From an uncultured delta proteobacterium (GTDB taxonomy: Bacteria; Desulfobacterota; Syntrophorhabdia; Syntrophorhabdales; WCHB1-27): DNA of 64,000 bases. The stretch lies in the NCBI GenBank assembly GCA_963810935.1, contig CAWEPK010000007.1:369811-433810 (forward strand). The letters run 5' to 3'. Position numbers and translations under genes: made by a program. This document shows positions 1 to 64,000 of the stretch, piece by piece; position 1 is the first letter of the stretch; every line of letters starts with the position of its first letter. Below the pieces are notes generated by a model. It was not told where the DNA came from. It worked only from the letters and a program-made list of their open reading frames with translations, and did not search any database.

Positions 1-329
1 ATCTCGCTCCGCTCGATATGTACGTAGTCCACGAGGAGCTTTTTCTGCCTGGCAAGCGTGGCGAGGTCGAACCCGAGGGACTTCACGTTCTGCGCCAATT
101 CCTCGGCGGTTTCCTCGAAGGCCATGAAGACGCCGGGCTCGCCGTAGTCGTTCGCCCCATGGACGAGGAACTCCATCGCCATCAATGTCTTGCCGGAGCC
201 CGCCGGGCCGGTCACGAGCGTGGGCCTGCCTTTCGGAATGCCTCCGCCGGTGATCTCGTCAAGTCCGTTTATACCTGTGGGTGATTTCGGAAAAACGTTT
301 TTGCGGGTTGTTTTTACGGGCCTATCCAC
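1..329 (-). CDS. kaiC: KaiC-family ATPase, N-terminal part (runs off the window edge)
   Basis: Manual translation, absent from the ORF track: VDRPVK...KSPTGINGLDEITGGGIPKGRPTLVTGPAGSGKTLMAMEFLVHGANDYGEPGVFMAFEETAEELAQNVKSLGFDL. Walker A and FEE motifs of KaiC domain CI. Confidence 0.9.
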   Translation of the reverse strand, partial: MDRPVKTTRKNVFPKSPTGINGLDEITGGGIPKGRPTLVTGPAGSGKTLMAMEFLVHGANDYGEPGVFMAFEETAEELAQNVKSLGFDLATLARQKKLLVDYVHIERSE

Positions 330-940
330 TCTACACCCCCCTCTCCCTCCATCGTTCTGGAGGGGCGTCAGTCGGATTTGTACGGCTTTTGGCGCGAATG
401 CCGGTCCGATAAATTTACCGATTGAAATTACCCCAGCAGGCGGCATAAGTCAAGGATATTCCGGCCCCGGCACTAACGATGCAGGGTCGGCTGCCATAAC
501 CGGGGCAGCGGCGAATTGATGACAGAGCATCTGTTCAACGTCGTAGCGCCTTAAGGGTGTGGGGCGAAAGACTTCGCCTCGTTGTTGAAATAGGGGACCA
601 GGTTTTGTTGATTCTTTTGCCGGGAGAGATGTGCCCGGAAAGGGCCATTAGACAAACGTTCTTCCGGGGTTAGGCCGATTTCTCTTGACACCATTGTCAT
701 ACTTTATTAAACTAGTTAACCTGATAAAAAACCTCGGGTGAGTGCGGACCAAAGGAAACGGTATGCTGCACCCCCTGAAGACGTGAAAGCTCCCTGTTAG
801 GGCCCTGAAAGGAGCGCATGCGGGCAGCGAACGGGCGCTCCGCCGGTTTCGCCGGGGAGGCATCGACCTATGGCCGCCGGACGTATGCTGCGCACCGGAC
901 GGGCTGGAGGTATAAGGTGGACGGAGGCGGGAAAACCGCT

Positions 941-2340
941 ATGGAAGATCTGAGCGAGGGCATTGCACTTCTGAAGGGCGAGTTGTTCGCCAACCCCGAA
1001 TTTTTACGGATGCTGGGGTGGGCCGCTACCGGTGCGGATGCATCGGCCGACGCAGCCTGCGGGCCGGGCAGCCGGGGCCTTGCGGACATAAAGGCCATTC
1101 TTCAGAGCGGGGCCGCCCGGTTCGAGACAACGGGCGTGGCCAAGGACGGCACGCAGTCACGCATCGAGGTCTCCATTACGGCCGTCCCGTCTGACGGGCC
1201 TGCCTATCTCGTATGCGTCAGGGACGTCACCGACCGCAAAAAAGCTGAGAGCGACAGGGCCGTTCTGGAGGCGCGCCTTCAGAGGTCCGTCGAGGGCTTC
1301 GGCGCGTTCGCGGGTAAGCTTTCGCACGACGTCGGCAACAGCCTCATGGCGCTCATGGGGTACGCCAGCCTCCTGAAATCGAGCACCGGCGACGACAAAC
1401 TGAAAAGATACGCCGACCTGATCATCAATGCCTCGGAGACTGCGGCCGGCTTCGTCCGGACATTCGGGGACGCGGGCGCTGAAGCGGCCTCTTTCGCGCC
1501 GCTCGACCTGAACGACGCGGCAATGGGCGCGGCAAAGACGCTGCTCGCCGGAGGGGGCCGGATGAGCGTCAAGCTCGCAGGCGAGCGCCTCGTCGTATCG
1601 GCGGACGCCGCGCAGCTCACGGAGGCGATAGTCTGCCTCGCCGGGGATTTACAGGATACGCCGGGGAAGACGCAGTTGCGGATAGAGACGGGCATTGCCG
1701 CCGCGCCTGCGGACGGGCAGGGCTCGGAGAGCGCGGAGCGCGCCTGGGGGATGCTCTCGATCTCCTACACAGGCGAAGGCGCAGGCGCAAGTCCGGCACA
1801 GGCCGGCCGCGCCGATGCAGCCATGCGCCTTTCCGCTGCCTACGCGACACTGAGGCGCCACCGTTGCCGGATAGCGTTTTCGGGCGCGGAGTGCGCATTT
1901 ATTTCCCGCTCGCGGTAGAGAGCAGGCGCGCGGAAACTTTGGAAGCGGGGCCGGTTGCCGAAAGTCCCCAGGATGTACTCCTACTGGCGGACGACGACAC
2001 GGCCGCGCGCAGCGCGACTGCGGAGGTCCTTCGCGAAGAAGGATACGGCGTGCTGGAAGCCTCCGACGGCGAAGAGGCGATCGATACGTTTACGGATAAC
2101 AAGGAGATCGTGAAGCTCGTCCTGCTCGATATGGACATGCCGAAAAAGAACGGGAAAGAGGTTTACGAGTTCCTGAAGAAGGCGCACCCCGGCGTGCGCG
2201 TCTTGTTCATCACAGGCCGGGCCAAAGAGGCCATCGTGGGGCGGGCCGCGAAGGACGGGCAGACAGGATTTGTCCAGAAGCCCGTATCGCCAACTGCACT
2301 CCTCGCCAAAATCAAAGAGATGTTGGCATCTCGGGCTTAA
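941..2340 (+). CDS. PAS/PAC hybrid sensor kinase with C-terminal receiver domain (frameshift near 1880; ATPase domain degenerate)
   Basis: PAC (KDGTQSRIEVS...VRDVTDRK), H-box SHDVGNSL, receiver LADDD...LLDMDMPKKNG...FITG...QKP in the next frame. Confidence 0.8.
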
Positions 2341-2553
2341 CTATTGACAAACATTGCAATAATGATATCATTCTCTATCCTTACGACAATATGTATCCGG
2401 GTACATCCGGAAGGTAAAGAACTGTAGAGCTATGGCATTGCTTCCTCTTTCTTCTCTCCCTCCTCCTTCCAACGGCTCCCGTCCTTTTCCGGCACGTCCG
2501 CACGCCTGGAAGACCCGGCCCGGGGTTGCTACTAACGAGAGGTCAAACCCCCA

Positions 2554-3820
2554 ATGACAAAAGACGATTTCCCGCTGAGGTCGGCAGCGGAAGAATTGCT
2601 GCGAATGAAACCGGACATGTACCTCGACGAGATGGAGAGAAGCGTGGGCGTGATGTTCCACGAGCTGCGCCTGCACAAGATCGAACTGGAGATGCAGAAC
2701 CAGAACCTGATCGAGATGCAGCAGGTGGTCGAGGAGACCCGGACAAAGTATGCCCGGTTCTTTGAGTCATCGCCCGTAGCCTGCTTCATTGTCGATACGG
2801 CAGGGGTGGTCCAGGACTTCAATGCTGCGGCCATGTCTTTCCTGTCGGTCAGGAATAAGAAATTTCTTCTCCGCACGCCGTTCTCGCTGTGCGTTGCGCC
2901 GGAATCGAAGCGCGCCTTCCTCGACCTCCTCTACAAGATGAGAAAAGGCTCGGATAAAGAGACCTGCGAGGTTTTTGTGAGGAGGCGCGAAGGCAAGCCT
3001 GTTTGCGCGGTCCTCTGCGCCCAGGCGCTGCGGCGTTCCCCCGGCGAGGCGATTTGTCACATAGCCCTTATCGATATAACGGCGAGGCGGGAAGCTGAGG
3101 AGCAGGAACGGAAGCGGAGCGAGAATCACAGGATGGACGCCCTATTGACGATGGCGGGCGGCATCGCCCATGAAGTCAACAATGCCCTCGCTATTATCAT
3201 GGGTTATGCAGAGATGGCCCTGGAGGACGCGGAGGATAAGAAGGTACGGCAAAGCATGGGCCACATCCTTAAAGCCGCCATAAGGGTGCGCGAGACGACG
3301 AAGGCGCTGATCTCCTTCAGCCGCCAGAAGAATGTGAGCAAGGAAAAGATCGATTTGTGCGAGGTGGTCGGGAAGGCCGCCGGTAAATTCGAGGCGTCGA
3401 CGGCGAGTGCTGTCCGGATATCGATGCGCCTGGGCGATACGCTGCCTGCCGTCCTCGCCGATGCGGCAAAAATAGAGCAGACTAGTGACGAACCTCTGCG
3501 CCAACGCTGCGGCAGCCGTCCGGGAGACGGGGGGAGAGATCGAGATAAGCATCGAGAGGGCGGAAGCGGGGAAACTGCCCGCCGGGTTGAAAAAGGGGCG
3601 GTACATCCTTCTCAGAGTGCGGGATACGGGGAAGGGCATCGAGGAGAAGATTATCCATCGCGTCTTCGAGCCCTTCTTCACGACGAAGGCGTCGGGCGAA
3701 GGCCTGGGCCTGGGGCTTTCCGTGGCCTACGGCATAGTGAAAAAGCACGACGGTCAGATTGACATAGAGAGTGAGGAGGGGAGGGGGACGACGGTCAGTG
3801 TATACCTCCCCGAAGGGTAG
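2554..3820 (+). CDS. PAS sensor histidine kinase (frameshift near 3485)
   Basis: ELRLHKIELEMQN coiled coil, PAS, H-box AGGIAHEVNN; N/G boxes (NLCANA, DTGKGI, FEPFFTTK, GLGLGLS) in the shifted frame. Confidence 0.88.
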
Positions 3821-3826
3821 TTGGGT

Positions 3827-3959
3827 GGGTGGGCCCGGTTAATTTTGCGGCCTTCGCGTCGTTTTTCTCGGCGCGAGTCCTCACGTACACAAACCGTACG
3901 CTCCGGCTCTCGCCTTCGAAAAACAACGCGAATTCCATCAAAAGTTCCTCCGGCCGCTC
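3827..3959 (+). repeat. ~130-bp palindromic dispersed repeat (MITE/REP-like), copy 1
   Basis: GGCC(C)GG...GCGGCCTTCGCGTCGTTT...CTCAC.TAC...GTACGCTCC...AACGCGAATTCCATC...CCGGCC, shared with six other loci. Confidence 0.9.
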
Positions 3960-3976
3960 GGTGAGCAAAAGCTAAT

Positions 3977-4990
3977 TCATTTACCCTGGTGCACGGCCAT
4001 TATTAGATCAACACCATCAGGTGCGAGATAAATTTGTTGAGTCCCACCAACGTGCCGATCGCCTTGCCCCACCTGATTTCGTAGTGCGGCGTCAGCGTGC
4101 ACCCGTACTTCCTTTGAAACGCCTCCAGCCTCGGCAATTGCGTCCCTTGCGTATCCAGCTCCTTCAGGCCCAGCTCCCCGGAGGCGTACTTTATCATCTC
4201 CCACCACGCCAGCGGCGAAGCCCCGCCGTTGCTGTCATCGCTGAATCCCCCCATCAGCGCGTATATCCTGTGCTCGTCCCAGACCGCGCAGATCGCCGAC
4301 AGACTCTTTTCCGTCTTTGTCGACCGAAAGGAACATACGGCACTGCTTGCGCCTTTCCAGCTCGTCGAGGTACGCCCGCGCCTCCTCGGTCCGAAACCGC
4401 ATCCCCTGCCTTTCGTACGACTGAGCGATCACCAGCATGATCCTGTCGGTCGAGGCGTCCGTCAGCACGCGCACGCCCGCCGCCTTCGCGCCCCTTATGG
4501 CCTGCCGCCTCTGCTGGTGCAGGCCCTGCCAGACCTGCTCCGTGTCGCCGATATCAAGGCGGTACGTGTACCACGGCCGCACGACGAAATCGTCCCAGAT
4601 GAAGGGGAGCATACAATCAACGCCGGGGGCGAAGAGCGCGATCCCCCAGGAATACTTTTCCGGCAGGAACTTGGCAAACGAGGAGGCCACTTCCTGCTGG
4701 AACGATATCTGGTGGACGAGGCTGCCTTCCGGCTTTTTGACTACGAAGCCGGAATAGAACGTCATGAAGGGGGCGCCCGCCATGTGCATCCCCAGGATGT
4801 TTTTGCGCGAGGCTACGTATCCGCCGACGAGGTTCCCCGACCGGTACGCGCCCCAGAGGTCGAACGGCCTGCCTGACGCCTTCAGCCAGTACGACTTATG
4901 GAAGATGGTGCCGTTATCGGAGATTGAGACGAATTTATCCCAGGAATCGTAATCGTTCTCGCCGATAGCCGCGATCTCGACGTGCTTCAT
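3977..4990 (-). CDS. GNAT/FemAB-like acyltransferase (frameshifts near 4200-4290)
   Basis: WDKFV...GTIFH..YWL, YTYRLD, RRQAIRGAKAAGV; C-terminal LAWWEMIKYA...LDTQGTQLPRLEAFQRKYG in another frame. Confidence 0.72.
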
Positions 4991-5332
4991 AGCGCATGCC
5001 TCCTTTAGAGGGGAGGGGCGTGAGCGTACGCCTTGTCCGCGCGCAAAGGTGATGGGCGCGGCCCGGGAGGATCGTCGTTTAGCTGTATTAACAGGACGTG
5101 TCCGTCAGTGCACGGCGGGACGGGAAAAAAGCGCGCTTTTCTCGTCCCGCCGGTGCCGGCCCCTATGTGATTCCCCTAGGGCTAAATGTGGCAACGGGGA
5201 GGCGAATTGTCAACCACGTGAGGGACGTACGTCCCCGAGAGACAGGGAAAAGGCGCGAAAAGAGCCCGGCATGTCCCGCACCCCCCGTTAAATTGATTGA
5301 CAAGGTTTTTCCTATCTTGATAAAGTGATGCT

Positions 5333-6139
5333 ATGCCAGGACGACCCAAGGAGGAGAGAATGAAGGGAATTGAACGCGCCTGCGGCCGGTCCGTGAAAAA
5401 GACCGCTCACGTTGCACTTGTTCTCCTCCTGGGAGCAGCTTTCGCCGCCCTCGTATCAGCGGCTTTGCCGTGCAGTGCGGCGGAGGTGCGCAACCTCAAG
5501 CCGGGCGAGAAAAACGGCAGCGCCGTATTCACATACGACCTCGTCGGCCAGAAGGGCGAGAAAGAGGCCGAGGTCAGCGTGGTCCTCATCCTGGACGGCA
5601 AGGAGTACCCGGAAAACGAGCTTCACCTGACGGGAGACTTCGGTACGGTTAAGGTCGGCAAGCACAAACGGATCACGTGGCACGTGACAAAGGACTTCGC
5701 CGACGGCTTCGACGGCGAGATCAAATACAGGATCACGGCTTCGAGCGAGGCCGGCCCGGCCGAGTCGATAGGGCCGGAGGAGCCGCAGGCAGAACTCGAC
5801 CCGCAAACAGAGCCCGAGCCGCCCGCAGAAAAGCCGAGGAAAAAGGGCCGCGTCAGCAGCATGGCCGCCTCCGGGCACTACGCCGGCGGCGGAAGGATGC
5901 TGACGGAGACGGGCACGGTAGTAGCCCTGGACGACGCGGGCGGCATAGTGATAAAGACAGGCAGGTCAAGCGGCCACATGACCGTCGGCGCAGCGATACA
6001 GTCCGATACGGTAGTAGTCGTCAAAGGCAGAAGGGTGCCTGTTTCGCGGATGGGGAATGAGATAAGCGTGGGGGATACTATTACCCTGCGATACCTTAAG
6101 GGCGACGATCTATACGCCCGTCAAATAACGAAACAATAA
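5333..6139 (+). CDS. Secreted hypothetical protein
   Basis: Long ORF with signal-peptide-like hydrophobic N-terminus, two globular parts and a Pro/Glu linker. Confidence 0.7.
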   Translation: MPGRPKEERMKGIERACGRSVKKTAHVALVLLLGAAFAALVSAALPCSAAEVRNLKPGEKNGSAVFTYDLVGQKGEKEAEVSVVLILDGKEYPENELHLTGDFGTVKVGKHKRITWHVTKDFADGFDGEIKYRITASSEAGPAESIGPEEPQAELDPQTEPEPPAEKPRKKGRVSSMAASGHYAGGGRMLTETGTVVALDDAGGIVIKTGRSSGHMTVGAAIQSDTVVVVKGRRVPVSRMGNEISVGDTITLRYLKGDDLYARQITKQ

Positions 6140-6145
6140 GAAGGG

Positions 6146-6314
6146 GGGCGGCCGGATCTTTTGGCGGCCTTCGCGTCGTTTTTCTCGGCGCGAGTCCTCA
6201 CTTGCCACCCGCGCCTGGCAAGCCCTGAGCGCGGGTACCCGGCTACCGTTTTATACGCTCCGGCTCTCGCCTTCGAAAAACAACGCGAATTCCATCGAAA
6301 ATCTCCGGCCGCCC
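6146..6314 (+). repeat. Palindromic repeat copy 2, with a 41-bp hairpin insert (6203-6243)
   Basis: Family consensus plus TGCCACCCGCGCCTGGCAAGCCCTGAGCGCGGGTACCCGGC in the central loop. Confidence 0.9.
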
Positions 6315-6362
6315 GTTCAGTAGTGGGGCTATGCTGTATGGTTCTTCACGCGTATCGAATCT

Positions 6363-7253
6363 TTATACGTCGATTTCCCATTCGATAAGCCTGTGTTGAA
6401 AATAGTCCCTAAGCAGGGCCAGCCTTAATCCCCTTTTGGTATCATTGGTGCCTTTAAATATTTCGCAAAACTTAATAACGTTATCATACGCTTGCTTGAC
6501 TGTCTCTTTGTCTACTCTGTTTTGCATCACCGATCTAAACGGTTGGCCGAGATAATCAACGGTAGGCCATCCGTCATCGTCAACCATCAGAAGATCAAGA
6601 CAGATTCTGGCCGTGTCCGCGCTGACCGTATCATAAACGTTCTCGGGTCTGCGATTCAAAGTTTGTTGCAGGTAATCGATACAATTACGCCCCACAATGA
6701 TCCTGGGATGTTGCGCTATTTTAGATTCAAGGATATAGGCCCTAGATAGACAGGCTCCATAAATCTCACCTTTTTCGATCTCCATTCCTATTCCAATATC
6801 GATTCCACCTCTTACGGGATGCCCAGCCATAAGTGACAGAAGCGCGATTGACGACGCTGCGGTGAAGAGCCCGTAAACACCGCGCATTGGTGCCTTGTTA
6901 CGATCAGTGGCCAAGGATGTGGATGCCACGACGCAGTCTGAAAATGATGCTATATGTATTGGATTATTAGTCATCAGGCTATACTGCTCACGTTGTTCAG
7001 GGGAAAGCGCGCTCAAGTCGGTCTGTCGCAGAGTAGAAAAGGAATCAAAATAATGCCTAAACAGCTTTCTCGTGCCAGAAACAACGCCGTACGTTTCTTT
7101 TAGGGCATGCACAAATGTCTCCATTTGTGCATTATCTTCTTTGTCGGGAAGGTCGTCCAAAGCCCTCAGATTCTCTTGTTGTCCGAGCACGTCAATAAAA
7201 CATACTGCATAGTAACCAACATTCATTTTGCTTTCCGCGTTAGTTTCTTTCAC
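6363..7253 (-). CDS. Class III nucleotide-cyclase-like protein, AT-rich
   Basis: VCFIDVLGQ, SFSDCVV, VRGGIDIG, IYGACLSRAYILES..A.HPRII motifs; GTG start after a GGAGG RBS. Confidence 0.6.
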   Translation of the reverse strand: MKETNAESKMNVGYYAVCFIDVLGQQENLRALDDLPDKEDNAQMETFVHALKETYGVVSGTRKLFRHYFDSFSTLRQTDLSALSPEQREQYSLMTNNPIHIASFSDCVVASTSLATDRNKAPMRGVYGLFTAASSIALLSLMAGHPVRGGIDIGIGMEIEKGEIYGACLSRAYILESKIAQHPRIIVGRNCIDYLQQTLNRRPENVYDTVSADTARICLDLLMVDDDGWPTVDYLGQPFRSVMQNRVDKETVKQAYDNVIKFCEIFKGTNDTKRGLRLALLRDYFQHRLIEWEIDV

Positions 7254-7378
7254 AATTACCCCTCCCCCACATACGTGTAGTAATGCTATTGTTTTACATA
7301 GCCCATTATGCCTGTCTGGAGACACAACGTGCAACAATAAAAATAGAATTATTGCCGTTTACTAGCACAGTGGTGGGG

Positions 7379-7506
7379 AGGGGCCGGGAGATTTTCGATG
7401 ATAGGCGCCGTGATCGAGGGGCCGCCGCCCGGAGCGTACGCAGTTGGTACGTGAGGACGCGCGAATCCGAGAGACAGGCGCATAGCGCGAAAAGATCCCG
7501 GCCCCT
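7379..7506 (-). repeat. Palindromic repeat copy 3 (divergent, reverse orientation)
   Basis: Reverse complement reads GGGGCCGGGATCTTTTCGCG...GTCCTCACGTAC...GTACGCTCCGG...CATCGAAAATCTCCCGGCCCC. Confidence 0.8.
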
Positions 7507-9437
7507 ATGTCGGTCCGCCGAAGAGTTTTATTGTTTGACGGACCAGCCTAGGTAAGGACGGATCGCGCGCACCCATTATTATTATGGCATCGCCGGGGCG
7601 CGCGTCGGCTTTCAGTATAGTCAGCAGATCATCCCTGTCTTTGATCGCTTTCGCCACAAACTCCGTCTCGCCCAGGGCCTCGACGATTTCTTCCGACGAT
7701 ATGTTTTTCTGCGCTGTCCCGCCCGCGTAATAAATGGGCAGCAAATACAGGGAATCGCCCGGCTGCATGGCGGCCCTGAACGCGGCTATGTATTCGTCCT
7801 TTAAAAAGCGCGTAGGGCCGAAGCCGTGGGGTTGGTAGACGGCGATGATGCGGGCGGACAACCCCTTTGCTGCGGTCAGCGCGGCCGTTATTTTTGCCGG
7901 GTTGTGCGCGAAATCGTCGATCACACTTACGCGCCCTTTCGTCTGCGTAATGTCGAAGCGCCGCGCCGTCCCCGCAAAGCCCTTCACTGCCGCTGCCAGC
8001 CCTGCGCCGATGCAGCCGAGATATTCGCAGACGCAGAGCGCGGCTGCCAGGTTTTCGAGGTTGTGCCTGCCGGGTAAGGGCAGGTCGTATCGGACGCCGC
8101 CTTTGACGAGGCGCACTGACGCGGGAAGCAGCTCGGTTGCGTCCGGCCGCCACCCGGCCGTAGCCGACGCCAGGCCGAAGCGCACCGTCGCAGGCAATGA
8201 CGCGAGCACGGGGTCGTCCGCGTTCGTCGCGCTCCAGCGGGTGCGTGAAATGAGCGTCGCGAAAAGACCTTTCAGCTCATCGACGCCCTTGTGGTCTTTC
8301 GATACGTTGAGCACAACGGCCGCCTCCGGCGCATACTTGACGATGGTCCCGTCGCTCTCGTCCGCCTCGACGATCAAAAGGTCCGACGCGCCGCTCCACG
8401 CATTGCCGATAAGACCCTGCCTCTCGAGCCTTCTCAGGGGCGCGCCGCTTATAAGGGATGGCGATTTGCCGCACGCAGTCAGCAGGCTCGAAGACGATTG
8501 CCGTTACTGTCGATTTGCCGCTGGTGCCCGCCACGGCGACCGTCCGGCTCATGCCGATGATCGCTGCGAGCAGGTCCGAGCGGTGCACGACGGGAGCGCC
8601 GCAGCGGGCCGCTGCCGCGATGTCGGGGTTCGTCTCTTCTATCGCGGTCGAGACGCAGACGATGTCCGTATCAAGCCCGACGCCGGAGCCGTCCTGGCCT
8701 GCGATGCGCACGCCGAGCGCTTCTAAGCTTGTGCGCATGGCTGCCGTGTCGTCGCTTGCCAGGAGGCGGTCTGAGCCGGACACAATGATGCCGAGGAACC
8801 GCAGGTATTGCGCCAGGGCGCTCATGCCTGTGCCGAAGATGCCCGTGAAATGGACGCTCCTTGCCTGCCGCCCGCCGATGCTCAATGCCGGGGGGTCGAT
8901 GTAGACGAGCATGCCCTCTCGGGCGATATCGAAGAGGCGGACGACGTCGCTGTTGCGCAGCGCGATGCAGCCGTGGGTGAGCGGCGTCCCTATGAGGTCT
9001 TCCCGGTTCGTGCCGTGGATGTAAATATAACGATCGAAGGAATCGACACCGGGGCCTTTGTTGATCCCGACTTCTGCGCCTTCGAGCCGCATGATGCGGC
9101 TGAGTATCAGGTTCTCTTCTGTCGATGCGCCGTCCCAGTCCGCGCCCGTATCCGCGCGGTCCCTGAAGACGCGGCCCAAAGGCGCGCCTGCGCCAATCTT
9201 CTCTTTGATGCGGTGGACGCCGGGCGGGGTCTTGAACGAATTCTCGCGGATGCCTGTGCCGAAGCGCGACGTCGACGCCGCATACCTCTCGATTATGCTG
9301 TCGCCGCGACAGACGAAAAGGGCCTGTGCCTCGACGGACTGGACGAGGTAGGTCTCGTCAGGGCGGGCCAAAAACGGCAGCAACCGGCCATATATGCGTC
9401 TAAGCGCTGCAACTTGCGTGCGATCTGTTCCTTCCAT
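7505..9437 (-). CDS. YkuD (L,D-transpeptidase-fold) domain fused to a MurC/Mpl-type Mur ligase (frameshift near 8485)
   Basis: IYIHGT...THGCIAL (YkuD HxxC) is in frame with VHFTGIFGTGMSALA and VAGTSGKST; the next frame has VEADESDG, IDDFAHNP, YQPHGF. Confidence 0.85.
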
Positions 9438-9588
9438 TGACACGCCGTCAATATAGCGCAATTGGTCATCGGACCACAAGCAATCTTACGCCCATCGCCC
9501 CACTTGTTGTTGCTCTTGCGCAACTTGGGAATTAAGCTACGGGAATGCGGGCCTTCCTTAAGGGACAGGCCCAGTCCGCCTTGCGAGG

Positions 9589-9993
9589 ATGCAGATGACA
9601 ACGAACAAATTGGTGAAGGCGATCGACGCGGCGGTCGATCTGGTCAACCATGGGCGTTACGGCGAGGCGGAGGCGCTTACGAAAAAGGTGACGGCGCGCG
9701 TTCCCGGCAGCGGGATGGCCTGGAAGCTCCTCGGCGCGGTGCTCGCGATGCAGGGGAAGAACGAAGAAGCAGTCGATCCTCTGCGCAAAGCTGCCGCGTT
9801 CCTGCCGAACGACGTGGAGGCGCAGGCGAACCTGGGTGTAATCCTCCACGACCGGGGCCGGCCCGCCGAGGCAGAGGCGGCATACCGAAAGGCCCTCGCA
9901 ATCAAGCCCGATTACGCAGAGGCCCGGAAAAACCTGACCGAAATTCTGGAGACACAGCACGAGCCGGCAGAGGAAGGCAAGTCAGGGGGATAA
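9589..9993 (+). CDS. Tetratricopeptide repeat protein
   Basis: AWKLLG..L...G...EA...L.KA....P, AQANLG, AYRKALAIKPDYAEARKNL. Confidence 0.85.
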   Translation: MQMTTNKLVKAIDAAVDLVNHGRYGEAEALTKKVTARVPGSGMAWKLLGAVLAMQGKNEEAVDPLRKAAAFLPNDVEAQANLGVILHDRGRPAEAEAAYRKALAIKPDYAEARKNLTEILETQHEPAEEGKSGG

Positions 9994-10017
9994 AGTTAAT
10001 ACCCCCGGCATCCCGCA

Positions 10018-12888
10018 TTACGTCGGAGTGCCGCCCGCGCTGTCCAACACCCGCCGTATCGCCCCTGCCATGACCTCTTTCGACACCGGCTTAATCAGAA
10101 ACTCCCTCACGCCTGCTGCCAGCGCCTTCTCTTTCGACACCGACTCGCTGAACCCCGTGACGAGGATCACGGGTAAATCCTTGCGTATCTTCAGCACCTT
10201 CTTCGCAAGCTCGAAGCCGACCAGATCGGGCATCGTCTGGTCTGTTATCAAAAGATCGTACTGGTTCGGCGTCTGGAGGAAGATCTCGAATGCGTCCAGG
10301 CCCTTCCTGGCCGTAGTGACGTCATAGCCCAGGCGCCGCAGCAGCAGGGCCCCCATCTCGACGACCGCGGGCTCGTCGTCAACGAAGAGTATCCTTTCCG
10401 TTCCGCCCGGTATGTCGATCTTCTGCTCGGTTTCTTCCATCGGCGGCTCGGTGGATGGCAGAAAGACGGTGAACGTGGAGCCCTCGCCGATTTTGCTGTC
10501 CACGGAGATCGCGCCCTGGTGGCTCTTGACGATGCCGTAGGCGACGGCCAGCCCCATGCCCGTCCCGTGCCCGGCGTCTTTCGTAGTGAAGAACGGCTCG
10601 AACATGCGTTTTTGCACGTCCTCGGGTATCCCGGCCCCCGTGTCCTTGACGCGCAGCTTTACGTACCCGCCGGGCTTCATGTCAACGTCCGGCAGCTTGT
10701 CGCGGCGCGTAAAGACCGCATCGGAGACGGCGATCAAAAGGCTCCCCCCGCCGGGCTGCATCGCGTGGGCTGCGTTGCCGGCGAGGTTCATCAACACCTG
10801 TTGTACCTGGGAAGGGTCGCCGGCAATGTAGTCGTTCGCAGCGCGTATGTCGAGCTTCATCCGGATGGTGCTCGGCAGGGAGTTGCGGAGGAGCTTGAAC
10901 GTCTCTTTGACGAGGGGGGTGAGCTGGAAGACGTTTTTGCCGCGCTCGCTCTTTCTGCTGAAGGTGAGGATCTGCTTGATCAGGTCGCGAGCCCGCTTGG
11001 ACGCCTTTATCACCTGCTCTATGTTGCGTTTTGCATCGGTGCCGTCGAGGTCGTCGAGTGCCAGCTCCGAATTTCCCAGGATGACTGCGAGCATGTTGTT
11101 GAAGTCGTGGGCGATGCCGCCCGCGAGGGTGCCTATGGCCTCCATCTTCTGCTTCTGGCGAAGCTGCTGCTCGATCTCCAGTTGTCTCGTGATGTCCCTG
11201 TCTACCCCGACATACTGGATGGTCGTCCCGTACTTGTCGCGAATAGGCACTAGGGTCGTCTCGATCTCTACGAGGGTGCCGTCTTGCTTCTTTCGGGTCT
11301 GGCGCCCGGTCCATGTATTCCCTGCAAGCAGCTCGGAATATATGGCCTCGTGAAACGAGTCGGGGTGGGCGTCGCTGCGGGTCATGACAGGGCTGTTCCC
11401 CACCATCTCGTCAGCCGTATAGCCGTACATCCTGGCGAATGCTGAATTGACGTAGGTGTACCGCCTGTCGGGGGAGAGCATGAAAATGCCGTCGCCCGCG
11501 TGCTCCACGGCGGAAAGGAGCTTCGCCATCTCTTCCTGCATTTTTTTACGCTGTGTGACGTCCCTGGCTATGCCGTGTATGCCGGTGACGACGCCGTCCT
11601 CGCGCATAAAGCGCGCCGTGACCTCGAGGCTGACGAGGTTGCCGTCCTTCGTCCACGCCTCGAAATCCCACGGCTGTTCGTCGGGCAGGTCTGAGTTGGC
11701 GGCGACTGCGCGCCGCAAAACGTCGGCCGCCCGCCCGGCGCTCTCGGGCGTAAGGAGGTCCCCGATGGACAGGTGTTGAACGGGCTTACCAGGAAGGAAA
11801 ACCTCGGCCGCTTTCCGGTTGGCCGAAGTAATCCTGCCTTCGAGATCGGTCGTGAATATCACGTCGTTTGCCTGGTTGAAGAGGTCCTTATACCTTGCCT
11901 CGGACCTTTGAAGCGACGTGTAAACCGTCTCCAGCTCCTGCGTCCTGTCGCGGACCCTCTCCTCCAGCCCGTCTCTCGCTTTGCGAACCTCCTCCTCCGC
12001 ACGCTTGCGGTCGGTTATATCCATGTTGATGCCGATCAGTTTTTCGGGCCTTCCCTTCTCATCCATGATGGCGCGGGCGCGGGCGTGGAGCCACCGCATT
12101 TCGCCGGTATCCAGGCGGCGGACCCTGAAATCGACCTTAAACTCATCCCCTTTCAATGCCTGGTCCACGGCGGCACGGCACAGTGCGCGGTCTTCCGGCG
12201 CCAGGCGGTCGAACCAGTCCTGCCGGCGGCCGTTATGCTCCGCCCTTGTCATGCCGTAAAGGGCCAGCATCTCGTCGGACCAATAGCTTTCATCGGTCTT
12301 TGCGTCCCAGACGAAGGCCCCCGAGCTGCTTGCCTGGAGGGCGATGTTCAGCCATTGCTCGCTCTCCGTCACCGCAGCCTCGGCCCCCCTCTGTCCCGTT
12401 ATTTCCTTGAAGACGACAGTCAGGGATTTTGAGCCGGCCGTGACATAGCTTGACGAGACGAGGGCGATGACTGGGGAGCCGTCGTCCAGGAGAATGCGCA
12501 TTTCTTCATTGCGGACCGTTTCGCCTCTCAAGAGGGTGCGCATGAAGGGCCACTCCTGTGGCGTATACTCGCTCCCATCGGACCGGAAGGCCCGGAAGCG
12601 GGTAAGCTGCCCGAGGCCGCCGAAGGAAGAGATCTTTACCCGGAACGTCTCTTCGACCTCTTTGCTCACGGCCATGAACTCCGGCGTGTTCGTGTAGACG
12701 AGGGTCCCAATACGCAAGGGGATAAAACGACTGGAACTATTGTCCGGGCTTGCAGCCCGGCTCGCGCCGGGCATCCATGGCGCTCTTATGCCTGCCGTCC
12801 CTGATTCCGGGGCCGTGCCCTTCTTGGCAGGCGTTTCCCCTGCCGTCTTGCGGCGTCCGGGGTTGGGGCCGGTGCTTCTCTTCCCCAT
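10018..12888 (-). CDS. Multi-PAS hybrid histidine kinase/response regulator
   Basis: Several PAS/PAC repeats, LAGGIAHDFNN, HATPase G-boxes, C-terminal receiver (FVDDE, ITDQTMP, KP). Confidence 0.93.
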   Translation of the reverse strand: MGKRSTGPNPGRRKTAGETPAKKGTAPESGTAGIRAPWMPGASRAASPDNSSSRFIPLRIGTLVYTNTPEFMAVSKEVEETFRVKISSFGGLGQLTRFRAFRSDGSEYTPQEWPFMRTLLRGETVRNEEMRILLDDGSPVIALVSSSYVTAGSKSLTVVFKEITGQRGAEAAVTESEQWLNIALQASSSGAFVWDAKTDESYWSDEMLALYGMTRAEHNGRRQDWFDRLAPEDRALCRAAVDQALKGDEFKVDFRVRRLDTGEMRWLHARARAIMDEKGRPEKLIGINMDITDRKRAEEEVRKARDGLEERVRDRTQELETVYTSLQRSEARYKDLFNQANDVIFTTDLEGRITSANRKAAEVFLPGKPVQHLSIGDLLTPESAGRAADVLRRAVAANSDLPDEQPWDFEAWTKDGNLVSLEVTARFMREDGVVTGIHGIARDVTQRKKMQEEMAKLLSAVEHAGDGIFMLSPDRRYTYVNSAFARMYGYTADEMVGNSPVMTRSDAHPDSFHEAIYSELLAGNTWTGRQTRKKQDGTLVEIETTLVPIRDKYGTTIQYVGVDRDITRQLEIEQQLRQKQKMEAIGTLAGGIAHDFNNMLAVILGNSELALDDLDGTDAKRNIEQVIKASKRARDLIKQILTFSRKSERGKNVFQLTPLVKETFKLLRNSLPSTIRMKLDIRAANDYIAGDPSQVQQVLMNLAGNAAHAMQPGGGSLLIAVSDAVFTRRDKLPDVDMKPGGYVKLRVKDTGAGIPEDVQKRMFEPFFTTKDAGHGTGMGLAVAYGIVKSHQGAISVDSKIGEGSTFTVFLPSTEPPMEETEQKIDIPGGTERILFVDDEPAVVEMGALLLRRLGYDVTTARKGLDAFEIFLQTPNQYDLLITDQTMPDLVGFELAKKVLKIRKDLPVILVTGFSESVSKEKALAAGVREFLIKPVSKEVMAGAIRRVLDSAGGTPT

Positions 12889-13097
12889 GCTTTTTCCTCC
12901 GATAGTCTTCTCTTCGTGGCGTGGCGAAAAGGCGACAGGCAAGCGGATGTTCGAAGGAGTAATGCGTCTATCCGCAGAACCGGCCGCTGTCGTCTATGTA
13001 CCGAGATTATACATAAAGCGGTATAGCGTATCAAGCCCGGCGGGACGGGCGGCATGGACGGCACCGTTATTGTTCCCGGCATCCGAAGCAGTGAAAT

Positions 13098-13142
13098 AAA
13101 ACAAAACGGCAGGACCGATGAACGGTCCCGCCGTTTTGTTTT
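13098..13142. terminator. Intrinsic terminator hairpin, bidirectional type
   Basis: AAAACAAAACGGCAGGACCG-ATGAA-CGGTCCCGCCGTTTTGTTTT just after the stop of 13157-13510. Confidence 0.7.
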
Positions 13143-13156
13143 GTAGGGCCGTGATA

Positions 13157-13510
13157 TTACTGGCCGTGTTTCTCGTCGTAGATCTGGCGGCTGACCTGGT
13201 TCTCCTGCTGGTTGAGGGTGCGCTGCTCCTGCTTGGTGACGTGGCCGCCGTTCTGCGACGCCATGTCGCGCTCTTCCTGCCGTACCTGCCGGTCCTCTTT
13301 ATGAAGCTGGGCCGCCTGCGATTTGCTCAGCGTGCCGTTCTTCACTCCCTGGTTGATGCGGCTGTTCTGGTTTGCGAGCCGTTTATTGACCTCCGCCCTG
13401 CGGGGGTGGTTCTTCTGCCATTCGGTCTGGGCATAAACAGGAGAGAGCGCCGCGCCCACAATAAACCCGGCCGCTACCAAGAGTGCTGCTGTTCTCATTT
13501 GACGTTTCAC
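13157..13510 (-). CDS. Small secreted helical protein
   Basis: Signal peptide, then HPRRAEVN.RL.NQ..RI..G..G.L....A..LH.ED pattern. Confidence 0.75.
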   Translation of the reverse strand: MKRQMRTAALLVAAGFIVGAALSPVYAQTEWQKNHPRRAEVNKRLANQNSRINQGVKNGTLSKSQAAQLHKEDRQVRQEERDMASQNGGHVTKQEQRTLNQQENQVSRQIYDEKHGQ

Positions 13511-13829
13511 TGATGTATCCTCCTTTCTTGCTCTTCATTCGGCGGATGCGCCCGGGCTTTTGCCCCATCTGTCGCAGCCTGTCCCTGATCCCCAGGAATA
13601 GCAAGAGGCGTGCCGTCGGCGGCTGCGGGCGCGAAACCGCGGCAGCGCGGTGTACAAGGCGGGCACGACATTCCGGGGCAGACAATAATGTCGAGCCGCT
13701 CCCGCCTCATCGACAATTGCGTAGGCGCGGTGCGGCTGTCTTGCCGCTCCGACAGGCCCGCATTACACTATCGTTAATTCAACGGCGGCCGTGTTCGAAG
13801 ACAGCCAAATCCATGAAGGGAGGAATGTG

Positions 13830-14249
13830 ATGAGACGATTATTGACGGTGGTGGCGGTGCTTGTGGCAGTGGCGATGGCGGCAGGGGCGGTGTACGCCCT
13901 GGATGGGGCCGTCAAGGTCGCGGTTAAGGAAGGCGTGGGCGCATACCTTACGGACGGAAAGGACATGACCCTCTACTGGTTCAAGAAAGACGCGCCGGGC
14001 AAGAGCGCATGCGCGGGCGTCTGCGCGGAAAAATGGCCCGTCTACTATACGGCGACGGTCAAAGCGCCGGACGGTATCGGCGTGCAGGACTTCGGCGCCA
14101 TCGACAGGGCGGACGGCAGGAAGCAGACGACGTTCCGGGGTTACCCCCTCTACTACTGGTCGGGCGACGCAAAAGTCGGGGAGACGAAAGGCAACGGCTT
14201 CAACCAGCTCTGGTCCGTCATCAACCCCAGCAACTTCCCGCCGAAATAA
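13830..14249 (+). CDS. Secreted protein with Yx(FWY)xxD repeats (COG4315-like)
   Basis: MTLYWFKKD...SAC.G.CAEKWP and G.KQTTFRGYPLYYWSGD. Confidence 0.85.
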   Translation: MRRLLTVVAVLVAVAMAAGAVYALDGAVKVAVKEGVGAYLTDGKDMTLYWFKKDAPGKSACAGVCAEKWPVYYTATVKAPDGIGVQDFGAIDRADGRKQTTFRGYPLYYWSGDAKVGETKGNGFNQLWSVINPSNFPPK

Positions 14250-14368
14250 TCTATCTTAATGCAATCACGGTCGGCATGAGGCCGGGGCTGACGCATCGCC
14301 CCCGGCCTCTCGTCTTTACATCGCCCCCAAACCGTCATATAAAATTAAGACCGAAAGGAGGTGGGACC

Positions 14369-15346
14369 GTGAGACCTAAGGTGTTCGCCACGCGCAGGAT
14401 ACCGTCGCCGGGGATCGAGCTGATCTCGCAAGAGTGCGACGTCACCGTTTACCAGGGATCGCAGGCCCTCGACAGGAAAGAGCTGCTTGCAAGCGTCAGG
14501 GAGATAGACGGCCTAGTCTGCATACCGGGAGACAGGATCGACGCAGAAGTCTTTGACGCGGCCCCGTCGCTGAAGGTGGTCAGCACGTGCAGCGTCGGGT
14601 ACGAGCACATCGACGTCGCGGAGGCGACGAAGCGGGGCATCTACGTCGGCTACACGCCGGAGGTGCTGACCGATGCCACTGCGGACCTCGCGTTCGCCCT
14701 TCTCATGACTGCGGGCCGCAGGACTGCCGAAGGCGACAGGTTTGTGCGGGCGGGCAAATGGGCGGGCAGGTTCGACTTCATGTTCATGCTCGGCGCGCCC
14801 GTCTGGGAGGCGACCTTAGGCATTATCGGCTTCGGCCGCATCGGCCGCGCGATGGCCTTGCGGGCCCGCGGCTTTAACATGAAGGTGCTTTACAGCGACG
14901 CGGAGCGCGCCACGGCGGAAGACGAGCAGAGGCTCGGCGCCGCGTTCCGCGACATGGACGCCCTCCTTGCGGAATCGGATTTCGTAAGCCTCCACGTCCC
15001 TTACTCGAAGGCGACGCATCACCTCATCGATGAAAGAACGCTCAAGGCGATGAAAAAGAGCGCCATACTGGTAAACACGTCGCGCGGGCCGGTCGTCGAT
15101 GAAGCCGCCCTCGCGACTGCGCTGAAAGAAGGATGGATCGCGGGCGCAGGACTCGACGTGTACGAAAAAGAGCCGCTTGATACGGCGAGCCCGCTCTTGC
15201 AATTCGAGAACGCAGCGCTCACGCCCCACATAGGCAGCGCAACCGGGCCGAGCAGGAGTAAGATGGGCGAAATGACAGCGCGCAACCTGCTGGCAGGGCT
15301 GCGGGGCGAGAGGATGCCGCACTACCTGAACCCCGAAGCTAGGTAG
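14369..15346 (+). CDS. D-2-hydroxyacid (glyoxylate/D-glycerate) dehydrogenase
   Basis: GIIGFGRIG, LVNTSRGPVVDE, AGLDVYEKEP, TPHIGSA; GTG start after GGAGG. Confidence 0.92.
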   Translation: MRPKVFATRRIPSPGIELISQECDVTVYQGSQALDRKELLASVREIDGLVCIPGDRIDAEVFDAAPSLKVVSTCSVGYEHIDVAEATKRGIYVGYTPEVLTDATADLAFALLMTAGRRTAEGDRFVRAGKWAGRFDFMFMLGAPVWEATLGIIGFGRIGRAMALRARGFNMKVLYSDAERATAEDEQRLGAAFRDMDALLAESDFVSLHVPYSKATHHLIDERTLKAMKKSAILVNTSRGPVVDEAALATALKEGWIAGAGLDVYEKEPLDTASPLLQFENAALTPHIGSATGPSRSKMGEMTARNLLAGLRGERMPHYLNPEAR

Positions 15347-15474
15347 CGGGGCCGGGATCTTTTGGCGGCCTTCGCGTCGTTTCCTCGGGCGCGCGTGCTC
15401 ACTTACAACAGAGTACGCTCCGCCGCGCGCCTTCGGAAAGCAACGCGAATTCCACCCAAAATCTCCCGGCCCCG
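15347..15474 (+). repeat. Palindromic repeat copy 4
   Basis: Family consensus starting at the base after the TAG. Confidence 0.9.
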
Positions 15475-15551
15475 TCCCGGCATGATTAAGCACACAACTC
15501 AACAAGACCAGTGTCTTAGTATTCCACATTGCTCCATAGTACAACCTGCCT

Positions 15552-18500
15552 TTACCGCCGCCCAATAAATACGCAGCGTAGCTGCTCCCTTAGCGGCGGT
15601 TGCGGTTGGAGGAACGCCTCAAGGGGTCGTGCTATATGGATGCAATGTGAAGTGGCGGCCGGAGGCGTACGTAGGTACATCGGAGGCCCCACGTCGAGCA
15701 GGGCGCCGCATAGCGGGGGCCCGCAGCAGGCGCGAGTCCAGCCGCCCGCATTACTCCGCCGTTGCTTTTTTGTCTTAGCTTTTTGCTTCAGCCGTCTGGA
15801 GCCCCGCCGCCTGACCCCCGCTATTGCTACGCCCGCGATGGTGAAAAGCAGCAGATACGGATGCTCTACGCTGTAGACTACCGGGGCTAGGGCCCAGCGG
15901 GTTACGGCCCGTACGCTCTCGTGCTGCGCGATAAACTCCGCTACCGGCGGCGAATGTTTGTAGTAGAACGCTATGAACGCCCGCCCCGGCCCGCACGTCA
16001 GCAGCCGCCTGTCCCTGAACGCCCGCAAGGCCGCTACATGGGGGTCGAGGTATGAGCCGTAAGCCGCGGTCGCGATGAAGCAGGTATTCCCGCCGCCGGA
16101 CGAGGAAGTGGTCGTAGCGGCTGTTGCCGCCGGCAGGGAGACCCCCGTCAACGTACCCGTGAGGCTCGTGGCGGACGGGTCGGTCGTGGGGACCGATATA
16201 TAGGCTATTTTGGTCCCGGCAGAACTTGGTGCAAACGTCACGACGAACGTACACGAGGTTGAGGTGAGGCTGGTGTTCGAGCAGTGGTCGCTCCCGAAGG
16301 GGATGGAGAAGTCGCCGGCATTAGTGCCTACAATCGTAACTGAGTGAAGGGTGAGCAGGCCGCCCTGGGTCTCCGATATCGTGAAGGTCTGGGAAGACGA
16401 CTGCCCCGTGGTGAGGCTGCCGTAGCTCCAGCTAAGAGGTGAAGTTATGGCGGGTATGAGTTCCGCCACGCCCACCGGGTCGGCAATGACGCCGTTCGCA
16501 GTGCCGTCATCGTCTCCGTAGGTACTGTCGCCATCCTTCAGTTGCAGCGTTACGACGTTGCCTGATTTACTCACCACGTGGCTGCCGTAATCGTAAAAGC
16601 CGCCCTGGCCCACTTTGTAGACCTTGGCATTCGTAGAGACGGGGGTGGGGAAGGTGATCGTGGCGGTGATAACGTCGCCGCCGGCCAGCCCCGATACCTG
16701 GTAGAGGATCAGGCCGTCGGGGAAGAAGTATCCGGAAGGTTTGTTCGTGGAGTTGAGGGCCGCGTTGCCGTCCGCGACGGCATGCATGTCTGTGATAACG
16801 CCGGCGGAGACCTGGACCGTGATATTGCCAGTGCCCGTGACGCTTCCCACCGAGGCAGTGCCGGTGTTGAGGCCGACCGGGCTGGAGGTATCGACGGTCG
16901 AGAAGGTCCAACTGTGGTTGGCCGACATTGCGTTGCCCGCGAGGTCCTTCACTCCCGTCGTGACTGTGGCCGTATAATCGTAAGGATATCCGATCGGGCC
17001 CGCGGGCACGAATGTCGCCGTGTTGCCGGCCACGCTTACCGTGCCGGCCACGGCCAGCCTCAAACCTGTTCTGGGTCAAATAGAATGTGGATGTGGTTAC
17101 ACTGGTCGGGTCGATGGTTTCGACGAAAGTAGCCTGGATGACGGTGTTGGAGGCCGCTCCCGTCGATCCGTCACTGGGGTATGCGATGGTGACGTAAGGC
17201 GCCGTGGTGTCGCTTGCGGCGCCCGTCGTGAACGTCCACGTATAAGGCGCGGGCAGGGGCGCGCCGGAGCTGTCCTGGGCTGCCGTGCCGATCGTCGCCG
17301 TATAGGTGGTGCTCGCGCTCAAGGCGGACGAGGGTGTGAAAGTAGCGATATCACTGCTGTAAGAGACTGTGCCGCTAATGGCGGACCCGCCAGAGACGGC
17401 CACCGTGAACGTGCCGGAGGCGGTTATGGTCGCCGGGTTCATATCGGTCGCGAACTGCGCTCTTATCGTAGCGTTCAGGGGCACCCCGGCCTGACCTGCC
17501 TGGGGCGAGGTGATGCTTACCGACGGTGCGCCCGCCGCAGTACCCGTGAAGAAGCTCCAGATCACAGGGGCGGCGAGGGCCTCGCCCGTCGCGTCGGTGA
17601 CGCCCGTCGAGATCGTTACCGTGTAGGCCGTATTGGCGCTCAGGCTGCTCGCCGGAGTGAATGTTGCCCTGTTGGTCGTCGAATCGTAGCTGAACGAGCC
17701 GGAGACCGGGACCGTCGAGCCGCTCACCACGTGCGTCACGGTAAAGCTGGACGACGTTATCGTTGATTGCGCCATGGCCGTGCTGAAGGTGGCCGTGATG
17801 GGGCTGGTGACCGCTACGTTGCTCCCGGTGGGGCCCGCGGCCGTTACAACGGGCGCCAGGGACGTCGTGAACGACCATGTGACGGGGGCCGACGCCAGGG
17901 TGGCCCCGCCTGCGTCCGTTATGCCGGACGTGAGCGTGGCCCTGTAGTTGGACGCCCCATCGAGGTTAGCTCCAGGGGTGAACGTGGCCGTGTTCGTGGT
18001 CGAATCGTATGAGACGGTGCCGGATACGGCCGTCCCGCCGGCCGTCACGTTTGTCAGGGTGAAGGTCGTATTCGAGATGGTGCCTGCATTCATGGCCCCG
18101 CTGAAAGTCACGCTGACAACGCTGTTAATAGCGACGCCGGTCGCCCCGGGGGCGGGGCTTTGGGAAGCGGAAGCGACCCCGGCAGGGCCGAGGGAGAAGA
18201 TCAGGCCCTTTGCGCTCGTGCCTCCGGCGGAGGTCATGCCGTAGAGGACGCCGCTGCCGGAGAGGACGAGAGAGCCGTAAGGCACCCCGCCGTCTGTCCC
18301 CGACGCGTTGAATGCGTGGAGGATCTTAAAGGTGGAGAGGCCTCCGCTTGTCGATATCCTGAAGACCGTTCCGCAGCCGTCGCCGCCGCAACCTGTTCCC
18401 CCGCCCTTAAGGGTCATGCCGTAGAGGGTGGAGCCGTCCGCTGAGAGCGTGAGCGAGCCCCACGGGGTGGCCCCGTCCGCAGAACCCCCGCCGAAGCTAT

Positions 18501-19456
18501 GGAGCAGGCTGAAGGTGCCGCCCGACGTATCGTACTTATAAATCGTGCCTTTGGCGCCTGCGCCGCCGGCGGACGTCGTGCCGTACAGGACGCCGCCGGA
18601 GAGGATCGGGGTGCCTACCGGGTTCTGCCCGTCGGTCGATCCGTTGAAAGAATGGAGGACCGACTCGTTGCCGTTCGTGTCGGACGTGATAATCGCACCG
18701 TATCCCGATCCTCCTCCGCCCAGCGTCACGCCGTACAGGTTTGTGCCTGAGGCGACGAGCGAGCCGAGGGGCATCGCGCCGTCGCCGACGAGGGCGCCGA
18801 AATTGTGGAGCACGTTGACGTTGCCGCTCAGGTCCGACGCGAAGAGAGTGCCCAGGCCGCTTACGCCGCCGAAGTTCCCCGCCCCGGTCCCGCCCGCAGC
18901 GGACATGCCGTAGAGGTAGCCGCCCTGGAGCACCAGGGAGCCGACCGTCAGGTGCGGGTTGGTAGAGCTGCTCAAGTCCTTCATCATGCTGTAGCTTGCG
19001 CCGCTTGTCGTGTCCACTTTAAAGATCGTGCCGCAGCCCGCGATGTTGTTGAGCGCGTTAGCGCAGTCTCCCCGCGCCGCCCGCCGAGGTGAGCCCGTAA
19101 AGCGTGGAGCCGTCGGATGAGAGAGTGGGCGTGCCCCACCACGGCGCGGCCCCGTCGGACGTCGGGCCGGTAAAGCTGTAAAGCGGAGTGACGTTGCCGC
19201 TGAGGTCCGATTTGAAGGCCGTGCCGCATCCCGTGCCGCCGCATCCCGTGCCGCCGCCGGCCGAGGTCATACCGTACAGGGTGCTGCCGGAAAGGACGAG
19301 GCCGCCCAGCGGGTTCGCCCCGTCGGTAGACCCGCCGGCGAAGCTATGGATGACGTTGAAGGCAGTCTGGGCGCAGGCGGAAGTATGCAGTCCCGGGGCT
19401 ATGAAAAAGAGCAACAGCACGACAACCGGGAACATTGCGCGGCGGCCTTTTTTCAT
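15552..19456 (-). CDS. Large secreted/surface protein: GloVer-like tandem repeats, Ig-like (Big_5-type) domains, choice-of-anchor-like domain, CFI-box CTERM (frameshifts near 19020-19070 and 17065)
   Basis: LHSF.G...DGA.P.G.L...G..LYGMT..GG repeats; ITATFS.AM..STIT...ATFTP...L.....YT.T repeats; [10 protein letters not shown]...LRAFRD...FIAFYY..SPP.A. Confidence 0.85.
15596..15749 (-). repeat. Long imperfect palindrome, probable distant relative of the repeat family
   Basis: GCGGTTGGA...GGAGGCGTAC-GTAG-GTAC..CGGAGG...TCCAGCCGC; central GTAC..GTAC loop as in the family. Confidence 0.5.
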
Positions 19457-19716
19457 AGTCTCCTTCCTTCCCGCGAGAGTCTTCGGCTTACTGAGGTATT
19501 ACGTTGTTACGGTTAGGTTAAGCTACCATAAAGCGCAAGAGGCGGGCAAGGGAAATACGGGCGATCCGGGCGCGTTCGGGACGCGGCGGCTGCTGTTGTC
19601 CCTAATCGTCGCGTACGTCCGGCTAATTGGCTGAAAAGGGATAGCTTCGGCCTGTTTTGGCTTGACGCGGCACGGTTCGGCCCAATATCTTTCCGAGAGA
19701 TACGGAAGCGGAAAAG

Positions 19717-20562
19717 ATGGAGGTCGGGCCGATGATCAGACTGACGCGAAGGGAATCAGGGGCAGCGGGAAACTCCCTCGCAGTCGTGTTCTCCATGCCT
19801 ATGGGCCGCAGCCGGCCGCGCAGCGGGTACGCGTCCCTGTGGGAAAGGAAGGCCAAGCCGACTTTCCTCCTGGTCCACGGGGCGTTCCACGGCGCCTGGT
19901 GCTGGGAGCGCCTGACGAGGTATATGCTGGGCGCCGGTTACACCTGCTATTGCATCTCGCTCACGGGGCTCGGCCTTATGTCGAACCTCGCGCACCCCGG
20001 TATCGACCTCGAGAGCCACATTGAAGACGTTATGACGGTCATCGACTCGGAGGACCTTAGGGACGTTGTCCTCGTCGGCCACGCATACGGCGGCATGGTG
20101 ATTGCGGGCGTAGCGGACCGCATGTCTTCCCGCATCCGCCGGGCGGTCTATCTCGACGCCTTCGTCCCGGACAGAGGGAAGTGCGTGCTGGACTACATAC
20201 AGCCCGCCGAAAAGGCGGCGCAGATGAGAAAGCGCGGGGAGGTGTCCGGCATGATAGACCCTCCGTCCGTCTACGAGTGGGGCTTAACGAAACCGGCCGA
20301 CGTCAGGTGGGCTATGCGCTTTTTGAGCAGGCAGCCGTACCGCACGCTGACCCAGCCGATTGCACTGAAGATGGACGCGGCAAAGGCGCCGGTCCGCAAG
20401 ACGTACATACACTGCACTGCGCCGGCGACGAGGACGTTCGGCACGTTCGCGGCCCGGCTGCGTTGCGACCCGTCATGGCAGCTAGTCGATTTCAAGGGCT
20501 GCCATGATTCCATGATCGCGGAACCCGAAGGTCTTGCCAGATTGTTCCTGCGGGTGGCCTGA
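19717..20562 (+). CDS. Alpha/beta hydrolase (methylesterase-like), nucleophile motif GHAYGG
   Basis: FLLVHGAFHGAWCW, LTGLG, GHAYGG, VYLDAFVP, GCHDSM. Confidence 0.85.
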   Translation: MEVGPMIRLTRRESGAAGNSLAVVFSMPMGRSRPRSGYASLWERKAKPTFLLVHGAFHGAWCWERLTRYMLGAGYTCYCISLTGLGLMSNLAHPGIDLESHIEDVMTVIDSEDLRDVVLVGHAYGGMVIAGVADRMSSRIRRAVYLDAFVPDRGKCVLDYIQPAEKAAQMRKRGEVSGMIDPPSVYEWGLTKPADVRWAMRFLSRQPYRTLTQPIALKMDAAKAPVRKTYIHCTAPATRTFGTFAARLRCDPSWQLVDFKGCHDSMIAEPEGLARLFLRVA

Positions 20563-20575
20563 CAAGGAGAGGGCA

Positions 20576-21682
20576 ATGGAAAAGCAAAAGAAAGCGGAAC
20601 GAGCGGCCGGCTCTACCAGACGCGCCTTTCTCAGGGCAGGCGCGTTAGCGGCGGCCGGAAGCGCAATTGCGGTCCTGGCGTCCGCGTCTTCGGGCAGTGC
20701 CCGGACCGCTCCGGAAAGAGGCAGCGCTCCGGCCTTCGTCCTGGTGCACGGGGCCTGGCACGGCGGCTGGTGCTGGAAGCGCACGACCCCATACCTCCGG
20801 GCCGCAGGCCATAACACCTATCCCATAACGCTCACGGGGCTCGGCGCGCGCTCGCACCTCGCGCGGCCGGATATAGACCTCGACCTGCACATCAGGGACG
20901 TCATATCGGTTATCGAGACCGAAGAGCTGAGCAACGTAATCCTCGTAGGTCACAGCTACGGCGGCATGGTGGTCGCAGGCGTTGCGGACCGCGTCCCCTC
21001 CCGCATCCGCCGTGTGGTCTACCTCGACGCCTTCGTGCCTGCGAACGGCAAATGTCTCTTTGATTACCTGCCCCCCGAAAGGGCGGCGGGCCTGAAAAAG
21101 GAGGGGGAAGCGTCGGGCACGATGGCCTGCGGGCCCGTGCAGCGGTTCGGCGTCACGAAGGGCGACGACGTAAGATGGGTCGAGAGTCACCTGAGCAGGC
21201 AGCCGTACCGGACGTTCACTCAGCCCATCGCCCTGAAGACCGACGCGGCAAAGGCGGCCGTCCGCAAGACCTATGTTTACTGCTCGTCGCCGGCGATAGG
21301 GTCATTCGACCGGTTCGCGACGCGGTTCCGCAGCGACCGGAGCTGGCAGTTCTTCGATTTTAAGGCCGGGCACGACTGCATGGTCACGGACCCGGAGGGC
21401 CTGGCGAAGATATTAGTGCAGACGGCGTGGTGTTATGAAGTGAACGACGTAGGGACGATGAGGACGCAGGCGGGAGACATGTCGGAATCTCATTTAGCCA
21501 CTCACGCCGGCGTCCCCATCGTTTTGTCTGGTGGGGCCGGGATCTTTTGGCGGCCTTCGCGTCGTTTCCTCGGGCGCGAGTCCTCACATACACAATACGT
21601 ATGCTCCGGCTCGCTTCGTCGGAAAGCAACGCGAATTCCATCCAAAATCTCCCGGCCCGCTTTGCTTGTTTGTTGTTATTAG
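20576..21682 (+). CDS. Tat-exported alpha/beta hydrolase; similarity ends near 21430 and the frame runs on through repeat copy 5
   Basis: TRRAFL twin-arginine signal, FVLVHGAWHGGWCW, GHSYGG, AGHDCM. Confidence 0.85.
   Translation: MEKQKKAERAAGSTRRAFLRAGALAAAGSAIAVLASASSGSARTAPERGSAPAFVLVHGAWHGGWCWKRTTPYLRAAGHNTYPITLTGLGARSHLARPDIDLDLHIRDVISVIETEELSNVILVGHSYGGMVVAGVADRVPSRIRRVVYLDAFVPANGKCLFDYLPPERAAGLKKEGEASGTMACGPVQRFGVTKGDDVRWVESHLSRQPYRTFTQPIALKTDAAKAAVRKTYVYCSSPAIGSFDRFATRFRSDRSWQFFDFKAGHDCMVTDPEGLAKILVQTAWCYEVNDVGTMRTQAGDMSESHLATHAGVPIVLSGGAGIFWRPSRRFLGRESSHTQYVCSGSLRRKATRIPSKISRPALLVCCY
21533..21658 (+). repeat. Palindromic repeat copy 5
   Basis: Family consensus. Confidence 0.9.
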
Positions 21683-21683
21683 C

Positions 21684-22010
21684 TCAAAAACTTCGGATCG
21701 CTACGCAGTTTTTTTTGGTTAGCACCTTCACTCCTTTCTCGATGCGGTCCCTCAGCCTGTCCTTTTCGATTTCAAGGTCGTATCGCGACTGGAGGTTTAG
21801 CCAGAAACGGTCGGAAAGACCGAAATAACGGGAGAGCCTGAGCGCCGTGTCCGCCGTTATCGCCCGTTTGCCGTGGACGATCTCGTTTATACGCCTGGCC
21901 GACACGCTGATATCTTTGGCGAGCCTGTATTGGCTAACGCTCAAGGGCGTCAAAAACTCCTCCACCAATATCTCACCCGGATGCACCGGTTCCATAGTCT
22001 TCGCACGCAT
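21684..22010 (-). CDS. higA: HigA-family antitoxin
   Basis: PVHPGEILVEEFL.PL..SQYRLAKDI.VS.RRINEIVHGKRAITADTALRL.RYFG.S..FWLNLQ. Confidence 0.92.
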   Translation of the reverse strand: MRAKTMEPVHPGEILVEEFLTPLSVSQYRLAKDISVSARRINEIVHGKRAITADTALRLSRYFGLSDRFWLNLQSRYDLEIEKDRLRDRIEKGVKVLTKKNCVAIRSF

Positions 22011-22020
22011 GGGTTTCCTC

Positions 22021-22065
22021 CTAATGATAATCGACTATTTCAACCTCAAAGGCGGAATTACCCCG
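22021..22065 (-). pseudogene. C-terminal stub of a HigB-type toxin
   Basis: Translates to ...GNSAFEVEIVDYH*, the typical HigB C-terminus, directly upstream of higA; no room for the rest of the gene. Confidence 0.7.
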
Positions 22066-22075
22066 GTCCCTATCT

Positions 22076-23210
22076 CTACCTCGGCAGCGGGCCTAAATAC
22101 TGATACAGGTTGCATTCAATTGTAGCGTTGTACAGTTTTCGCTTCCTGTCCGCCTTTCTGCCGAATATTCTTTCGAAGCGGGGGTCGGGGGAGAGGGCGA
22201 ATAGTGACCAGGCGTCGAGGCGCTTCCAGACAGCGCCCAGCGCTTTCCAGGCGCTTTGCGCCTGCGGGCCCTCGGTCCTTATACCGTAGGGCGGGTTGCA
22301 GACTATGCAGCCGTACTGCGCGTTGGATGAGAATGCCTCGACGGGCGCTACGCTGAACCTGATCGCGTCCGCCACGCCCGCCCTTTTCGCGTTCTTTCTG
22401 GCGATCTCGATAGATGCAGGGTCTGAGTCAGACGCCTCGATATCGAGGGGCACGCGCCGCTCCTGCGCACGCGCCTCCTCCCGGGCCTCGCGCCAGACCT
22501 CGGGCGGTATCGACGGCCACGTCTCCGATACGAATGCGCGGCCTATGCCCGGGGCGATGTTCATGCCGGCGAGTGCGGCCTCGATGGGGATCGTGCCGGA
22601 GCCGCAGAACGGGTCGGCCAGGACGCGGCCGGGCTTCCAGCGTGAGAGGCGGACCATGGCGGCGGCCAGCGTCTCCTTCAGGGGCGCTTCGCCGCGCATC
22701 GTCAGGTGGCCCCGCTTGTGCAGGCCCGGCCCTGTCGTATCTATCGTGAGAGTCACGCGGTCCGCGACTATGGCGACCTCTATCCTGTAAACCGGCCCTG
22801 CTTCGGAGAACCAGGCGCCGGGGTAACGCCTGCGCATTGCCTCGACTACGGCCTTCTTCACTATCGACTGGCAGTCGGGCACGGAAGCGAGCTTTGACCG
22901 CACGGACTTGCCCGTCACGTGCATCTTGCCGTTCTTCGGGACCAGACTCTTCCCACGCGATTTCCTTCGTGCCCTGGAAAAGCTCCTCGAAGTCGGTCGC
23001 GTCGAAGTCAGCCACCCTTATGAGGAGCCGGTCGGCGGTACGGAGCCGGATGTTGCAGCGGGCGATGTCCGCCGCGCCCCCGTTGAATGAGACGCGCCCG
23101 TTCTCGACCGTCACGTCCCCGTAGCCAAAGGCACGCAGCTCGTCAGCCACTATCCCCTCGACCCCGAATGCGGCAGTCGCCGTCAGCCTGTATGCAGTAT
23201 CTCCGGTCAT
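22076..23210 (-). CDS. THUMP-domain class I SAM-dependent RNA methyltransferase, RlmL-like (frameshift near 22940)
   Basis: ATAAFGVEG, LRTADR, DTTG.GLHKRG, APLKETLAAA, DPFCGSGTIPIEAA, NPPYG. Confidence 0.88.
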
Positions 23211-23416
23211 CTGCTCTTTCGTTGCATCAATATAGTACTACTTATCGGGTCCGCGTGTGAAGGACGGCTGGAAAAGCGGCGAATCGGCCTTATATTAATC
23301 TTTCGGGGGTTGGCTTTTCAACCGCCCCAGCCTTTATCCGGAAAAAACCTTCATAAGAGGCATGGCCGGCCGCGTTGCCTTCCCTTTCGGCGGCAGGCGT
23401 TTTTGTAGTATACTTC

Positions 23417-24656
23417 ATGACCGCAATGTTCCAGAGAACCGATTTCCCGGCATTCCGACTCTCCCTCGTTTTCCTCCCGGCGGTCGCGCAGGCATACCTC
23501 TTTTTCTGCGCACGCAGGGCCATTCACTCCTCGCGCCTTCCTGCTGCGGCAAGGAGACCGGCGGTAGCGGCCACCGGGGCTGTCATCTGCCTGCTCTTCG
23601 TATTAAATGCGTTGCACGTGCTGGCTCATATCCGCTGGGTGGACCCCCCGGCCATCGCGCAGGTGCTTCTTTTCTACGTGCCGGCGGTCTGGGCGCTCGG
23701 CTCCGTCTTTACGGCCGTCATACTCGGGGTTGCGCACCTGGCGCGGGGGTTGATGTCTGCCAACGGCAGCGGGGGCGTTGTCCCGAATACACGGACGCAG
23801 AGCGCGCAGGAGCACCCGGGTGCGGCGGGCGCAATGCCGGCCGACGCAGGTCGCCGCCGGTTTTTGCGCACGGGCCTGACGGGCATTGCAGCCGCGCCTT
23901 TCGTGCTCTCGGGATACGGGGCCGCGTGGGGAAGCAGGGCATACGAGGTGTGCACGGTCGATGTGCCTTTCGGCCGCCGGATGCGCATCGTGCAGCTTTC
24001 CGACATACACGCGGGCGTCTACATGACGCGGCGCGATATACGCCGGTATGCGCGCCTGGCCGCGGACCTCCGCCCGGACCTCTTTGTCCTGACGGGCGAC
24101 TTCATATCCAACTCTCCTGTTTTCCTGCCCGAGTGCCTCGAAGAGATGGCCGCGGTGCCCGCAAGGTACGGTACGTTCGCGGTCCTCGGGAACCACGAGC
24201 GCTGGTACGGCGTGCAGAAGGACTTAAAAAGCGCCTTCAAGAAATCCGGCGTGCCGCTCCTCGTCAACGCGCATGCAATTGTCCCGGCGGACGACGGACC
24301 TTTCGCGGTGGCGGGGATTGACGATTTACGCAACGGCCGCCCGCGCCTCGACCTTGCCCTCAACGGCGTGCCCCCCGGCATGCCCACGCTGCTTTTGTCG
24401 CACCGCCCGGAGATCTTCCCCCTCGCCGCAGCCTGCGGCATCCCCCTGACGCTGGCCGGCCACTGGCACGGCGGCCAGATCAAGCTCATCCTGCCGGGAG
24501 TAGTAATCAGCCCCGCGCATATGCGCAGCCCGTATCCGGAGGGGATGTACAAGATCGGCGAAGTCGAGGCTATACGTGAGCAGGGGGGTAGGGACAACGT
24601 TCACGCCGGTACGGTTCAATTCGCCGCCGGAAGTTACCGTGATCAATCTGACGTAA
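23417..24656 (+). CDS. Membrane-anchored metallophosphoesterase, YkuE-like (frameshift near 24565)
   Basis: SDIH, TGDF, LGNHE, LLSH.P, LAGHWHGGQ; LYVSRGVG...R.NSPPE in the shifted frame. Confidence 0.88.
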
Positions 24657-25914
24657 TCCTCACCCCTCCTCTTCCCCATACCTGCTTATCAGCGGATGCC
24701 CCACGTTCACCATGATCTTCTTGGCATAGAGCGGGTCGTTCTGCCTGAAACCCCCGTACTGGACGGCCTCTGCCAGCTTCCGGGGGTCGGTCCTTGTCTC
24801 TGAGTCGAACAGGCCCGTATATCCCGGCGTGTTCCTGAAGTGGGCGATGTAGTCCTTAAGGCTCTCTTTGTAAGACGGGTAGGCGCGTATGGTCCTGCCG
24901 TTCGCCTCCATCGTAGGCCCCCTCCAGTCTCTTCCCGCCTCCAGGTTGAAGAGGTTGTTGCCGTCCATCCGTTTGCCCCAGCCTGTCTCGGTAGCAGCGT
25001 GGCCTATGATGAAAGGCAAAGAGAGACCTGTCCTCTCTGATACGGGCTTTGCCTCGTTATAGACGTCATCTACGAAGCCGAGCATGTCCTTTGTCGTATA
25101 GGGTTTTGCGACAGATTGGTCCGCGTCCGCGGACGGGCCATGTTCGTACTGCGTGACGGCTTCCTCAGGTTCGGGAAGCGTGGAAGGCATGTAGGGGGTA
25201 ATTTGCACGTCTTCGGGGGACCGGCCAAAGCCGGGGTCGGGATCGTAGGCTTTGCGCCGCCGACGGCCCGTTGCCGGGTCAACGGTATAATCAGGCATCG
25301 GTAAAGGACCGGTCTTGGGCAATCCGCGTGATTCCCTTTCATCGAACCATGCCTTTATGTGATCGGGCAGCAGCCGCCAATCCCTTCCGCCGGGGCGAGA
25401 AAAGTCATAGACGCCGTCGTAGTCGTCATCATCGTCTTCCACCTCTCCACTGTAACTCATCCGGCTCGCTGCTGTTTCCTGCGGAGCCGAGGGCTGGGCA
25501 TCGGCCGCTCCTCCTCCCGGTGCGGGGGAAGACTGCGGGGCGGGTGCAACGGAGGAAGGGCTGTATGGGCCGGGCTCATAAGGAGGGAGGGGCTCAGCAC
25601 CTTGAGCGGGGACAGAATTCACGGGTGGTTGGGGCTGGCTGCTAAACCCGTGGTGTTTGGCCGGATCAACGGCGGGAACCTTGGACCACCCCATGCCTCT
25701 CTGTTCCTCGGAAGTGATAGGCCGCACTTCGATATGGACGTGGGGGCCGGTGCTTTTCTCGCCCGGCGGGTAGTGTCCTAATTTGATTGGGGGAGGGGTG
25801 GGGAATGGCACGGGAGTTGCCCAAGTCCGATAACCCACATTTTTTTAAATGTCAACGGTTTTTTTCTTGACATTGCCTGCTTATAATAGTAAGTTATCAA
25901 TATCATATAGGTTT

Positions 25915-25969
25915 TGGATCGGGGTGTCACTCGGTCGGCAGGGAGCCTCTCACAATGAGAGGCTGCCTG
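25915..25969 (-). ncRNA. Putative DUF3800-associated structured RNA
   Basis: Hairpin CAGG-AGCCTCTCA/TGAGAGGCT-CCTG then CCGACCGAGTGACACCCCGATCCA directly after the DUF3800 stop; DUF3800-linked RNA motifs are a known class. Confidence 0.45.
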
Positions 25970-25974
25970 TTTAT

Positions 25975-26715
25975 TTATGGGAAGAGTTTCAAACCAAAAC
26001 CTCGAAAATTTCCCTTTCTGTCACAATACATCTTGCCCTTAATCCCATCAAAGGGGATATATGGTACTTTTGGCTGAAGTAGGTGCCGCGCAAGAGGGTA
26101 GGCACACAAGTCTGCAAGTTGAAGCCCTATCACGTTGTCTTTCTTTGCCTGAAATTTGAAGCTGGATATAATTTTTTGGAGCCTTTCGGCATTTACATAA
26201 AACGTGCCTTTATTGTAAGTCGAGTGATAGTGGGCTAAAAGAAGCTCGTCTTGGTTTTTCCCTCGCTTTTCTACGCGGACATCCACCTTCGCATCTCTAT
26301 CGATGCTATTTAGGCAGAATATTAGGCGCTCTATGACGAAGGAAAGAGATAAGGTATAGGGGTCGTTAGCCGCCTTCCCGTATTTCTTGATAAGCTGTCC
26401 CTTGTGTACTCCTGACCCGATAACAATGAAGTCGGTAGAGCTTATTATGTCATTCCAATCTTTATAGAACCGGGCCTTCAGATCAACATCGAACAGAATT
26501 TGGAACGGGCCTTCGCATCGTCTTATATCTCTGGAGTGAAGAATGACATCGGTTGTGTGAAAGTATTCTAATTTGAAGCGATCAACTCTGTCTTGCAGGG
26601 CCAATGCCGCGTCTTCCCTCAATAGGCACCCACAAAGAAGAAACAAAGGAAAGTTCTCGTCTACATAGCTTAATCCGTGATCGCCGGTTTCGTCCAAAAA
26701 GAATCGATATTTCAA
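25975..26715 (-). CDS. DUF3800 family protein (RNase H-like)
   Basis: FFLDETGD at the N-terminus, LHSRDIR, K..N.IGLQLADLCAYP. Confidence 0.88.
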   Translation of the reverse strand: MKYRFFLDETGDHGLSYVDENFPLFLLCGCLLREDAALALQDRVDRFKLEYFHTTDVILHSRDIRRCEGPFQILFDVDLKARFYKDWNDIISSTDFIVIGSGVHKGQLIKKYGKAANDPYTLSLSFVIERLIFCLNSIDRDAKVDVRVEKRGKNQDELLLAHYHSTYNKGTFYVNAERLQKIISSFKFQAKKDNVIGLQLADLCAYPLARHLLQPKVPYIPFDGIKGKMYCDRKGNFRGFGLKLFP

Positions 26716-27017
26716 TTCTCTCCTTTGTGATCTCCTACAATTGACGCCCTAACCGCTTTCTCCGGTGAGTCTACCGGCGGAATATGAAGCACGGCATAGT
26801 ACCGGCGCTTAGTACTTCCCTCTATAGGCGAGGACCAGGCATAAGCGCGGGTGGCCTTCGGGTGACCCTCAAGATTGAAAACTGAGACGCTACCCTGCCA
26901 GACGGTCTTATCTCCGAACTTCTCCACAACAACAACGTCCTCGACAAAAGAGGCTTTACAGTTGTGAAGACGCTCAATGGCGGTTCTTAGTTCATCAACT
27001 CTCGTCGTGCTGCTCAT
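26712..27017 (-). CDS. Hypothetical passenger protein
   Basis: ORF overlapping both neighbours; VWQG.V.VF.L.GHPKA.RAYAWS. Confidence 0.7.
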   Translation of the reverse strand: MSSTTRVDELRTAIERLHNCKASFVEDVVVVEKFGDKTVWQGSVSVFNLEGHPKATRAYAWSSPIEGSTKRRYYAVLHIPPVDSPEKAVRASIVGDHKGEN

Positions 27018-27816
27018 CTTTGGTGGGAGATGGCCCCTCCTTGCTGTTGATATCGTAACTCAACTCCAGGTGTTTGATTAGTTTCCTTATAGCCTCTTGG
27101 TTCACTGTTCCTGTGGCGGTTAATCGGATTGTGCCGTCCATTATCCGATAATTCGCAATTTCATGCTCCGCACTAAGCTTTCGTGGGTACGAAGGCATAG
27201 ATGCTCTCTGTTGGTCTAAGGCCGCGAGGTCTTGTATGCCCACCCTTGTAGTTGTCATTGGGGAGTCCTCCACAAAGTGATTTTCATCCCCCATTATATC
27301 AGAATTATAGACGCTTGCATAGTCCATAGTCTTCTTAAAAGTGTTGATAAAATCCTTTGAAGTGCCGGGGTTAAACTTATGCACAAACGTAAGTTCATAT
27401 TCCAAGAGGTCATCGGGGGGCAGGTGCTCCGGGTGTTCCTCCCATATTTTCTTAAACATAGGCGGGCTTAGAGCGCTTTCCCTGATAGACATATCCCGCT
27501 CTGGGGAGACATCCCTTTTGTCCGCGATAATCCTAAAAGCAAGGTCAGAGACCTTTATTTGCCTTGCGTCACCCGTACCGTCAACCTCCACAAGCCTGTA
27601 TGCTAATAGTGCCGCTACGACTCGCAGCGCACCGCTGCTTGTGGGGGAAATATTTAGGGCCTTCATTGCCACCCCAAAGACGACCGAACCACGCCTATAT
27701 TTTTCATATAAAGTTCGAACAATCATTATGCTCCTATCTAGAGAGATTGAAGGAAAATTGGCACTCCTGTGCCGTCCCTTCTTTTCTTTTTCGGCTCCAG
27801 CACTGTCATTGGCCAT
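26995..27816 (-). CDS. Hypothetical passenger protein, possibly winged-helix DNA-binding
   Basis: RSANFPSISL..., AALLAYRLVE; GGAGG RBS and upstream promoter. Confidence 0.65.
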   Translation of the reverse strand: MANDSAGAEKEKKGRHRSANFPSISLDRSIMIVRTLYEKYRRGSVVFGVAMKALNISPTSSGALRVVAALLAYRLVEVDGTGDARQIKVSDLAFRIIADKRDVSPERDMSIRESALSPPMFKKIWEEHPEHLPPDDLLEYELTFVHKFNPGTSKDFINTFKKTMDYASVYNSDIMGDENHFVEDSPMTTTRVGIQDLAALDQQRASMPSYPRKLSAEHEIANYRIMDGTIRLTATGTVNQEAIRKLIKHLELSYDINSKEGPSPTKDEQHDES

Positions 27817-27849
27817 AGCTTTCAAACCTCCTTCAAGATCGTTATCACC

Positions 27850-27952
27850 ATTGTACATGATAAATTATGCTGATGTCAAGAAAAGACTTTAAAATATTTG
27901 TGCTGATTGTATGATAAAAAGGCTTGACATGATGTGTGATTAGGGATATGAT
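27850..27952. promoter_or_regulatory. Divergent sigma70 promoters inside the IS element
   Basis: Plus strand TTGACA(27924)-17-TATGAT(27947); minus strand TTGACA(27879)-18-TACAAT. Confidence 0.7.
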
Positions 27953-28107
27953 AGGCTATGATTGAGAAAGGCACAGGAAAAAACACAATGAGAAGAGACG
28001 AAGCCCTTGCTGGTCACAGAATCACCGCCACCAAGGGCGACAAAGAGAAGGCCTCAAGTCCTGACGCCTACCAGCTACCGGGACTTGAGGCCGTGGTGAT
28101 TCTTAAC

Positions 28108-28177
28108 GGGGCGCGGATTGGTGACCAGCATCGGGGTTTACACCCGGTCGTTCGGGGTCCGAATCCCCGGCGCTCCA
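28108..28177 (+). tRNA. tRNA-like element (reduced D-arm, atypical anticodon loop), probably non-canonical
   Basis: Acceptor GGGGCGC/GCGCTCC-A; T-arm CGGGG-TCCGAAT-CCCCG; anticodon stem TCGGG/CCCGG around GTTTACA. Confidence 0.55.
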
Positions 28178-28213
28178 TTTTCTTAATTATAACATATATC
28201 TGTGAGGGCTACA

Positions 28214-29026
28214 ATGAATAAATTGCCGGTAGAAAAACAGGCAATGGCAATCGGGGCTTTGGTGGAGGGTTCTTCTATCCGTTCCGTGGAGCGCATGACA
28301 GGCATCCATAGGGATACGATCATGCGTCTTGCGGTCCGTACCGACCAGAACTGCGCGGCCCTCATGGATGATTATATGCAGAACCTCAAGTGTGAGAACC
28401 TTGAAGTTGATGAGATATGGTGTTATGTCGGGAAGAAACAGCGCCATGTGCAGATCACAGATAACCTACACGAAGTGGGCGATCAGTGGGTCTTTGTGGC
28501 CCTCGACGCTGAAAGCAAGCTAATACCTTCCTTTTTGGTTGGCAAGCGCACCGCCTCCAATACGGTCAGCTTCATAGAAGACCTTTCACAGCGCCTTGAT
28601 AACCGGGTGCAGCTTAGTAGCGATTCTTTGTCCTTCTACGTGGACGCCGTTGAGCGTGCTTTCGGCATGGAAGTCGATTACGGCCAGATAGTAAAGTCGG
28701 ATGAGGCGGAACCGATTGGGCCGGGCCGCTATTCCCCGCCGCACGTGGTCAGCGCGGAACGTACTGTCCTGACGGGTAACCCGGACGTGCGGAAGATATC
28801 CACGTCACACATAGAGCGGTCGAATCTGACCATGCGTATGCAGATGAGGCGGCTTACTCGCCTTACTAATGGCTTTAGCAAAAAGCTGGACAACCTCAAG
28901 GCCGCCGTTGCCCTTCACTTCGGCCATTACAACTTTGTGCGGGTCCATAAGACGCTAAGGGTCACCCCGGCTATGGCGGCAGGGCTTACAGATCATATAT
29001 GGGAAATAAAAGACTTGATTCCATAG
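28214..29026 (+). CDS. IS1-family DDE transposase (single ORF)
   Basis: N-terminal HTH (EGSSIRSVERMTGIHRDTI), EVDEIWCYVGKK, SSD, TSHIERSNLTMR..MRRLTR.TNGFSKK, HYNF.R.H.TL..TPAM. Confidence 0.92.
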   Translation: MNKLPVEKQAMAIGALVEGSSIRSVERMTGIHRDTIMRLAVRTDQNCAALMDDYMQNLKCENLEVDEIWCYVGKKQRHVQITDNLHEVGDQWVFVALDAESKLIPSFLVGKRTASNTVSFIEDLSQRLDNRVQLSSDSLSFYVDAVERAFGMEVDYGQIVKSDEAEPIGPGRYSPPHVVSAERTVLTGNPDVRKISTSHIERSNLTMRMQMRRLTRLTNGFSKKLDNLKAAVALHFGHYNFVRVHKTLRVTPAMAAGLTDHIWEIKDLIP

Positions 29027-29075
29027 AGAGATATGCTATTGTTTTTCCGTAAATACATCTAAAAGGGGATTGTGT

Positions 29076-29210
29076 ATGACGAAAAAGAGCACAACATCAA
29101 AAAGTGTAGCCCACAAGGCCAGCAAGCTATTGAGCAATCCGAAGACCCCGAAGAACGTACGGAGCGTTGCTGCATCTGTGCTTGAGCAAAGAAAGGACAA
29201 GAGGAAATAG
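29076..29210 (+). CDS. Small basic protein (44 aa)
   Basis: Manual translation MTKKSTTSKSVAHKASKLLSNPKTPKNVRSVAASVLEQRKDKRK, AGGGG RBS. Confidence 0.6.
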   Translation: MTKKSTTSKSVAHKASKLLSNPKTPKNVRSVAASVLEQRKDKRK

Positions 29211-29213
29211 CGT

Positions 29214-29468
29214 TCACTTAGCCTTTAAGTTCGTTATTTTAAGGATAGCCCTTGTGGGTATGGTCATATCGCCACGCCCTTGAAGGATTATATTCTGATT
29301 CCTATGGCCCGCCCTATGGGGCACGATTTTTTTGCAGTCCTTCCCGTCATATAGAAGCCACCCGACCGATTCACAGATTAACGATTCTGGCTTATCGTCT
29401 TCCTCAATCTGTTTCCATCCATCCAAGGGTCCGTGAGAATCAACCCATTCTATTAAAACCAGCTTCAT
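29214..29468 (-). CDS. Hypothetical phage-type small protein
   Basis: LVLIEWVDS....GW...CESVGWL...IP..AI.KI pattern. Confidence 0.65.
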   Translation of the reverse strand: MKLVLIEWVDSHGPLDGWKQIEEDDKPESLICESVGWLLYDGKDCKKIVPHRAGHRNQNIILQGRGDMTIPTRAILKITNLKAK

Positions 29469-29924
29469 GGTATATTTTGTACATATGCTCATAAAGCAAG
29501 TCAAGCGCAAGTTAGGACACTACCGCCCGGCGGCGTGTCTTGCGGGCCGCCGACTTTTCCGATCGTCTCTCCTTTGAGTACCGTTTGGCCTTGCTTGACC
29601 ATGTGGTCTTTAGCCAGGTGGGCGTGATTGCTATAACCTATTATCTTCCCCTCTTTGTCGCTATGTTCGATAACAACATTGTTTCCATAGCCGCTTGTCT
29701 GCCCTACATAGTGTACCTTGCCGTTATCATAGGCAGGAACCGGTGTTCCGGCCTGCGCTGCCCAATCCTCACCCCTGTGATACGTGGACGCCCCCGGTGT
29801 GGGCGCCTTCCTCGGCCCGAAGCCGGAAGTGTGCCTGTAATCCGATCCATCTACGTCCCTGCGTGGATTCCAATGTCTTTCCATCTAAACACCCCTTTTC
29901 TTTGGGTATACTTCGCGGCGCGGC

Positions 29925-31098
29925 CTACCTCCTTCCCTCAGGGTCTCGCTTCAATATGACCAGTTCCCCCTGGAGTTTATTCCCTTCCCATCGATCTCTG
30001 GTAAAGGCTATATATTCTCCTGTGGGCGAGAATCGTGGATAGCGGTTTTCTGAGGGATAACTACCTTCCGGGGTGAGCAGGGTTGTAGTGGCCTTTGGTC
30101 CCATCCCTGAAGTTATCCATATCCGGCCTTCGCCTGCGTAAGCGATCTCATCGTTAACCGACATATCTGAATCGTTGAAGTTTGGTTTGCGGACAGGAGG
30201 CGGGGCAATGGGTACTTTCTCTTCGGTGAACCCGGTTTTTGCGTTGAGCCGTCTTAGGCGTCGGTCCTTCCCAAACCAGTAAATACCTTCCGGCCGGGCC
30301 TTGACACCATCCAGGTAGTCGTCAGACCTGCGGAGGATCGACTTGATCAACCTGCCCCGGTTGTCGTAGATTTCGACCCCTCGCTTGCCTTTTCCTTGCT
30401 TGATAACGAAATTCCCCATAAGTTGATAATCAGGGATAATTTTGTCGCGCCTACCGTGCCTGACGCCAAGAATAAAGTAGCTTCCATCACTTGCCCAGTT
30501 GACGTCAGACTCGTAGTCCCGCCTGCGGCCGTTTTTGGGGAAGTAAAGGACGTTCCAGCCGGGTAAGTCGTACTTCTTCGAGCCCTAGATAATTTTTTTG
30601 TCCAGACATACAACTGCAAGCGTCTTTTCCGTGGGGGATGGAGCTATCTCGGGGCCGTTGCCGACAATGTCGGTAATCGAGCCTGCTTCACGCGTCTTGC
30701 CCGTTCGTGCGTCAATCTCCCATAGTCCCACTGTGTGCGGACCCCCTGGATCGCCCTGTGCCCCCATCTGAATATTGAAGAAGACGCTGGAGCCGTCAAA
30801 GCCTGCAGAAGTGGTCGAACGCGACGAGCAGCCCGTACGCAGCATTCGTCCGTTTGCCCGTTGCCACATCGACGAGGAGAATACCGCCCGTGCCCTCGCC
30901 CTCGTTGGGGACAGCAAGGCAAGTTTTCCCGCACCACCGGGGCGCCCGGGTACTCCAGTTCATGATTTCGAGTATGCCTACCTGTTTCCACCCGCCGCCG
31001 TACTCGGCCCGGTCCGTGTCAGAAGCGTGGCACAGACTAAATGCAACGAGTGTGCACGCTGCTGCGAAACTGATTATGCGATTGATTCGTTTGTTCAT
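29925..31098 (-). CDS. Secreted protein, TolB-like beta-propeller (frameshifts near 30420, 30600, 30800-30960)
   Basis: Signal peptide MNKRINRIISFAAACTLVAFSLCHA; repeats IAPSPTEKTLA and PRFSPTGEYIAF. Confidence 0.55.
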
Positions 31099-31182
31099 CT
31101 TCTCCCCGGCCCTTCTTTCAGCAGTTCTCTCATAAAGACTCCCCCACGGCCGACTTTCTTCCCGTCCCCGGCCGATTTTGCA

Positions 31183-31270
31183 AGGATATCCCTTTCATAC
31201 CACTATGTCAAAGCGACAACCAGGGGTGACAACCAGACATGACATGGAGAGGTGACATGGAGGGGTGACA
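31183..31270 (-). promoter_or_regulatory. Leftward sigma70 promoter with five upstream 13-bp-period sites
   Basis: Minus strand TTGACA(31211-31206)-17-TATCCT(31188-31183); (G/A)(T/C)GACA at 31213, 31226, 31239, 31252, 31265. Confidence 0.7.
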
Positions 31271-31520
31271 GAAAGCACGTCCGGAATTGTTTTTCATTTT
31301 CTTTTGTTCTAAGTCTTGCCATAGTGGTAATACTGTGTGACGCCTGATCGGGCCTCGGCGTCTTGCGGGGTCTCGATGCGGTCGAAGGGATACGTGCTAT
31401 GCACCGGAGGGACGTTGAACGCCGCCGCGAAGCGCAGGAAGCAGACGTGCTCCGTCGCGTGCCGTTATCGTGTTTGAAGCCGCGCGAAAAAACTTTGAAA
31501 AAAATTTAAATCATGCAAAT

Positions 31521-31608
31521 TGTCACCCCTGGTTGTCACCCCTCCTTGTCACTCCTCCATGTCACCCCTGGTTGTCACTTTGACAGGTTTTGCCGCCTGC
31601 AATAAGCT
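31521..31608 (+). promoter_or_regulatory. Rightward sigma70 promoter with five upstream 13-bp-period TGTCAC sites
   Basis: TGTCAC at 31521, 31534, 31547, 31560, 31573; TTGACA(31580)-17-TAAGCT(31603). Confidence 0.72.
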
Positions 31609-31643
31609 TCTCTCCATGAACACGGCGCAGAAGAAAAAAACCC

Positions 31644-31946
31644 ATGGAGGAGAAGGTAAAGGCAGGCGGCGGGCGGGCGTTGTCAGGGGCTTACGAGGGC
31701 TTCATCGCGCGGCTCGAAGAGCGCATCCCCGACGACCTCCTTGTGGACCAGCTGGAGCGGGAGTTGCGTCTGGGCGGCGAGACTCCGGACCTGAAGGAGA
31801 TGTCGATCAGGCAGAAGGCGCGGCAGGACGTCGAGGCGCACAAGGGCTACAAGCGCGCGGGCGGCCAGGACTCAGACCGCAAAGGCGGGAATACGCTCAT
31901 CGTCAGGATCGTCCGGTTCTCGGAGGTGAAACATGGCGGCAAATAG
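31644..31946 (+). CDS. Putative terminase small subunit
   Basis: Overlaps the terL start; helical body with C-terminal beta strand (NTLIVRIVRF); positional call. Confidence 0.5.
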   Translation: MEEKVKAGGGRALSGAYEGFIARLEERIPDDLLVDQLERELRLGGETPDLKEMSIRQKARQDVEAHKGYKRAGGQDSDRKGGNTLIVRIVRFSEVKHGGK

Positions 31947-33383
31947 AGCGCGGACAAAACCCGCACAAGCCGCGGGCAGCGCATCGGCGCGTCGCGCTCC
32001 GGCCGCTAAACCGAGGGGCCGGAAAGCCCCCGTCCCCGCAGACGCCCCTGTCATCACGCTGCCCCTCGACTGGACCCCGCGCCCCGACCAGCGCTCCCTT
32101 TGGGACTATCTTGAGTCAGGCGGGAAGCGGGCCGTGATGGTGGCGCACAGGCGGTGGGGCAAGGACGAGGTGGGCCTCCACTTTGCGGCAGTCGCGGCAG
32201 TGCAGCGGCCGGGCAACTACTGGCACATGCTGCCCCAGTACGGCCAGGCGCGGCGCGTCATCTGGGAGGCGGTAAACCCGCGCACGGGCCGCCGCCGCAT
32301 CGACGAGGCGTTTCCCCACGAGATCAGGCGCAGGACCATCGACGGCGAGATGCTGATCGAGCTTGCGAACGGCTCGACGTGGCAGCTCGTCGGCTCCGAC
32401 AATTTCGATTCCCTCGTCGGCTCGCCCCCTGTCGGCATCGTCTTCTCCGAGTACGCCCTGGCCGACCCGATGGCGTGGGCCTATTTCCGTCCGATCCTCG
32501 CGGAGAACGGCGGGTGGGCGCTCTTCATTTATACCCCGCGCGGGCGCAACCACGGCAAGACGCTCTACGACTTCGCACGCAGCGAGGAAGGATGGTTCAG
32601 CCAGGTCTTGTCCGCCGCAGACACGCCGGTCTTCGACGCCGTGCGTCCTCGATCGGGAGCGGCGCGAGCTGTGCGCGGAGTTCGGCGAAACCGAAGGCGA
32701 GTTGCTCTACCTTCAGGAATACCAATGCTCCTTCGAGGGGATGGTGCACGGCGCGTATTACGCGAAGCAGCTTGCCGCGGCGCGCTCCGAAGGGCGCATC
32801 GGCCCGGTCCCGCACGCGGCCGGCCACGAGGTCTACACCTTCTGGGACTTGGGCATGGACGATTCGACGTCCATCTGGTTCATGCAGGCGATAGGGCGCG
32901 AGCTGCGCTTCATCGACTATTACGAGGCCGCGGGCGAGGGGCTTGCCCACTACGCTACGGTCCTGAAAGGCAAGCCCTACGTCTACGGCGACCACTACAT
33001 GCCGCACGACGCGGACGTGCGCGAGCTTGGCACAGGCACGAGCCGCAGGGCAACGGCCGAGGCGCTCGGCATCCGGCCCGTCATCGTCGTGCCCAGGCCG
33101 CGCGACACGCAGGCGGTGCTGTCCGGGCATCGAGGCAGGCCGCAACGCCATGTCCCGCTGCTGGTTCGACGCACGCGCCTGTAGCCGGGGCCTTGCCGCC
33201 CTCGAAGGATACAGGGCCGAGTACGACGACGACAAAAAGAAGCTGGCCGACCGGCCGATTCACGACTGGTGCTCGCACGGCGCGGACGCTTATCGGACTT
33301 TTGCGGCGGGCTTTACTCCGCGCGCAACGCAGAGGTCGGTCACGTCAGTGCTGAACAGCATCGATTTCGGAGGGAGATGGTAA
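31933..33383 (+). CDS. Phage terminase large subunit (frameshifts near 32645 and 33125)
   Basis: AHRRWGKD, IVFSEYA, FIYTPRGRNHG, QEYQCSF, WDLGMDDSTSIWF, MPHDA, HDWCSHGADAYR. Confidence 0.92.
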
Positions 33384-35521
33384 TGAACAACGAGCGTGAG
33401 TTTCTTGACATTGCGACGCGGCGGCTGACACGCGAGATCGACGCTGACGACCACAACAGGCAGGCCGCGATAGAAGACCTGAAATTCCTGAACGGCGACC
33501 AGTGGGAGGCATCCGAGGAGCAGCGCCGGCGCCTGCGCGGCAGGCCGTGCCTGCGGACGAACGAGCTCCCCAAATACGTCAACCAGGTCGTGGGCGACAT
33601 GCGCCAGAACCGCGCGCGCGTCAAAGTGCGGCCCGTCGATTCCGCAGGCGACATCCAGATAGCGAAAATCCGCTCCGGCCTCATCGCCAATATCGAATAC
33701 TGCTCCAACGCGGAAGCGATTTACGACTACGCGGGCGAGATGGCGGTCTCGTGCGGCTACGGGGCGTGGCGCATAGGGACGCGTTACACCGAAGACAACC
33801 CGTTCCTCCAGGAAGTCTACGCCGAGCGCATCCGCAACCCTTTCCTCGTCTACATGGACTCGTCCGCAAAATCGGAAGTTTACGCGGACGCCAAATATGG
33901 CTTTGTCCTCGAAAAGGTGACGAAGGAAGAGTTCGAGGAGCGGTTCCCCGGCAAGGAAGCGCCCGGCGACCCCGTCAGGACGGGCAAGGGTGTGGGGCAG
34001 GAAGCGTGGTACGCGCAGGGCGCTTTTTTCATCGCCGACTATTATGTTATCGAGCGCGAAAAAAAGACCGTCTGCCTGATGGGCGACGGCACATTTATGG
34101 ATAAGGCGGAGGCGGAAAGGCTCGCAGACGAATGGCGCAGCCAGGCAGCCGCAGCAGATCGTGAGGCCCAAGCGGCCTTGGAGGCGGCAATCGCCCCAGG
34201 GGCGCCCAGCCCCCTCGATACCCCCGATGGGGCTGCCGGCGACGCCGTAACGCAAGGGGCCGTGGCCCCTGTGCCTTTTCCGCCTCTGCCCCCTTCTCTT
34301 ACGATAGACGACGAGCGCACCGTGGAGGCGCCGAGCGTCAGGTGGTACGCAATCACCGCGAACCAGGTGCTCGACGGCCCGAAGGAGATACCGGGCCGGT
34401 ACATCCCCATCATCGTAGTCAAGGGGCCCGAGCGCAACATCGAGGGCAAGACCCACGTACGCAGCCTGATCCGCGACGCAAAAGACCCGCAGCGCCTCCT
34501 CAATTTCTGGGTCACCGATTCGGCGGAGATCGTCGATATGATCCCGAAGGCGCCGTGGATCGGCACGGCCAGGCAGTTCGAGGGCTACGAGAACGACTAC
34601 GCAGCCGCCAACACGGAGAACTTCCCTTTCCTCAAGTACAACGCCGACCAGGGCGCGCCGCCGCCCTCGCGGGTGGGGATCGGCGGCATACCCGCCGCAG
34701 TCTTCGAACAGATAGGGCAGGCGAAGCAGGCCATTATGGATACGATAGGCATGTTCGCATCCGATCTCGGGGACAGGGGGCCCGAGCTTTCCGGCAAGGC
34801 GATATTGCAGCGCCAGAAGCCGGGCGACGTGGCGACGTTTGCCTTCATCGACAACCTGACGCGCGCCATCGCGCATTCGGGCCGGGTCATTAACGAGATG
34901 ATCCCCCAGGTCTACGACACGGAGCGCGACGTGCGCATCAGGAACGCGGACGAGACGGAAGATTTCACGCCGGTCAACACTACGGCCGGGCGCGCGCTGG
35001 AGGCGCTGGCTGCGCAGCCGGCCCGCTATGCAGGCGTAGACAGGGAGGGCCTTGCGCGCCTCGCGGCAAAATACGGCGCGGGCGCGCGGTACAACGACCT
35101 GACGGCAGGCAGGTACGACGTGGTAGTCAGCACGGGGCCGAGCTACGCCACGCAGAGGCAGGAAGCGGCCGCGTCGCTGGAGCGGCTGGTCGCCGCGTTC
35201 CCGCAGGTGATGGCGGTAGCGGGCGACCTGATCTATAAATTCCAGGATTTTCTCGGGGCGGAGGAGATAGCGGAGCGGATCGAGAGGACCATGCCGCCCA
35301 ACCTTGTGCCTCCCAAGGAGGGCGCGCCCCAAAGGCCCCCGCAGCCCCCGCCCCCACAAATGCAGGTCAAGATGATGGAGATGGAAGTGAAGAGACAGGA
35401 GCTACAGGTCCAGCAGCAGAAACTACAGGTGGAGAAGTTAAAGGCGCTGAAGGAAGCCCAGAGTGAGAACGGTGAAGTGAGGAGTATGCTGCTCGACCTG
35501 CTAAGCGAGGTATTCAGTTGA
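33383..35521 (+). CDS. P22-like portal protein
   Basis: DLKFL.GDQW, RPCL..N, KDPQRL.NFW, SGKAI..RQ, G.YDVVV.TGPSYATQRQEA, C-terminal coiled coil. Confidence 0.92.
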   Translation: MNNEREFLDIATRRLTREIDADDHNRQAAIEDLKFLNGDQWEASEEQRRRLRGRPCLRTNELPKYVNQVVGDMRQNRARVKVRPVDSAGDIQIAKIRSGLIANIEYCSNAEAIYDYAGEMAVSCGYGAWRIGTRYTEDNPFLQEVYAERIRNPFLVYMDSSAKSEVYADAKYGFVLEKVTKEEFEERFPGKEAPGDPVRTGKGVGQEAWYAQGAFFIADYYVIEREKKTVCLMGDGTFMDKAEAERLADEWRSQAAAADREAQAALEAAIAPGAPSPLDTPDGAAGDAVTQGAVAPVPFPPLPPSLTIDDERTVEAPSVRWYAITANQVLDGPKEIPGRYIPIIVVKGPERNIEGKTHVRSLIRDAKDPQRLLNFWVTDSAEIVDMIPKAPWIGTARQFEGYENDYAAANTENFPFLKYNADQGAPPPSRVGIGGIPAAVFEQIGQAKQAIMDTIGMFASDLGDRGPELSGKAILQRQKPGDVATFAFIDNLTRAIAHSGRVINEMIPQVYDTERDVRIRNADETEDFTPVNTTAGRALEALAAQPARYAGVDREGLARLAAKYGAGARYNDLTAGRYDVVVSTGPSYATQRQEAAASLERLVAAFPQVMAVAGDLIYKFQDFLGAEEIAERIERTMPPNLVPPKEGAPQRPPQPPPPQMQVKMMEMEVKRQELQVQQQKLQVEKLKALKEAQSENGEVRSMLLDLLSEVFS

Positions 35522-35522
35522 C

Positions 35523-35692
35523 GGGGGGGCCGGGATCTTTTCGCGGCCTTCGCGTCGTTTTCTCGGGCGCGAGTCCTCACTTGCCACCCGCGCCTGGCAA
35601 GCCCGGAGCGCGGGTACCCGGCTATTATTTTATACGCTGCGGCTCGCTTGGTCGAAAAGCAACGCGAATTCCATCGAAAATCTCTCCGGCCC
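35523..35692 (+). repeat. Palindromic repeat copy 6, with the 41-bp insert (35582-35622)
   Basis: Very similar to copy 2, including the insert; begins 1 bp after the portal stop. Confidence 0.9.
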
Positions 35693-35708
35693 AAGCACGG
35701 TGGGATGA

Positions 35709-35805
35709 GTGACAGGGGTTGTGACAAAACCTGTGACAAAAGTTTGGGGTCGCGGAGTGTAACGCATTGTTATTACGGGTAAAGGGTGTGACAAAATGAG
35801 TGACA
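35709..35805. repeat. Third GTGACA cluster (12-bp period)
   Basis: GTGACA at 35709, 35721, 35733, 35788, 35800. Confidence 0.7.
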
Positions 35806-35978
35806 AAATGCACGGCGGAGCCTGACCCCAATACCTTGATTCCGCTTGTTAGGAAGGACGAATTATTTGTCCGGAGTGCGCTGAAAGCTGGATGAGGAGG
35901 ACGGTATAAAGCGATAACTAACATTTCGGGTTCTCACCCTGGCCCGGCCAGGCTGGGGTGAGACGAAAGCGGACAACG

Positions 35979-36025
35979 AGGACGGCAGTGTAGGTGCCTA
36001 CATCACTTACACTGTCGTCCTTTTT
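35979..36025 (+). terminator. Long hairpin with T-tract between portal and scaffold genes
   Basis: AGGACGGCAGTGTAGGTG-CCTACAT-CACTTACACTGTCGTCCT-TTTT (18-bp stem, two G-U pairs). Confidence 0.65.
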
Positions 36026-36093
36026 GTTCGGCCTGAATTCGTGAGTGTTGCGCGCCATTGCGACCCGCCGACTGGAGCGGCGGTTCACTACTA

Positions 36094-36201
36094 CGTCACC
36101 CCGGCGAAGGCCGGGGTCCAGGACCGCTCCAGGGTTTGGAAATCGCTGGATTCCGGCTCCCGGATTGAAACGTTTCCGGGACAAGCTTCGCGGGAATGAC
36201 G
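36094..36201. repeat. REP-like inverted pair (GTCAYCCCGGCGAAGGCCGGGGTCCAG type)
   Basis: CGTCACCCCGGCGAAGGCCGGGGTCCAG ... CTGGATTCCGGCT-[insert]-TCGCGGGAATGACG. Confidence 0.65.
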
Positions 36202-36299
36202 GAGGAAGAAGGGTGGAATGAGAGAAGACGTTCAGGCGGTGGGGGCCACCAAAGATATTAGCTGCGTCGAAGACATAAAGGCGCAAAAGGAGAAGACGC

Positions 36300-37310
36300 A
36301 TGACAAACGCCGTGGATGAGACCACGAGAGGCCGGGGCGGATACGTTGCCGGCCAGGCCGGAAATGAGGGGTCGGCGCCCTCGATGGAAGAAGGGAGAGG
36401 AACGGACGGGCAGGCCGCATCGCCCGGAATCGGGCAGGCGGAAACGGGCGCCGTTGAAGCTGCCGGCGGGACCGGACCGCAGGAAGCGCCTGATCGGGCG
36501 GGGTCCGGGCCGAGGCAGGAGAGCAGGATCGTGCGCGAGCTGAAAGACCAGCGGAGAAAGAAGCGCGAGGCGCAGGCCGCCGCGGCGTACTGGAAAGGCG
36601 TAGCCGACGGCCGGATGGGCCCGCAAGCTGGCGTGCCGCCGCGCGGCGGCGCTGCATCGCCCGACCCTACGGCCTTCGAGAACCTCGACGACTACGAGGA
36701 CGCGCTCTCCGGATACCCGGACGATGAGGCGGAAGGCGGGCCGGCCGGAAGCACTCTGCTCGACCGGGCCGCGACGGCGCTGTCCGATGGATACCCGTCC
36801 GCTGCGCCCGTTGACGCACTATTACTGCCGCCGCCCGGCGCGCCGGAGACGGACCGCGCATTTTCTGCGCGCATCGCCGAGGCTGCGGCAGGGGAGTTCC
36901 CTGAAATCGCCAATATCGTCAACGACGTAACGCTCCACGTGAGCGGCCCGATGGCGGCAGTCATCAAGGCGTCCGAGGAGGCGCCGGCGCTCCTGCGATA
37001 CTTAGCTGCGCACAGGGACGAGGCGAGGCGCATATACGATCTTGCCCCGACGATGATACTGCCGGACGGCAGGCAGGTCCAGGGGGGCAACCCGCTGGCG
37101 GCCGCAGCGGAGCTGGGCAGGATCGCATCGCGCCTGTCCGCAGGAAAGGAACAACCACATACCAGGCGCGTCTCTTCCGCACCCGAGCCTGTCGTTCCCG
37201 TAGGCGGCGGGTCCGGCACGATCGAGGCGGATGACGAGCGGGTCCCCATCGAGGAGTTCGTCAGGCGGCGGAACGAGGCGCAGTACAGCCATTCAAGGAA
37301 AAGGAGATAA
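36300..37310 (+). CDS. Putative capsid scaffolding protein
   Basis: Between portal and coat; disordered N-terminus, PDP..F...DDY.DAL, AAELGRI..RL, SSAPEPV.PVGG. Confidence 0.75.
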   Translation: MTNAVDETTRGRGGYVAGQAGNEGSAPSMEEGRGTDGQAASPGIGQAETGAVEAAGGTGPQEAPDRAGSGPRQESRIVRELKDQRRKKREAQAAAAYWKGVADGRMGPQAGVPPRGGAASPDPTAFENLDDYEDALSGYPDDEAEGGPAGSTLLDRAATALSDGYPSAAPVDALLLPPPGAPETDRAFSARIAEAAAGEFPEIANIVNDVTLHVSGPMAAVIKASEEAPALLRYLAAHRDEARRIYDLAPTMILPDGRQVQGGNPLAAAAELGRIASRLSAGKEQPHTRRVSSAPEPVVPVGGGSGTIEADDERVPIEEFVRRRNEAQYSHSRKRR

Positions 37311-37313
37311 ACC

Positions 37314-38570
37314 ATGCCGAACACACTGTTAACACCTACGCAGGTTTTGCGCGAGGCATTACGCGTCCTCCACAACAACCTGGTTTTCGTAAAGAACGTC
37401 AACAAGCAGTACAGCCAGGAATTCGCGATATCGGGCGCCAAGGTGGGCGCGACGATCAACGTGCGCCTGCCGAACCGCTATTACGTAACGAAGGGCACGC
37501 AGCTAGCGCCGCAGACGACGAACGAAAGCACCGTCCCTTTGACGCTGTCCACCAACTACCAGGTGGGCCTCAACTTTACGCAGGCAGAGTTAACCCTGTC
37601 GCTGGATGATTTTTCCAAGCGCGTGCTCGTTCCCGCTATGGCGCGGCTGGCCAGCCAGATCGACCAGGACGGCCTCGGGCTCGTGTCGAACGTCTTCAGC
37701 CAGGTGGGCACGCCGGGCACGACACCAGGCACGTCGGGGGGATCATTCGCGAGCCAGCTCCTCGATTACAACGCGCCGCAGGTCTACCTGAACGCGGGCA
37801 TGAAGATGGACAACCTCGCCGCGCCCAGGGACGAGAACCGCTGGTGCGTGCTCAACCCGGCAGCGATGGCTGCGTCAGTCGGCGGCCTGTCCGGCCTCTT
37901 TCAGGATTCCAAGGCATTAGGCGAGCAGTACAGGAAGGGCGTGATAGGCAGCGCGCTGGGCTTCGAGTTCGCTATGGACCAGAACGTCAACATGCTTACG
38001 ACCGGCGCCCACGGCGGCACGCCCGTAGTGACGACCGGCGGCCAGACGGGCGCAACCCTCAACACGTCCGGCTGGACGGATTCCGTGTCCAACATCCTTA
38101 CCGCGGGCGAGATCATCTCCGTGGCCGGGGTGAACTCGGTGAACCCGGAGAACCAGACAACGACGGGCTACGTGCAGAACTTCGTCGTCACGGCCAATTG
38201 CAGCTCCGATTCTTCGGGCAACGTCGCGATCCCCATCTATCCGTCGATCGTCGTGGCGGGGGCGGGCGTGGCGGACGGCACGGTGACTGCGAGCCCGGCC
38301 CCGAACGCACCGGTAACGCTGATGAGCGGGTCGGCGAACACGTCGTACCCGATGAACGTGGCCTATCACCAGGACGCATTCACGCTGGCGACGGCGGACC
38401 TGGAGATGCCGAAGGGCGTCGATTTCGCGGCGCGTGAAACGTACGACGGCGTCTCGATGCTGATCGTGCGGGCGTACGACATCAACTACCAGCAGTTCCC
38501 GTGCAGGATAGACGTGCTTGCGGGATGGGCCTGCCTGCGGCCGGAATTAGCATGTCGGATCACGGGCTAG
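37314..38570 (+). CDS. P22-type major capsid (coat) protein
   Basis: MPNTLLTP..V.REAL..L.NNL, GAKVGATINVRLP, PAMA.LA..ID, RIDVL.GW..LRPELACRI.G. Confidence 0.92.
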   Translation: MPNTLLTPTQVLREALRVLHNNLVFVKNVNKQYSQEFAISGAKVGATINVRLPNRYYVTKGTQLAPQTTNESTVPLTLSTNYQVGLNFTQAELTLSLDDFSKRVLVPAMARLASQIDQDGLGLVSNVFSQVGTPGTTPGTSGGSFASQLLDYNAPQVYLNAGMKMDNLAAPRDENRWCVLNPAAMAASVGGLSGLFQDSKALGEQYRKGVIGSALGFEFAMDQNVNMLTTGAHGGTPVVTTGGQTGATLNTSGWTDSVSNILTAGEIISVAGVNSVNPENQTTTGYVQNFVVTANCSSDSSGNVAIPIYPSIVVAGAGVADGTVTASPAPNAPVTLMSGSANTSYPMNVAYHQDAFTLATADLEMPKGVDFAARETYDGVSMLIVRAYDINYQQFPCRIDVLAGWACLRPELACRITG

Positions 38571-38628
38571 GTTAGTGGGTTTAGGGGCCGGGCGCGAGCT
38601 GTCGGCCCGGCCCCTATAAAGGAGAGCC

Positions 38629-39363
38629 ATGATAATTACGGCACAGCAATTAATCAAGGTCGCGATGCAGGACATCGGCGTGCTGGCCAAGCAGGAGTCG
38701 CCTTCGGCTGACGAAATTGCCGACGGGCTCCTGAAGCTCAACGTCCTTATCGACGCCTGGTCGGTCCGGTCGCTGGTAGTACTGGGGGCCGCGCTGGAAG
38801 GGTTCGCCCTCACAGGCGGCAAGCGCGCCTACACTATCGGCGTTGGGGGCGATTTTTCCACGGAGGAGCCCTCCCGCGTGACGGACGCCTACGTGCGCGA
38901 CGCAGCGGGGACGGACACGCCCCTCGACATCATCACGCAAGGCGAGTACGACCGCCTGCCGGACAAGACGATCTCTTCGGGCAGGCCGATGGCGCTTTTC
39001 TTCGACCCCGGTCCGGTGCAGGCCGCAGTGCCGTCGGGCGTCGTCAACCTGTATCCTGCGCCCGACGCGTCTACGCAGTACACCCTCTACTTGGGGGAGC
39101 AGAAGCCGCTTTCGGAGTTTGCGCGGCCGACGGACGCGGTGACGTTCCAGCCCGCGTACTACGAGGCCCTCGAATACAACCTGGCCCTGCGCCTCTGGCG
39201 GCAGTACCACGAGGAGGACCGCGCCATCCCCCCTGACCTCGTAACGCTGGCGCGCGACGCGATGAAAGTCATCGAGACGATGAGCAGCCGCACCCCGACC
39301 GCAGTTATCGAAGTGCCGGGCAGGCGCGGGCGCTACGGGATCCTGACGGGCGGCGCGGTATGA
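38629..39363 (+). CDS. Head-tail adaptor/DNA stabilization protein (P22 gp4-like position)
   Basis: TA..LIK.A..DIGVL...E.PSADE..DGL..LN..ID.W; Y.EAL.YNLA.RL. Confidence 0.72.
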   Translation: MIITAQQLIKVAMQDIGVLAKQESPSADEIADGLLKLNVLIDAWSVRSLVVLGAALEGFALTGGKRAYTIGVGGDFSTEEPSRVTDAYVRDAAGTDTPLDIITQGEYDRLPDKTISSGRPMALFFDPGPVQAAVPSGVVNLYPAPDASTQYTLYLGEQKPLSEFARPTDAVTFQPAYYEALEYNLALRLWRQYHEEDRAIPPDLVTLARDAMKVIETMSSRTPTAVIEVPGRRGRYGILTGGAV

Positions 39364-39376
39364 GGCGGAGGGCGCT

Positions 39377-40888
39377 ATGAACATACCATTCGTCGGCCCT
39401 ACCTACGCGGGCCGCTCGGGCAATATCGACGCATCGCGCTCCATTAACTTCTACCCGGAGACGAACCCGGCAGGGGCCAAGCAGCCGATGAGCCTTGTCG
39501 GCACGCCGGGTACGTGCCTTTGGGCCTCCCTAGGGGCGCCGCCGGTGCGGGGCATGCACGTGATGAACGGCGTGCTATACGTCGTCGCCGGAGGAAAGCT
39601 CTTTTCCGTGAATGCGGCAGGCGCGCCGTCGTCCGCGCTGGGGTTGCTTGCCACGTCGAGCGGAAGGGTGCTGATGGCGGACAACGGCGCCGGGTCGTCG
39701 GGCGCAGGCGGCAATCAATTGATGATAGCGGACGGCACGGCAGGCTACGTTTACAACACGGCGACGGGCACATTCAGCACAATATCGGGCGGGGGCTTTC
39801 CTGCCGGCGGGGCGGCAGCACTTACATACATCGACGGCTACTTCATCGCATCCGAGGAAGGCAGCATGACCGTCTGCGCGTCCGATCTCTACGACGGCAC
39901 TGTCTGGAACGCGCTTGCCGCATCGCCGGTGTCGGCCGCGCCCGACGCAGTGCAGGCGCTTGCGAACCTCGCCCAGCAGCTCTGGATCATAAAGGAGTAC
40001 ACGTCGGAAGTCTGGTACGACGCGGCCGTGCCGACGAGCCAGGGCTTCCCGTTTATGCGCTTGCCGGGCATGGTGCTTGATTACGGCACGCCCGCGCCCC
40101 ATTCGGTCGCGCGCGGCAGCGACGCGCTCTTCTTCCTGGCTAACCAGAGGAACAACGACGGCGGCGAGTTCGTGGGCGTAGTCGCCCTCTCCGCATCCAC
40201 GCCGCAGATCGTAAGCCCGCCGCAGATCACATACAGGATGGGCCTCTACCCGATGCTCTCTGACGCCTTCGGCTACTGCTACTCGGACGGCGGCCACACA
40301 TTCTACGTGCTCACGTTCCCGTCGGGCAACGCCACGTGGGTCTACGACGCGACGACCGCCATGTGGCACGAGCGCTCCACCTGGACGGGCGAGCAAGCCT
40401 TGAGCGGAGCCACACCCGCAAACGGCGCGGGAATGGCGCCGCAATCCTATCAGATAGGCAGGCACGTGGGCAACTGCTACGCGAACTTCTCAGGGATGCA
40501 CTTGGTGGGCGACTGGCAGAGCGGCGATATCTACGAGATGCGCTCCGACGTCTACACGGACAACGGCCTGCCTCTCGTATCCGTAAGGTGCAGCCAGCAC
40601 CTGTTCGACCCGAACGAGATGGGAAGGCTCTTCGTTCACCGCCTCGTGCTCGACATGGAGACGGGCACTGGCGACGCATCCAGCGGCCTCGTGCCCTCGT
40701 GCGCCCTTTCATGGTCTGACGACGGGGGACATACGTGGTCGTCCGATTACACGGCGTCGATGGGCGCGGCAGGCGGGTACAGAACGCGCGTCGTATGGCG
40801 GAGGCTGGGCTCGTTCCGCGACAGGATATTCCGCATCTCCATATCGGACCCCGTGAAGAGGATCGTCATAGGAGCGTCCACAGAATGA
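39377..40888 (+). CDS. Packaged-DNA stabilization protein (P22 gp10-like tail hub)
   Basis: INFYPE, YIDGYF, GH.FYVLTFP....TWVYD..T..WHER, SDDGGHTWS, WRRLG..RDR.F....SDPVK. Confidence 0.85.
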   Translation: MNIPFVGPTYAGRSGNIDASRSINFYPETNPAGAKQPMSLVGTPGTCLWASLGAPPVRGMHVMNGVLYVVAGGKLFSVNAAGAPSSALGLLATSSGRVLMADNGAGSSGAGGNQLMIADGTAGYVYNTATGTFSTISGGGFPAGGAAALTYIDGYFIASEEGSMTVCASDLYDGTVWNALAASPVSAAPDAVQALANLAQQLWIIKEYTSEVWYDAAVPTSQGFPFMRLPGMVLDYGTPAPHSVARGSDALFFLANQRNNDGGEFVGVVALSASTPQIVSPPQITYRMGLYPMLSDAFGYCYSDGGHTFYVLTFPSGNATWVYDATTAMWHERSTWTGEQALSGATPANGAGMAPQSYQIGRHVGNCYANFSGMHLVGDWQSGDIYEMRSDVYTDNGLPLVSVRCSQHLFDPNEMGRLFVHRLVLDMETGTGDASSGLVPSCALSWSDDGGHTWSSDYTASMGAAGGYRTRVVWRRLGSFRDRIFRISISDPVKRIVIGASTE

Positions 40889-41130
40889 TAAAGCAATTCC
40901 CTTCGACTTCTCTTCCCCTTTCCGATCCAAGCTGGCAGCAGTGGCTTGCCGAAGTTGCGGCGACAGGCGCGTCACTGGCGTGGATCGACCCGACGAACCC
41001 GCAGTTCGGTAAGGCCGAGCCGCCTCACACGCGCGGGATACTGGCATACGCGAACGGGACGGACTGGGACCCGGGCAGCGGGGAGGGCTACTACAGGTGG
41101 ACGGGGCAGGCATGGAAACTGGTGGGTTAA
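40885..41130 (+). CDS. Small phage protein
   Basis: ATGA overlap with the upstream stop; YANGTDWDPGSGEGYY motif. Confidence 0.6.
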   Translation: MIKQFPSTSLPLSDPSWQQWLAEVAATGASLAWIDPTNPQFGKAEPPHTRGILAYANGTDWDPGSGEGYYRWTGQAWKLVG

Positions 41131-41134
41131 GGCG

Positions 41135-41689
41135 ATGCTCGACTACAGGATAGAGGCGCTCGACGACAGGCTCCGTGCCGAGATGGAACATATGGCAAGC
41201 CTTTACTGGCAGGACGTTGCGGCACCCTTCCACGACTTCCCGCCTGACGCGGACTGGGCCTTATACGAAGGGCTGCAAGGCGCGGGGCGCTTGCGGGTTG
41301 TCGCGGGCAGGGACGCCCGTGGCAGGTTAAAAGCCTTCGGCGTCATAGTCATCGGCCCGCACCCGCATTACGCGTGCGTCTACGGCACCGTGCCGCTCGT
41401 CTTCCTCCATCCTGATTTCAGGAAAGGCCCGGAAGGCATGCGTCTCGTGCGCATCTGCGAAAGGGCGGCGGAAGGTGCAGGCGCGCAGCTTTTGATGACG
41501 CACGGCGGAATGCACAACGGCGTCTACAGGCTCTTCGAGGGGATGCATTACGCGGACTTCGGCAAGTATTACGTCAAGGTCCTCAAAAACGGGCCGAACG
41601 GGACATCACCCGTGTACAAAAAAGACGGGACAGGACCCGTCCGCAAAACAAACCCCGGAACGTCGAAATCCGGGAACGAGGAGAGATGA
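41135..41689 (+). CDS. Phage GNAT-like protein
   Basis: PD...Y..LQ..G.L, PHPHY, VFLHPDFRKG..G.RL....E..A...GA. Confidence 0.65.
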   Translation: MLDYRIEALDDRLRAEMEHMASLYWQDVAAPFHDFPPDADWALYEGLQGAGRLRVVAGRDARGRLKAFGVIVIGPHPHYACVYGTVPLVFLHPDFRKGPEGMRLVRICERAAEGAGAQLLMTHGGMHNGVYRLFEGMHYADFGKYYVKVLKNGPNGTSPVYKKDGTGPVRKTNPGTSKSGNEER

Positions 41690-41690
41690 T

Positions 41691-42527
41691 ATGGGAGCAC
41701 CGGCAATATTGGGCGCAACGCTTCTGACCGGCCTCGGCGGGAGTGCAATGCAGGCGAATGCGGCAACTTCGGCGGCCGGCCAGGTGGCCGACGCCGACCT
41801 GGCGGGGCAGCAGCTTCAGTACCAGATGTGGCAGCAGCAGCAGGCGGATATGCAGCCGTGGCTACAGGCGGGTACGGCGGGTGTCAACGCGCTGGCCTAT
41901 GGCATGGGGCTTCCGGGCTATACGTCCGGCGGGACGACGGGCGGTTCAACGTCTAAGCAGGGCGGGCTGCTCAACATTCCCGCGTTTTCCTTCGACCCTA
42001 CGCAGGTCGCCTCCGACCCCGACTACCAGTGGACGACCGCGCAGGGCGTCAACGCCCTGGCCGCCTCAGGCGCGGCCGCGGGCAATTACGGCTCCGGCAA
42101 CATGGGGACTGCGCTTACGCAGTTCGGCCAGAACAATGCAGCCAACTACATGAACCAGTATTACAACCAGGCCCTCCAGACATACGGCCAGAACCTCAAC
42201 TCCCAGTACACGATGCCCTACAACATGCTGGCGGCCATGTCGAACACGGGGCAGACCCAGTCGCAGGCGGTGGCGGGCCTCGGCCTCCAGACGGCCAATA
42301 CGGTGGGGCAGTATGGGACAGACGCAGCGAGCGCGCTGGCTTCCGGCCAGATCGGGACGGCGAACGCCTACGCGGGCGGGCTTAACAGTCTGGCCAGCCA
42401 GATCATGAGCGCCTACCCCTACATGCAGGGCACATTCAGGGGAGGCTCCGGCGCGTCCGGCAATGCTACAGGCGGCCTTTCGCCGCTCGGCTATTACGGC
42501 TTTGCGGATTACAACTCGTTTCTTTAA
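41691..42527 (+). CDS. DNA-ejection/transfer protein (P22 gp7-like)
   Basis: Hydrophobic Gly/Ala N-terminus, QPWLQAG...NAL, DPDYQW...QG..AL..S.AA.G...SG. Confidence 0.7.
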   Translation: MGAPAILGATLLTGLGGSAMQANAATSAAGQVADADLAGQQLQYQMWQQQQADMQPWLQAGTAGVNALAYGMGLPGYTSGGTTGGSTSKQGGLLNIPAFSFDPTQVASDPDYQWTTAQGVNALAASGAAAGNYGSGNMGTALTQFGQNNAANYMNQYYNQALQTYGQNLNSQYTMPYNMLAAMSNTGQTQSQAVAGLGLQTANTVGQYGTDAASALASGQIGTANAYAGGLNSLASQIMSAYPYMQGTFRGGSGASGNATGGLSPLGYYGFADYNSFL

Positions 42528-42544
42528 CACGTAAAGGAGGGCAT

Positions 42545-43309
42545 ATGCCTTACAGAGTCAACGATACGAGGCAAGGCAGGAGCGCGCGGCAGGCACACGG
42601 TCCGAAGGCAGGCGCCGTGCGCCAGGCGGACCTGCGCGACATGGCCGCAGTCGCCGCCGTAGGCGACGCGATGCGGATGAACGAGCTGCGCCGCCGCGTG
42701 CTTAGCCTGAAAGCGGGCCAGGGCAGGGGTGCGCCCGGATTTGCGCCCTCCGGGCAGCCGGGCGGCCTGCAACGCGGACCCGTGGGTGCGGCCGGTCTGC
42801 CCGCGCATGTCCATGCGGCGCGCATGCATGCAGCCCATGCAGGCCACCTTGCAGCAGGGCGGCAGAAGCTGCGCGTCCTCGGCCACTTCGCGAACCACGC
42901 CATCAGGACGGGCGACAACCGGGCGCTGCAAAAGCTCCTCGACCTCGCGAAGTCGGACCCGCACGTCTCGCGGATCGTCCCGGCCGACCTCGACGTCGAA
43001 TCGACGGGGAAGCATTCGTTCAGCGTGACGGCCACGCTTGCGCCGGAGGGGCTGGCCGCGCTCGCGCAAAACGCCCCGCCCGGCCTTGCGGGCACAATCG
43101 CAGGCAGCCCGCCCGGACGCTACATGTACCTGGTGGACAGGGGCAGGGTGACCGACTTCGGGGCCGCGCCTCAGCCGGCCGCGCCTTACGGCGGCCGGTA
43201 CGGCGGCGGGGCAGACGTTATCCCGCGCAGCACGGGACGGGGCAGCGCACACTTTCCGCTCTCCACGACCGCCTGGCGGCGGCCGGATAGAGGGGAGGGT
43301 GAGGAATAG
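42545..43309 (+). CDS. Hypothetical protein at the ejection-protein position
   Basis: ORF with GGAGG RBS inside the operon. Confidence 0.5.
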   Translation: MPYRVNDTRQGRSARQAHGPKAGAVRQADLRDMAAVAAVGDAMRMNELRRRVLSLKAGQGRGAPGFAPSGQPGGLQRGPVGAAGLPAHVHAARMHAAHAGHLAAGRQKLRVLGHFANHAIRTGDNRALQKLLDLAKSDPHVSRIVPADLDVESTGKHSFSVTATLAPEGLAALAQNAPPGLAGTIAGSPPGRYMYLVDRGRVTDFGAAPQPAAPYGGRYGGGADVIPRSTGRGSAHFPLSTTAWRRPDRGEGEE

Positions 43310-43310
43310 C

Positions 43311-44747
43311 ATGGACCTCAAGAACAAGCACTGCCTGGTTTACGACCTGGGGCTTTTCACGGAGAACGCCCTGCGCCTCGTGCGCGACTGCGCGTCCGGC
43401 ACGGGCTTCCTTAAAAGCACCTACACGGATTCGAGCGGTACCGTGGTCAACACGAACCCCGTTATTCTCGACGCGAACGGGGAGGCCGATGTCTGGCTTT
43501 CGGGCTACACCAAACTTGTTCTACAGGACGCAAGCGGCGTGCAGGTCTGGACCGTCGATAACGTTTCATCCATGCCGAACACCGCGCCGACGGGCGTTAC
43601 GGAATGGATAACGCAGAGCGGCCTTGTTTTCACTTACCTGTCGGCGACGCAGTTCTCGACGCCCGGCGACCAGTCGGCCCTCTTCCAGCAGGGGCAGCGC
43701 GTGCAGGCGACGGTGGCTGAAGGTACGGTCTACGGCACGGTCGAGGCATCGGCTGCATCGGGGTCGCCCCTTACGACGACCGTCACGGTCACGTGGGATT
43801 CGGGCCGGCTCGATTCCGGGCTTTCTGCAATCGCGACCGGGATCATAACAGCGTCGGCCCATTCATCGCTGCCGGGCGGCTCTACCGGGTTGCTTACAGG
43901 CGAGATGAGGGCTTACGGCGGCGCGTCCGCGCCTTCAGGGTGGCTGCTGTGCGACGGGTCCGCCTGGCCGCGCAGCGCCTTTGCTGCACTTTACGGCGTG
44001 ATCGGCACTACCTTCGGGCAAGGCGACGGATCGACCACCTTCAACGTCCCCGACCTGCGCGGTAAAACCCCGATTGGGGCGGGGCAGGATACGCCGCCTG
44101 TCTGGGCCTCGGGCGGGGCTTATCCGCCCAATGCGTGCGTCAGGCCCACGGCTTCATACAACTATGTCTACGAGGCGTTGTTGCCTTCCGCGTGGACTGC
44201 GTCGACGGCTTACGCCCTCGGCGCGGTGGTCACGGCCACGGCCTCCTACAACTACGCTTACAAATGCACGGGAGCGGGCACGTCGGGCAGCGCGGAGCCC
44301 GCGTGGCCCACAACGGCAGGCGGGACGGTGACGGACGGCGGCGTCACCTGGACCTGCATGGCGAAAGATACGGCGGGCGCGACCGAGCCCGCGTGGCCCA
44401 CGACGATCAATGCAACGGTCCTCGACGGCTCGGTCACATGGACCTGCCGCGCCAAATGGGCAAACAGGACGCTCGGCGCATACGGCGGGGCGGAGGTCCA
44501 CACGCAGAGCACGGCCGAGATGGCAGCCCACAACCACCCGCTTAACGATCCGGCACATTCCCACTATATCGTCCCGCCGTATGGCATCGGCGGAGGTGTT
44601 CCCTGGGGCGGCGGCTCGTCTACAGGGTCAGGCGCCTACCCCACGAATGCAGCCTCTACGGGGATAACGATAAGCAACGCGGGCGGCGGCCTGCCAATGA
44701 CTATCATGCCGCCGTTCGCAGTCGTCAACTGGATCATAAAAACGTGA
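43311..44747 (+). CDS. Tail fibre-type protein with tail-collar domain and carbohydrate-binding-like repeats
   Basis: NTNPVILDANGEA head-binding-like region; GWLLCDGS...FAALY.VIGTTFG.GDGSTTFNVPDLRG; EPAWPTT..GTVTDG.VTWTC repeats. Confidence 0.8.
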   Translation: MDLKNKHCLVYDLGLFTENALRLVRDCASGTGFLKSTYTDSSGTVVNTNPVILDANGEADVWLSGYTKLVLQDASGVQVWTVDNVSSMPNTAPTGVTEWITQSGLVFTYLSATQFSTPGDQSALFQQGQRVQATVAEGTVYGTVEASAASGSPLTTTVTVTWDSGRLDSGLSAIATGIITASAHSSLPGGSTGLLTGEMRAYGGASAPSGWLLCDGSAWPRSAFAALYGVIGTTFGQGDGSTTFNVPDLRGKTPIGAGQDTPPVWASGGAYPPNACVRPTASYNYVYEALLPSAWTASTAYALGAVVTATASYNYAYKCTGAGTSGSAEPAWPTTAGGTVTDGGVTWTCMAKDTAGATEPAWPTTINATVLDGSVTWTCRAKWANRTLGAYGGAEVHTQSTAEMAAHNHPLNDPAHSHYIVPPYGIGGGVPWGGGSSTGSGAYPTNAASTGITISNAGGGLPMTIMPPFAVVNWIIKT

Positions 44748-44754
44748 GGCGCCT

Positions 44755-45336
44755 ATGAAAAGACTTGTTTCAGCTTTTCTGATTATGGCGGCCGTCATGA
44801 CGGCCGCATCGGCGCGGGCAACCGATTGCTACACCTGGAATGCTCAGACGGGCGCGTGGCAGTGGAACCAGAACTGCGGATCGCCCCCCAATGTCACCGG
44901 CAATATAACGGCAGCGGCCGGGAAGAGCGTTGTCTTCAGGAACACGCTGACGGTCACGGGTAACGACGGCGCGACCCTCAACATTGGCGCGGGGGGCACG
45001 GTCAACCAGTTCATGACCGGCTCGTCGCTCGTGCCGGGAAGCGCCTACTGCCTGGGTGCGAGCGCGCTCGCTCTCGCGCAGGCGGACAGCCTCTCCACCT
45101 TGCCTGCGATTTGCATCGCCAACAGCGCGACTACGTGCCTGACTACGGGGACCTATCAATTCCCGTTCTCGCAGGGTTTTACCCCCGGTGCGCCCGTCTA
45201 CGTCAGCGACAGCGCGGCGGGGGGCCTTACGCAGAGCATCCCCGCATCCGGCCACTATTTGCAGGCGATCGGCACGGCCACTGCGGCCGATACGATAATC
45301 ATTCAACCTATCCCCCTAACAGGAGGTCTTCAATGA
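44755..45336 (+). CDS. Phage fibre/decoration-like protein
   Basis: C-terminal domain (AQAD..STLPAIC...VYVSD..AG.LTQ..P..G...Q.IG.A..ADT) repeated in 45333-46556. Confidence 0.6.
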   Translation: MKRLVSAFLIMAAVMTAASARATDCYTWNAQTGAWQWNQNCGSPPNVTGNITAAAGKSVVFRNTLTVTGNDGATLNIGAGGTVNQFMTGSSLVPGSAYCLGASALALAQADSLSTLPAICIANSATTCLTTGTYQFPFSQGFTPGAPVYVSDSAAGGLTQSIPASGHYLQAIGTATAADTIIIQPIPLTGGLQ

Positions 45337-46556
45337 AGAAAGTCCTTGTCATTTTTGCACTGCTCGCTTTTGCAATCAGCGCCTCGGCCGCCACGATCAC
45401 GACGATCAACGGCATCCAGATCAACGCGAGCTACTTAAACGGCGCGTCGGTGACGGCCTCGCAGGCCGCCATCAGCACCAACGCAAGCGGCCAGATCATC
45501 CAGACGCCCTCCCAGACGGCCAACACATTCTTGGCGGCCCCGAACGGCAGCGCGGGCAACCCGTCTTACAGGGCAATAGTTGCGGCCGACATACCTTTCG
45601 GAGCGCCTGGAGCGATAGGCGGTACGACTGCAGGCAGCGGGGCATTCACTACATTATCCGCATCCGGCGTGATTACGTCTACGGTTTCCACAGGAACCGC
45701 GCCCTTTACCGTAGCCTCAACTACCCAGGTCGCTAACTTGAACGCGGCCACCGCAGGACGGCGGGTGGATTAACCGGTACGCCAAACATCAGTGTAGGCA
45801 CCATTGGCGCTTCTGGCGTAATTACTTCCACCGTGGCGACAGGTACCGCCCCATTTACCGTCTCATCGACCACTCAGGTCGCAAACCTCAACGCGGCTAC
45901 GGCAGGTAGCGCGGCTAACGGCAGCGAGTGCTACGAACGCCACGAACGCCACATACCTTACGGGTACAACTTCAAACAGTATCCCTTACCAATCGTCTAT
46001 TGGTGTGACCAGCTATGTTACCCCCGTGAACAATGCTCTGCTGGTGACAAACTCATCGGGTGTACCGGGGGAGCAAACATCTATACCCGGCAACGTCACA
46101 GGCAGCACGGCATCTGCGGGCGACAACTCGACCAAGCTCGCGACTACTGCGTACGTTGACGGCAAGACGGCTTATACGAACCCGGTCGGCGCCATGTCAT
46201 CGATCGCCGCCAGCACCGGCACAGGGTCCGCCCTGACCGGCGCATCGCTGACCGCGGGCAATGCATACTATTTCGGTTCATCCGGCTTGGCCGTAGCCGA
46301 GGCGAACGCATCCACGACGCTGCCCGCCGTCTGCGTTGCGATCTCGACTACCCAATGCGTCTACTCCGGTGTATATCGCTACTCGGCTACGCAGTCCTGG
46401 ACCGTGGGAGGCATACTCTACTTATCCGCCTCATCGGCAGGAGCGTTGACCCAAACCGCGCCGTCCACAACCGGCCAGTTTGTCCAGCGCGTGGGTGTTG
46501 CGATCGCTGCCGACACGGTGCTTATCATGCCGTCGCTCGACGTTGGGGGCTTGTAA
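45333..46556 (+). CDS. Tail fibre-like protein (frameshifts near 45760 and 45925)
   Basis: Tandem SGVITSTV.TGTAPFTV.STTQVANLNAATAG repeats, DNSTKLATTAYV, shared C-terminal domain. Confidence 0.65.
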
Positions 46557-46557
46557 C

Positions 46558-47235
46558 ATGAAGCGGATTCTATTCGCGGTCTTTACAGTCCTTATAATCG
46601 CCGGGATCGCGCAGGCGGGCACACTTTCAACCTGGGACGGCGTAACCGTGCCGTCCGGTGGAGGCTCAATGGTTTATCCCGCAGCAGGGGCCGCCATAAG
46701 CTCCGGTTCTGCGTGGACCTCAAACGTAATCAATAACACCAGCGCAGTCAGCGATATTACCCTCGCCGTCGGCCAGAAAGCCTACATCACCGTATCCGGT
46801 GCAACGTCAATTCCCCTGCATATTGCCACGGCAGGGGCAACGGGCGAGCTTTACGAAATTACCCTGGCGGGAACGGCCGCCATAGTCGCGCAGGGTAATT
46901 CAAGCTATCTGAACGCGAACAATACCACACAGGCAAGCGCATGGACCGCAGCACTTGAGTGGGGTGCTAATTCCGGTACTGGCGGGGGAGCCGGAACGAA
47001 CAATACCGCCTTGATATCGTACGGGTCTTCACCCGTACACGCTATTATTCAGGCGTGGACTTCCACAGCGGCAAAGATGGTCGCGGCCCAGGAGTTCGAG
47101 CGATGGTCGGGCATAAATATGTCCGCAGTCTACGGTAATCAATGGAACGACACAACGACCGTCTGGTCGTCGCTTGGCACAATCGTACTGCCTACCGCAT
47201 GGACGGGCACGGTAACAATAGAACGGAAGTTCTAA
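46558..47235 (+). CDS. Phage tail-associated hypothetical protein
   Basis: Thr/Ala-rich beta protein ending WNDTTTVWSSLGTI. Confidence 0.55.
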   Translation: MKRILFAVFTVLIIAGIAQAGTLSTWDGVTVPSGGGSMVYPAAGAAISSGSAWTSNVINNTSAVSDITLAVGQKAYITVSGATSIPLHIATAGATGELYEITLAGTAAIVAQGNSSYLNANNTTQASAWTAALEWGANSGTGGGAGTNNTALISYGSSPVHAIIQAWTSTAAKMVAAQEFERWSGINMSAVYGNQWNDTTTVWSSLGTIVLPTAWTGTVTIERKF

Positions 47236-47244
47236 GGAGGGCGT

Positions 47245-47428
47245 ATGAGTAAGGTTGTTTTTGGGGTGGCAGGCGACGGACGCGGAGCTGTCGAGGACCG
47301 AAGAGGACATGATCGACACCGCGATCGCCAAAGGCAGCTACGCGCTTTCCGACCTGCCGGCGGCGACTCAAGCCCGGTACAACGTCAAGAAGGCCGCGCG
47401 TGCGGCCTATTTGGCGAGCGAGGGGTGA
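47245..47428 (+). CDS. Small phage protein (frameshift near 47265)
   Basis: GGAGG RBS; corrected frame ...TDAELSRTEEDMIDTAI...LPAATQARYNVKKAAR. Confidence 0.45.
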
Positions 47429-47429
47429 G

Positions 47430-47630
47430 ATGGCAGCCGAGCTGATCCGTGAGCTCAACCCGTATGTATACCTGGCGATAGCGGTCATCGGGTGGTTCAT
47501 CGTGCGCACGCTCCGCCAGATCGACCGCAACCAGACGGAGCTGTGGAACCACATGGACGAGCACGAAAAGCGCCTATCCACGCTCGAAGGGGCGCATGCC
47601 GCAGTCATGCAGGCGGGAGGTCACAAATGA
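47430..47630 (+). CDS. Single-TM small protein (holin/lysis-associated)
   Basis: One TM helix then coiled coil (HEKRLSTLEG). Confidence 0.55.
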   Translation: MAAELIRELNPYVYLAIAVIGWFIVRTLRQIDRNQTELWNHMDEHEKRLSTLEGAHAAVMQAGGHK

Positions 47631-47956
47631 ACGTTGCCCAGAGGAACAACAACCCGATCAACCTCGATTTCGCCGGGCAGGCATACGCGCATCCGGACGG
47701 CAGGTTCGCCCGCTTCGATGCGCCGTGGCACGGCTGGGACGCAGCGCACGCACAGGTCGAGAAAGACCAGGGCAGGGGCGAGACGTTCAGACAGTTCATC
47801 GCAAAATTCGCGCCTCCGAACGAGAATAATACGTCGGCCTACCTTGAGTTTGTCTGCGGCCAGTTGAAGGTAGGCAAGGACGCGCCGCTTGCGTCCGTAT
47901 CGAAGTACGCGATAGCGGGAGTCATGGCGCAGTATGAAGGGTATTACGCGACATAG
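47627..47956 (+). CDS. Putative endolysin/lysozyme-like virion protein (RNNNP family)
   Basis: QRNNNPINL, RFARF, FIAKFAPPNENNTSAY, MAQYEG. Confidence 0.6.
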   Translation: MNVAQRNNNPINLDFAGQAYAHPDGRFARFDAPWHGWDAAHAQVEKDQGRGETFRQFIAKFAPPNENNTSAYLEFVCGQLKVGKDAPLASVSKYAIAGVMAQYEGYYAT

Positions 47957-47968
47957 AGGAGGGGCACC

Positions 47969-48334
47969 ATGCTCGATTGGATAATCCTGCGCGCACTCGC
48001 GCACTACCTGCCGCCCGAAGCGATGGCAATTCTATGCCTACTGCTTATGGCATGGGTGGTCTTCGAAAACTGGCTGGCGAAGACGGGGAAGATCAAGGCG
48101 AACTGCACGCTCGACCTCATCACGAAGGGATGGATCGCCCCGATTGCGGCAATCCTGAAAGGGATGGTGGGCAAGGATGGAGGAATCATGGCTGGGCTGG
48201 ATCGACAGGCTTTGCCGGGCAGCACAGGAGAGCCCGCAGCCGCGGGCGCCGGAGAATCCGGCGGAAGAGCTGGATCGAAAGATGCAGGCGGTGTCGGGGG
48301 ACAAGGAGGCGGAGGTACACCTGTCAGTTCTTAA
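47969..48334 (+). CDS. Putative holin-like membrane protein
   Basis: TM segment plus ENWL.KT.KIKAN.TLDLI. Confidence 0.45.
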   Translation: MLDWIILRALAHYLPPEAMAILCLLLMAWVVFENWLAKTGKIKANCTLDLITKGWIAPIAAILKGMVGKDGGIMAGLDRQALPGSTGEPAAAGAGESGGRAGSKDAGGVGGQGGGGTPVSS

Positions 48335-48383
48335 CGTTACGTGGTAACAACGCCTGCGGGCGTATCAAACGCAAGGAGGGTTT

Positions 48384-48701
48384 ATGAGCTTTCTTGACAC
48401 GATATGGACGAAGATGAAGGAGATTTTCAGCGAGATCGCGACATTCTGCGGGCCTTTCCTGAAGCAGTTCGAGACGCAGGTGGGGCCTGTGGTACTGGCT
48501 GCGGCGGAACAGGCTGTGGGGGCCCTGGCCACTTCCGAGATGCCGGGCGCGAGTAAACAGACCGCGGCCTTCGGGCAGATCACGGACAACCTGAAAACAC
48601 AGGGCATCACCGTCGCCGCGTCGGTCGTCAACAGCGCCATAGAGGCGGCGGTTGCGAAGCTCAAATCGGACGCGGACACTGCGGGTGCTGCACAGGGGTA
48701 G
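48384..48701 (+). CDS. Phage holin-like protein (LL-H-like C-terminus)
   Basis: G..KQ..AF......LK.QGI....S..N.AIEAAV..LK. Confidence 0.5.
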   Translation: MSFLDTIWTKMKEIFSEIATFCGPFLKQFETQVGPVVLAAAEQAVGALATSEMPGASKQTAAFGQITDNLKTQGITVAASVVNSAIEAAVAKLKSDADTAGAAQG

Positions 48702-48722
48702 AGTGGCAAAGTAACAAAAGCG

Positions 48723-48759
48723 GAAGGGACCGGGCGCGACACATCGGTCCGGTCCCTTC
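48723..48759. terminator. Hairpin at the end of the phage-like operon
   Basis: GAAGGGACCGGGC...GTCCGGTCCCTTC. Confidence 0.5.
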
Positions 48760-48870
48760 AAAATCTTCCCTTACACATGGAATAATTTCCGCATCACTTA
48801 AGTCTTTATTTTAGTCTTTATTCTTGAGCAACGCCCGTGATAGAATCTGCCCGGTTGGGGTTCTGGTGCA

Positions 48871-49677
48871 GTGGAAGGCGGCGGGTTTTCGGCCGTCCTT
48901 TCAGTCGCTCTAGCTTTATACGGGGTGGGGTTGATGACTGTCTGGTTTCTGGCGGCATTTCACCTGTTGCTTCTGTTGTTCCTGCTCAAGTCCGACGCAC
49001 CCCGGAAGCGACCGGACCCCTTCTTCGACAAACAGCCCTGGAAGTCTTACGACGTCCTCATCGTGACGGCGATGAACGCCGCTTTTCTCGTCGGCCTTAT
49101 TGCGCTCCGTACTTCGCCGCTGCTCAACTTCTACCTGTCGAGCAACAAGTCCGCCCTGGACGTAATCTTCCTCCTTTGCCTGGTCGCGTATATAAAACTG
49201 CGGCATCAGGACCTGTCGGTCTTAGGCCGCGAGCCCGGTGCGTATATCACCATCCTGGTGCTGGTTGCGTGCCTCGGCTCCCTCGTTCCTTTCTTCCTGA
49301 GCGTGCCCGGCGTTGCTTTCGCCGTGAGGAACGTAATGATACGGATGCACATTGTGGGGCAGTCGGTGCAGTCCATCAGGTTCCTCTCCGCCGCGATCGT
49401 GATAGACAACTGGTGGAGCGCCATCATCGTTGCCCCTCTCGTCGAGGAGACTTTGCTGCGCGGCATTGCGTACGCTCCTTTCCGCAGGAAATACGGGCCG
49501 GCGGCGGCGGTGATCATAAACGCTTTGATGTTTTTCTCGGCGCACCTTAGCTTGAACGTTGTGCCTCTTGCCTACGGCTTTCTGCTGTCCTCGTTGTACG
49601 AGAAGAGCCGGTCGTTTGTTGCGGTGGTGCTGGTCCACGCTCTGTTGAATGCGATCCTGCTTGTGATGTACGGGTAG
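48871..49677 (+). CDS. CPBP/CAAX-family intramembrane metalloprotease
   Basis: Multiple TM helices, APLVEETLLRG, FFSAH, VLVHALLN. Confidence 0.85.
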   Translation: MEGGGFSAVLSVALALYGVGLMTVWFLAAFHLLLLLFLLKSDAPRKRPDPFFDKQPWKSYDVLIVTAMNAAFLVGLIALRTSPLLNFYLSSNKSALDVIFLLCLVAYIKLRHQDLSVLGREPGAYITILVLVACLGSLVPFFLSVPGVAFAVRNVMIRMHIVGQSVQSIRFLSAAIVIDNWWSAIIVAPLVEETLLRGIAYAPFRRKYGPAAAVIINALMFFSAHLSLNVVPLAYGFLLSSLYEKSRSFVAVVLVHALLNAILLVMYG

Positions 49678-49709
49678 TGCAGAGAACTTGCGGGCGACCG
49701 GATTGCGGC

Positions 49710-51119
49710 CTATTTCCCTATGCAGAACCTGCTGAATATCTCGGCGAGGACTTCCTCGGTCGCCGTCTCGCCCGTGATAACGCCCAGGTGGAACAGGGCG
49801 TCGCGCAGCTCGAAGGCGCACAGCTCGGCCCGTTCCTCCCGCCCGGCGCATGGTTCAGCGCGGGCAAGGGCAGCCTCGGTGGCCATGAGCGCGTCCCTGT
49901 GCCGGACGTTCGTGACGAGCAGCGCCGCGCCCCTGTGGCCTGCACCCACGAAGGTCTCGTAGAGCGCACCTTTCAGGCCGCCGAGGCCTGAGGCGTCGAT
50001 TGCGCAGGTGGCTACGGCGCGTATGCCTTTCGCCGCAACTGCGCGTGCCGGCCCATCCGCTTGCGGCAGGTCCGACTTGTTGAGGCAGGCTATGACCGTC
50101 TTCCCGGCTGCGGTGCGCCAGACTTCCTCGTCATCGTCCTCATACGGCCGCGATGCATCGAGCACCCACAGCACGATATCGGCTTCAGGCATCTTTTTCT
50201 TGACGCGCTCCATGCCCTCTGCCTCGATGGCGTCTGACGGTTGCCCCAGACCCGCCGTGTCGGTGAGGACGAATTTAACCCCGCCGATGCGCAGCGTATC
50301 TTCGACGAGGTCGCGCGTGGTGCCGGGGATGTCCGTAACGATGGCGCGGTCCCTGTCGACCAGCGCATTCAGGATGCTCGATTTGCCTACGTTCCTTTTG
50401 CCCGCGATCAGGACGTCCACGCCCCGCGTCACTGCCCTGCCTTCTTCGTAGGTGGCGGCCAGCGCCGCGATGTCGCGCCGCACCGCATCGATGGCCGCGC
50501 TGCGCGCCCCCGCGATGTTCGCTCCCGCGCCGGGTCCATCGGATAATTCTTCTTCGGGGAAATCTATCTCTGCCTCGACGTCCGCAAGGAGCGCGGTGAT
50601 CGCGCCCTTTGCCGCGCTTAGGCGGCCGGAGAGGGCGCCTTTGACGTGGGCGAGCGCGGACGCCAGCTCCTCGGCGCTCTCGCTCTGGATGATGTCGAGG
50701 ACCGATTCGGCCTGGGCGAGGTCGATGCGGCCGTTCTCGAACGCGCGCCTCGTGAACTCACCGGGCTCTGCCAGGCGCGCGCCGCGCCGCGCGAGCAGGG
50801 CAAGGACGGCCTTTTGCGCGGCCCGGCCGCCGTGCGTGTAGACCTCTGCCATCTCCTCGCGCGTGTAAGTGCGGGGAGGTTTCATGAAGACGGCGAAGAC
50901 TTCATCCACGTCCGAGCCTGCGTCGGGGTCGAAGATGAAGCCGAGGTAGAGGCGGTGCGAGGCGAAGGAGCGGCTGCGCTTTCGCGCCCTGAACACGCCG
51001 CGAAGGACCGCATGCGACGCAGGGCCGGTAAGCCTGACCACCCCGATCCCGCCTTCGCCCGTCGGCGTAGACACCGCGCAAATCGTTTCGCTCTTATCTG
51101 TAGCGTTAGTATTTTTCAA
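49710..51119 (-). CDS. mnmE: tRNA modification GTPase MnmE
   Basis: GEGGIGVVRL, TYTRE, AEPGEFTRRAF.NGRIDL, NVGKSS, GTTRD, DTAG, NKSD, FSRFCIGK. Confidence 0.97.
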   Translation of the reverse strand: MKNTNATDKSETICAVSTPTGEGGIGVVRLTGPASHAVLRGVFRARKRSRSFASHRLYLGFIFDPDAGSDVDEVFAVFMKPPRTYTREEMAEVYTHGGRAAQKAVLALLARRGARLAEPGEFTRRAFENGRIDLAQAESVLDIIQSESAEELASALAHVKGALSGRLSAAKGAITALLADVEAEIDFPEEELSDGPGAGANIAGARSAAIDAVRRDIAALAATYEEGRAVTRGVDVLIAGKRNVGKSSILNALVDRDRAIVTDIPGTTRDLVEDTLRIGGVKFVLTDTAGLGQPSDAIEAEGMERVKKKMPEADIVLWVLDASRPYEDDDEEVWRTAAGKTVIACLNKSDLPQADGPARAVAAKGIRAVATCAIDASGLGGLKGALYETFVGAGHRGAALLVTNVRHRDALMATEAALARAEPCAGREERAELCAFELRDALFHLGVITGETATEEVLAEIFSRFCIGK

Positions 51120-51271
51120 TAAGCCCGTGATGTGTCCTTAGGATGTGATGTTTTCCGCCGCCGCACAAGGATGAAACCTTAGCAGCGGCGTCGGTTCCGA
51201 AAGGAGCGCCTGAAGGAATCGTGATTATGCGGATGCACCTAGCCGAATCGGCCGGAGAGTTGGTCGGCGCG

Positions 51272-52122
51272 CTACCTGTTGTAATTGCCGCCGCCGCCCG
51301 GCCTGCCGCCGCCGGGCCGTCCTCCCGGTCTTCCTCCGGGCCGCCCACGGGTCTGCCTCCCGGTCTGCCGCCTGCGGGCCTTGCCGGCCGCGCCGGCCCC
51401 TCGGGCGTGATGACCACCTTCTTCAGGTGGCCCTCTCCCTCGCTGTGCGTATTCATCCCTTCCTGGTTCTTGAAAAGCGTATGCACTACGCGCCGCTCGT
51501 AGGGGTTGAGGGGCTTCGTCCACTGGGGGCGGCCCTCTCTCTTTGCCCTGTCCGCCAGTTTCCTGGCCATGATGATGATGCTCTTCTTGCGCTGGTCCCT
51601 GAAGCCGTCGACGTCGAGGAGTATCTTGAGCGTCTGCCCGTATTTCTTGGCGACGGCCAGCTTGACTACGTGCTGGAGCGCTTCGAGCACTTCCCCCTCG
51701 CGCCCCGTTATCGCCTCCGTGTCGGAAGCCTCTATATGGAAAATCAGCCTGTCTTCACGCGCCTCGACTTCAGAACGCAGGGCTATGTCGCACAGGGCGG
51801 CCACGTCCTTCAGGAACGTCTTGGCGAACTCTTCAGCCTCCAGCGTGGGGCGCGCCTGCTCTCCCGCTGGGACATCCGCCGCCTCTCCGGAGTAGGCCGC
51901 GTCCGCGTCCGCCGCTTTGGCGTCCGCCGCGTTTTCCTCCGCCAGGTCCGTCCTGCGCCTGGCCTTTATCCGTATCTTCTTGCTCCCCAAAAGACCGAGG
52001 ATGCCCTTGGTGTCCACTTCGGTTACTTCTATGTCGAGGTCTTTCTCTTCCGCTTCGAGGCTTGCGGCCGCTTTTTTCACGGCCTCCTCGTAGGTCTTGG
52101 CCTCAACTTCGACAAAATCCAT
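51272..52122 (-). CDS. jag: Jag/KhpB (EloR) RNA-binding protein with GGRP-repeat tail (frameshift near 51350)
   Basis: Jag_N (EAKTYEEAV..A...L, KGILG.LG), KH (G.EGEVLEALQ), R3H (ERRVVH, HSEGEG..K.VVI). Confidence 0.9.
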
Positions 52123-52134
52123 ACGCCAGCCTCC

Positions 52135-53766
52135 TTATGTTACCTGCTTGTTGATGTAATACTGCTGACCTATCGATATCACGTTATTTACGAGCCAGTA
52201 CAGGACGAGGCCCGCCGGGAACCCCCAGAACAGGAAGGTGAAGAATATAGGCATGAACATCATCATCTTCGCCTGCATCGGGTCGCCGCCGGTCGGCGTC
52301 ATCTTCTGCTGGATGACCATGGTGACGCCCATGATAAGAGGCAGCACCCTGAAGGGCAGCGCATACCCGGCCACGTGCATGGTGAAGATGTTCTCCGGCG
52401 CCGCCAGGTCGTTCATCCAGAGCATGAACGGCGCGTGGCGGAACTCGATGGCGGTCATCAGCACCTTGTACAGGGCGAAGAAGACCGGTATCTGAATGAC
52501 CATGGGCAGGCAGCCGCCCAGAGGGTTGATGCCCTCTCGTTTGTAGATGCCCATCATCTCCTGGTTGAGCCTTTCCTTGTCGTTCTTGTATTTCTCGCGG
52601 AGCGCGGCGAGCTTCGGCTGGAGCTTCTGCATGTTCTTCATCGACTTGTAGCTTTTGAGGCTCAAGGGATAGAAGATGATCTTGATGAGTATCGTGAGCA
52701 GTATGATGTCGATGCCGTAGTTGTGGGTGAGCTTGTTGGAGAAGTTCATGCCCCAGAGCATCGGCTTGGCGACGATGTCGAACCAGCCGAAATCGACGAT
52801 CTTGTCCGCGTTGAAGTCGAGCCCCTTGAGGAGCGATATCTTGTTCGGCACGAAGTAGAGCGTTGCCGCGACGTTGCCGCCCGGCGAGAGCAGGCGGTCA
52901 ATGGGCGTGTCGCCCACCTTCGTCACCAGGAGGTCCGCCCTCTGCCCCACCGGCCGTATTATGAACGAGAAATAGCCTTCGTCGAAACCGGTATAACTGT
53001 ATGCCTGGCCCGCGTTGGTCGCTTTATCGGGCTTGTCGATCTGCTCGAATTTCTTGCCGTCGTAAAGGAACGGTCCCCTGAATATGTAGCTCGACTTCTG
53101 CTTCATGCTCATCGTCACAAAGTCGAGGAGCGTTGTGCCTGCGCGGCGCCCCCAGTCCGTCCGGACGGAGAGGCCGACATTGTACCCATCGGGTGAGAAG
53201 GTGTAAGTTTTCGTGATTACGGCCCCGCTCGCCAGCGTCCCCTTGAAGCTTATCGTCTCCGGCTTGCCGCTGACGGTGAAGTCGCCGCGGTTCGCCGTAA
53301 ACGGGACGGCGTCGCCCTCGACTTGGCCGCCGATGATCGTCGAGACGGTAGGCAGGTAGCGGTAGGGCTCGATATCCTGGATGACTTCCTTGCCTTCCGG
53401 CTTGTTCAGCTCTTCCTTGTACGCCTTGAGGCGCACGCTCGTGATGCCGCCGCCGATATCCGTGAGCCTGACGGTCATTATAGGCGTTTCAACGGTGATC
53501 TTTTTTCCGGGCCTCATCAGGGCCGTGGTCCTCGGCGCTGCGGCCCCCGGGATGGCCGGCTGGCCGGGAATAGCGGACACCTGTGGAGCAGCCTGCTGCC
53601 CCGGGGCCGCCGCCTGCGGCTGGCTGGGGGCCGTGGCCTGCGTCTGACCCTGTACTGCCGCCGCCTGCGGCTTTTGCTGCTCGCCCGGTTTTGGAGAGAA
53701 CCAATACTGCCAGGCGAACAGGATGGCCACCGACAGGACGACGGCTATGATCGTACGTTTGTCCAT
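52135..53766 (-). CDS. yidC: Membrane protein insertase YidC
   Basis: NYGIDIILLT, SMKNMQKLQPK, NPLGGCLP, GLVLYWLVNN. Confidence 0.97.
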   Translation of the reverse strand: MDKRTIIAVVLSVAILFAWQYWFSPKPGEQQKPQAAAVQGQTQATAPSQPQAAAPGQQAAPQVSAIPGQPAIPGAAAPRTTALMRPGKKITVETPIMTVRLTDIGGGITSVRLKAYKEELNKPEGKEVIQDIEPYRYLPTVSTIIGGQVEGDAVPFTANRGDFTVSGKPETISFKGTLASGAVITKTYTFSPDGYNVGLSVRTDWGRRAGTTLLDFVTMSMKQKSSYIFRGPFLYDGKKFEQIDKPDKATNAGQAYSYTGFDEGYFSFIIRPVGQRADLLVTKVGDTPIDRLLSPGGNVAATLYFVPNKISLLKGLDFNADKIVDFGWFDIVAKPMLWGMNFSNKLTHNYGIDIILLTILIKIIFYPLSLKSYKSMKNMQKLQPKLAALREKYKNDKERLNQEMMGIYKREGINPLGGCLPMVIQIPVFFALYKVLMTAIEFRHAPFMLWMNDLAAPENIFTMHVAGYALPFRVLPLIMGVTMVIQQKMTPTGGDPMQAKMMMFMPIFFTFLFWGFPAGLVLYWLVNNVISIGQQYYINKQVT

Positions 53767-53877
53767 TTATACCCTCTCAATCGTCAACATCATGTTATTT
53801 TACGGGATCAATTTCCGGGGCCGGCTTCGCCCCTTGCGCGACCCTTCCTCCTTACGTCAGGCGGGTACTCCCGCCTC

Positions 53878-54038
53878 CCCCTCATAAAAAGGAAGAAACA
53901 TTGAGCTTAGTTGGTTCGGTCCCCTTTTTCGTTATAAGCTTACTGGGGCTAGCGTCGCCCCCTCCACCGAGCAAAGCTCGCGGAGCCTTCCCCTCATAAA
54001 AAGGAAGAAACATTGAACTTTGCTGGTTCGGTCCCCTT
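53878..54038. repeat. Two 49-bp direct repeats between yidD and yidC
   Basis: CCCCTCATAAAAAGGAAGAAACATTGA(G/A)CTT(A/T)G(T/C)TGGTTCGGTCCCCTT at 53878-53926 and 53990-54038. Confidence 0.85.
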
Positions 54039-54057
54039 ATCTCCTCATGCAATATTA

Positions 54058-54267
54058 CTATTTAACAGGATCAAAGCCCCCCGGATGGAAGGGATGGCAC
54101 TTGAGGAGCCTGATGAGGCCCAGGGCGATCCCCTTGAAAAAGCCCTTCTTTTTGATGGCCTCGGCCATGTAGCACGAGCACGTCGGATAAAACCTGCACG
54201 AAGTCGGTAGGTAAGGGGATACGCAGAGCCTGTAGAGCCTGATGGCAAGTACGGCTATCTTCGTCAT
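54058..54267 (-). CDS. yidD: Membrane protein insertion efficiency factor YidD
   Basis: CRFYPTCS.Y..EAI...G...G......RLLKCHPFHPGG.DPV. Confidence 0.95.
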   Translation of the reverse strand: MTKIAVLAIRLYRLCVSPYLPTSCRFYPTCSCYMAEAIKKKGFFKGIALGLIRLLKCHPFHPGGFDPVK

Positions 54268-54599
54268 TTTCCGGCGGCCCTCGCGGTCAGCTCGCCCATC
54301 TCGCGGCTGACGGCGCCCCAGGTCGTCTGCGGCATCCCGGTGACCCGCACGGAATAGGACACGGGGTTGCCGAACTCCTGCTTGTGCAGCCTGAAATACT
54401 CCCTCAGCAGCCTCTTGATCCTGTTTCTCTTCACCGCACCCTTAATCTTTCGGCTTACCACGACCCCGAAGCGCGTGGTAAGCTGTTCGCCCTTGCTCTT
54501 GAAAAGGAGAAAATGCGGCGTTTTACCGGCTTTTACCCACCGTGTGAAACGGAAATCCCTTTTATGCAGCCTTTCGCTTTTGCCGAGGGTCTGCTCCAT
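54264..54599 (-). CDS. rnpA: Ribonuclease P protein component
   Basis: RFGVVVSRKIKGAVKRNRIKRLLRE. Confidence 0.95.
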   Translation of the reverse strand: MEQTLGKSERLHKRDFRFTRWVKAGKTPHFLLFKSKGEQLTTRFGVVVSRKIKGAVKRNRIKRLLREYFRLHKQEFGNPVSYSVRVTGMPQTTWGAVSREMGELTARAAGK

Positions 54600-54733
54600 T
54601 AAACCGTGAGTCTTTTCCTTCCCTTAGCGCGCCTTCTCCTAATGACATCCCGGCCGTGTTCGGTCCGCATTCTGACCAGGAAGCCGTGCGTCCTTTTTCT
54701 GCTTTTATTGTGCGGCTGGAACGTTCTTTTCAT
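54599..54733 (-). CDS. rpmH: 50S ribosomal protein L34
   Basis: Manual translation [44 protein letters not shown]. Confidence 0.97.
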
Positions 54734-54808
54734 CGGTCACCCTTAGGTAATTTATAAGCCAATAGTGTACTATAACCACTGTTCCCATGTCAATCCGAAG
54801 AGGAAGGG

Positions 54809-54939
54809 GGGCGGCCGGGTTAATTTCGCGGCCTTCGCGTCCTTTCCTCGGCGCGGCGCGCTCACGTACCGAGTACGTACGCTCCACCGCGCGCCTTCGA
54901 AAAGCACGCGAATTCCATCAAAATTTCCTCCGGCCGCTC
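54809..54939 (+). repeat. Palindromic repeat copy 7
   Basis: Family consensus; ends most like copy 1. Confidence 0.88.
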
Positions 54940-55024
54940 AGGGATCTGCTGCTAAGACTGCCCGCGTCTATGACCCTGAAATTTTAATTGTATAACACTC
55001 TCAAACGCCGCGGCGGCATAAAAC

Positions 55025-55067
55025 AAGTGCAGGGGGACAGCCCTTAAAGGGCCGCCCCCCTGCACTT
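55025..55067 (-). terminator. Terminator-like hairpin downstream of the DUF3237 gene
   Basis: AAGTGCAGGGGG..AGCCCTTAAAGGGC..CCCCCTGCACTT. Confidence 0.55.
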
Positions 55068-55092
55068 CGTTCACTGAAAAAATAGATCGACG

Positions 55093-55668
55093 CTATTTGA
55101 CCAGATAGGCGTCATAGACTACGGCGTTGCCGAGGCGCATGGCGATGCCGATACCGATGGCCTTGTTGAGCCAATCGTACTTCTTCGAGGCCGTCTCGAA
55201 CTGCATGGTCACCCGGAAATTATAGAGGTGCGGGTCAACCGCCTCGCCTTTGCCCACCCTGGCCAGCACGTCGGCCGGACCGTAACGGTAGCCCTTCGTC
55301 TGGAGATAGATGAGGGAGCCGTCATCGGCTTGCAGGAGGTAGCGGGTGTCGATGATCGCCAGGCCTTCCTTCGTCACGACCTGCCAGTCGGCGCCGTTAT
55401 TCAGGATTTTGCCGTTGAGCATCGGGCCCTCGAACTTGCCGCCCGTGATGGGGATGATGCGGCGCTTGCCGAGATCGCTCGTCATGCCCATCTCCCATAC
55501 AGGTGCAACGAGGTCAACGTAGAAGCGCGACATGTACTGGAGCACAGGCTTCGGGGGTTGATACCCTTTCGTGTCCGCTACGGTCGTCCCGGCCGACTGC
55601 TGGCCGAAACAGAAGCCCGGCAGCGCGAGTGATACAACAATCAAACAAACTACAGCCCAGTTCTTCAT
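55093..55668 (-). CDS. DUF3237 family protein with signal peptide
   Basis: RRIIPITGG.FEGP, GADWQ, IDTRY.L..DDG..IY, FET....YDWLN. Confidence 0.85.
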   Translation of the reverse strand: MKNWAVVCLIVVSLALPGFCFGQQSAGTTVADTKGYQPPKPVLQYMSRFYVDLVAPVWEMGMTSDLGKRRIIPITGGKFEGPMLNGKILNNGADWQVVTKEGLAIIDTRYLLQADDGSLIYLQTKGYRYGPADVLARVGKGEAVDPHLYNFRVTMQFETASKKYDWLNKAIGIGIAMRLGNAVVYDAYLVK

Positions 55669-55863
55669 GAGATCCTCCTTAAAGAATGTTACCCTGTCGC
55701 GTATCAGGGATATTTTGTGCCCGCGCCCGCAGCCGGTGCGATGGCCGCCCTGTCTGCTGTTCGTGCGTATCCTGATTAAACGCCTGCCAGGCGGCCGTGT
55801 CTTGTGTTATGCGGTCATTATTTCGGAGAATAGAGCCGGGAGGGCAGGGCGGACGTTCCGGCC

Positions 55864-57858
55864 CTAGCGGTCTTCAGGCGCCGGGAAAACAGGGAAGTCG
55901 GGAGGGACTTCCGGGACGGGAGAAAGGCGTGACGTCATCCGCCTGTAGCCGCTCGGTGCGCAGCCTGCCTGTTTCCTGAATACCCGCGTAAAATAACTCT
56001 GGTCGCCGTAACCCACCTCCTGGGCCACACGGCTGATGGAGGCGTCGCTGCTCCGCAGGAGCTGTTTCGCCTTCTCGATCCTTATCCGGGTTACGCAACT
56101 GCCCACGGTCACGCCGAGCTCGCTTCTCATCCTGTGGATGAGGCGGGATGGGCTGAGGCAGACGTGGCCGGCTATGCGCTTGATCGTTAAATCTTCCGAA
56201 AGGTGGGCCTCTATAAAACCCGTCACCTTCCTGAGGAGGTCGATGTTTTTCCTCTGCCGCCCCGTCGTGAGGGCAGTCGACGTCGCGTCGAAAACGCGCA
56301 GCGCCCAGAGGCAGAGCGGTTCGTTGTCTTTAATCTCCTCCCATTCGGCGATGAGCCGCTGTTTCAGGAAGACCATCTCCTCGAAGTCGGCCCCTTCGTC
56401 GATTGCCGTATCGAGCATGGCGAGAAACATCTCCAGCATGGCCAGCCTAGACGGCCGGACCTCACCGGCATTGCCGATGAGCACGACTGCGAGGAGGCGG
56501 AAGAATGCCTCCGTGGCCTTGCCTGCGTCCCTATCCCGCATGGCGCTTGTAAGCTGCTTTTTCTGCTCGCAGTAAAGCCTGTAGCCGGAGCATGCGTCGG
56601 CTTTCACGTCCGCGCCGCCGGGCGTCGCGCCGTAAACAAACGCCGCTATGGCCCCGGCATCCGGCGACGGCACGAGCGCCTCGGGCTGCCTCGCGTAAAG
56701 CATGTCGGCGACCTTTCTCACGAGGCGCATCCCCCGGTCGCTGATGCCGTCCGCGCAGGAAGCCCCCACCATCTGCCAGGCGCCGTCCTTTATCGTCAGG
56801 ATCGCAACATCATCGATGCGCGTCCCGTAATGGTCGAGGGGCGTAAGGTCGTAGACGCCCTGCATGCCTTCGAAGTTCCTTATCTCCTCCACGGCGTCGC
56901 GCAGCTTTTCCGGGTCCGCCTCTCCGGCCAGGCCCAGCCCGCCGGCTACGAGGTCGATTGCGTCCGCAAGCTCCGCCGAATAATAATTGGCCGGCTCCCC
57001 GTAGCGGTCCATGTGACGCCTGTTGAAATCGGCCACTTTGCCCTTGCATGGATGGTCGTGTCCAAGGCCCGCGGGGACCGTCGTCCCGCCGGAGGGCACG
57101 ATGACCTCGACCGGAATGTGGGAGACCATCTTCAAAAAACGGGGGTTGGCGTTCCCGTGGGAGACGAGAAGGGGTATGCCCAGCCCGGCCTTGGCCGCCT
57201 CTTCGACGAGGGCAGCGGCAGGCCGGCCCGTGACGAAAGAAAAGAGGGCGAGGGGCCTTAAAGCCCCGAGTCTCGCCAGCCGGGAGGCCATGTCTGCCGA
57301 TCCGGGGTCAAACCTTTCTTCCCCGACGATCCTCATGCCCATCTGCCTTCCCAGCCGCCTCGCCAGAAGGCTCCCCAGGTCCCCGAGCGATCCGGCGGGC
57401 ATCATGAGGGCCATCCTGTTGACGCCCCTTTCCAGAAAGTACCGGAAGGAGCGGGCGACGGTGAATTCAGTCCTGTGGGCCGTGTTGAAAACGAATAGGT
57501 CTTTCAGCGGGTCGATTGCGTAACCGGAATTGACGAAGGCCGGGGTCCTGTAACGGTTCGCCACGGAGGCGACCGCCCGCGAGACGGGGAGGGAGCCGGT
57601 CCCCACGATGGCGAGTACGCGGTGCCTGAAAACCAGGGTTTCCGCGATTGCCTGGGCATGCTGCACAGAAGAGCGGTCGTCGAAGGCGATCAGCCTGACG
57701 GGGCGGCCGTCAATGCCTCCCCCTTCGTTGATCATCTCAACCTTCAGGTCCGCGGCCATCCGCTTATACTTCCCTATCCACGACAGGTATCCGCTCAGGG
57801 GAAAAATCCCCCCTATGGGCAGCTCTTCGCAACGTCGATAGGTATCGGCTCTCTTCAT
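55864..57858 (-). CDS. LIV-type solute-binding domain fused to an AraC-family HTH
   Basis: IGGIFPLSG..., IN..GGIDGRPV.L..FDD; C-terminal IA..V.LSPS.L...RI.KAK.LL......IS.VA.EVGY.DQSYF.RVFRK..G..PS.YR. Confidence 0.85.
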   Translation of the reverse strand: MKRADTYRRCEELPIGGIFPLSGYLSWIGKYKRMAADLKVEMINEGGGIDGRPVRLIAFDDRSSVQHAQAIAETLVFRHRVLAIVGTGSLPVSRAVASVANRYRTPAFVNSGYAIDPLKDLFVFNTAHRTEFTVARSFRYFLERGVNRMALMMPAGSLGDLGSLLARRLGRQMGMRIVGEERFDPGSADMASRLARLGALRPLALFSFVTGRPAAALVEEAAKAGLGIPLLVSHGNANPRFLKMVSHIPVEVIVPSGGTTVPAGLGHDHPCKGKVADFNRRHMDRYGEPANYYSAELADAIDLVAGGLGLAGEADPEKLRDAVEEIRNFEGMQGVYDLTPLDHYGTRIDDVAILTIKDGAWQMVGASCADGISDRGMRLVRKVADMLYARQPEALVPSPDAGAIAAFVYGATPGGADVKADACSGYRLYCEQKKQLTSAMRDRDAGKATEAFFRLLAVVLIGNAGEVRPSRLAMLEMFLAMLDTAIDEGADFEEMVFLKQRLIAEWEEIKDNEPLCLWALRVFDATSTALTTGRQRKNIDLLRKVTGFIEAHLSEDLTIKRIAGHVCLSPSRLIHRMRSELGVTVGSCVTRIRIEKAKQLLRSSDASISRVAQEVGYGDQSYFTRVFRKQAGCAPSGYRRMTSRLSPVPEVPPDFPVFPAPEDR

Positions 57859-58017
57859 GGATGGCGGACAAACCGGCGGAACGTCGTTGTACGTGCCGGC
57901 CGCCCAAGAATAGATTGTACACCAAGTGCCGCCCGCCAAGTCAACCGATAGCGGCAGGCGATGGATTCGGGATCAGGGGGAGATTTTTCGAGGATCGATG
58001 GAAACCGGGGCTTTTCG

Positions 58018-58561
58018 CTACCCTGCCCGGCCGTATTTTGCCGCTACTTCCTTCAGGCGTTTTACGATCCGCCTGTGTACCTCTACACCGGCGAAGGCAT
58101 AGCTCTTCAATTCCTCGTATGCCTGTTTGTAGGTCCAGCGGTCTTCTATGATGCGGTAGCTCGCAATAACGAGGCCTGTCCGGTCCTGGCCGAGCTTGCA
58201 ATGGACCAATACCGGCTGGTTGGCCGAATCGGCTATTGTCTTTACTATCCGTTCTATGCTCTCCAAGGGTCGGCGGATCGCCCGGGTCGAGCCGGAACCA
58301 GACAGGGGTAAGCCCGGCCTTTTTGACGGCTTGCCGCTCGTCCCAGTCGTTCCTCAGGTTGATGACAGTCTTTCCGCCCTGCTGCCTGAAGGTCTCGTAT
58401 CCGCGTGGATATTCCGGCTGGGCGGAACGGCAGATTTTTCCATTCTCGATTGCGCCGAAATTATGCAGCCCCGGATCGCTCCTGCCGGCCTGACTCGGCA
58501 ACCAGGCGCAGCCGGCCAGGAGAAACGTAACCAGTAATACCGATTTTACGCGTAGATTCAT
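58018..58561 (-). CDS. Tyrosine/dual-specificity phosphatase, lipoprotein-like N-terminus (frameshift near 58265)
   Basis: NF......CRSAQP, KTVINLR, PVLVHCKLGQDRTG (CX5R). Confidence 0.82.
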
Positions 58562-59198
58562 ACGATTATAGCTTCCTCTTTCGTTTAGTCGATCAGCCGC
58601 CCCTGCCGTATAGTCTCTCACACAGAGCTTGGAAGTTCCGTCCGAATGTCGAGAATTGCAAAGCAGGTTAAGGTGCAGGGACCGGCTATGCGCGAGAGAT
58701 AGACGGATAAGCGCGTCGAAGGAACATACTATATATCAGCAGGCGCTGAAAAGGAAGCAGCAAGATTATCGTCGAAAACTGGAGCGATCCGCCGGATTCA
58801 TTCCCGTCTGAGCTGCACATGCCTTTCTCTTCGATAAGTATGGATGAGGTCGTAAGTGAACGAGGCGCGAGGAATTACACTGCTGCCGTCAAGCAGACGT
58901 AATTGTGCAATTACATTGCTACAGTCGTCTGCGGACTTCACGTACAAGTGCGCGGTTGACCGGCCGCCGTGAGAATGAGGATTGCCATCGAAACGCGATA
59001 GTGCAAACATCAGTTGCGACCTGACGTCGATTGGCTGCCTTGTGAGACGGTCGTCATTCAGGGCCTTGACAACCGACGCCCGATGAGTTTTGCGGGAGCA
59101 GGTGGCCCGGTGCAAGAAATGCGGTTTACTGTTGTTTCCATGGTGCCGTCCTCCAACGGGCCTCGCCGGATCGTCCAACATCCGGCGTGTTTCTTTCC

Positions 59199-59505
59199 TC
59201 ATTCTCCCTTAACAGGGAAGCAGGAGCACGGCAGTCTTCTCACGATTTAGTGATTGATCCGGTCGTAGACAATATGTTCGATCCTGGTTTCATCATGGGC
59301 GGTCATAATGAGCAGATCTATGTTCTCCGCCTCCACAATCTTTATGATTTCATGGACGGGTTCGCCATCCTTGACCATCTCTTTGATGGCCATTCTCCGG
59401 CCCTTTCCTTTTGTATTATCGTGTCGAGGTCGCTTTTGACCTCCTGCACCATGGCCTGATATTCTTCCCTCAAAGTCCGGAGGAGGGGCATGGGGAGAGA
59501 ACCAC
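59199..59505 (-). pseudogene. 5'-truncated copy of the universal stress protein gene
   Basis: About 307 bp closely matching 62402-62709; similarity stops abruptly at 59505. Confidence 0.85.
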
Positions 59506-59661
59506 TACTCGGGCCATTTTCCGCTTCGAGCTCATCTAGACCAACTACCGGTTCATGGAAATGGAGCGGTTTGAGGTCACACCGCGTAATCCATCCTCCT
59601 CGATGAGTTGCTGCAACTCCCCTATGCCCGCCGCGCGGTTCGCGTCTGTTTATTTATGGGG

Positions 59662-62238
59662 TTAATCTTTCCGGATCTCGCGCTCCGCCTCAAGCCAGTC
59701 TCGACCTGCTTGGCCGTCCTGGCGCCCCCTCTGTTCGTACAGTTCATAGGCCCGTGTGGCGATCTGCGGTGTCACATCGACAGGTATCTTGGCTAATAGG
59801 GGCGCGGCAGCAGGATCGAACACCCGGTACCCGAGCAGTTTCACGCGGTCAGTCACGAGGGCCCACGCGAGAGCATAACCCCAGACGAACAGCGCCCAGC
59901 TCCAGCCAAGGGGCGTCATAAACAACCCATAAACCGCAATCAACGTCGCCACGATTTGCGTGCCGAGCACGGCTGCCCATAGAGCCCGTGCAGGGCGTAT
60001 GGACCAGAACGGGCCACGCGTGCGCGTCAGGAAGATCGTCAGATGTCCCGCCACGGACAGCATCAGGTACATCAGCGTCTGGACGTGCGAGCGGTCGAGG
60101 TGATAGACGCGGTCGCCGAGATAAAACAGGCCAAACGCAGCCACGGGCCCGATGACGCCCAGCACCGTGGCGATCCCCAGCACTAAGCGCATGTTCCATG
60201 CCTCGGGCTTGTCTTTATAACGGACGTTGTCATAGGCAATCGACAGTATCGCCCCGTCGTTGAGCAACGCGAGCATTACGATCATGACCGCGGTCATCGG
60301 ATAGAAGTTAAACACCAGGATAGCCAGCGTCATAAACAAGAGGACGCGCAGCGTCTCGGCGATGCGATATATGGCGTAGCTGTTCATCCGTTGGAAGATT
60401 TTCCGGCTTTCCTTCATCGCATCTATGATCACCGACAGGCCGGGCGTCAGAAGCACAATGGACGCCGCGGCACGCGCCGCGTCCGTCGCGCCTGAAACGG
60501 CGATGCCGCAGTCTGCTTTCTTCAGCGCGGGGGCGTCGTTCACCCCGTCGCCCGTCATGCCGACGATATGGCCGCGTTGCTGCAGGACATCTACGATGTG
60601 GAACTTGTGTTCTGGGAACACCTGGGCGAAGCCGTCCGCTTTCTCGATTGATTCCGCCAACTGCGCCGTCTCGTGATGTTTTACGTCGCCGAAGCCGCCG
60701 GCGTCGAGGATGTTCGTGCCCAGTCCCAGTTTTCCGGCGGTTTCCCGGGCAATGGCCAATGCATCGCCTGTCACCATCTTCACGTTTACTCCCATCTGCC
60801 GCGCGGATGCGATGGTCGCCTTGGAATCCTCGCGAGGCGGGTCGAAAAGCGGCAGTACCCCGAGGAACTGCCATTGACCGTGTGCGTCTGTCCGAGCCAC
60901 TCCCAACGAGCGGAAGCCGCGCGCCGCGAAGTCGTTGACGGCCTTATCCACCTCGGGCTTCACCTGCGCGGCATTGGCCGCCAGCTCCATGACCACCTGG
61001 GGCGCACCCTTGGTCGCCTTGAACTCTTTTCCGTCCGGGCCCTTGACCGTGGCTTCGGTGCGTTTGTGCACTGGGTCGAAGGGCTGGAAATGAACGACCT
61101 GGCATCCTTTCAATGCCTGATCATTCTTCAGGCCGGCCAGCACGGCCAGGTCTATCGTGTCCTTATTCTCCGCGCGCGACGCCAGCGCGGCGTTAAGTAT
61201 GACTTGATCGGCGGGGACGCCGTTCACGCTGAACGGATCGCCAAGGGTCAGCTTGTTCTGGGTCAGGGTGCCGGTCTTGTCCGAGCACAGCACGTCCACG
61301 CCCGCCAACTCCTCGATGGCCGCCAACCGCGTCACAATCGCCTCTTTTTTGGCCAGCAGGCGCGCGCCGACCGCCATGGTCACGGACAGCACCGTCGGCA
61401 TCGCCACGGGAATCGCCGCTACCGTCAACACCAAGGCGAACTGAAGCGTGGTGAGCATCCGGTCGCCGCGGAAGAGCGCGACCGCCAGGATCAATACGAC
61501 AAGCGCCACAGCCAGTACGATCAGGTAGTCGCCGATCTTCAGCACGGCACGCTGGAAGTGGCTGACCGTGTGCGCCTCCTGCACCAGTTGCGCGGTCTTG
61601 CCAAAGTACGTATTCTGGCCCGTGGCGTAGACCAGCGCGTCGATTTCACCCTGACGGACGATCGACCCCGAGTAGACCGTCTCGCCGGGTTTGCGGGTGG
61701 CAGGCAACGACTCTCCCGTCAGCGCGGACTGATCCACCTCCACCGGGTCGCCAGCAAGTAATCGCGCATCCGCCGGCACGATGTCGCCGAGACGCACGCG
61801 GATGACGTCGCCCGGCACGAGCTCTCGCGCCGCCGGGTTGACCCACTTCCCATCGCGTTTCACGCGGGCCTTGACCGCCAGCTTGGCCTTGAGGGCCTCG
61901 ATGGCGTTGCCCGCCTGGTGTTCTTCCCAGAATCCGACCACTGCGTTGGCAACGAGCAAGAGGAGGATGATGAAAAAGTCCGGCCAATGACGGACCACGC
62001 CCGACAGGATCACAGCCACCTCGATCATCCACGGGATGGGGCCCCAAAAATAGCCGAGGAATTTCAGGAGCGGGTTGGTCTTCTTTTCTTCGATCTCGTT
62101 CGGCCCATACTGGGCCAGCCGCGTCGTAGCCTCCGCTTGACTGAGGCCTTCCGGCGACGACCCCAGCTTTGCCTGTAATTCCTGCAAGGAGAGGGATTTC
62201 AGGTCCCCTTTTGCATCGGATTTGCTTGTTGTTTCCAC
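59662..62238 (-). CDS. Plasma-membrane-type proton-efflux P-type ATPase (P3A) with C-terminal DUF2934-like tail
   Basis: TGES, IPVAMP, CSDKTGTLT, KGAP, TGDGVNDAP, ALLNDG; tail IATRAYELYEQRG..DG....DWLEAE. Confidence 0.95.
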   Translation of the reverse strand: METTSKSDAKGDLKSLSLQELQAKLGSSPEGLSQAEATTRLAQYGPNEIEEKKTNPLLKFLGYFWGPIPWMIEVAVILSGVVRHWPDFFIILLLLVANAVVGFWEEHQAGNAIEALKAKLAVKARVKRDGKWVNPAARELVPGDVIRVRLGDIVPADARLLAGDPVEVDQSALTGESLPATRKPGETVYSGSIVRQGEIDALVYATGQNTYFGKTAQLVQEAHTVSHFQRAVLKIGDYLIVLAVALVVLILAVALFRGDRMLTTLQFALVLTVAAIPVAMPTVLSVTMAVGARLLAKKEAIVTRLAAIEELAGVDVLCSDKTGTLTQNKLTLGDPFSVNGVPADQVILNAALASRAENKDTIDLAVLAGLKNDQALKGCQVVHFQPFDPVHKRTEATVKGPDGKEFKATKGAPQVVMELAANAAQVKPEVDKAVNDFAARGFRSLGVARTDAHGQWQFLGVLPLFDPPREDSKATIASARQMGVNVKMVTGDALAIARETAGKLGLGTNILDAGGFGDVKHHETAQLAESIEKADGFAQVFPEHKFHIVDVLQQRGHIVGMTGDGVNDAPALKKADCGIAVSGATDAARAAASIVLLTPGLSVIIDAMKESRKIFQRMNSYAIYRIAETLRVLLFMTLAILVFNFYPMTAVMIVMLALLNDGAILSIAYDNVRYKDKPEAWNMRLVLGIATVLGVIGPVAAFGLFYLGDRVYHLDRSHVQTLMYLMLSVAGHLTIFLTRTRGPFWSIRPARALWAAVLGTQIVATLIAVYGLFMTPLGWSWALFVWGYALAWALVTDRVKLLGYRVFDPAAAPLLAKIPVDVTPQIATRAYELYEQRGRQDGQAGRDWLEAEREIRKD

Positions 62239-62401
62239 GATGCTCTCCTCCTTTTCAAGGTACGTGGAGCATTACGCAAGGGTCAGGCAGCACCTTCACG
62301 CTTTTACCTCTGTCCGGAAAAACGATATGACCCAGACCCATGGATTACCCCACAACCCGCAGGTTTCGTTGAATCGGCCAACACCCCGCATGATTCTTTC
62401 T

Positions 62402-62854
62402 TCATTCTCCCTTCACAAGGAAGCAGGAGCACGGCAGTCTTCTCACAATCTCGTGATTGATGCGGCCGTAGATTACGTGTTCGATCCTGGTTTCATTATG
62501 GGCGGCCATAATGAGCAGATCTATGTTCTCCGCCTCCACAATCTTCACGATTTCATGGACGGGTTCGGCGTCTTTCACCATTTCTTTGATGGCCATTCCT
62601 CCGGCCCTTTCCTTTTGTATCATTATGTCGAGGTCGCTTTTGACCTCCTGCACCATGGCCCGATACTCTTCCCCCAAAGCCCGGAGGATGGGCATGGGGA
62701 GAGAACCACCCTTGAGGAAGAAGGGGTCATACATAGTATGGAGTATCGAGATCTGAACTCCGTATGTTCTCGCGAGAGAAATACCGTAATGGACAGCCTT
62801 TTTGCAGTCTTTCGTAGACCTGCTTACCACAAGAATCCGCTTCACATCCTCCAT
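62402..62854 (-). CDS. Universal stress protein
   Basis: KRILV, AV..G..LA, IDLLIM, G.....IVR.LPCS..LVK. Confidence 0.88.
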   Translation of the reverse strand: MEDVKRILVVSRSTKDCKKAVHYGISLARTYGVQISILHTMYDPFFLKGGSLPMPILRALGEEYRAMVQEVKSDLDIMIQKERAGGMAIKEMVKDAEPVHEIVKIVEAENIDLLIMAAHNETRIEHVIYGRINHEIVRRLPCSCFLVKGE

Positions 62855-62918
62855 TATCGCCCTCCATTCTGATTATAGGGCCTTTGCGAGCGTCCCGAGT
62901 CAGTCTTCCTTTGCCTGA

Positions 62919-64000
62919 TTATTTCTCAGGATTCCACTTCCAGTTCCGGATTTCCGGCATGTCCTGGCCGTATTTGTCAATGTACAGCTTGTGCTCGATG
63001 AGCTTGTCCTGCACCAACTGCTTCAGATAGACCCCTTTGGAGCCCAACTGCGGCAACCTATCGACCACGTCGGCCACCAGGTGGAACCGGTCGAGTTCGT
63101 TCTGCACCCTCATGTCGAAGGCCGTCGTAATCGTGCCCTCTTCCTTATAACCACGGACGTGCAGATTGCGGTTGGCCCGGCGGTAGGTCAGCCGGTGGAC
63201 CAGCCAGGGGTATCCATGAAAGCCGAAGATGATGTGCCTGTCTTTCGTGAAGAGCGAATCGTAATCCGTGTCGGGGAGCCCGTGCGGGTGTTCGGTTTGC
63301 GGCTGCAGCTTCATGAGATCGACGACATTGATCACCCGTATTTTCATCTCCGGAAGATGCTCGCGGAGAATGGAGACGGCGGCCAGAACCTCAAGGGTCG
63401 GCGTATCCCCGCAGCAGGCCATCACCACGTCCGGCTCGGCGCCCTGGTCGTTGCTGGCCCATCGCCAGATGCCGAGTCCTTCCGTGCAATGCACGACCGC
63501 CTCCTGCGTGGTCAGCCATTGGGGCGCCGGGTGCTTTCCCGCAACCACCACGTTCACGTAGTGCCGGCTGCGCAGACAGTGATCGAAGACCGACAGCAGG
63601 CAGTTGGCATCCGGCGGAAGGTAGATGCGCACTATATCGGCCTTCTTGTTGACGACATGGTCGAGGAAGCCTGGGTCCTGATGGGTAAAGCCGTTGTGGT
63701 CCTGCTGCCAGACGTGGGAGGCGAGCAGATAGTTGAGCGAGGCGATCTTCCGCCGCCACGGCAGTTCCAACGTGACCTTCAGCCACTTGGCGTGCTGGTT
63801 GAACATAGAATCAATGATATGGATGAAGGCCTCGTAGCAGTTAAACAACCCGTGCCGTCCGGTCAGCAGGTAACCCTCCAGCCAGCCCTCGCTCTGGTGC
63901 TCGCTGAGCATCGAGTCGAGCACGCGACCGGAGGGCGCGAGGAATTCATCATTCTTCACTGCCCTGGCGTCCCACTGGCGATTGGTTACTTCAAAGACCG
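62919..64000 (-). CDS. xfp: Phosphoketolase (XFP), C-terminal part
   Basis: [49 protein letters not shown]. Confidence 0.95.

Follow-up and report, generated by a model that had tools for sequence, protein, structure and literature searches.

The window, the 64,000-nucleotide stretch of DNA analysed here, contains between two divergent operons a pair of repeat arrays facing away from one another (31183–31608), which raises the question of what acts on these repeats and why a phage-like virion operon and a leftward wall-hydrolase operon should both begin beside them. The right array (31521–31578, plus strand) consists of five 13-bp direct repeats, predicted to be sites for a winged-helix activator, in which TGTCAC starts at 31521, 31534, 31547, 31560 and 31573. 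It is followed by a predicted sigma70-type promoter (31580–31608, plus strand) with a −35 TTGACA at 31580–31585, 17 bp and a −10 TAAGCT at 31603–31608. The left array (31213–31270, minus strand) also has five 13-bp repeats, two of them with one mismatch (TGTCAC at 31270, TGTCAC at 31257, TGTCAT at 31244, TGTCAC at 31231 and TGTCGC at 31218), and leads into a predicted sigma70-type promoter (31183–31211, minus strand) with a −35 TTGACA at 31211–31206, 17 bp and a −10 TATCCT at 31188–31183. These coordinates confirm what an earlier reading made without database searches (the sequence-only reading) had described, namely five TGTCAC-type sites per arm in exact 13-bp register and, on each side, an outward TTGACA followed after 17 bp by a −10-like hexamer; the A/T patches that it reported just inside both arrays are also present. 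The last repeat and the −35 together form a TGTCA-N3-TGACA dyad, and the inverted arms (31206–31304 and 31487–31585) are 72% complementary, with 87% in the core 45-nt arms. The right promoter is predicted to start transcription at about 31615–31616, and relatives keep its −10 TAAGCT together with an ATG 7–8 nt beyond.

Three-site arrays were not found in 60 simulated 64-kb windows, compared to six overlapping matches in the real one. In the 4.06-Mb genome to which the window belongs (G000; G, L, g and C denote genomes, fetched loci, genera and contigs), exact pairs of TGTCAC occur nine times at a period of 13, four times at 12, twice at 24 and once at 14, and at none of the remaining 13 periods within 8 to 24. 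The repeat consensus, from 342 units, is the full 13-mer TGTCACCCCT(G/C)(G/C)T and not a hexamer with a free spacer. Both arrays lie on a single short-read contig (31043–32467), which may share its sample with the assembly.

The interior between the arrays (31271–31520) begins and ends with A/T tracts (~31281–31305 and 31487–31520) that form the upstream edge of each promoter module, and an A/T tract with a TGCTTTT-like edge lies upstream of most other module copies. Overall the 250-bp interior is 49% A+T despite these tracts, its middle portion is not conserved, and a second copy is absent from G000 and from every fetched locus of other genomes. A partial duplicate of the left promoter's −35 region lies within it (31316–31337, plus strand). 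The sequence-only reading had taken the mirror-image pairing for a special link between the two operons, which is not supported: in most relatives only the right array is found next to rlmL, the interior, as just noted, has no second copy, and a further array, the third in G000, lies on contig C12. In six g2 genomes the array adjoins rlmL with no adjacent mirror partner, while in G001 a partner lies ~630 bp off with interior and cargo different from those of the window; back-to-back module pairs also occur in both G001 and G019. Judged from these comparisons, the unit is not the 380-bp pair, but a predicted promoter module of ~110 bp comprising five 13-bp TGTCAC repeats, TTGACA, 17–18 bp and a −10, and the mirror image in the window would be a local matter, a cargo operon lying next to the virion operon.

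A genome-wide scan for such arrays, proposed in the sequence-only reading as a way to define the regulon, recovered the third G000 module (C12:224788–224880; L001:9789–9880) and copies across the family: 12 of its 22 genomes, all from genera g1, g2 and g6, have the three-site pattern, while the ten from g3–g5 and the reversed control have none. The C12 module has seemingly lost its cargo and is followed by an AT-rich AAA_13 gene. Promoter-anchored modules number 1–4 in g1 and g6 and 10–22 in five g2 genomes, and overlapping array matches reach 64 in G009 and 59 in G012. Of 98 distinct module copies, 93 show a −10-like xAxxxT after a spacer of 16–18 bp; for TTGAC[AG] in G000 as a whole the proportion is 20% (777 of 3864). 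Since the module copies are related (they form 24 spacer clusters), the figure of 98 overstates their independence. Exactly five repeats were counted in 78/96 copies. Ten relatives gave a strong terL match. The array lies before terS in nine of them, bearing out the conservation upstream of orthologous terS for which a check had been suggested, and the exception has an integrase ahead of a terL fragment. Among 400 genomes of the phylum the TGTCAC pattern was found in four, with the TTGACA promoter in none of these, and the TGTCAC tandems of G410 (L222, L226, L228, L234, L236) were discarded as an unrelated 13-bp repeat fused to a dispersed palindromic repeat and lacking TTGACA. At two loci (L075:8646 and L077:4598) the same foreign sequence starts inside the array, apparently an insertion sequence that targets it.

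The modules head four kinds of cargo, and the earlier proposal that both arrays belong to one regulon is supported. The first is the P22-like virion operon. The second is a two-gene operon, one product of which is an HTH protein with PHROG matches to terminase small subunits (E to 7e-8); the operon is present in G003, G004, G008, G017 and G019 and partly in G015. This HTH-TerS is accompanied by a 66-aa protein in which an IRxxRFS strand is similar to the C-terminal end of the virion TerS (L038:207–829, L209:10393–10806, L054, L168), and the two may form a two-part, sequence-specific terminase subunit. The third comprises a signal-peptide protein and a wall hydrolase, either M23-glucosaminidase or SLT-like, which by analogy could be immunity-effector pairs. 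The inclusion of the window's secreted-protein and M23-glucosaminidase operon in the regulon, also proposed earlier, gains support from a relative in which an array-led operon of the same build lies at another site: in G001 an uninterrupted gene for a 526-aa M23-glucosaminidase follows one for a signal-peptide protein, and the pair has its own array. The fourth, in g2, is a ~400-bp non-coding repeat with hairpins, a TCTTTGACAA box, a C run and 10-bp GTGCAC repeats, of which there are 10 to dozens per g2 genome (L034, L046, L058, L081 and about 55 more). We take the TCTTTGACAA box to be boxA, a label supported by the occurrence of the same letters ~50 bp before the 16S gene of G000; the box is present in 61/98 module copies compared to 91/5000 random windows. 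Searches of G000 for the HTH-TerS operon and the boxA-bearing repeat found neither, and eight module loci gave no Rfam matches. A boxA-like box also accompanies some arrays of g234, a genus of another order (L370, L379, L394).

Within the window, the right module opens onto a small-terminase-like gene (terS, 31616–31946, plus strand), so identified from its position before terL and most likely leaderless from the ATG at 31616, 7 nt past the −10. It has no Pfam or PHROG match and no detected HTH, and its structure model shows three helices at low confidence (pLDDT 57). The large terminase gene follows (terL, 31933–33354, plus strand; phrog_2, E 1e-11). Short-read contigs, which come from four DNA runs of one study, have one base fewer at 31648–31651 in terS and at 32639–32642 in terL in all four runs, and at 33123 in two of the four; the apparent frameshifts at ~31650, ~32640 and ~33123 are thus assembly errors and both genes are intact. 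A conserved terL 'frameshift' in relatives was dismissed as an artefact of these errors in the window query. Genes for P22-like portal, scaffold, coat, head-tail adaptor, head closure, ejection protein and tail fibre occupy 33269–44747 on the plus strand (Pfam P22_portal, P22_CoatProtein and Collar; PHROGs 156, 8865, 283, 637, 578 and 598), and the late operon ends with a lysin-like gene, a 121-aa gene and a holin (47492–48701, plus strand; phrog_873, phrog_2609, Phage_holin_6_1), just short of a CAAX protease gene and mnmE. Pfam and PHROG scans of the window found no integrase or replication gene. Records with close relatives of the coat gene (8 loci) are labelled Syntrophorhabdales, Syntrophaceae or uncultured delta proteobacterium, which suggests a host of Syntrophorhabdales type. 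Two other features of this operon were noted. Between portal and scaffold (35710–35810) are three plus two GTGACA repeats with a 12-bp period, placed around a stretch that we presume to be IHF-like; similar clusters occur at L102, L104 and L105, and they look like arm-type or TerS-binding sites. The short repeat at 35524–35692 is a multi-copy REP-like element: in each of the four runs its contig depth is much higher and loose ends are numerous.

On the minus strand, the left operon begins with a gene (29925–31098) for a protein with a PD40 repeat (E 1e-4) and a signal peptide, judged by eye, which is by analogy a candidate immunity protein. It is in pieces in the assembly, and the indels at 30585–30593 and 30802 are absent from contigs of two of the four runs; one run has no coverage of 24664–31303. 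Next come the N-terminal part of an M23 peptidase (29501–29884; Peptidase_M23, E 8e-17), a 3.7-kb low-GC insertion (25839–29500; 47% GC) with an IS1 fragment, DUF3800 and others, and a C-terminal part with an HxH motif, linker and glucosaminidase domain (24660–25838; Glucosaminidase, E 1e-13), which shares 59% identity with the G001 protein over 268 aa. Given the intact 526-aa gene in G001, the hydrolase gene of the window appears to have been interrupted. Further along, three host genes are split into overlapping ORFs (a Mur ligase at 7505–9479, a Big_5 protein at 15552–19017 and rlmL at 22076–23210), which fits assembly indels.

None of the window's genes was retained as a regulator; an HTH_3 gene (21684–22010) was set aside because it matches an antitoxin family. 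The sequence-only reading had placed the regulator outside the window, which is supported by the finding of a candidate ~120 kb away. On an IMG/VR contig the array and terS adjoin a cI-like gene, homologues of which are present in 12/12 array genomes and in 1/10 others. In G000 the cI-like gene (C7:279505, 120 kb from the window) lies in a 2.8-kb cassette amid host genes, in which a small CxxC gene and the cI-like XRE+S24 repressor are followed divergently by a replication initiator (phrog_1408, E 3e-35) and, last, a winged-helix gene encoding ~65 aa (C7:278049–278270); no integrase was found at this locus. The winged-helix gene is single-copy and present in 11/12 array genomes and 0/10 array-free ones, a co-occurrence within one family that is not independent, so that the support amounts to two lineages plus seven phage-like loci. 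The exception is G003 (92% complete, 270 contigs), where arrays are present and a winged-helix match is absent. In G001, G015 and L106 the cassette has no initiator, but arrays and winged-helix gene are still there. On three of 27 contigs (L289, L312 and L307, two of them near-identical) the winged-helix gene lies upstream of array and terS. An AbiEi/AbiEii type IV toxin-antitoxin pair lies directly downstream of the gene in G000 and G002 (L262:8244–9922).

A model of the protein from a 92-sequence alignment (pLDDT 86) is that of a stand-alone MerR-like wHTH of 55–70 aa. Its best structural matches are excisionases, RppC, RdfS, MerR domains and BldC (VIA Z 5.0–6.1; 8C3T, 6HN7, 8DGL, 2KVV, 6AMK), and Foldseek against the BldC-DNA structure gave a probability of 0.94 with E 0.087; these scores are middling (Z < 8, E > 0.05), and a shared fold alone shows no function. 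The protein of the window genome matches no curated family, two winged-helix queries had no match among INPHARED phages, and a PDB sequence search returned weak HTH matches only. ESM Atlas matches are to unnamed clusters and DUF3853, and the family comprises 114 representatives at E up to 0.001.

Distant homologues were found in five of 400 phylum genomes. Four of them close a prophage-like gene run and are followed within 3–19 bp by 4–5 repeats, while the fifth is a broken gene. The repeat motifs differ (TGGGAC, TTGCAC, TG(T/G)CAC and TGTCCC, at periods of 12–15 bp), the last repeat starts 7 bp before TTGAC, and what follows is terS/terL in two cases, lysis genes in one and other phage genes in one. 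Three further gene-array loci were recovered: L326, found by motif before the gene was seen upstream, L329 and L334, whose motif type occurred in G519 only among five genomes. Over all seven loci, most of them in phage-like DNA, the array stops 7–8 bp short of TTGAC and usually leads into terminase or lysis genes. The gene is linked upstream of terS at L289, L312, L307, L318, L321, L326 and L329, compared to its unlinked position at the end of the cassette in G000. An adjacent array is present at 7/39 homologue loci, most of the other 32 being solo g234 cassettes; no adjacent array was seen at L322, L327, L328, L331, L333, L353 and L356. Among the 39, L320 is a broken gene and L323 a false match. 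Several distant phage promoters have a poor −10 (L318, L319, L334).

A winged-helix homologue is present in 32 of 39 genomes of g234, mostly, at loci whose context was read, in a solo cI/cro/wHTH cassette, and terminase remnants 18–24 kb away are headed by five TTGCCR repeats 12–13 bp apart. Arrays of TTGCCR at 13 bp occur in 28/39 g234 genomes, often in many places, and in 0/57 other genomes of the order; 26 of these 28 hold the winged-helix gene and two do not. Six of ten ORFs picked behind g234 arrays match a phage family. Motif and protein thus vary jointly, the geometry being retained, and g234 appears to repeat the split design with a different motif.

We propose that the arrays are activator-dependent phage late promoters and that their activator is most likely the ~65-aa winged-helix protein of the Xis/BldC/RdfS fold, a reading to which we give a probability of about 0.78. 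The layout and domains of the cassette suggest that the cI-like protein would repress the divergent operon; on induction the winged-helix protein, as its fold would allow, would polymerise head-to-tail on the five 13-bp repeats, and the last repeat, fixed 7 bp before the −35, would by its geometry bring sigma70 RNA polymerase to a promoter whose −10 is weak. All loci led by a module would then fire together, that is the virion/lysis operon and the wall-hydrolase operons and, in relatives, the second TerS and the numerous non-coding repeats that bear boxA. An ancestral prophage would have come apart into an early and a late half, both passed on vertically. It counts against this reading that a perfect −35 is unusual for an activator-dependent promoter and that known Xis/BldC repeats are 9–11 bp apart, not 13.

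The perfect TTGACA, together with the TGTCA-N3-TGACA dyad, would also be accounted for if the same protein and sites served to repress strong constitutive promoters, or to switch from repression, as BldC does in repressing from upstream repeats (PMC5859096). However the sites lie entirely upstream of the −35, the −10 elements are weak, and the gene stands last in a cI-controlled early operon, which is the position of Ltr activators (PMC3753634), so that we consider repression improbable. Slightly less improbable, though still far behind late activation, is that the winged-helix protein is a packaging adaptor supplying the DNA-binding domain that the virion TerS lacks, the arrays then being pac sites with packaging from every module, a role that could coexist with that of promoter. 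RppC (6HN7) ties for the top fold match (Z 6.1), a viral packaging-motor chain (7LXS) scores 5.1, and Rpp proteins are described as binding TerS and redirecting packaging (PMC6739421); moreover the virion TerS has no HTH match and 61/98 module copies lead into a boxA-bearing repeat, not a gene. Packaging sites would not account for the fixed phase to the −35 and the retained −10, nor for arrays that head lysis and hydrolase genes (L319, L203), and the TerS of L318 and L326 appear by eye to carry an HTH of their own.

Two alternatives raised in the sequence-only reading, a TG...CA MITE and an iteron origin, are contradicted for the 380-bp pair by the wider comparison and we regard both as very improbable. 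The unit does start with TGTCA, finish with TGACA and hold internal repeats, and its dozens of dispersed copies in g2 and the back-to-back pairs of G001 and G019 would suit the ends of a MITE or of an IS21/Tn7-like transposon, whose outward −35 would have formed hybrid promoters. Yet there is no target-site duplication around the 380-bp pair, no full-length repetition of that 380-bp unit and no transposase seen between paired arrays; the interior is unique, six g2 genomes have single arrays beside rlmL, the −10 is kept on the outer flank in 93/98 copies, and insertion sequences have apparently landed inside arrays (L075, L077). An origin of the P4 or SaPI type, bound by the cassette initiator and allowing run-off replication, would explain both the inverted repeats flanking A/T tracts and the presence in the cassette of a replication-initiator homologue (phrog_1408, E 3e-35). 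Against this, G001, G015 and L106 retain arrays and winged-helix gene even though their cassettes lack the initiator, the arrays are mostly single, and the interior is 49% A+T.

If the arrays are late promoters as we propose, it remains to consider what particle they serve. DNA trees of terL, cI, the wHTH gene and host rlmL broadly agree: g1 forms one group in every tree, and three of the four, that of terL among them, share a g2 clade of four genomes (G008 is absent from the cI and rlmL trees). The phage genes are about as diverged as rlmL, with dN/dS of 0.075–0.19 for the coat gene, at most 0.26 for the wHTH gene and at most 0.36 for cI. Lack of an integrase, vertical inheritance and purifying selection, three features expected of a gene transfer agent (GTA), were all found, the last being seen in prophages too. 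On the other hand, the coat gene was not found in G001 (82% complete), where it is missing from a contiguous cluster, G003 has no terL and coat matches, and tail and ejection genes vary across the lineage, all of which argues against a stable particle. Scaffold, coat and connectors are absent from the virion locus of G001 (L202), where terS, terL, portal, lysis genes and four large ejection-like genes persist. We give a GTA-like particle slightly less than an even chance; a remnant or helper-dependent element is possible though somewhat less so, and a protein-delivery device would be unlikely.

Tentatively, and with more doubt than we attach to the activator, the whole may be a domesticated P22-like particle, either a new GTA or a hydrolase-delivery device, whose late activator is now a chromosomal master regulator. 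Its module would have come to occupy dozens of places and to recruit variable hydrolase/immunity and internal-virion genes, the boxA-bearing non-coding copies would be genome-wide packaging starts or a threshold-setting sink making the response all-or-none, and the design would have arisen in two orders. In the literature that we searched, which leaves out most subscription journals, there was no description of such a system; what is new here is a named candidate for the activator of the window, a predicted regulon that spans the chromosome without linkage to it, and the recurrence of such a regulon in another lineage. A family of phage late activators so far uncharacterised gains a candidate pair of protein and site, with a promoter and activator small enough for direct work in E. 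coli. The repeats abutting TTGAC are a searchable signature that maps whole regulons in uncultured anaerobes. There is also the prospect of predicting GTA-like or tailocin-like systems beyond the Alphaproteobacteria, where prediction from sequence only is described as hard (PMC6854486).

Several known systems offer parallels. Like GTAs (RcGTA, CcGTA, BaGTA, Dd1), this is a vertically inherited multi-locus prophage remnant without an integrase. The gp1 of RcGTA is described as a short TerS without HTH (PMC6854486), which the window TerS may resemble in being short and without an HTH match (low-confidence model, pLDDT 57), and the split between regulator cassette and virion locus resembles BaGTA, where a separate replication/regulator locus is reported to act on the capsid locus (bioRxiv 10.1101/2024.11.20.624540). 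It differs from GTAs in its P22-like virion genes, its single cI-like/wHTH cassette and its predicted use of an activator array in place of an antiterminator. In fold, the modelled winged-helix protein resembles BldC, Xis, RdfS and P2 Cox; BldC is described as binding direct repeats head-to-tail and repressing whiI from −50 to −80 (PMC5859096), and RdfS as activating PintS (PMC11963761). Head-to-tail oligomers on the 13-bp repeats are predicted here from the repeat geometry. Unlike those proteins, the gene has no integrase or att site beside it, the repeat periods are 12–15 bp, and a late-promoter role is predicted.

In its logic, the system resembles the Ltr activators (RinA, LtrC, ArpU and the Alt of TP901-1), which are described as encoded by the last gene past the replication module, under cI control, and as binding 2–4 direct repeats upstream of the terS promoter (PMC3753634). 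Here too the gene ends an early/replication module upstream of terS (at the linked loci; unlinked in G000) and direct repeats precede the terS promoter, whereas the predicted activator is a MerR-like winged helix, the five 13-bp repeats abut the −35, the hosts are Gram-negative deltaproteobacteria in contrast to the Gram-positive hosts of Ltr phages, and the gene is unlinked and serves many loci. The RinA, ArpU and LtrC families were not among the matches (in scans without NCBIfam RinA/ArpU models), the top folds being Xis/MerR-like. In the PrtR/PrtN system a repressor is described as controlling an activator whose P-box of four 10–11-nt repeats drives R-, F- and S-type pyocins together (PMC4905994). 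A repressor over a repeat-binding activator is likewise predicted here, although this structural cluster keeps terminase, portal and capsid genes and its partner operons encode wall hydrolases; Pfam scans found no similarity to PrtN. By analogy, the module would work like Ltr or PrtN/P-box control with another fold, and we file it in neither family.
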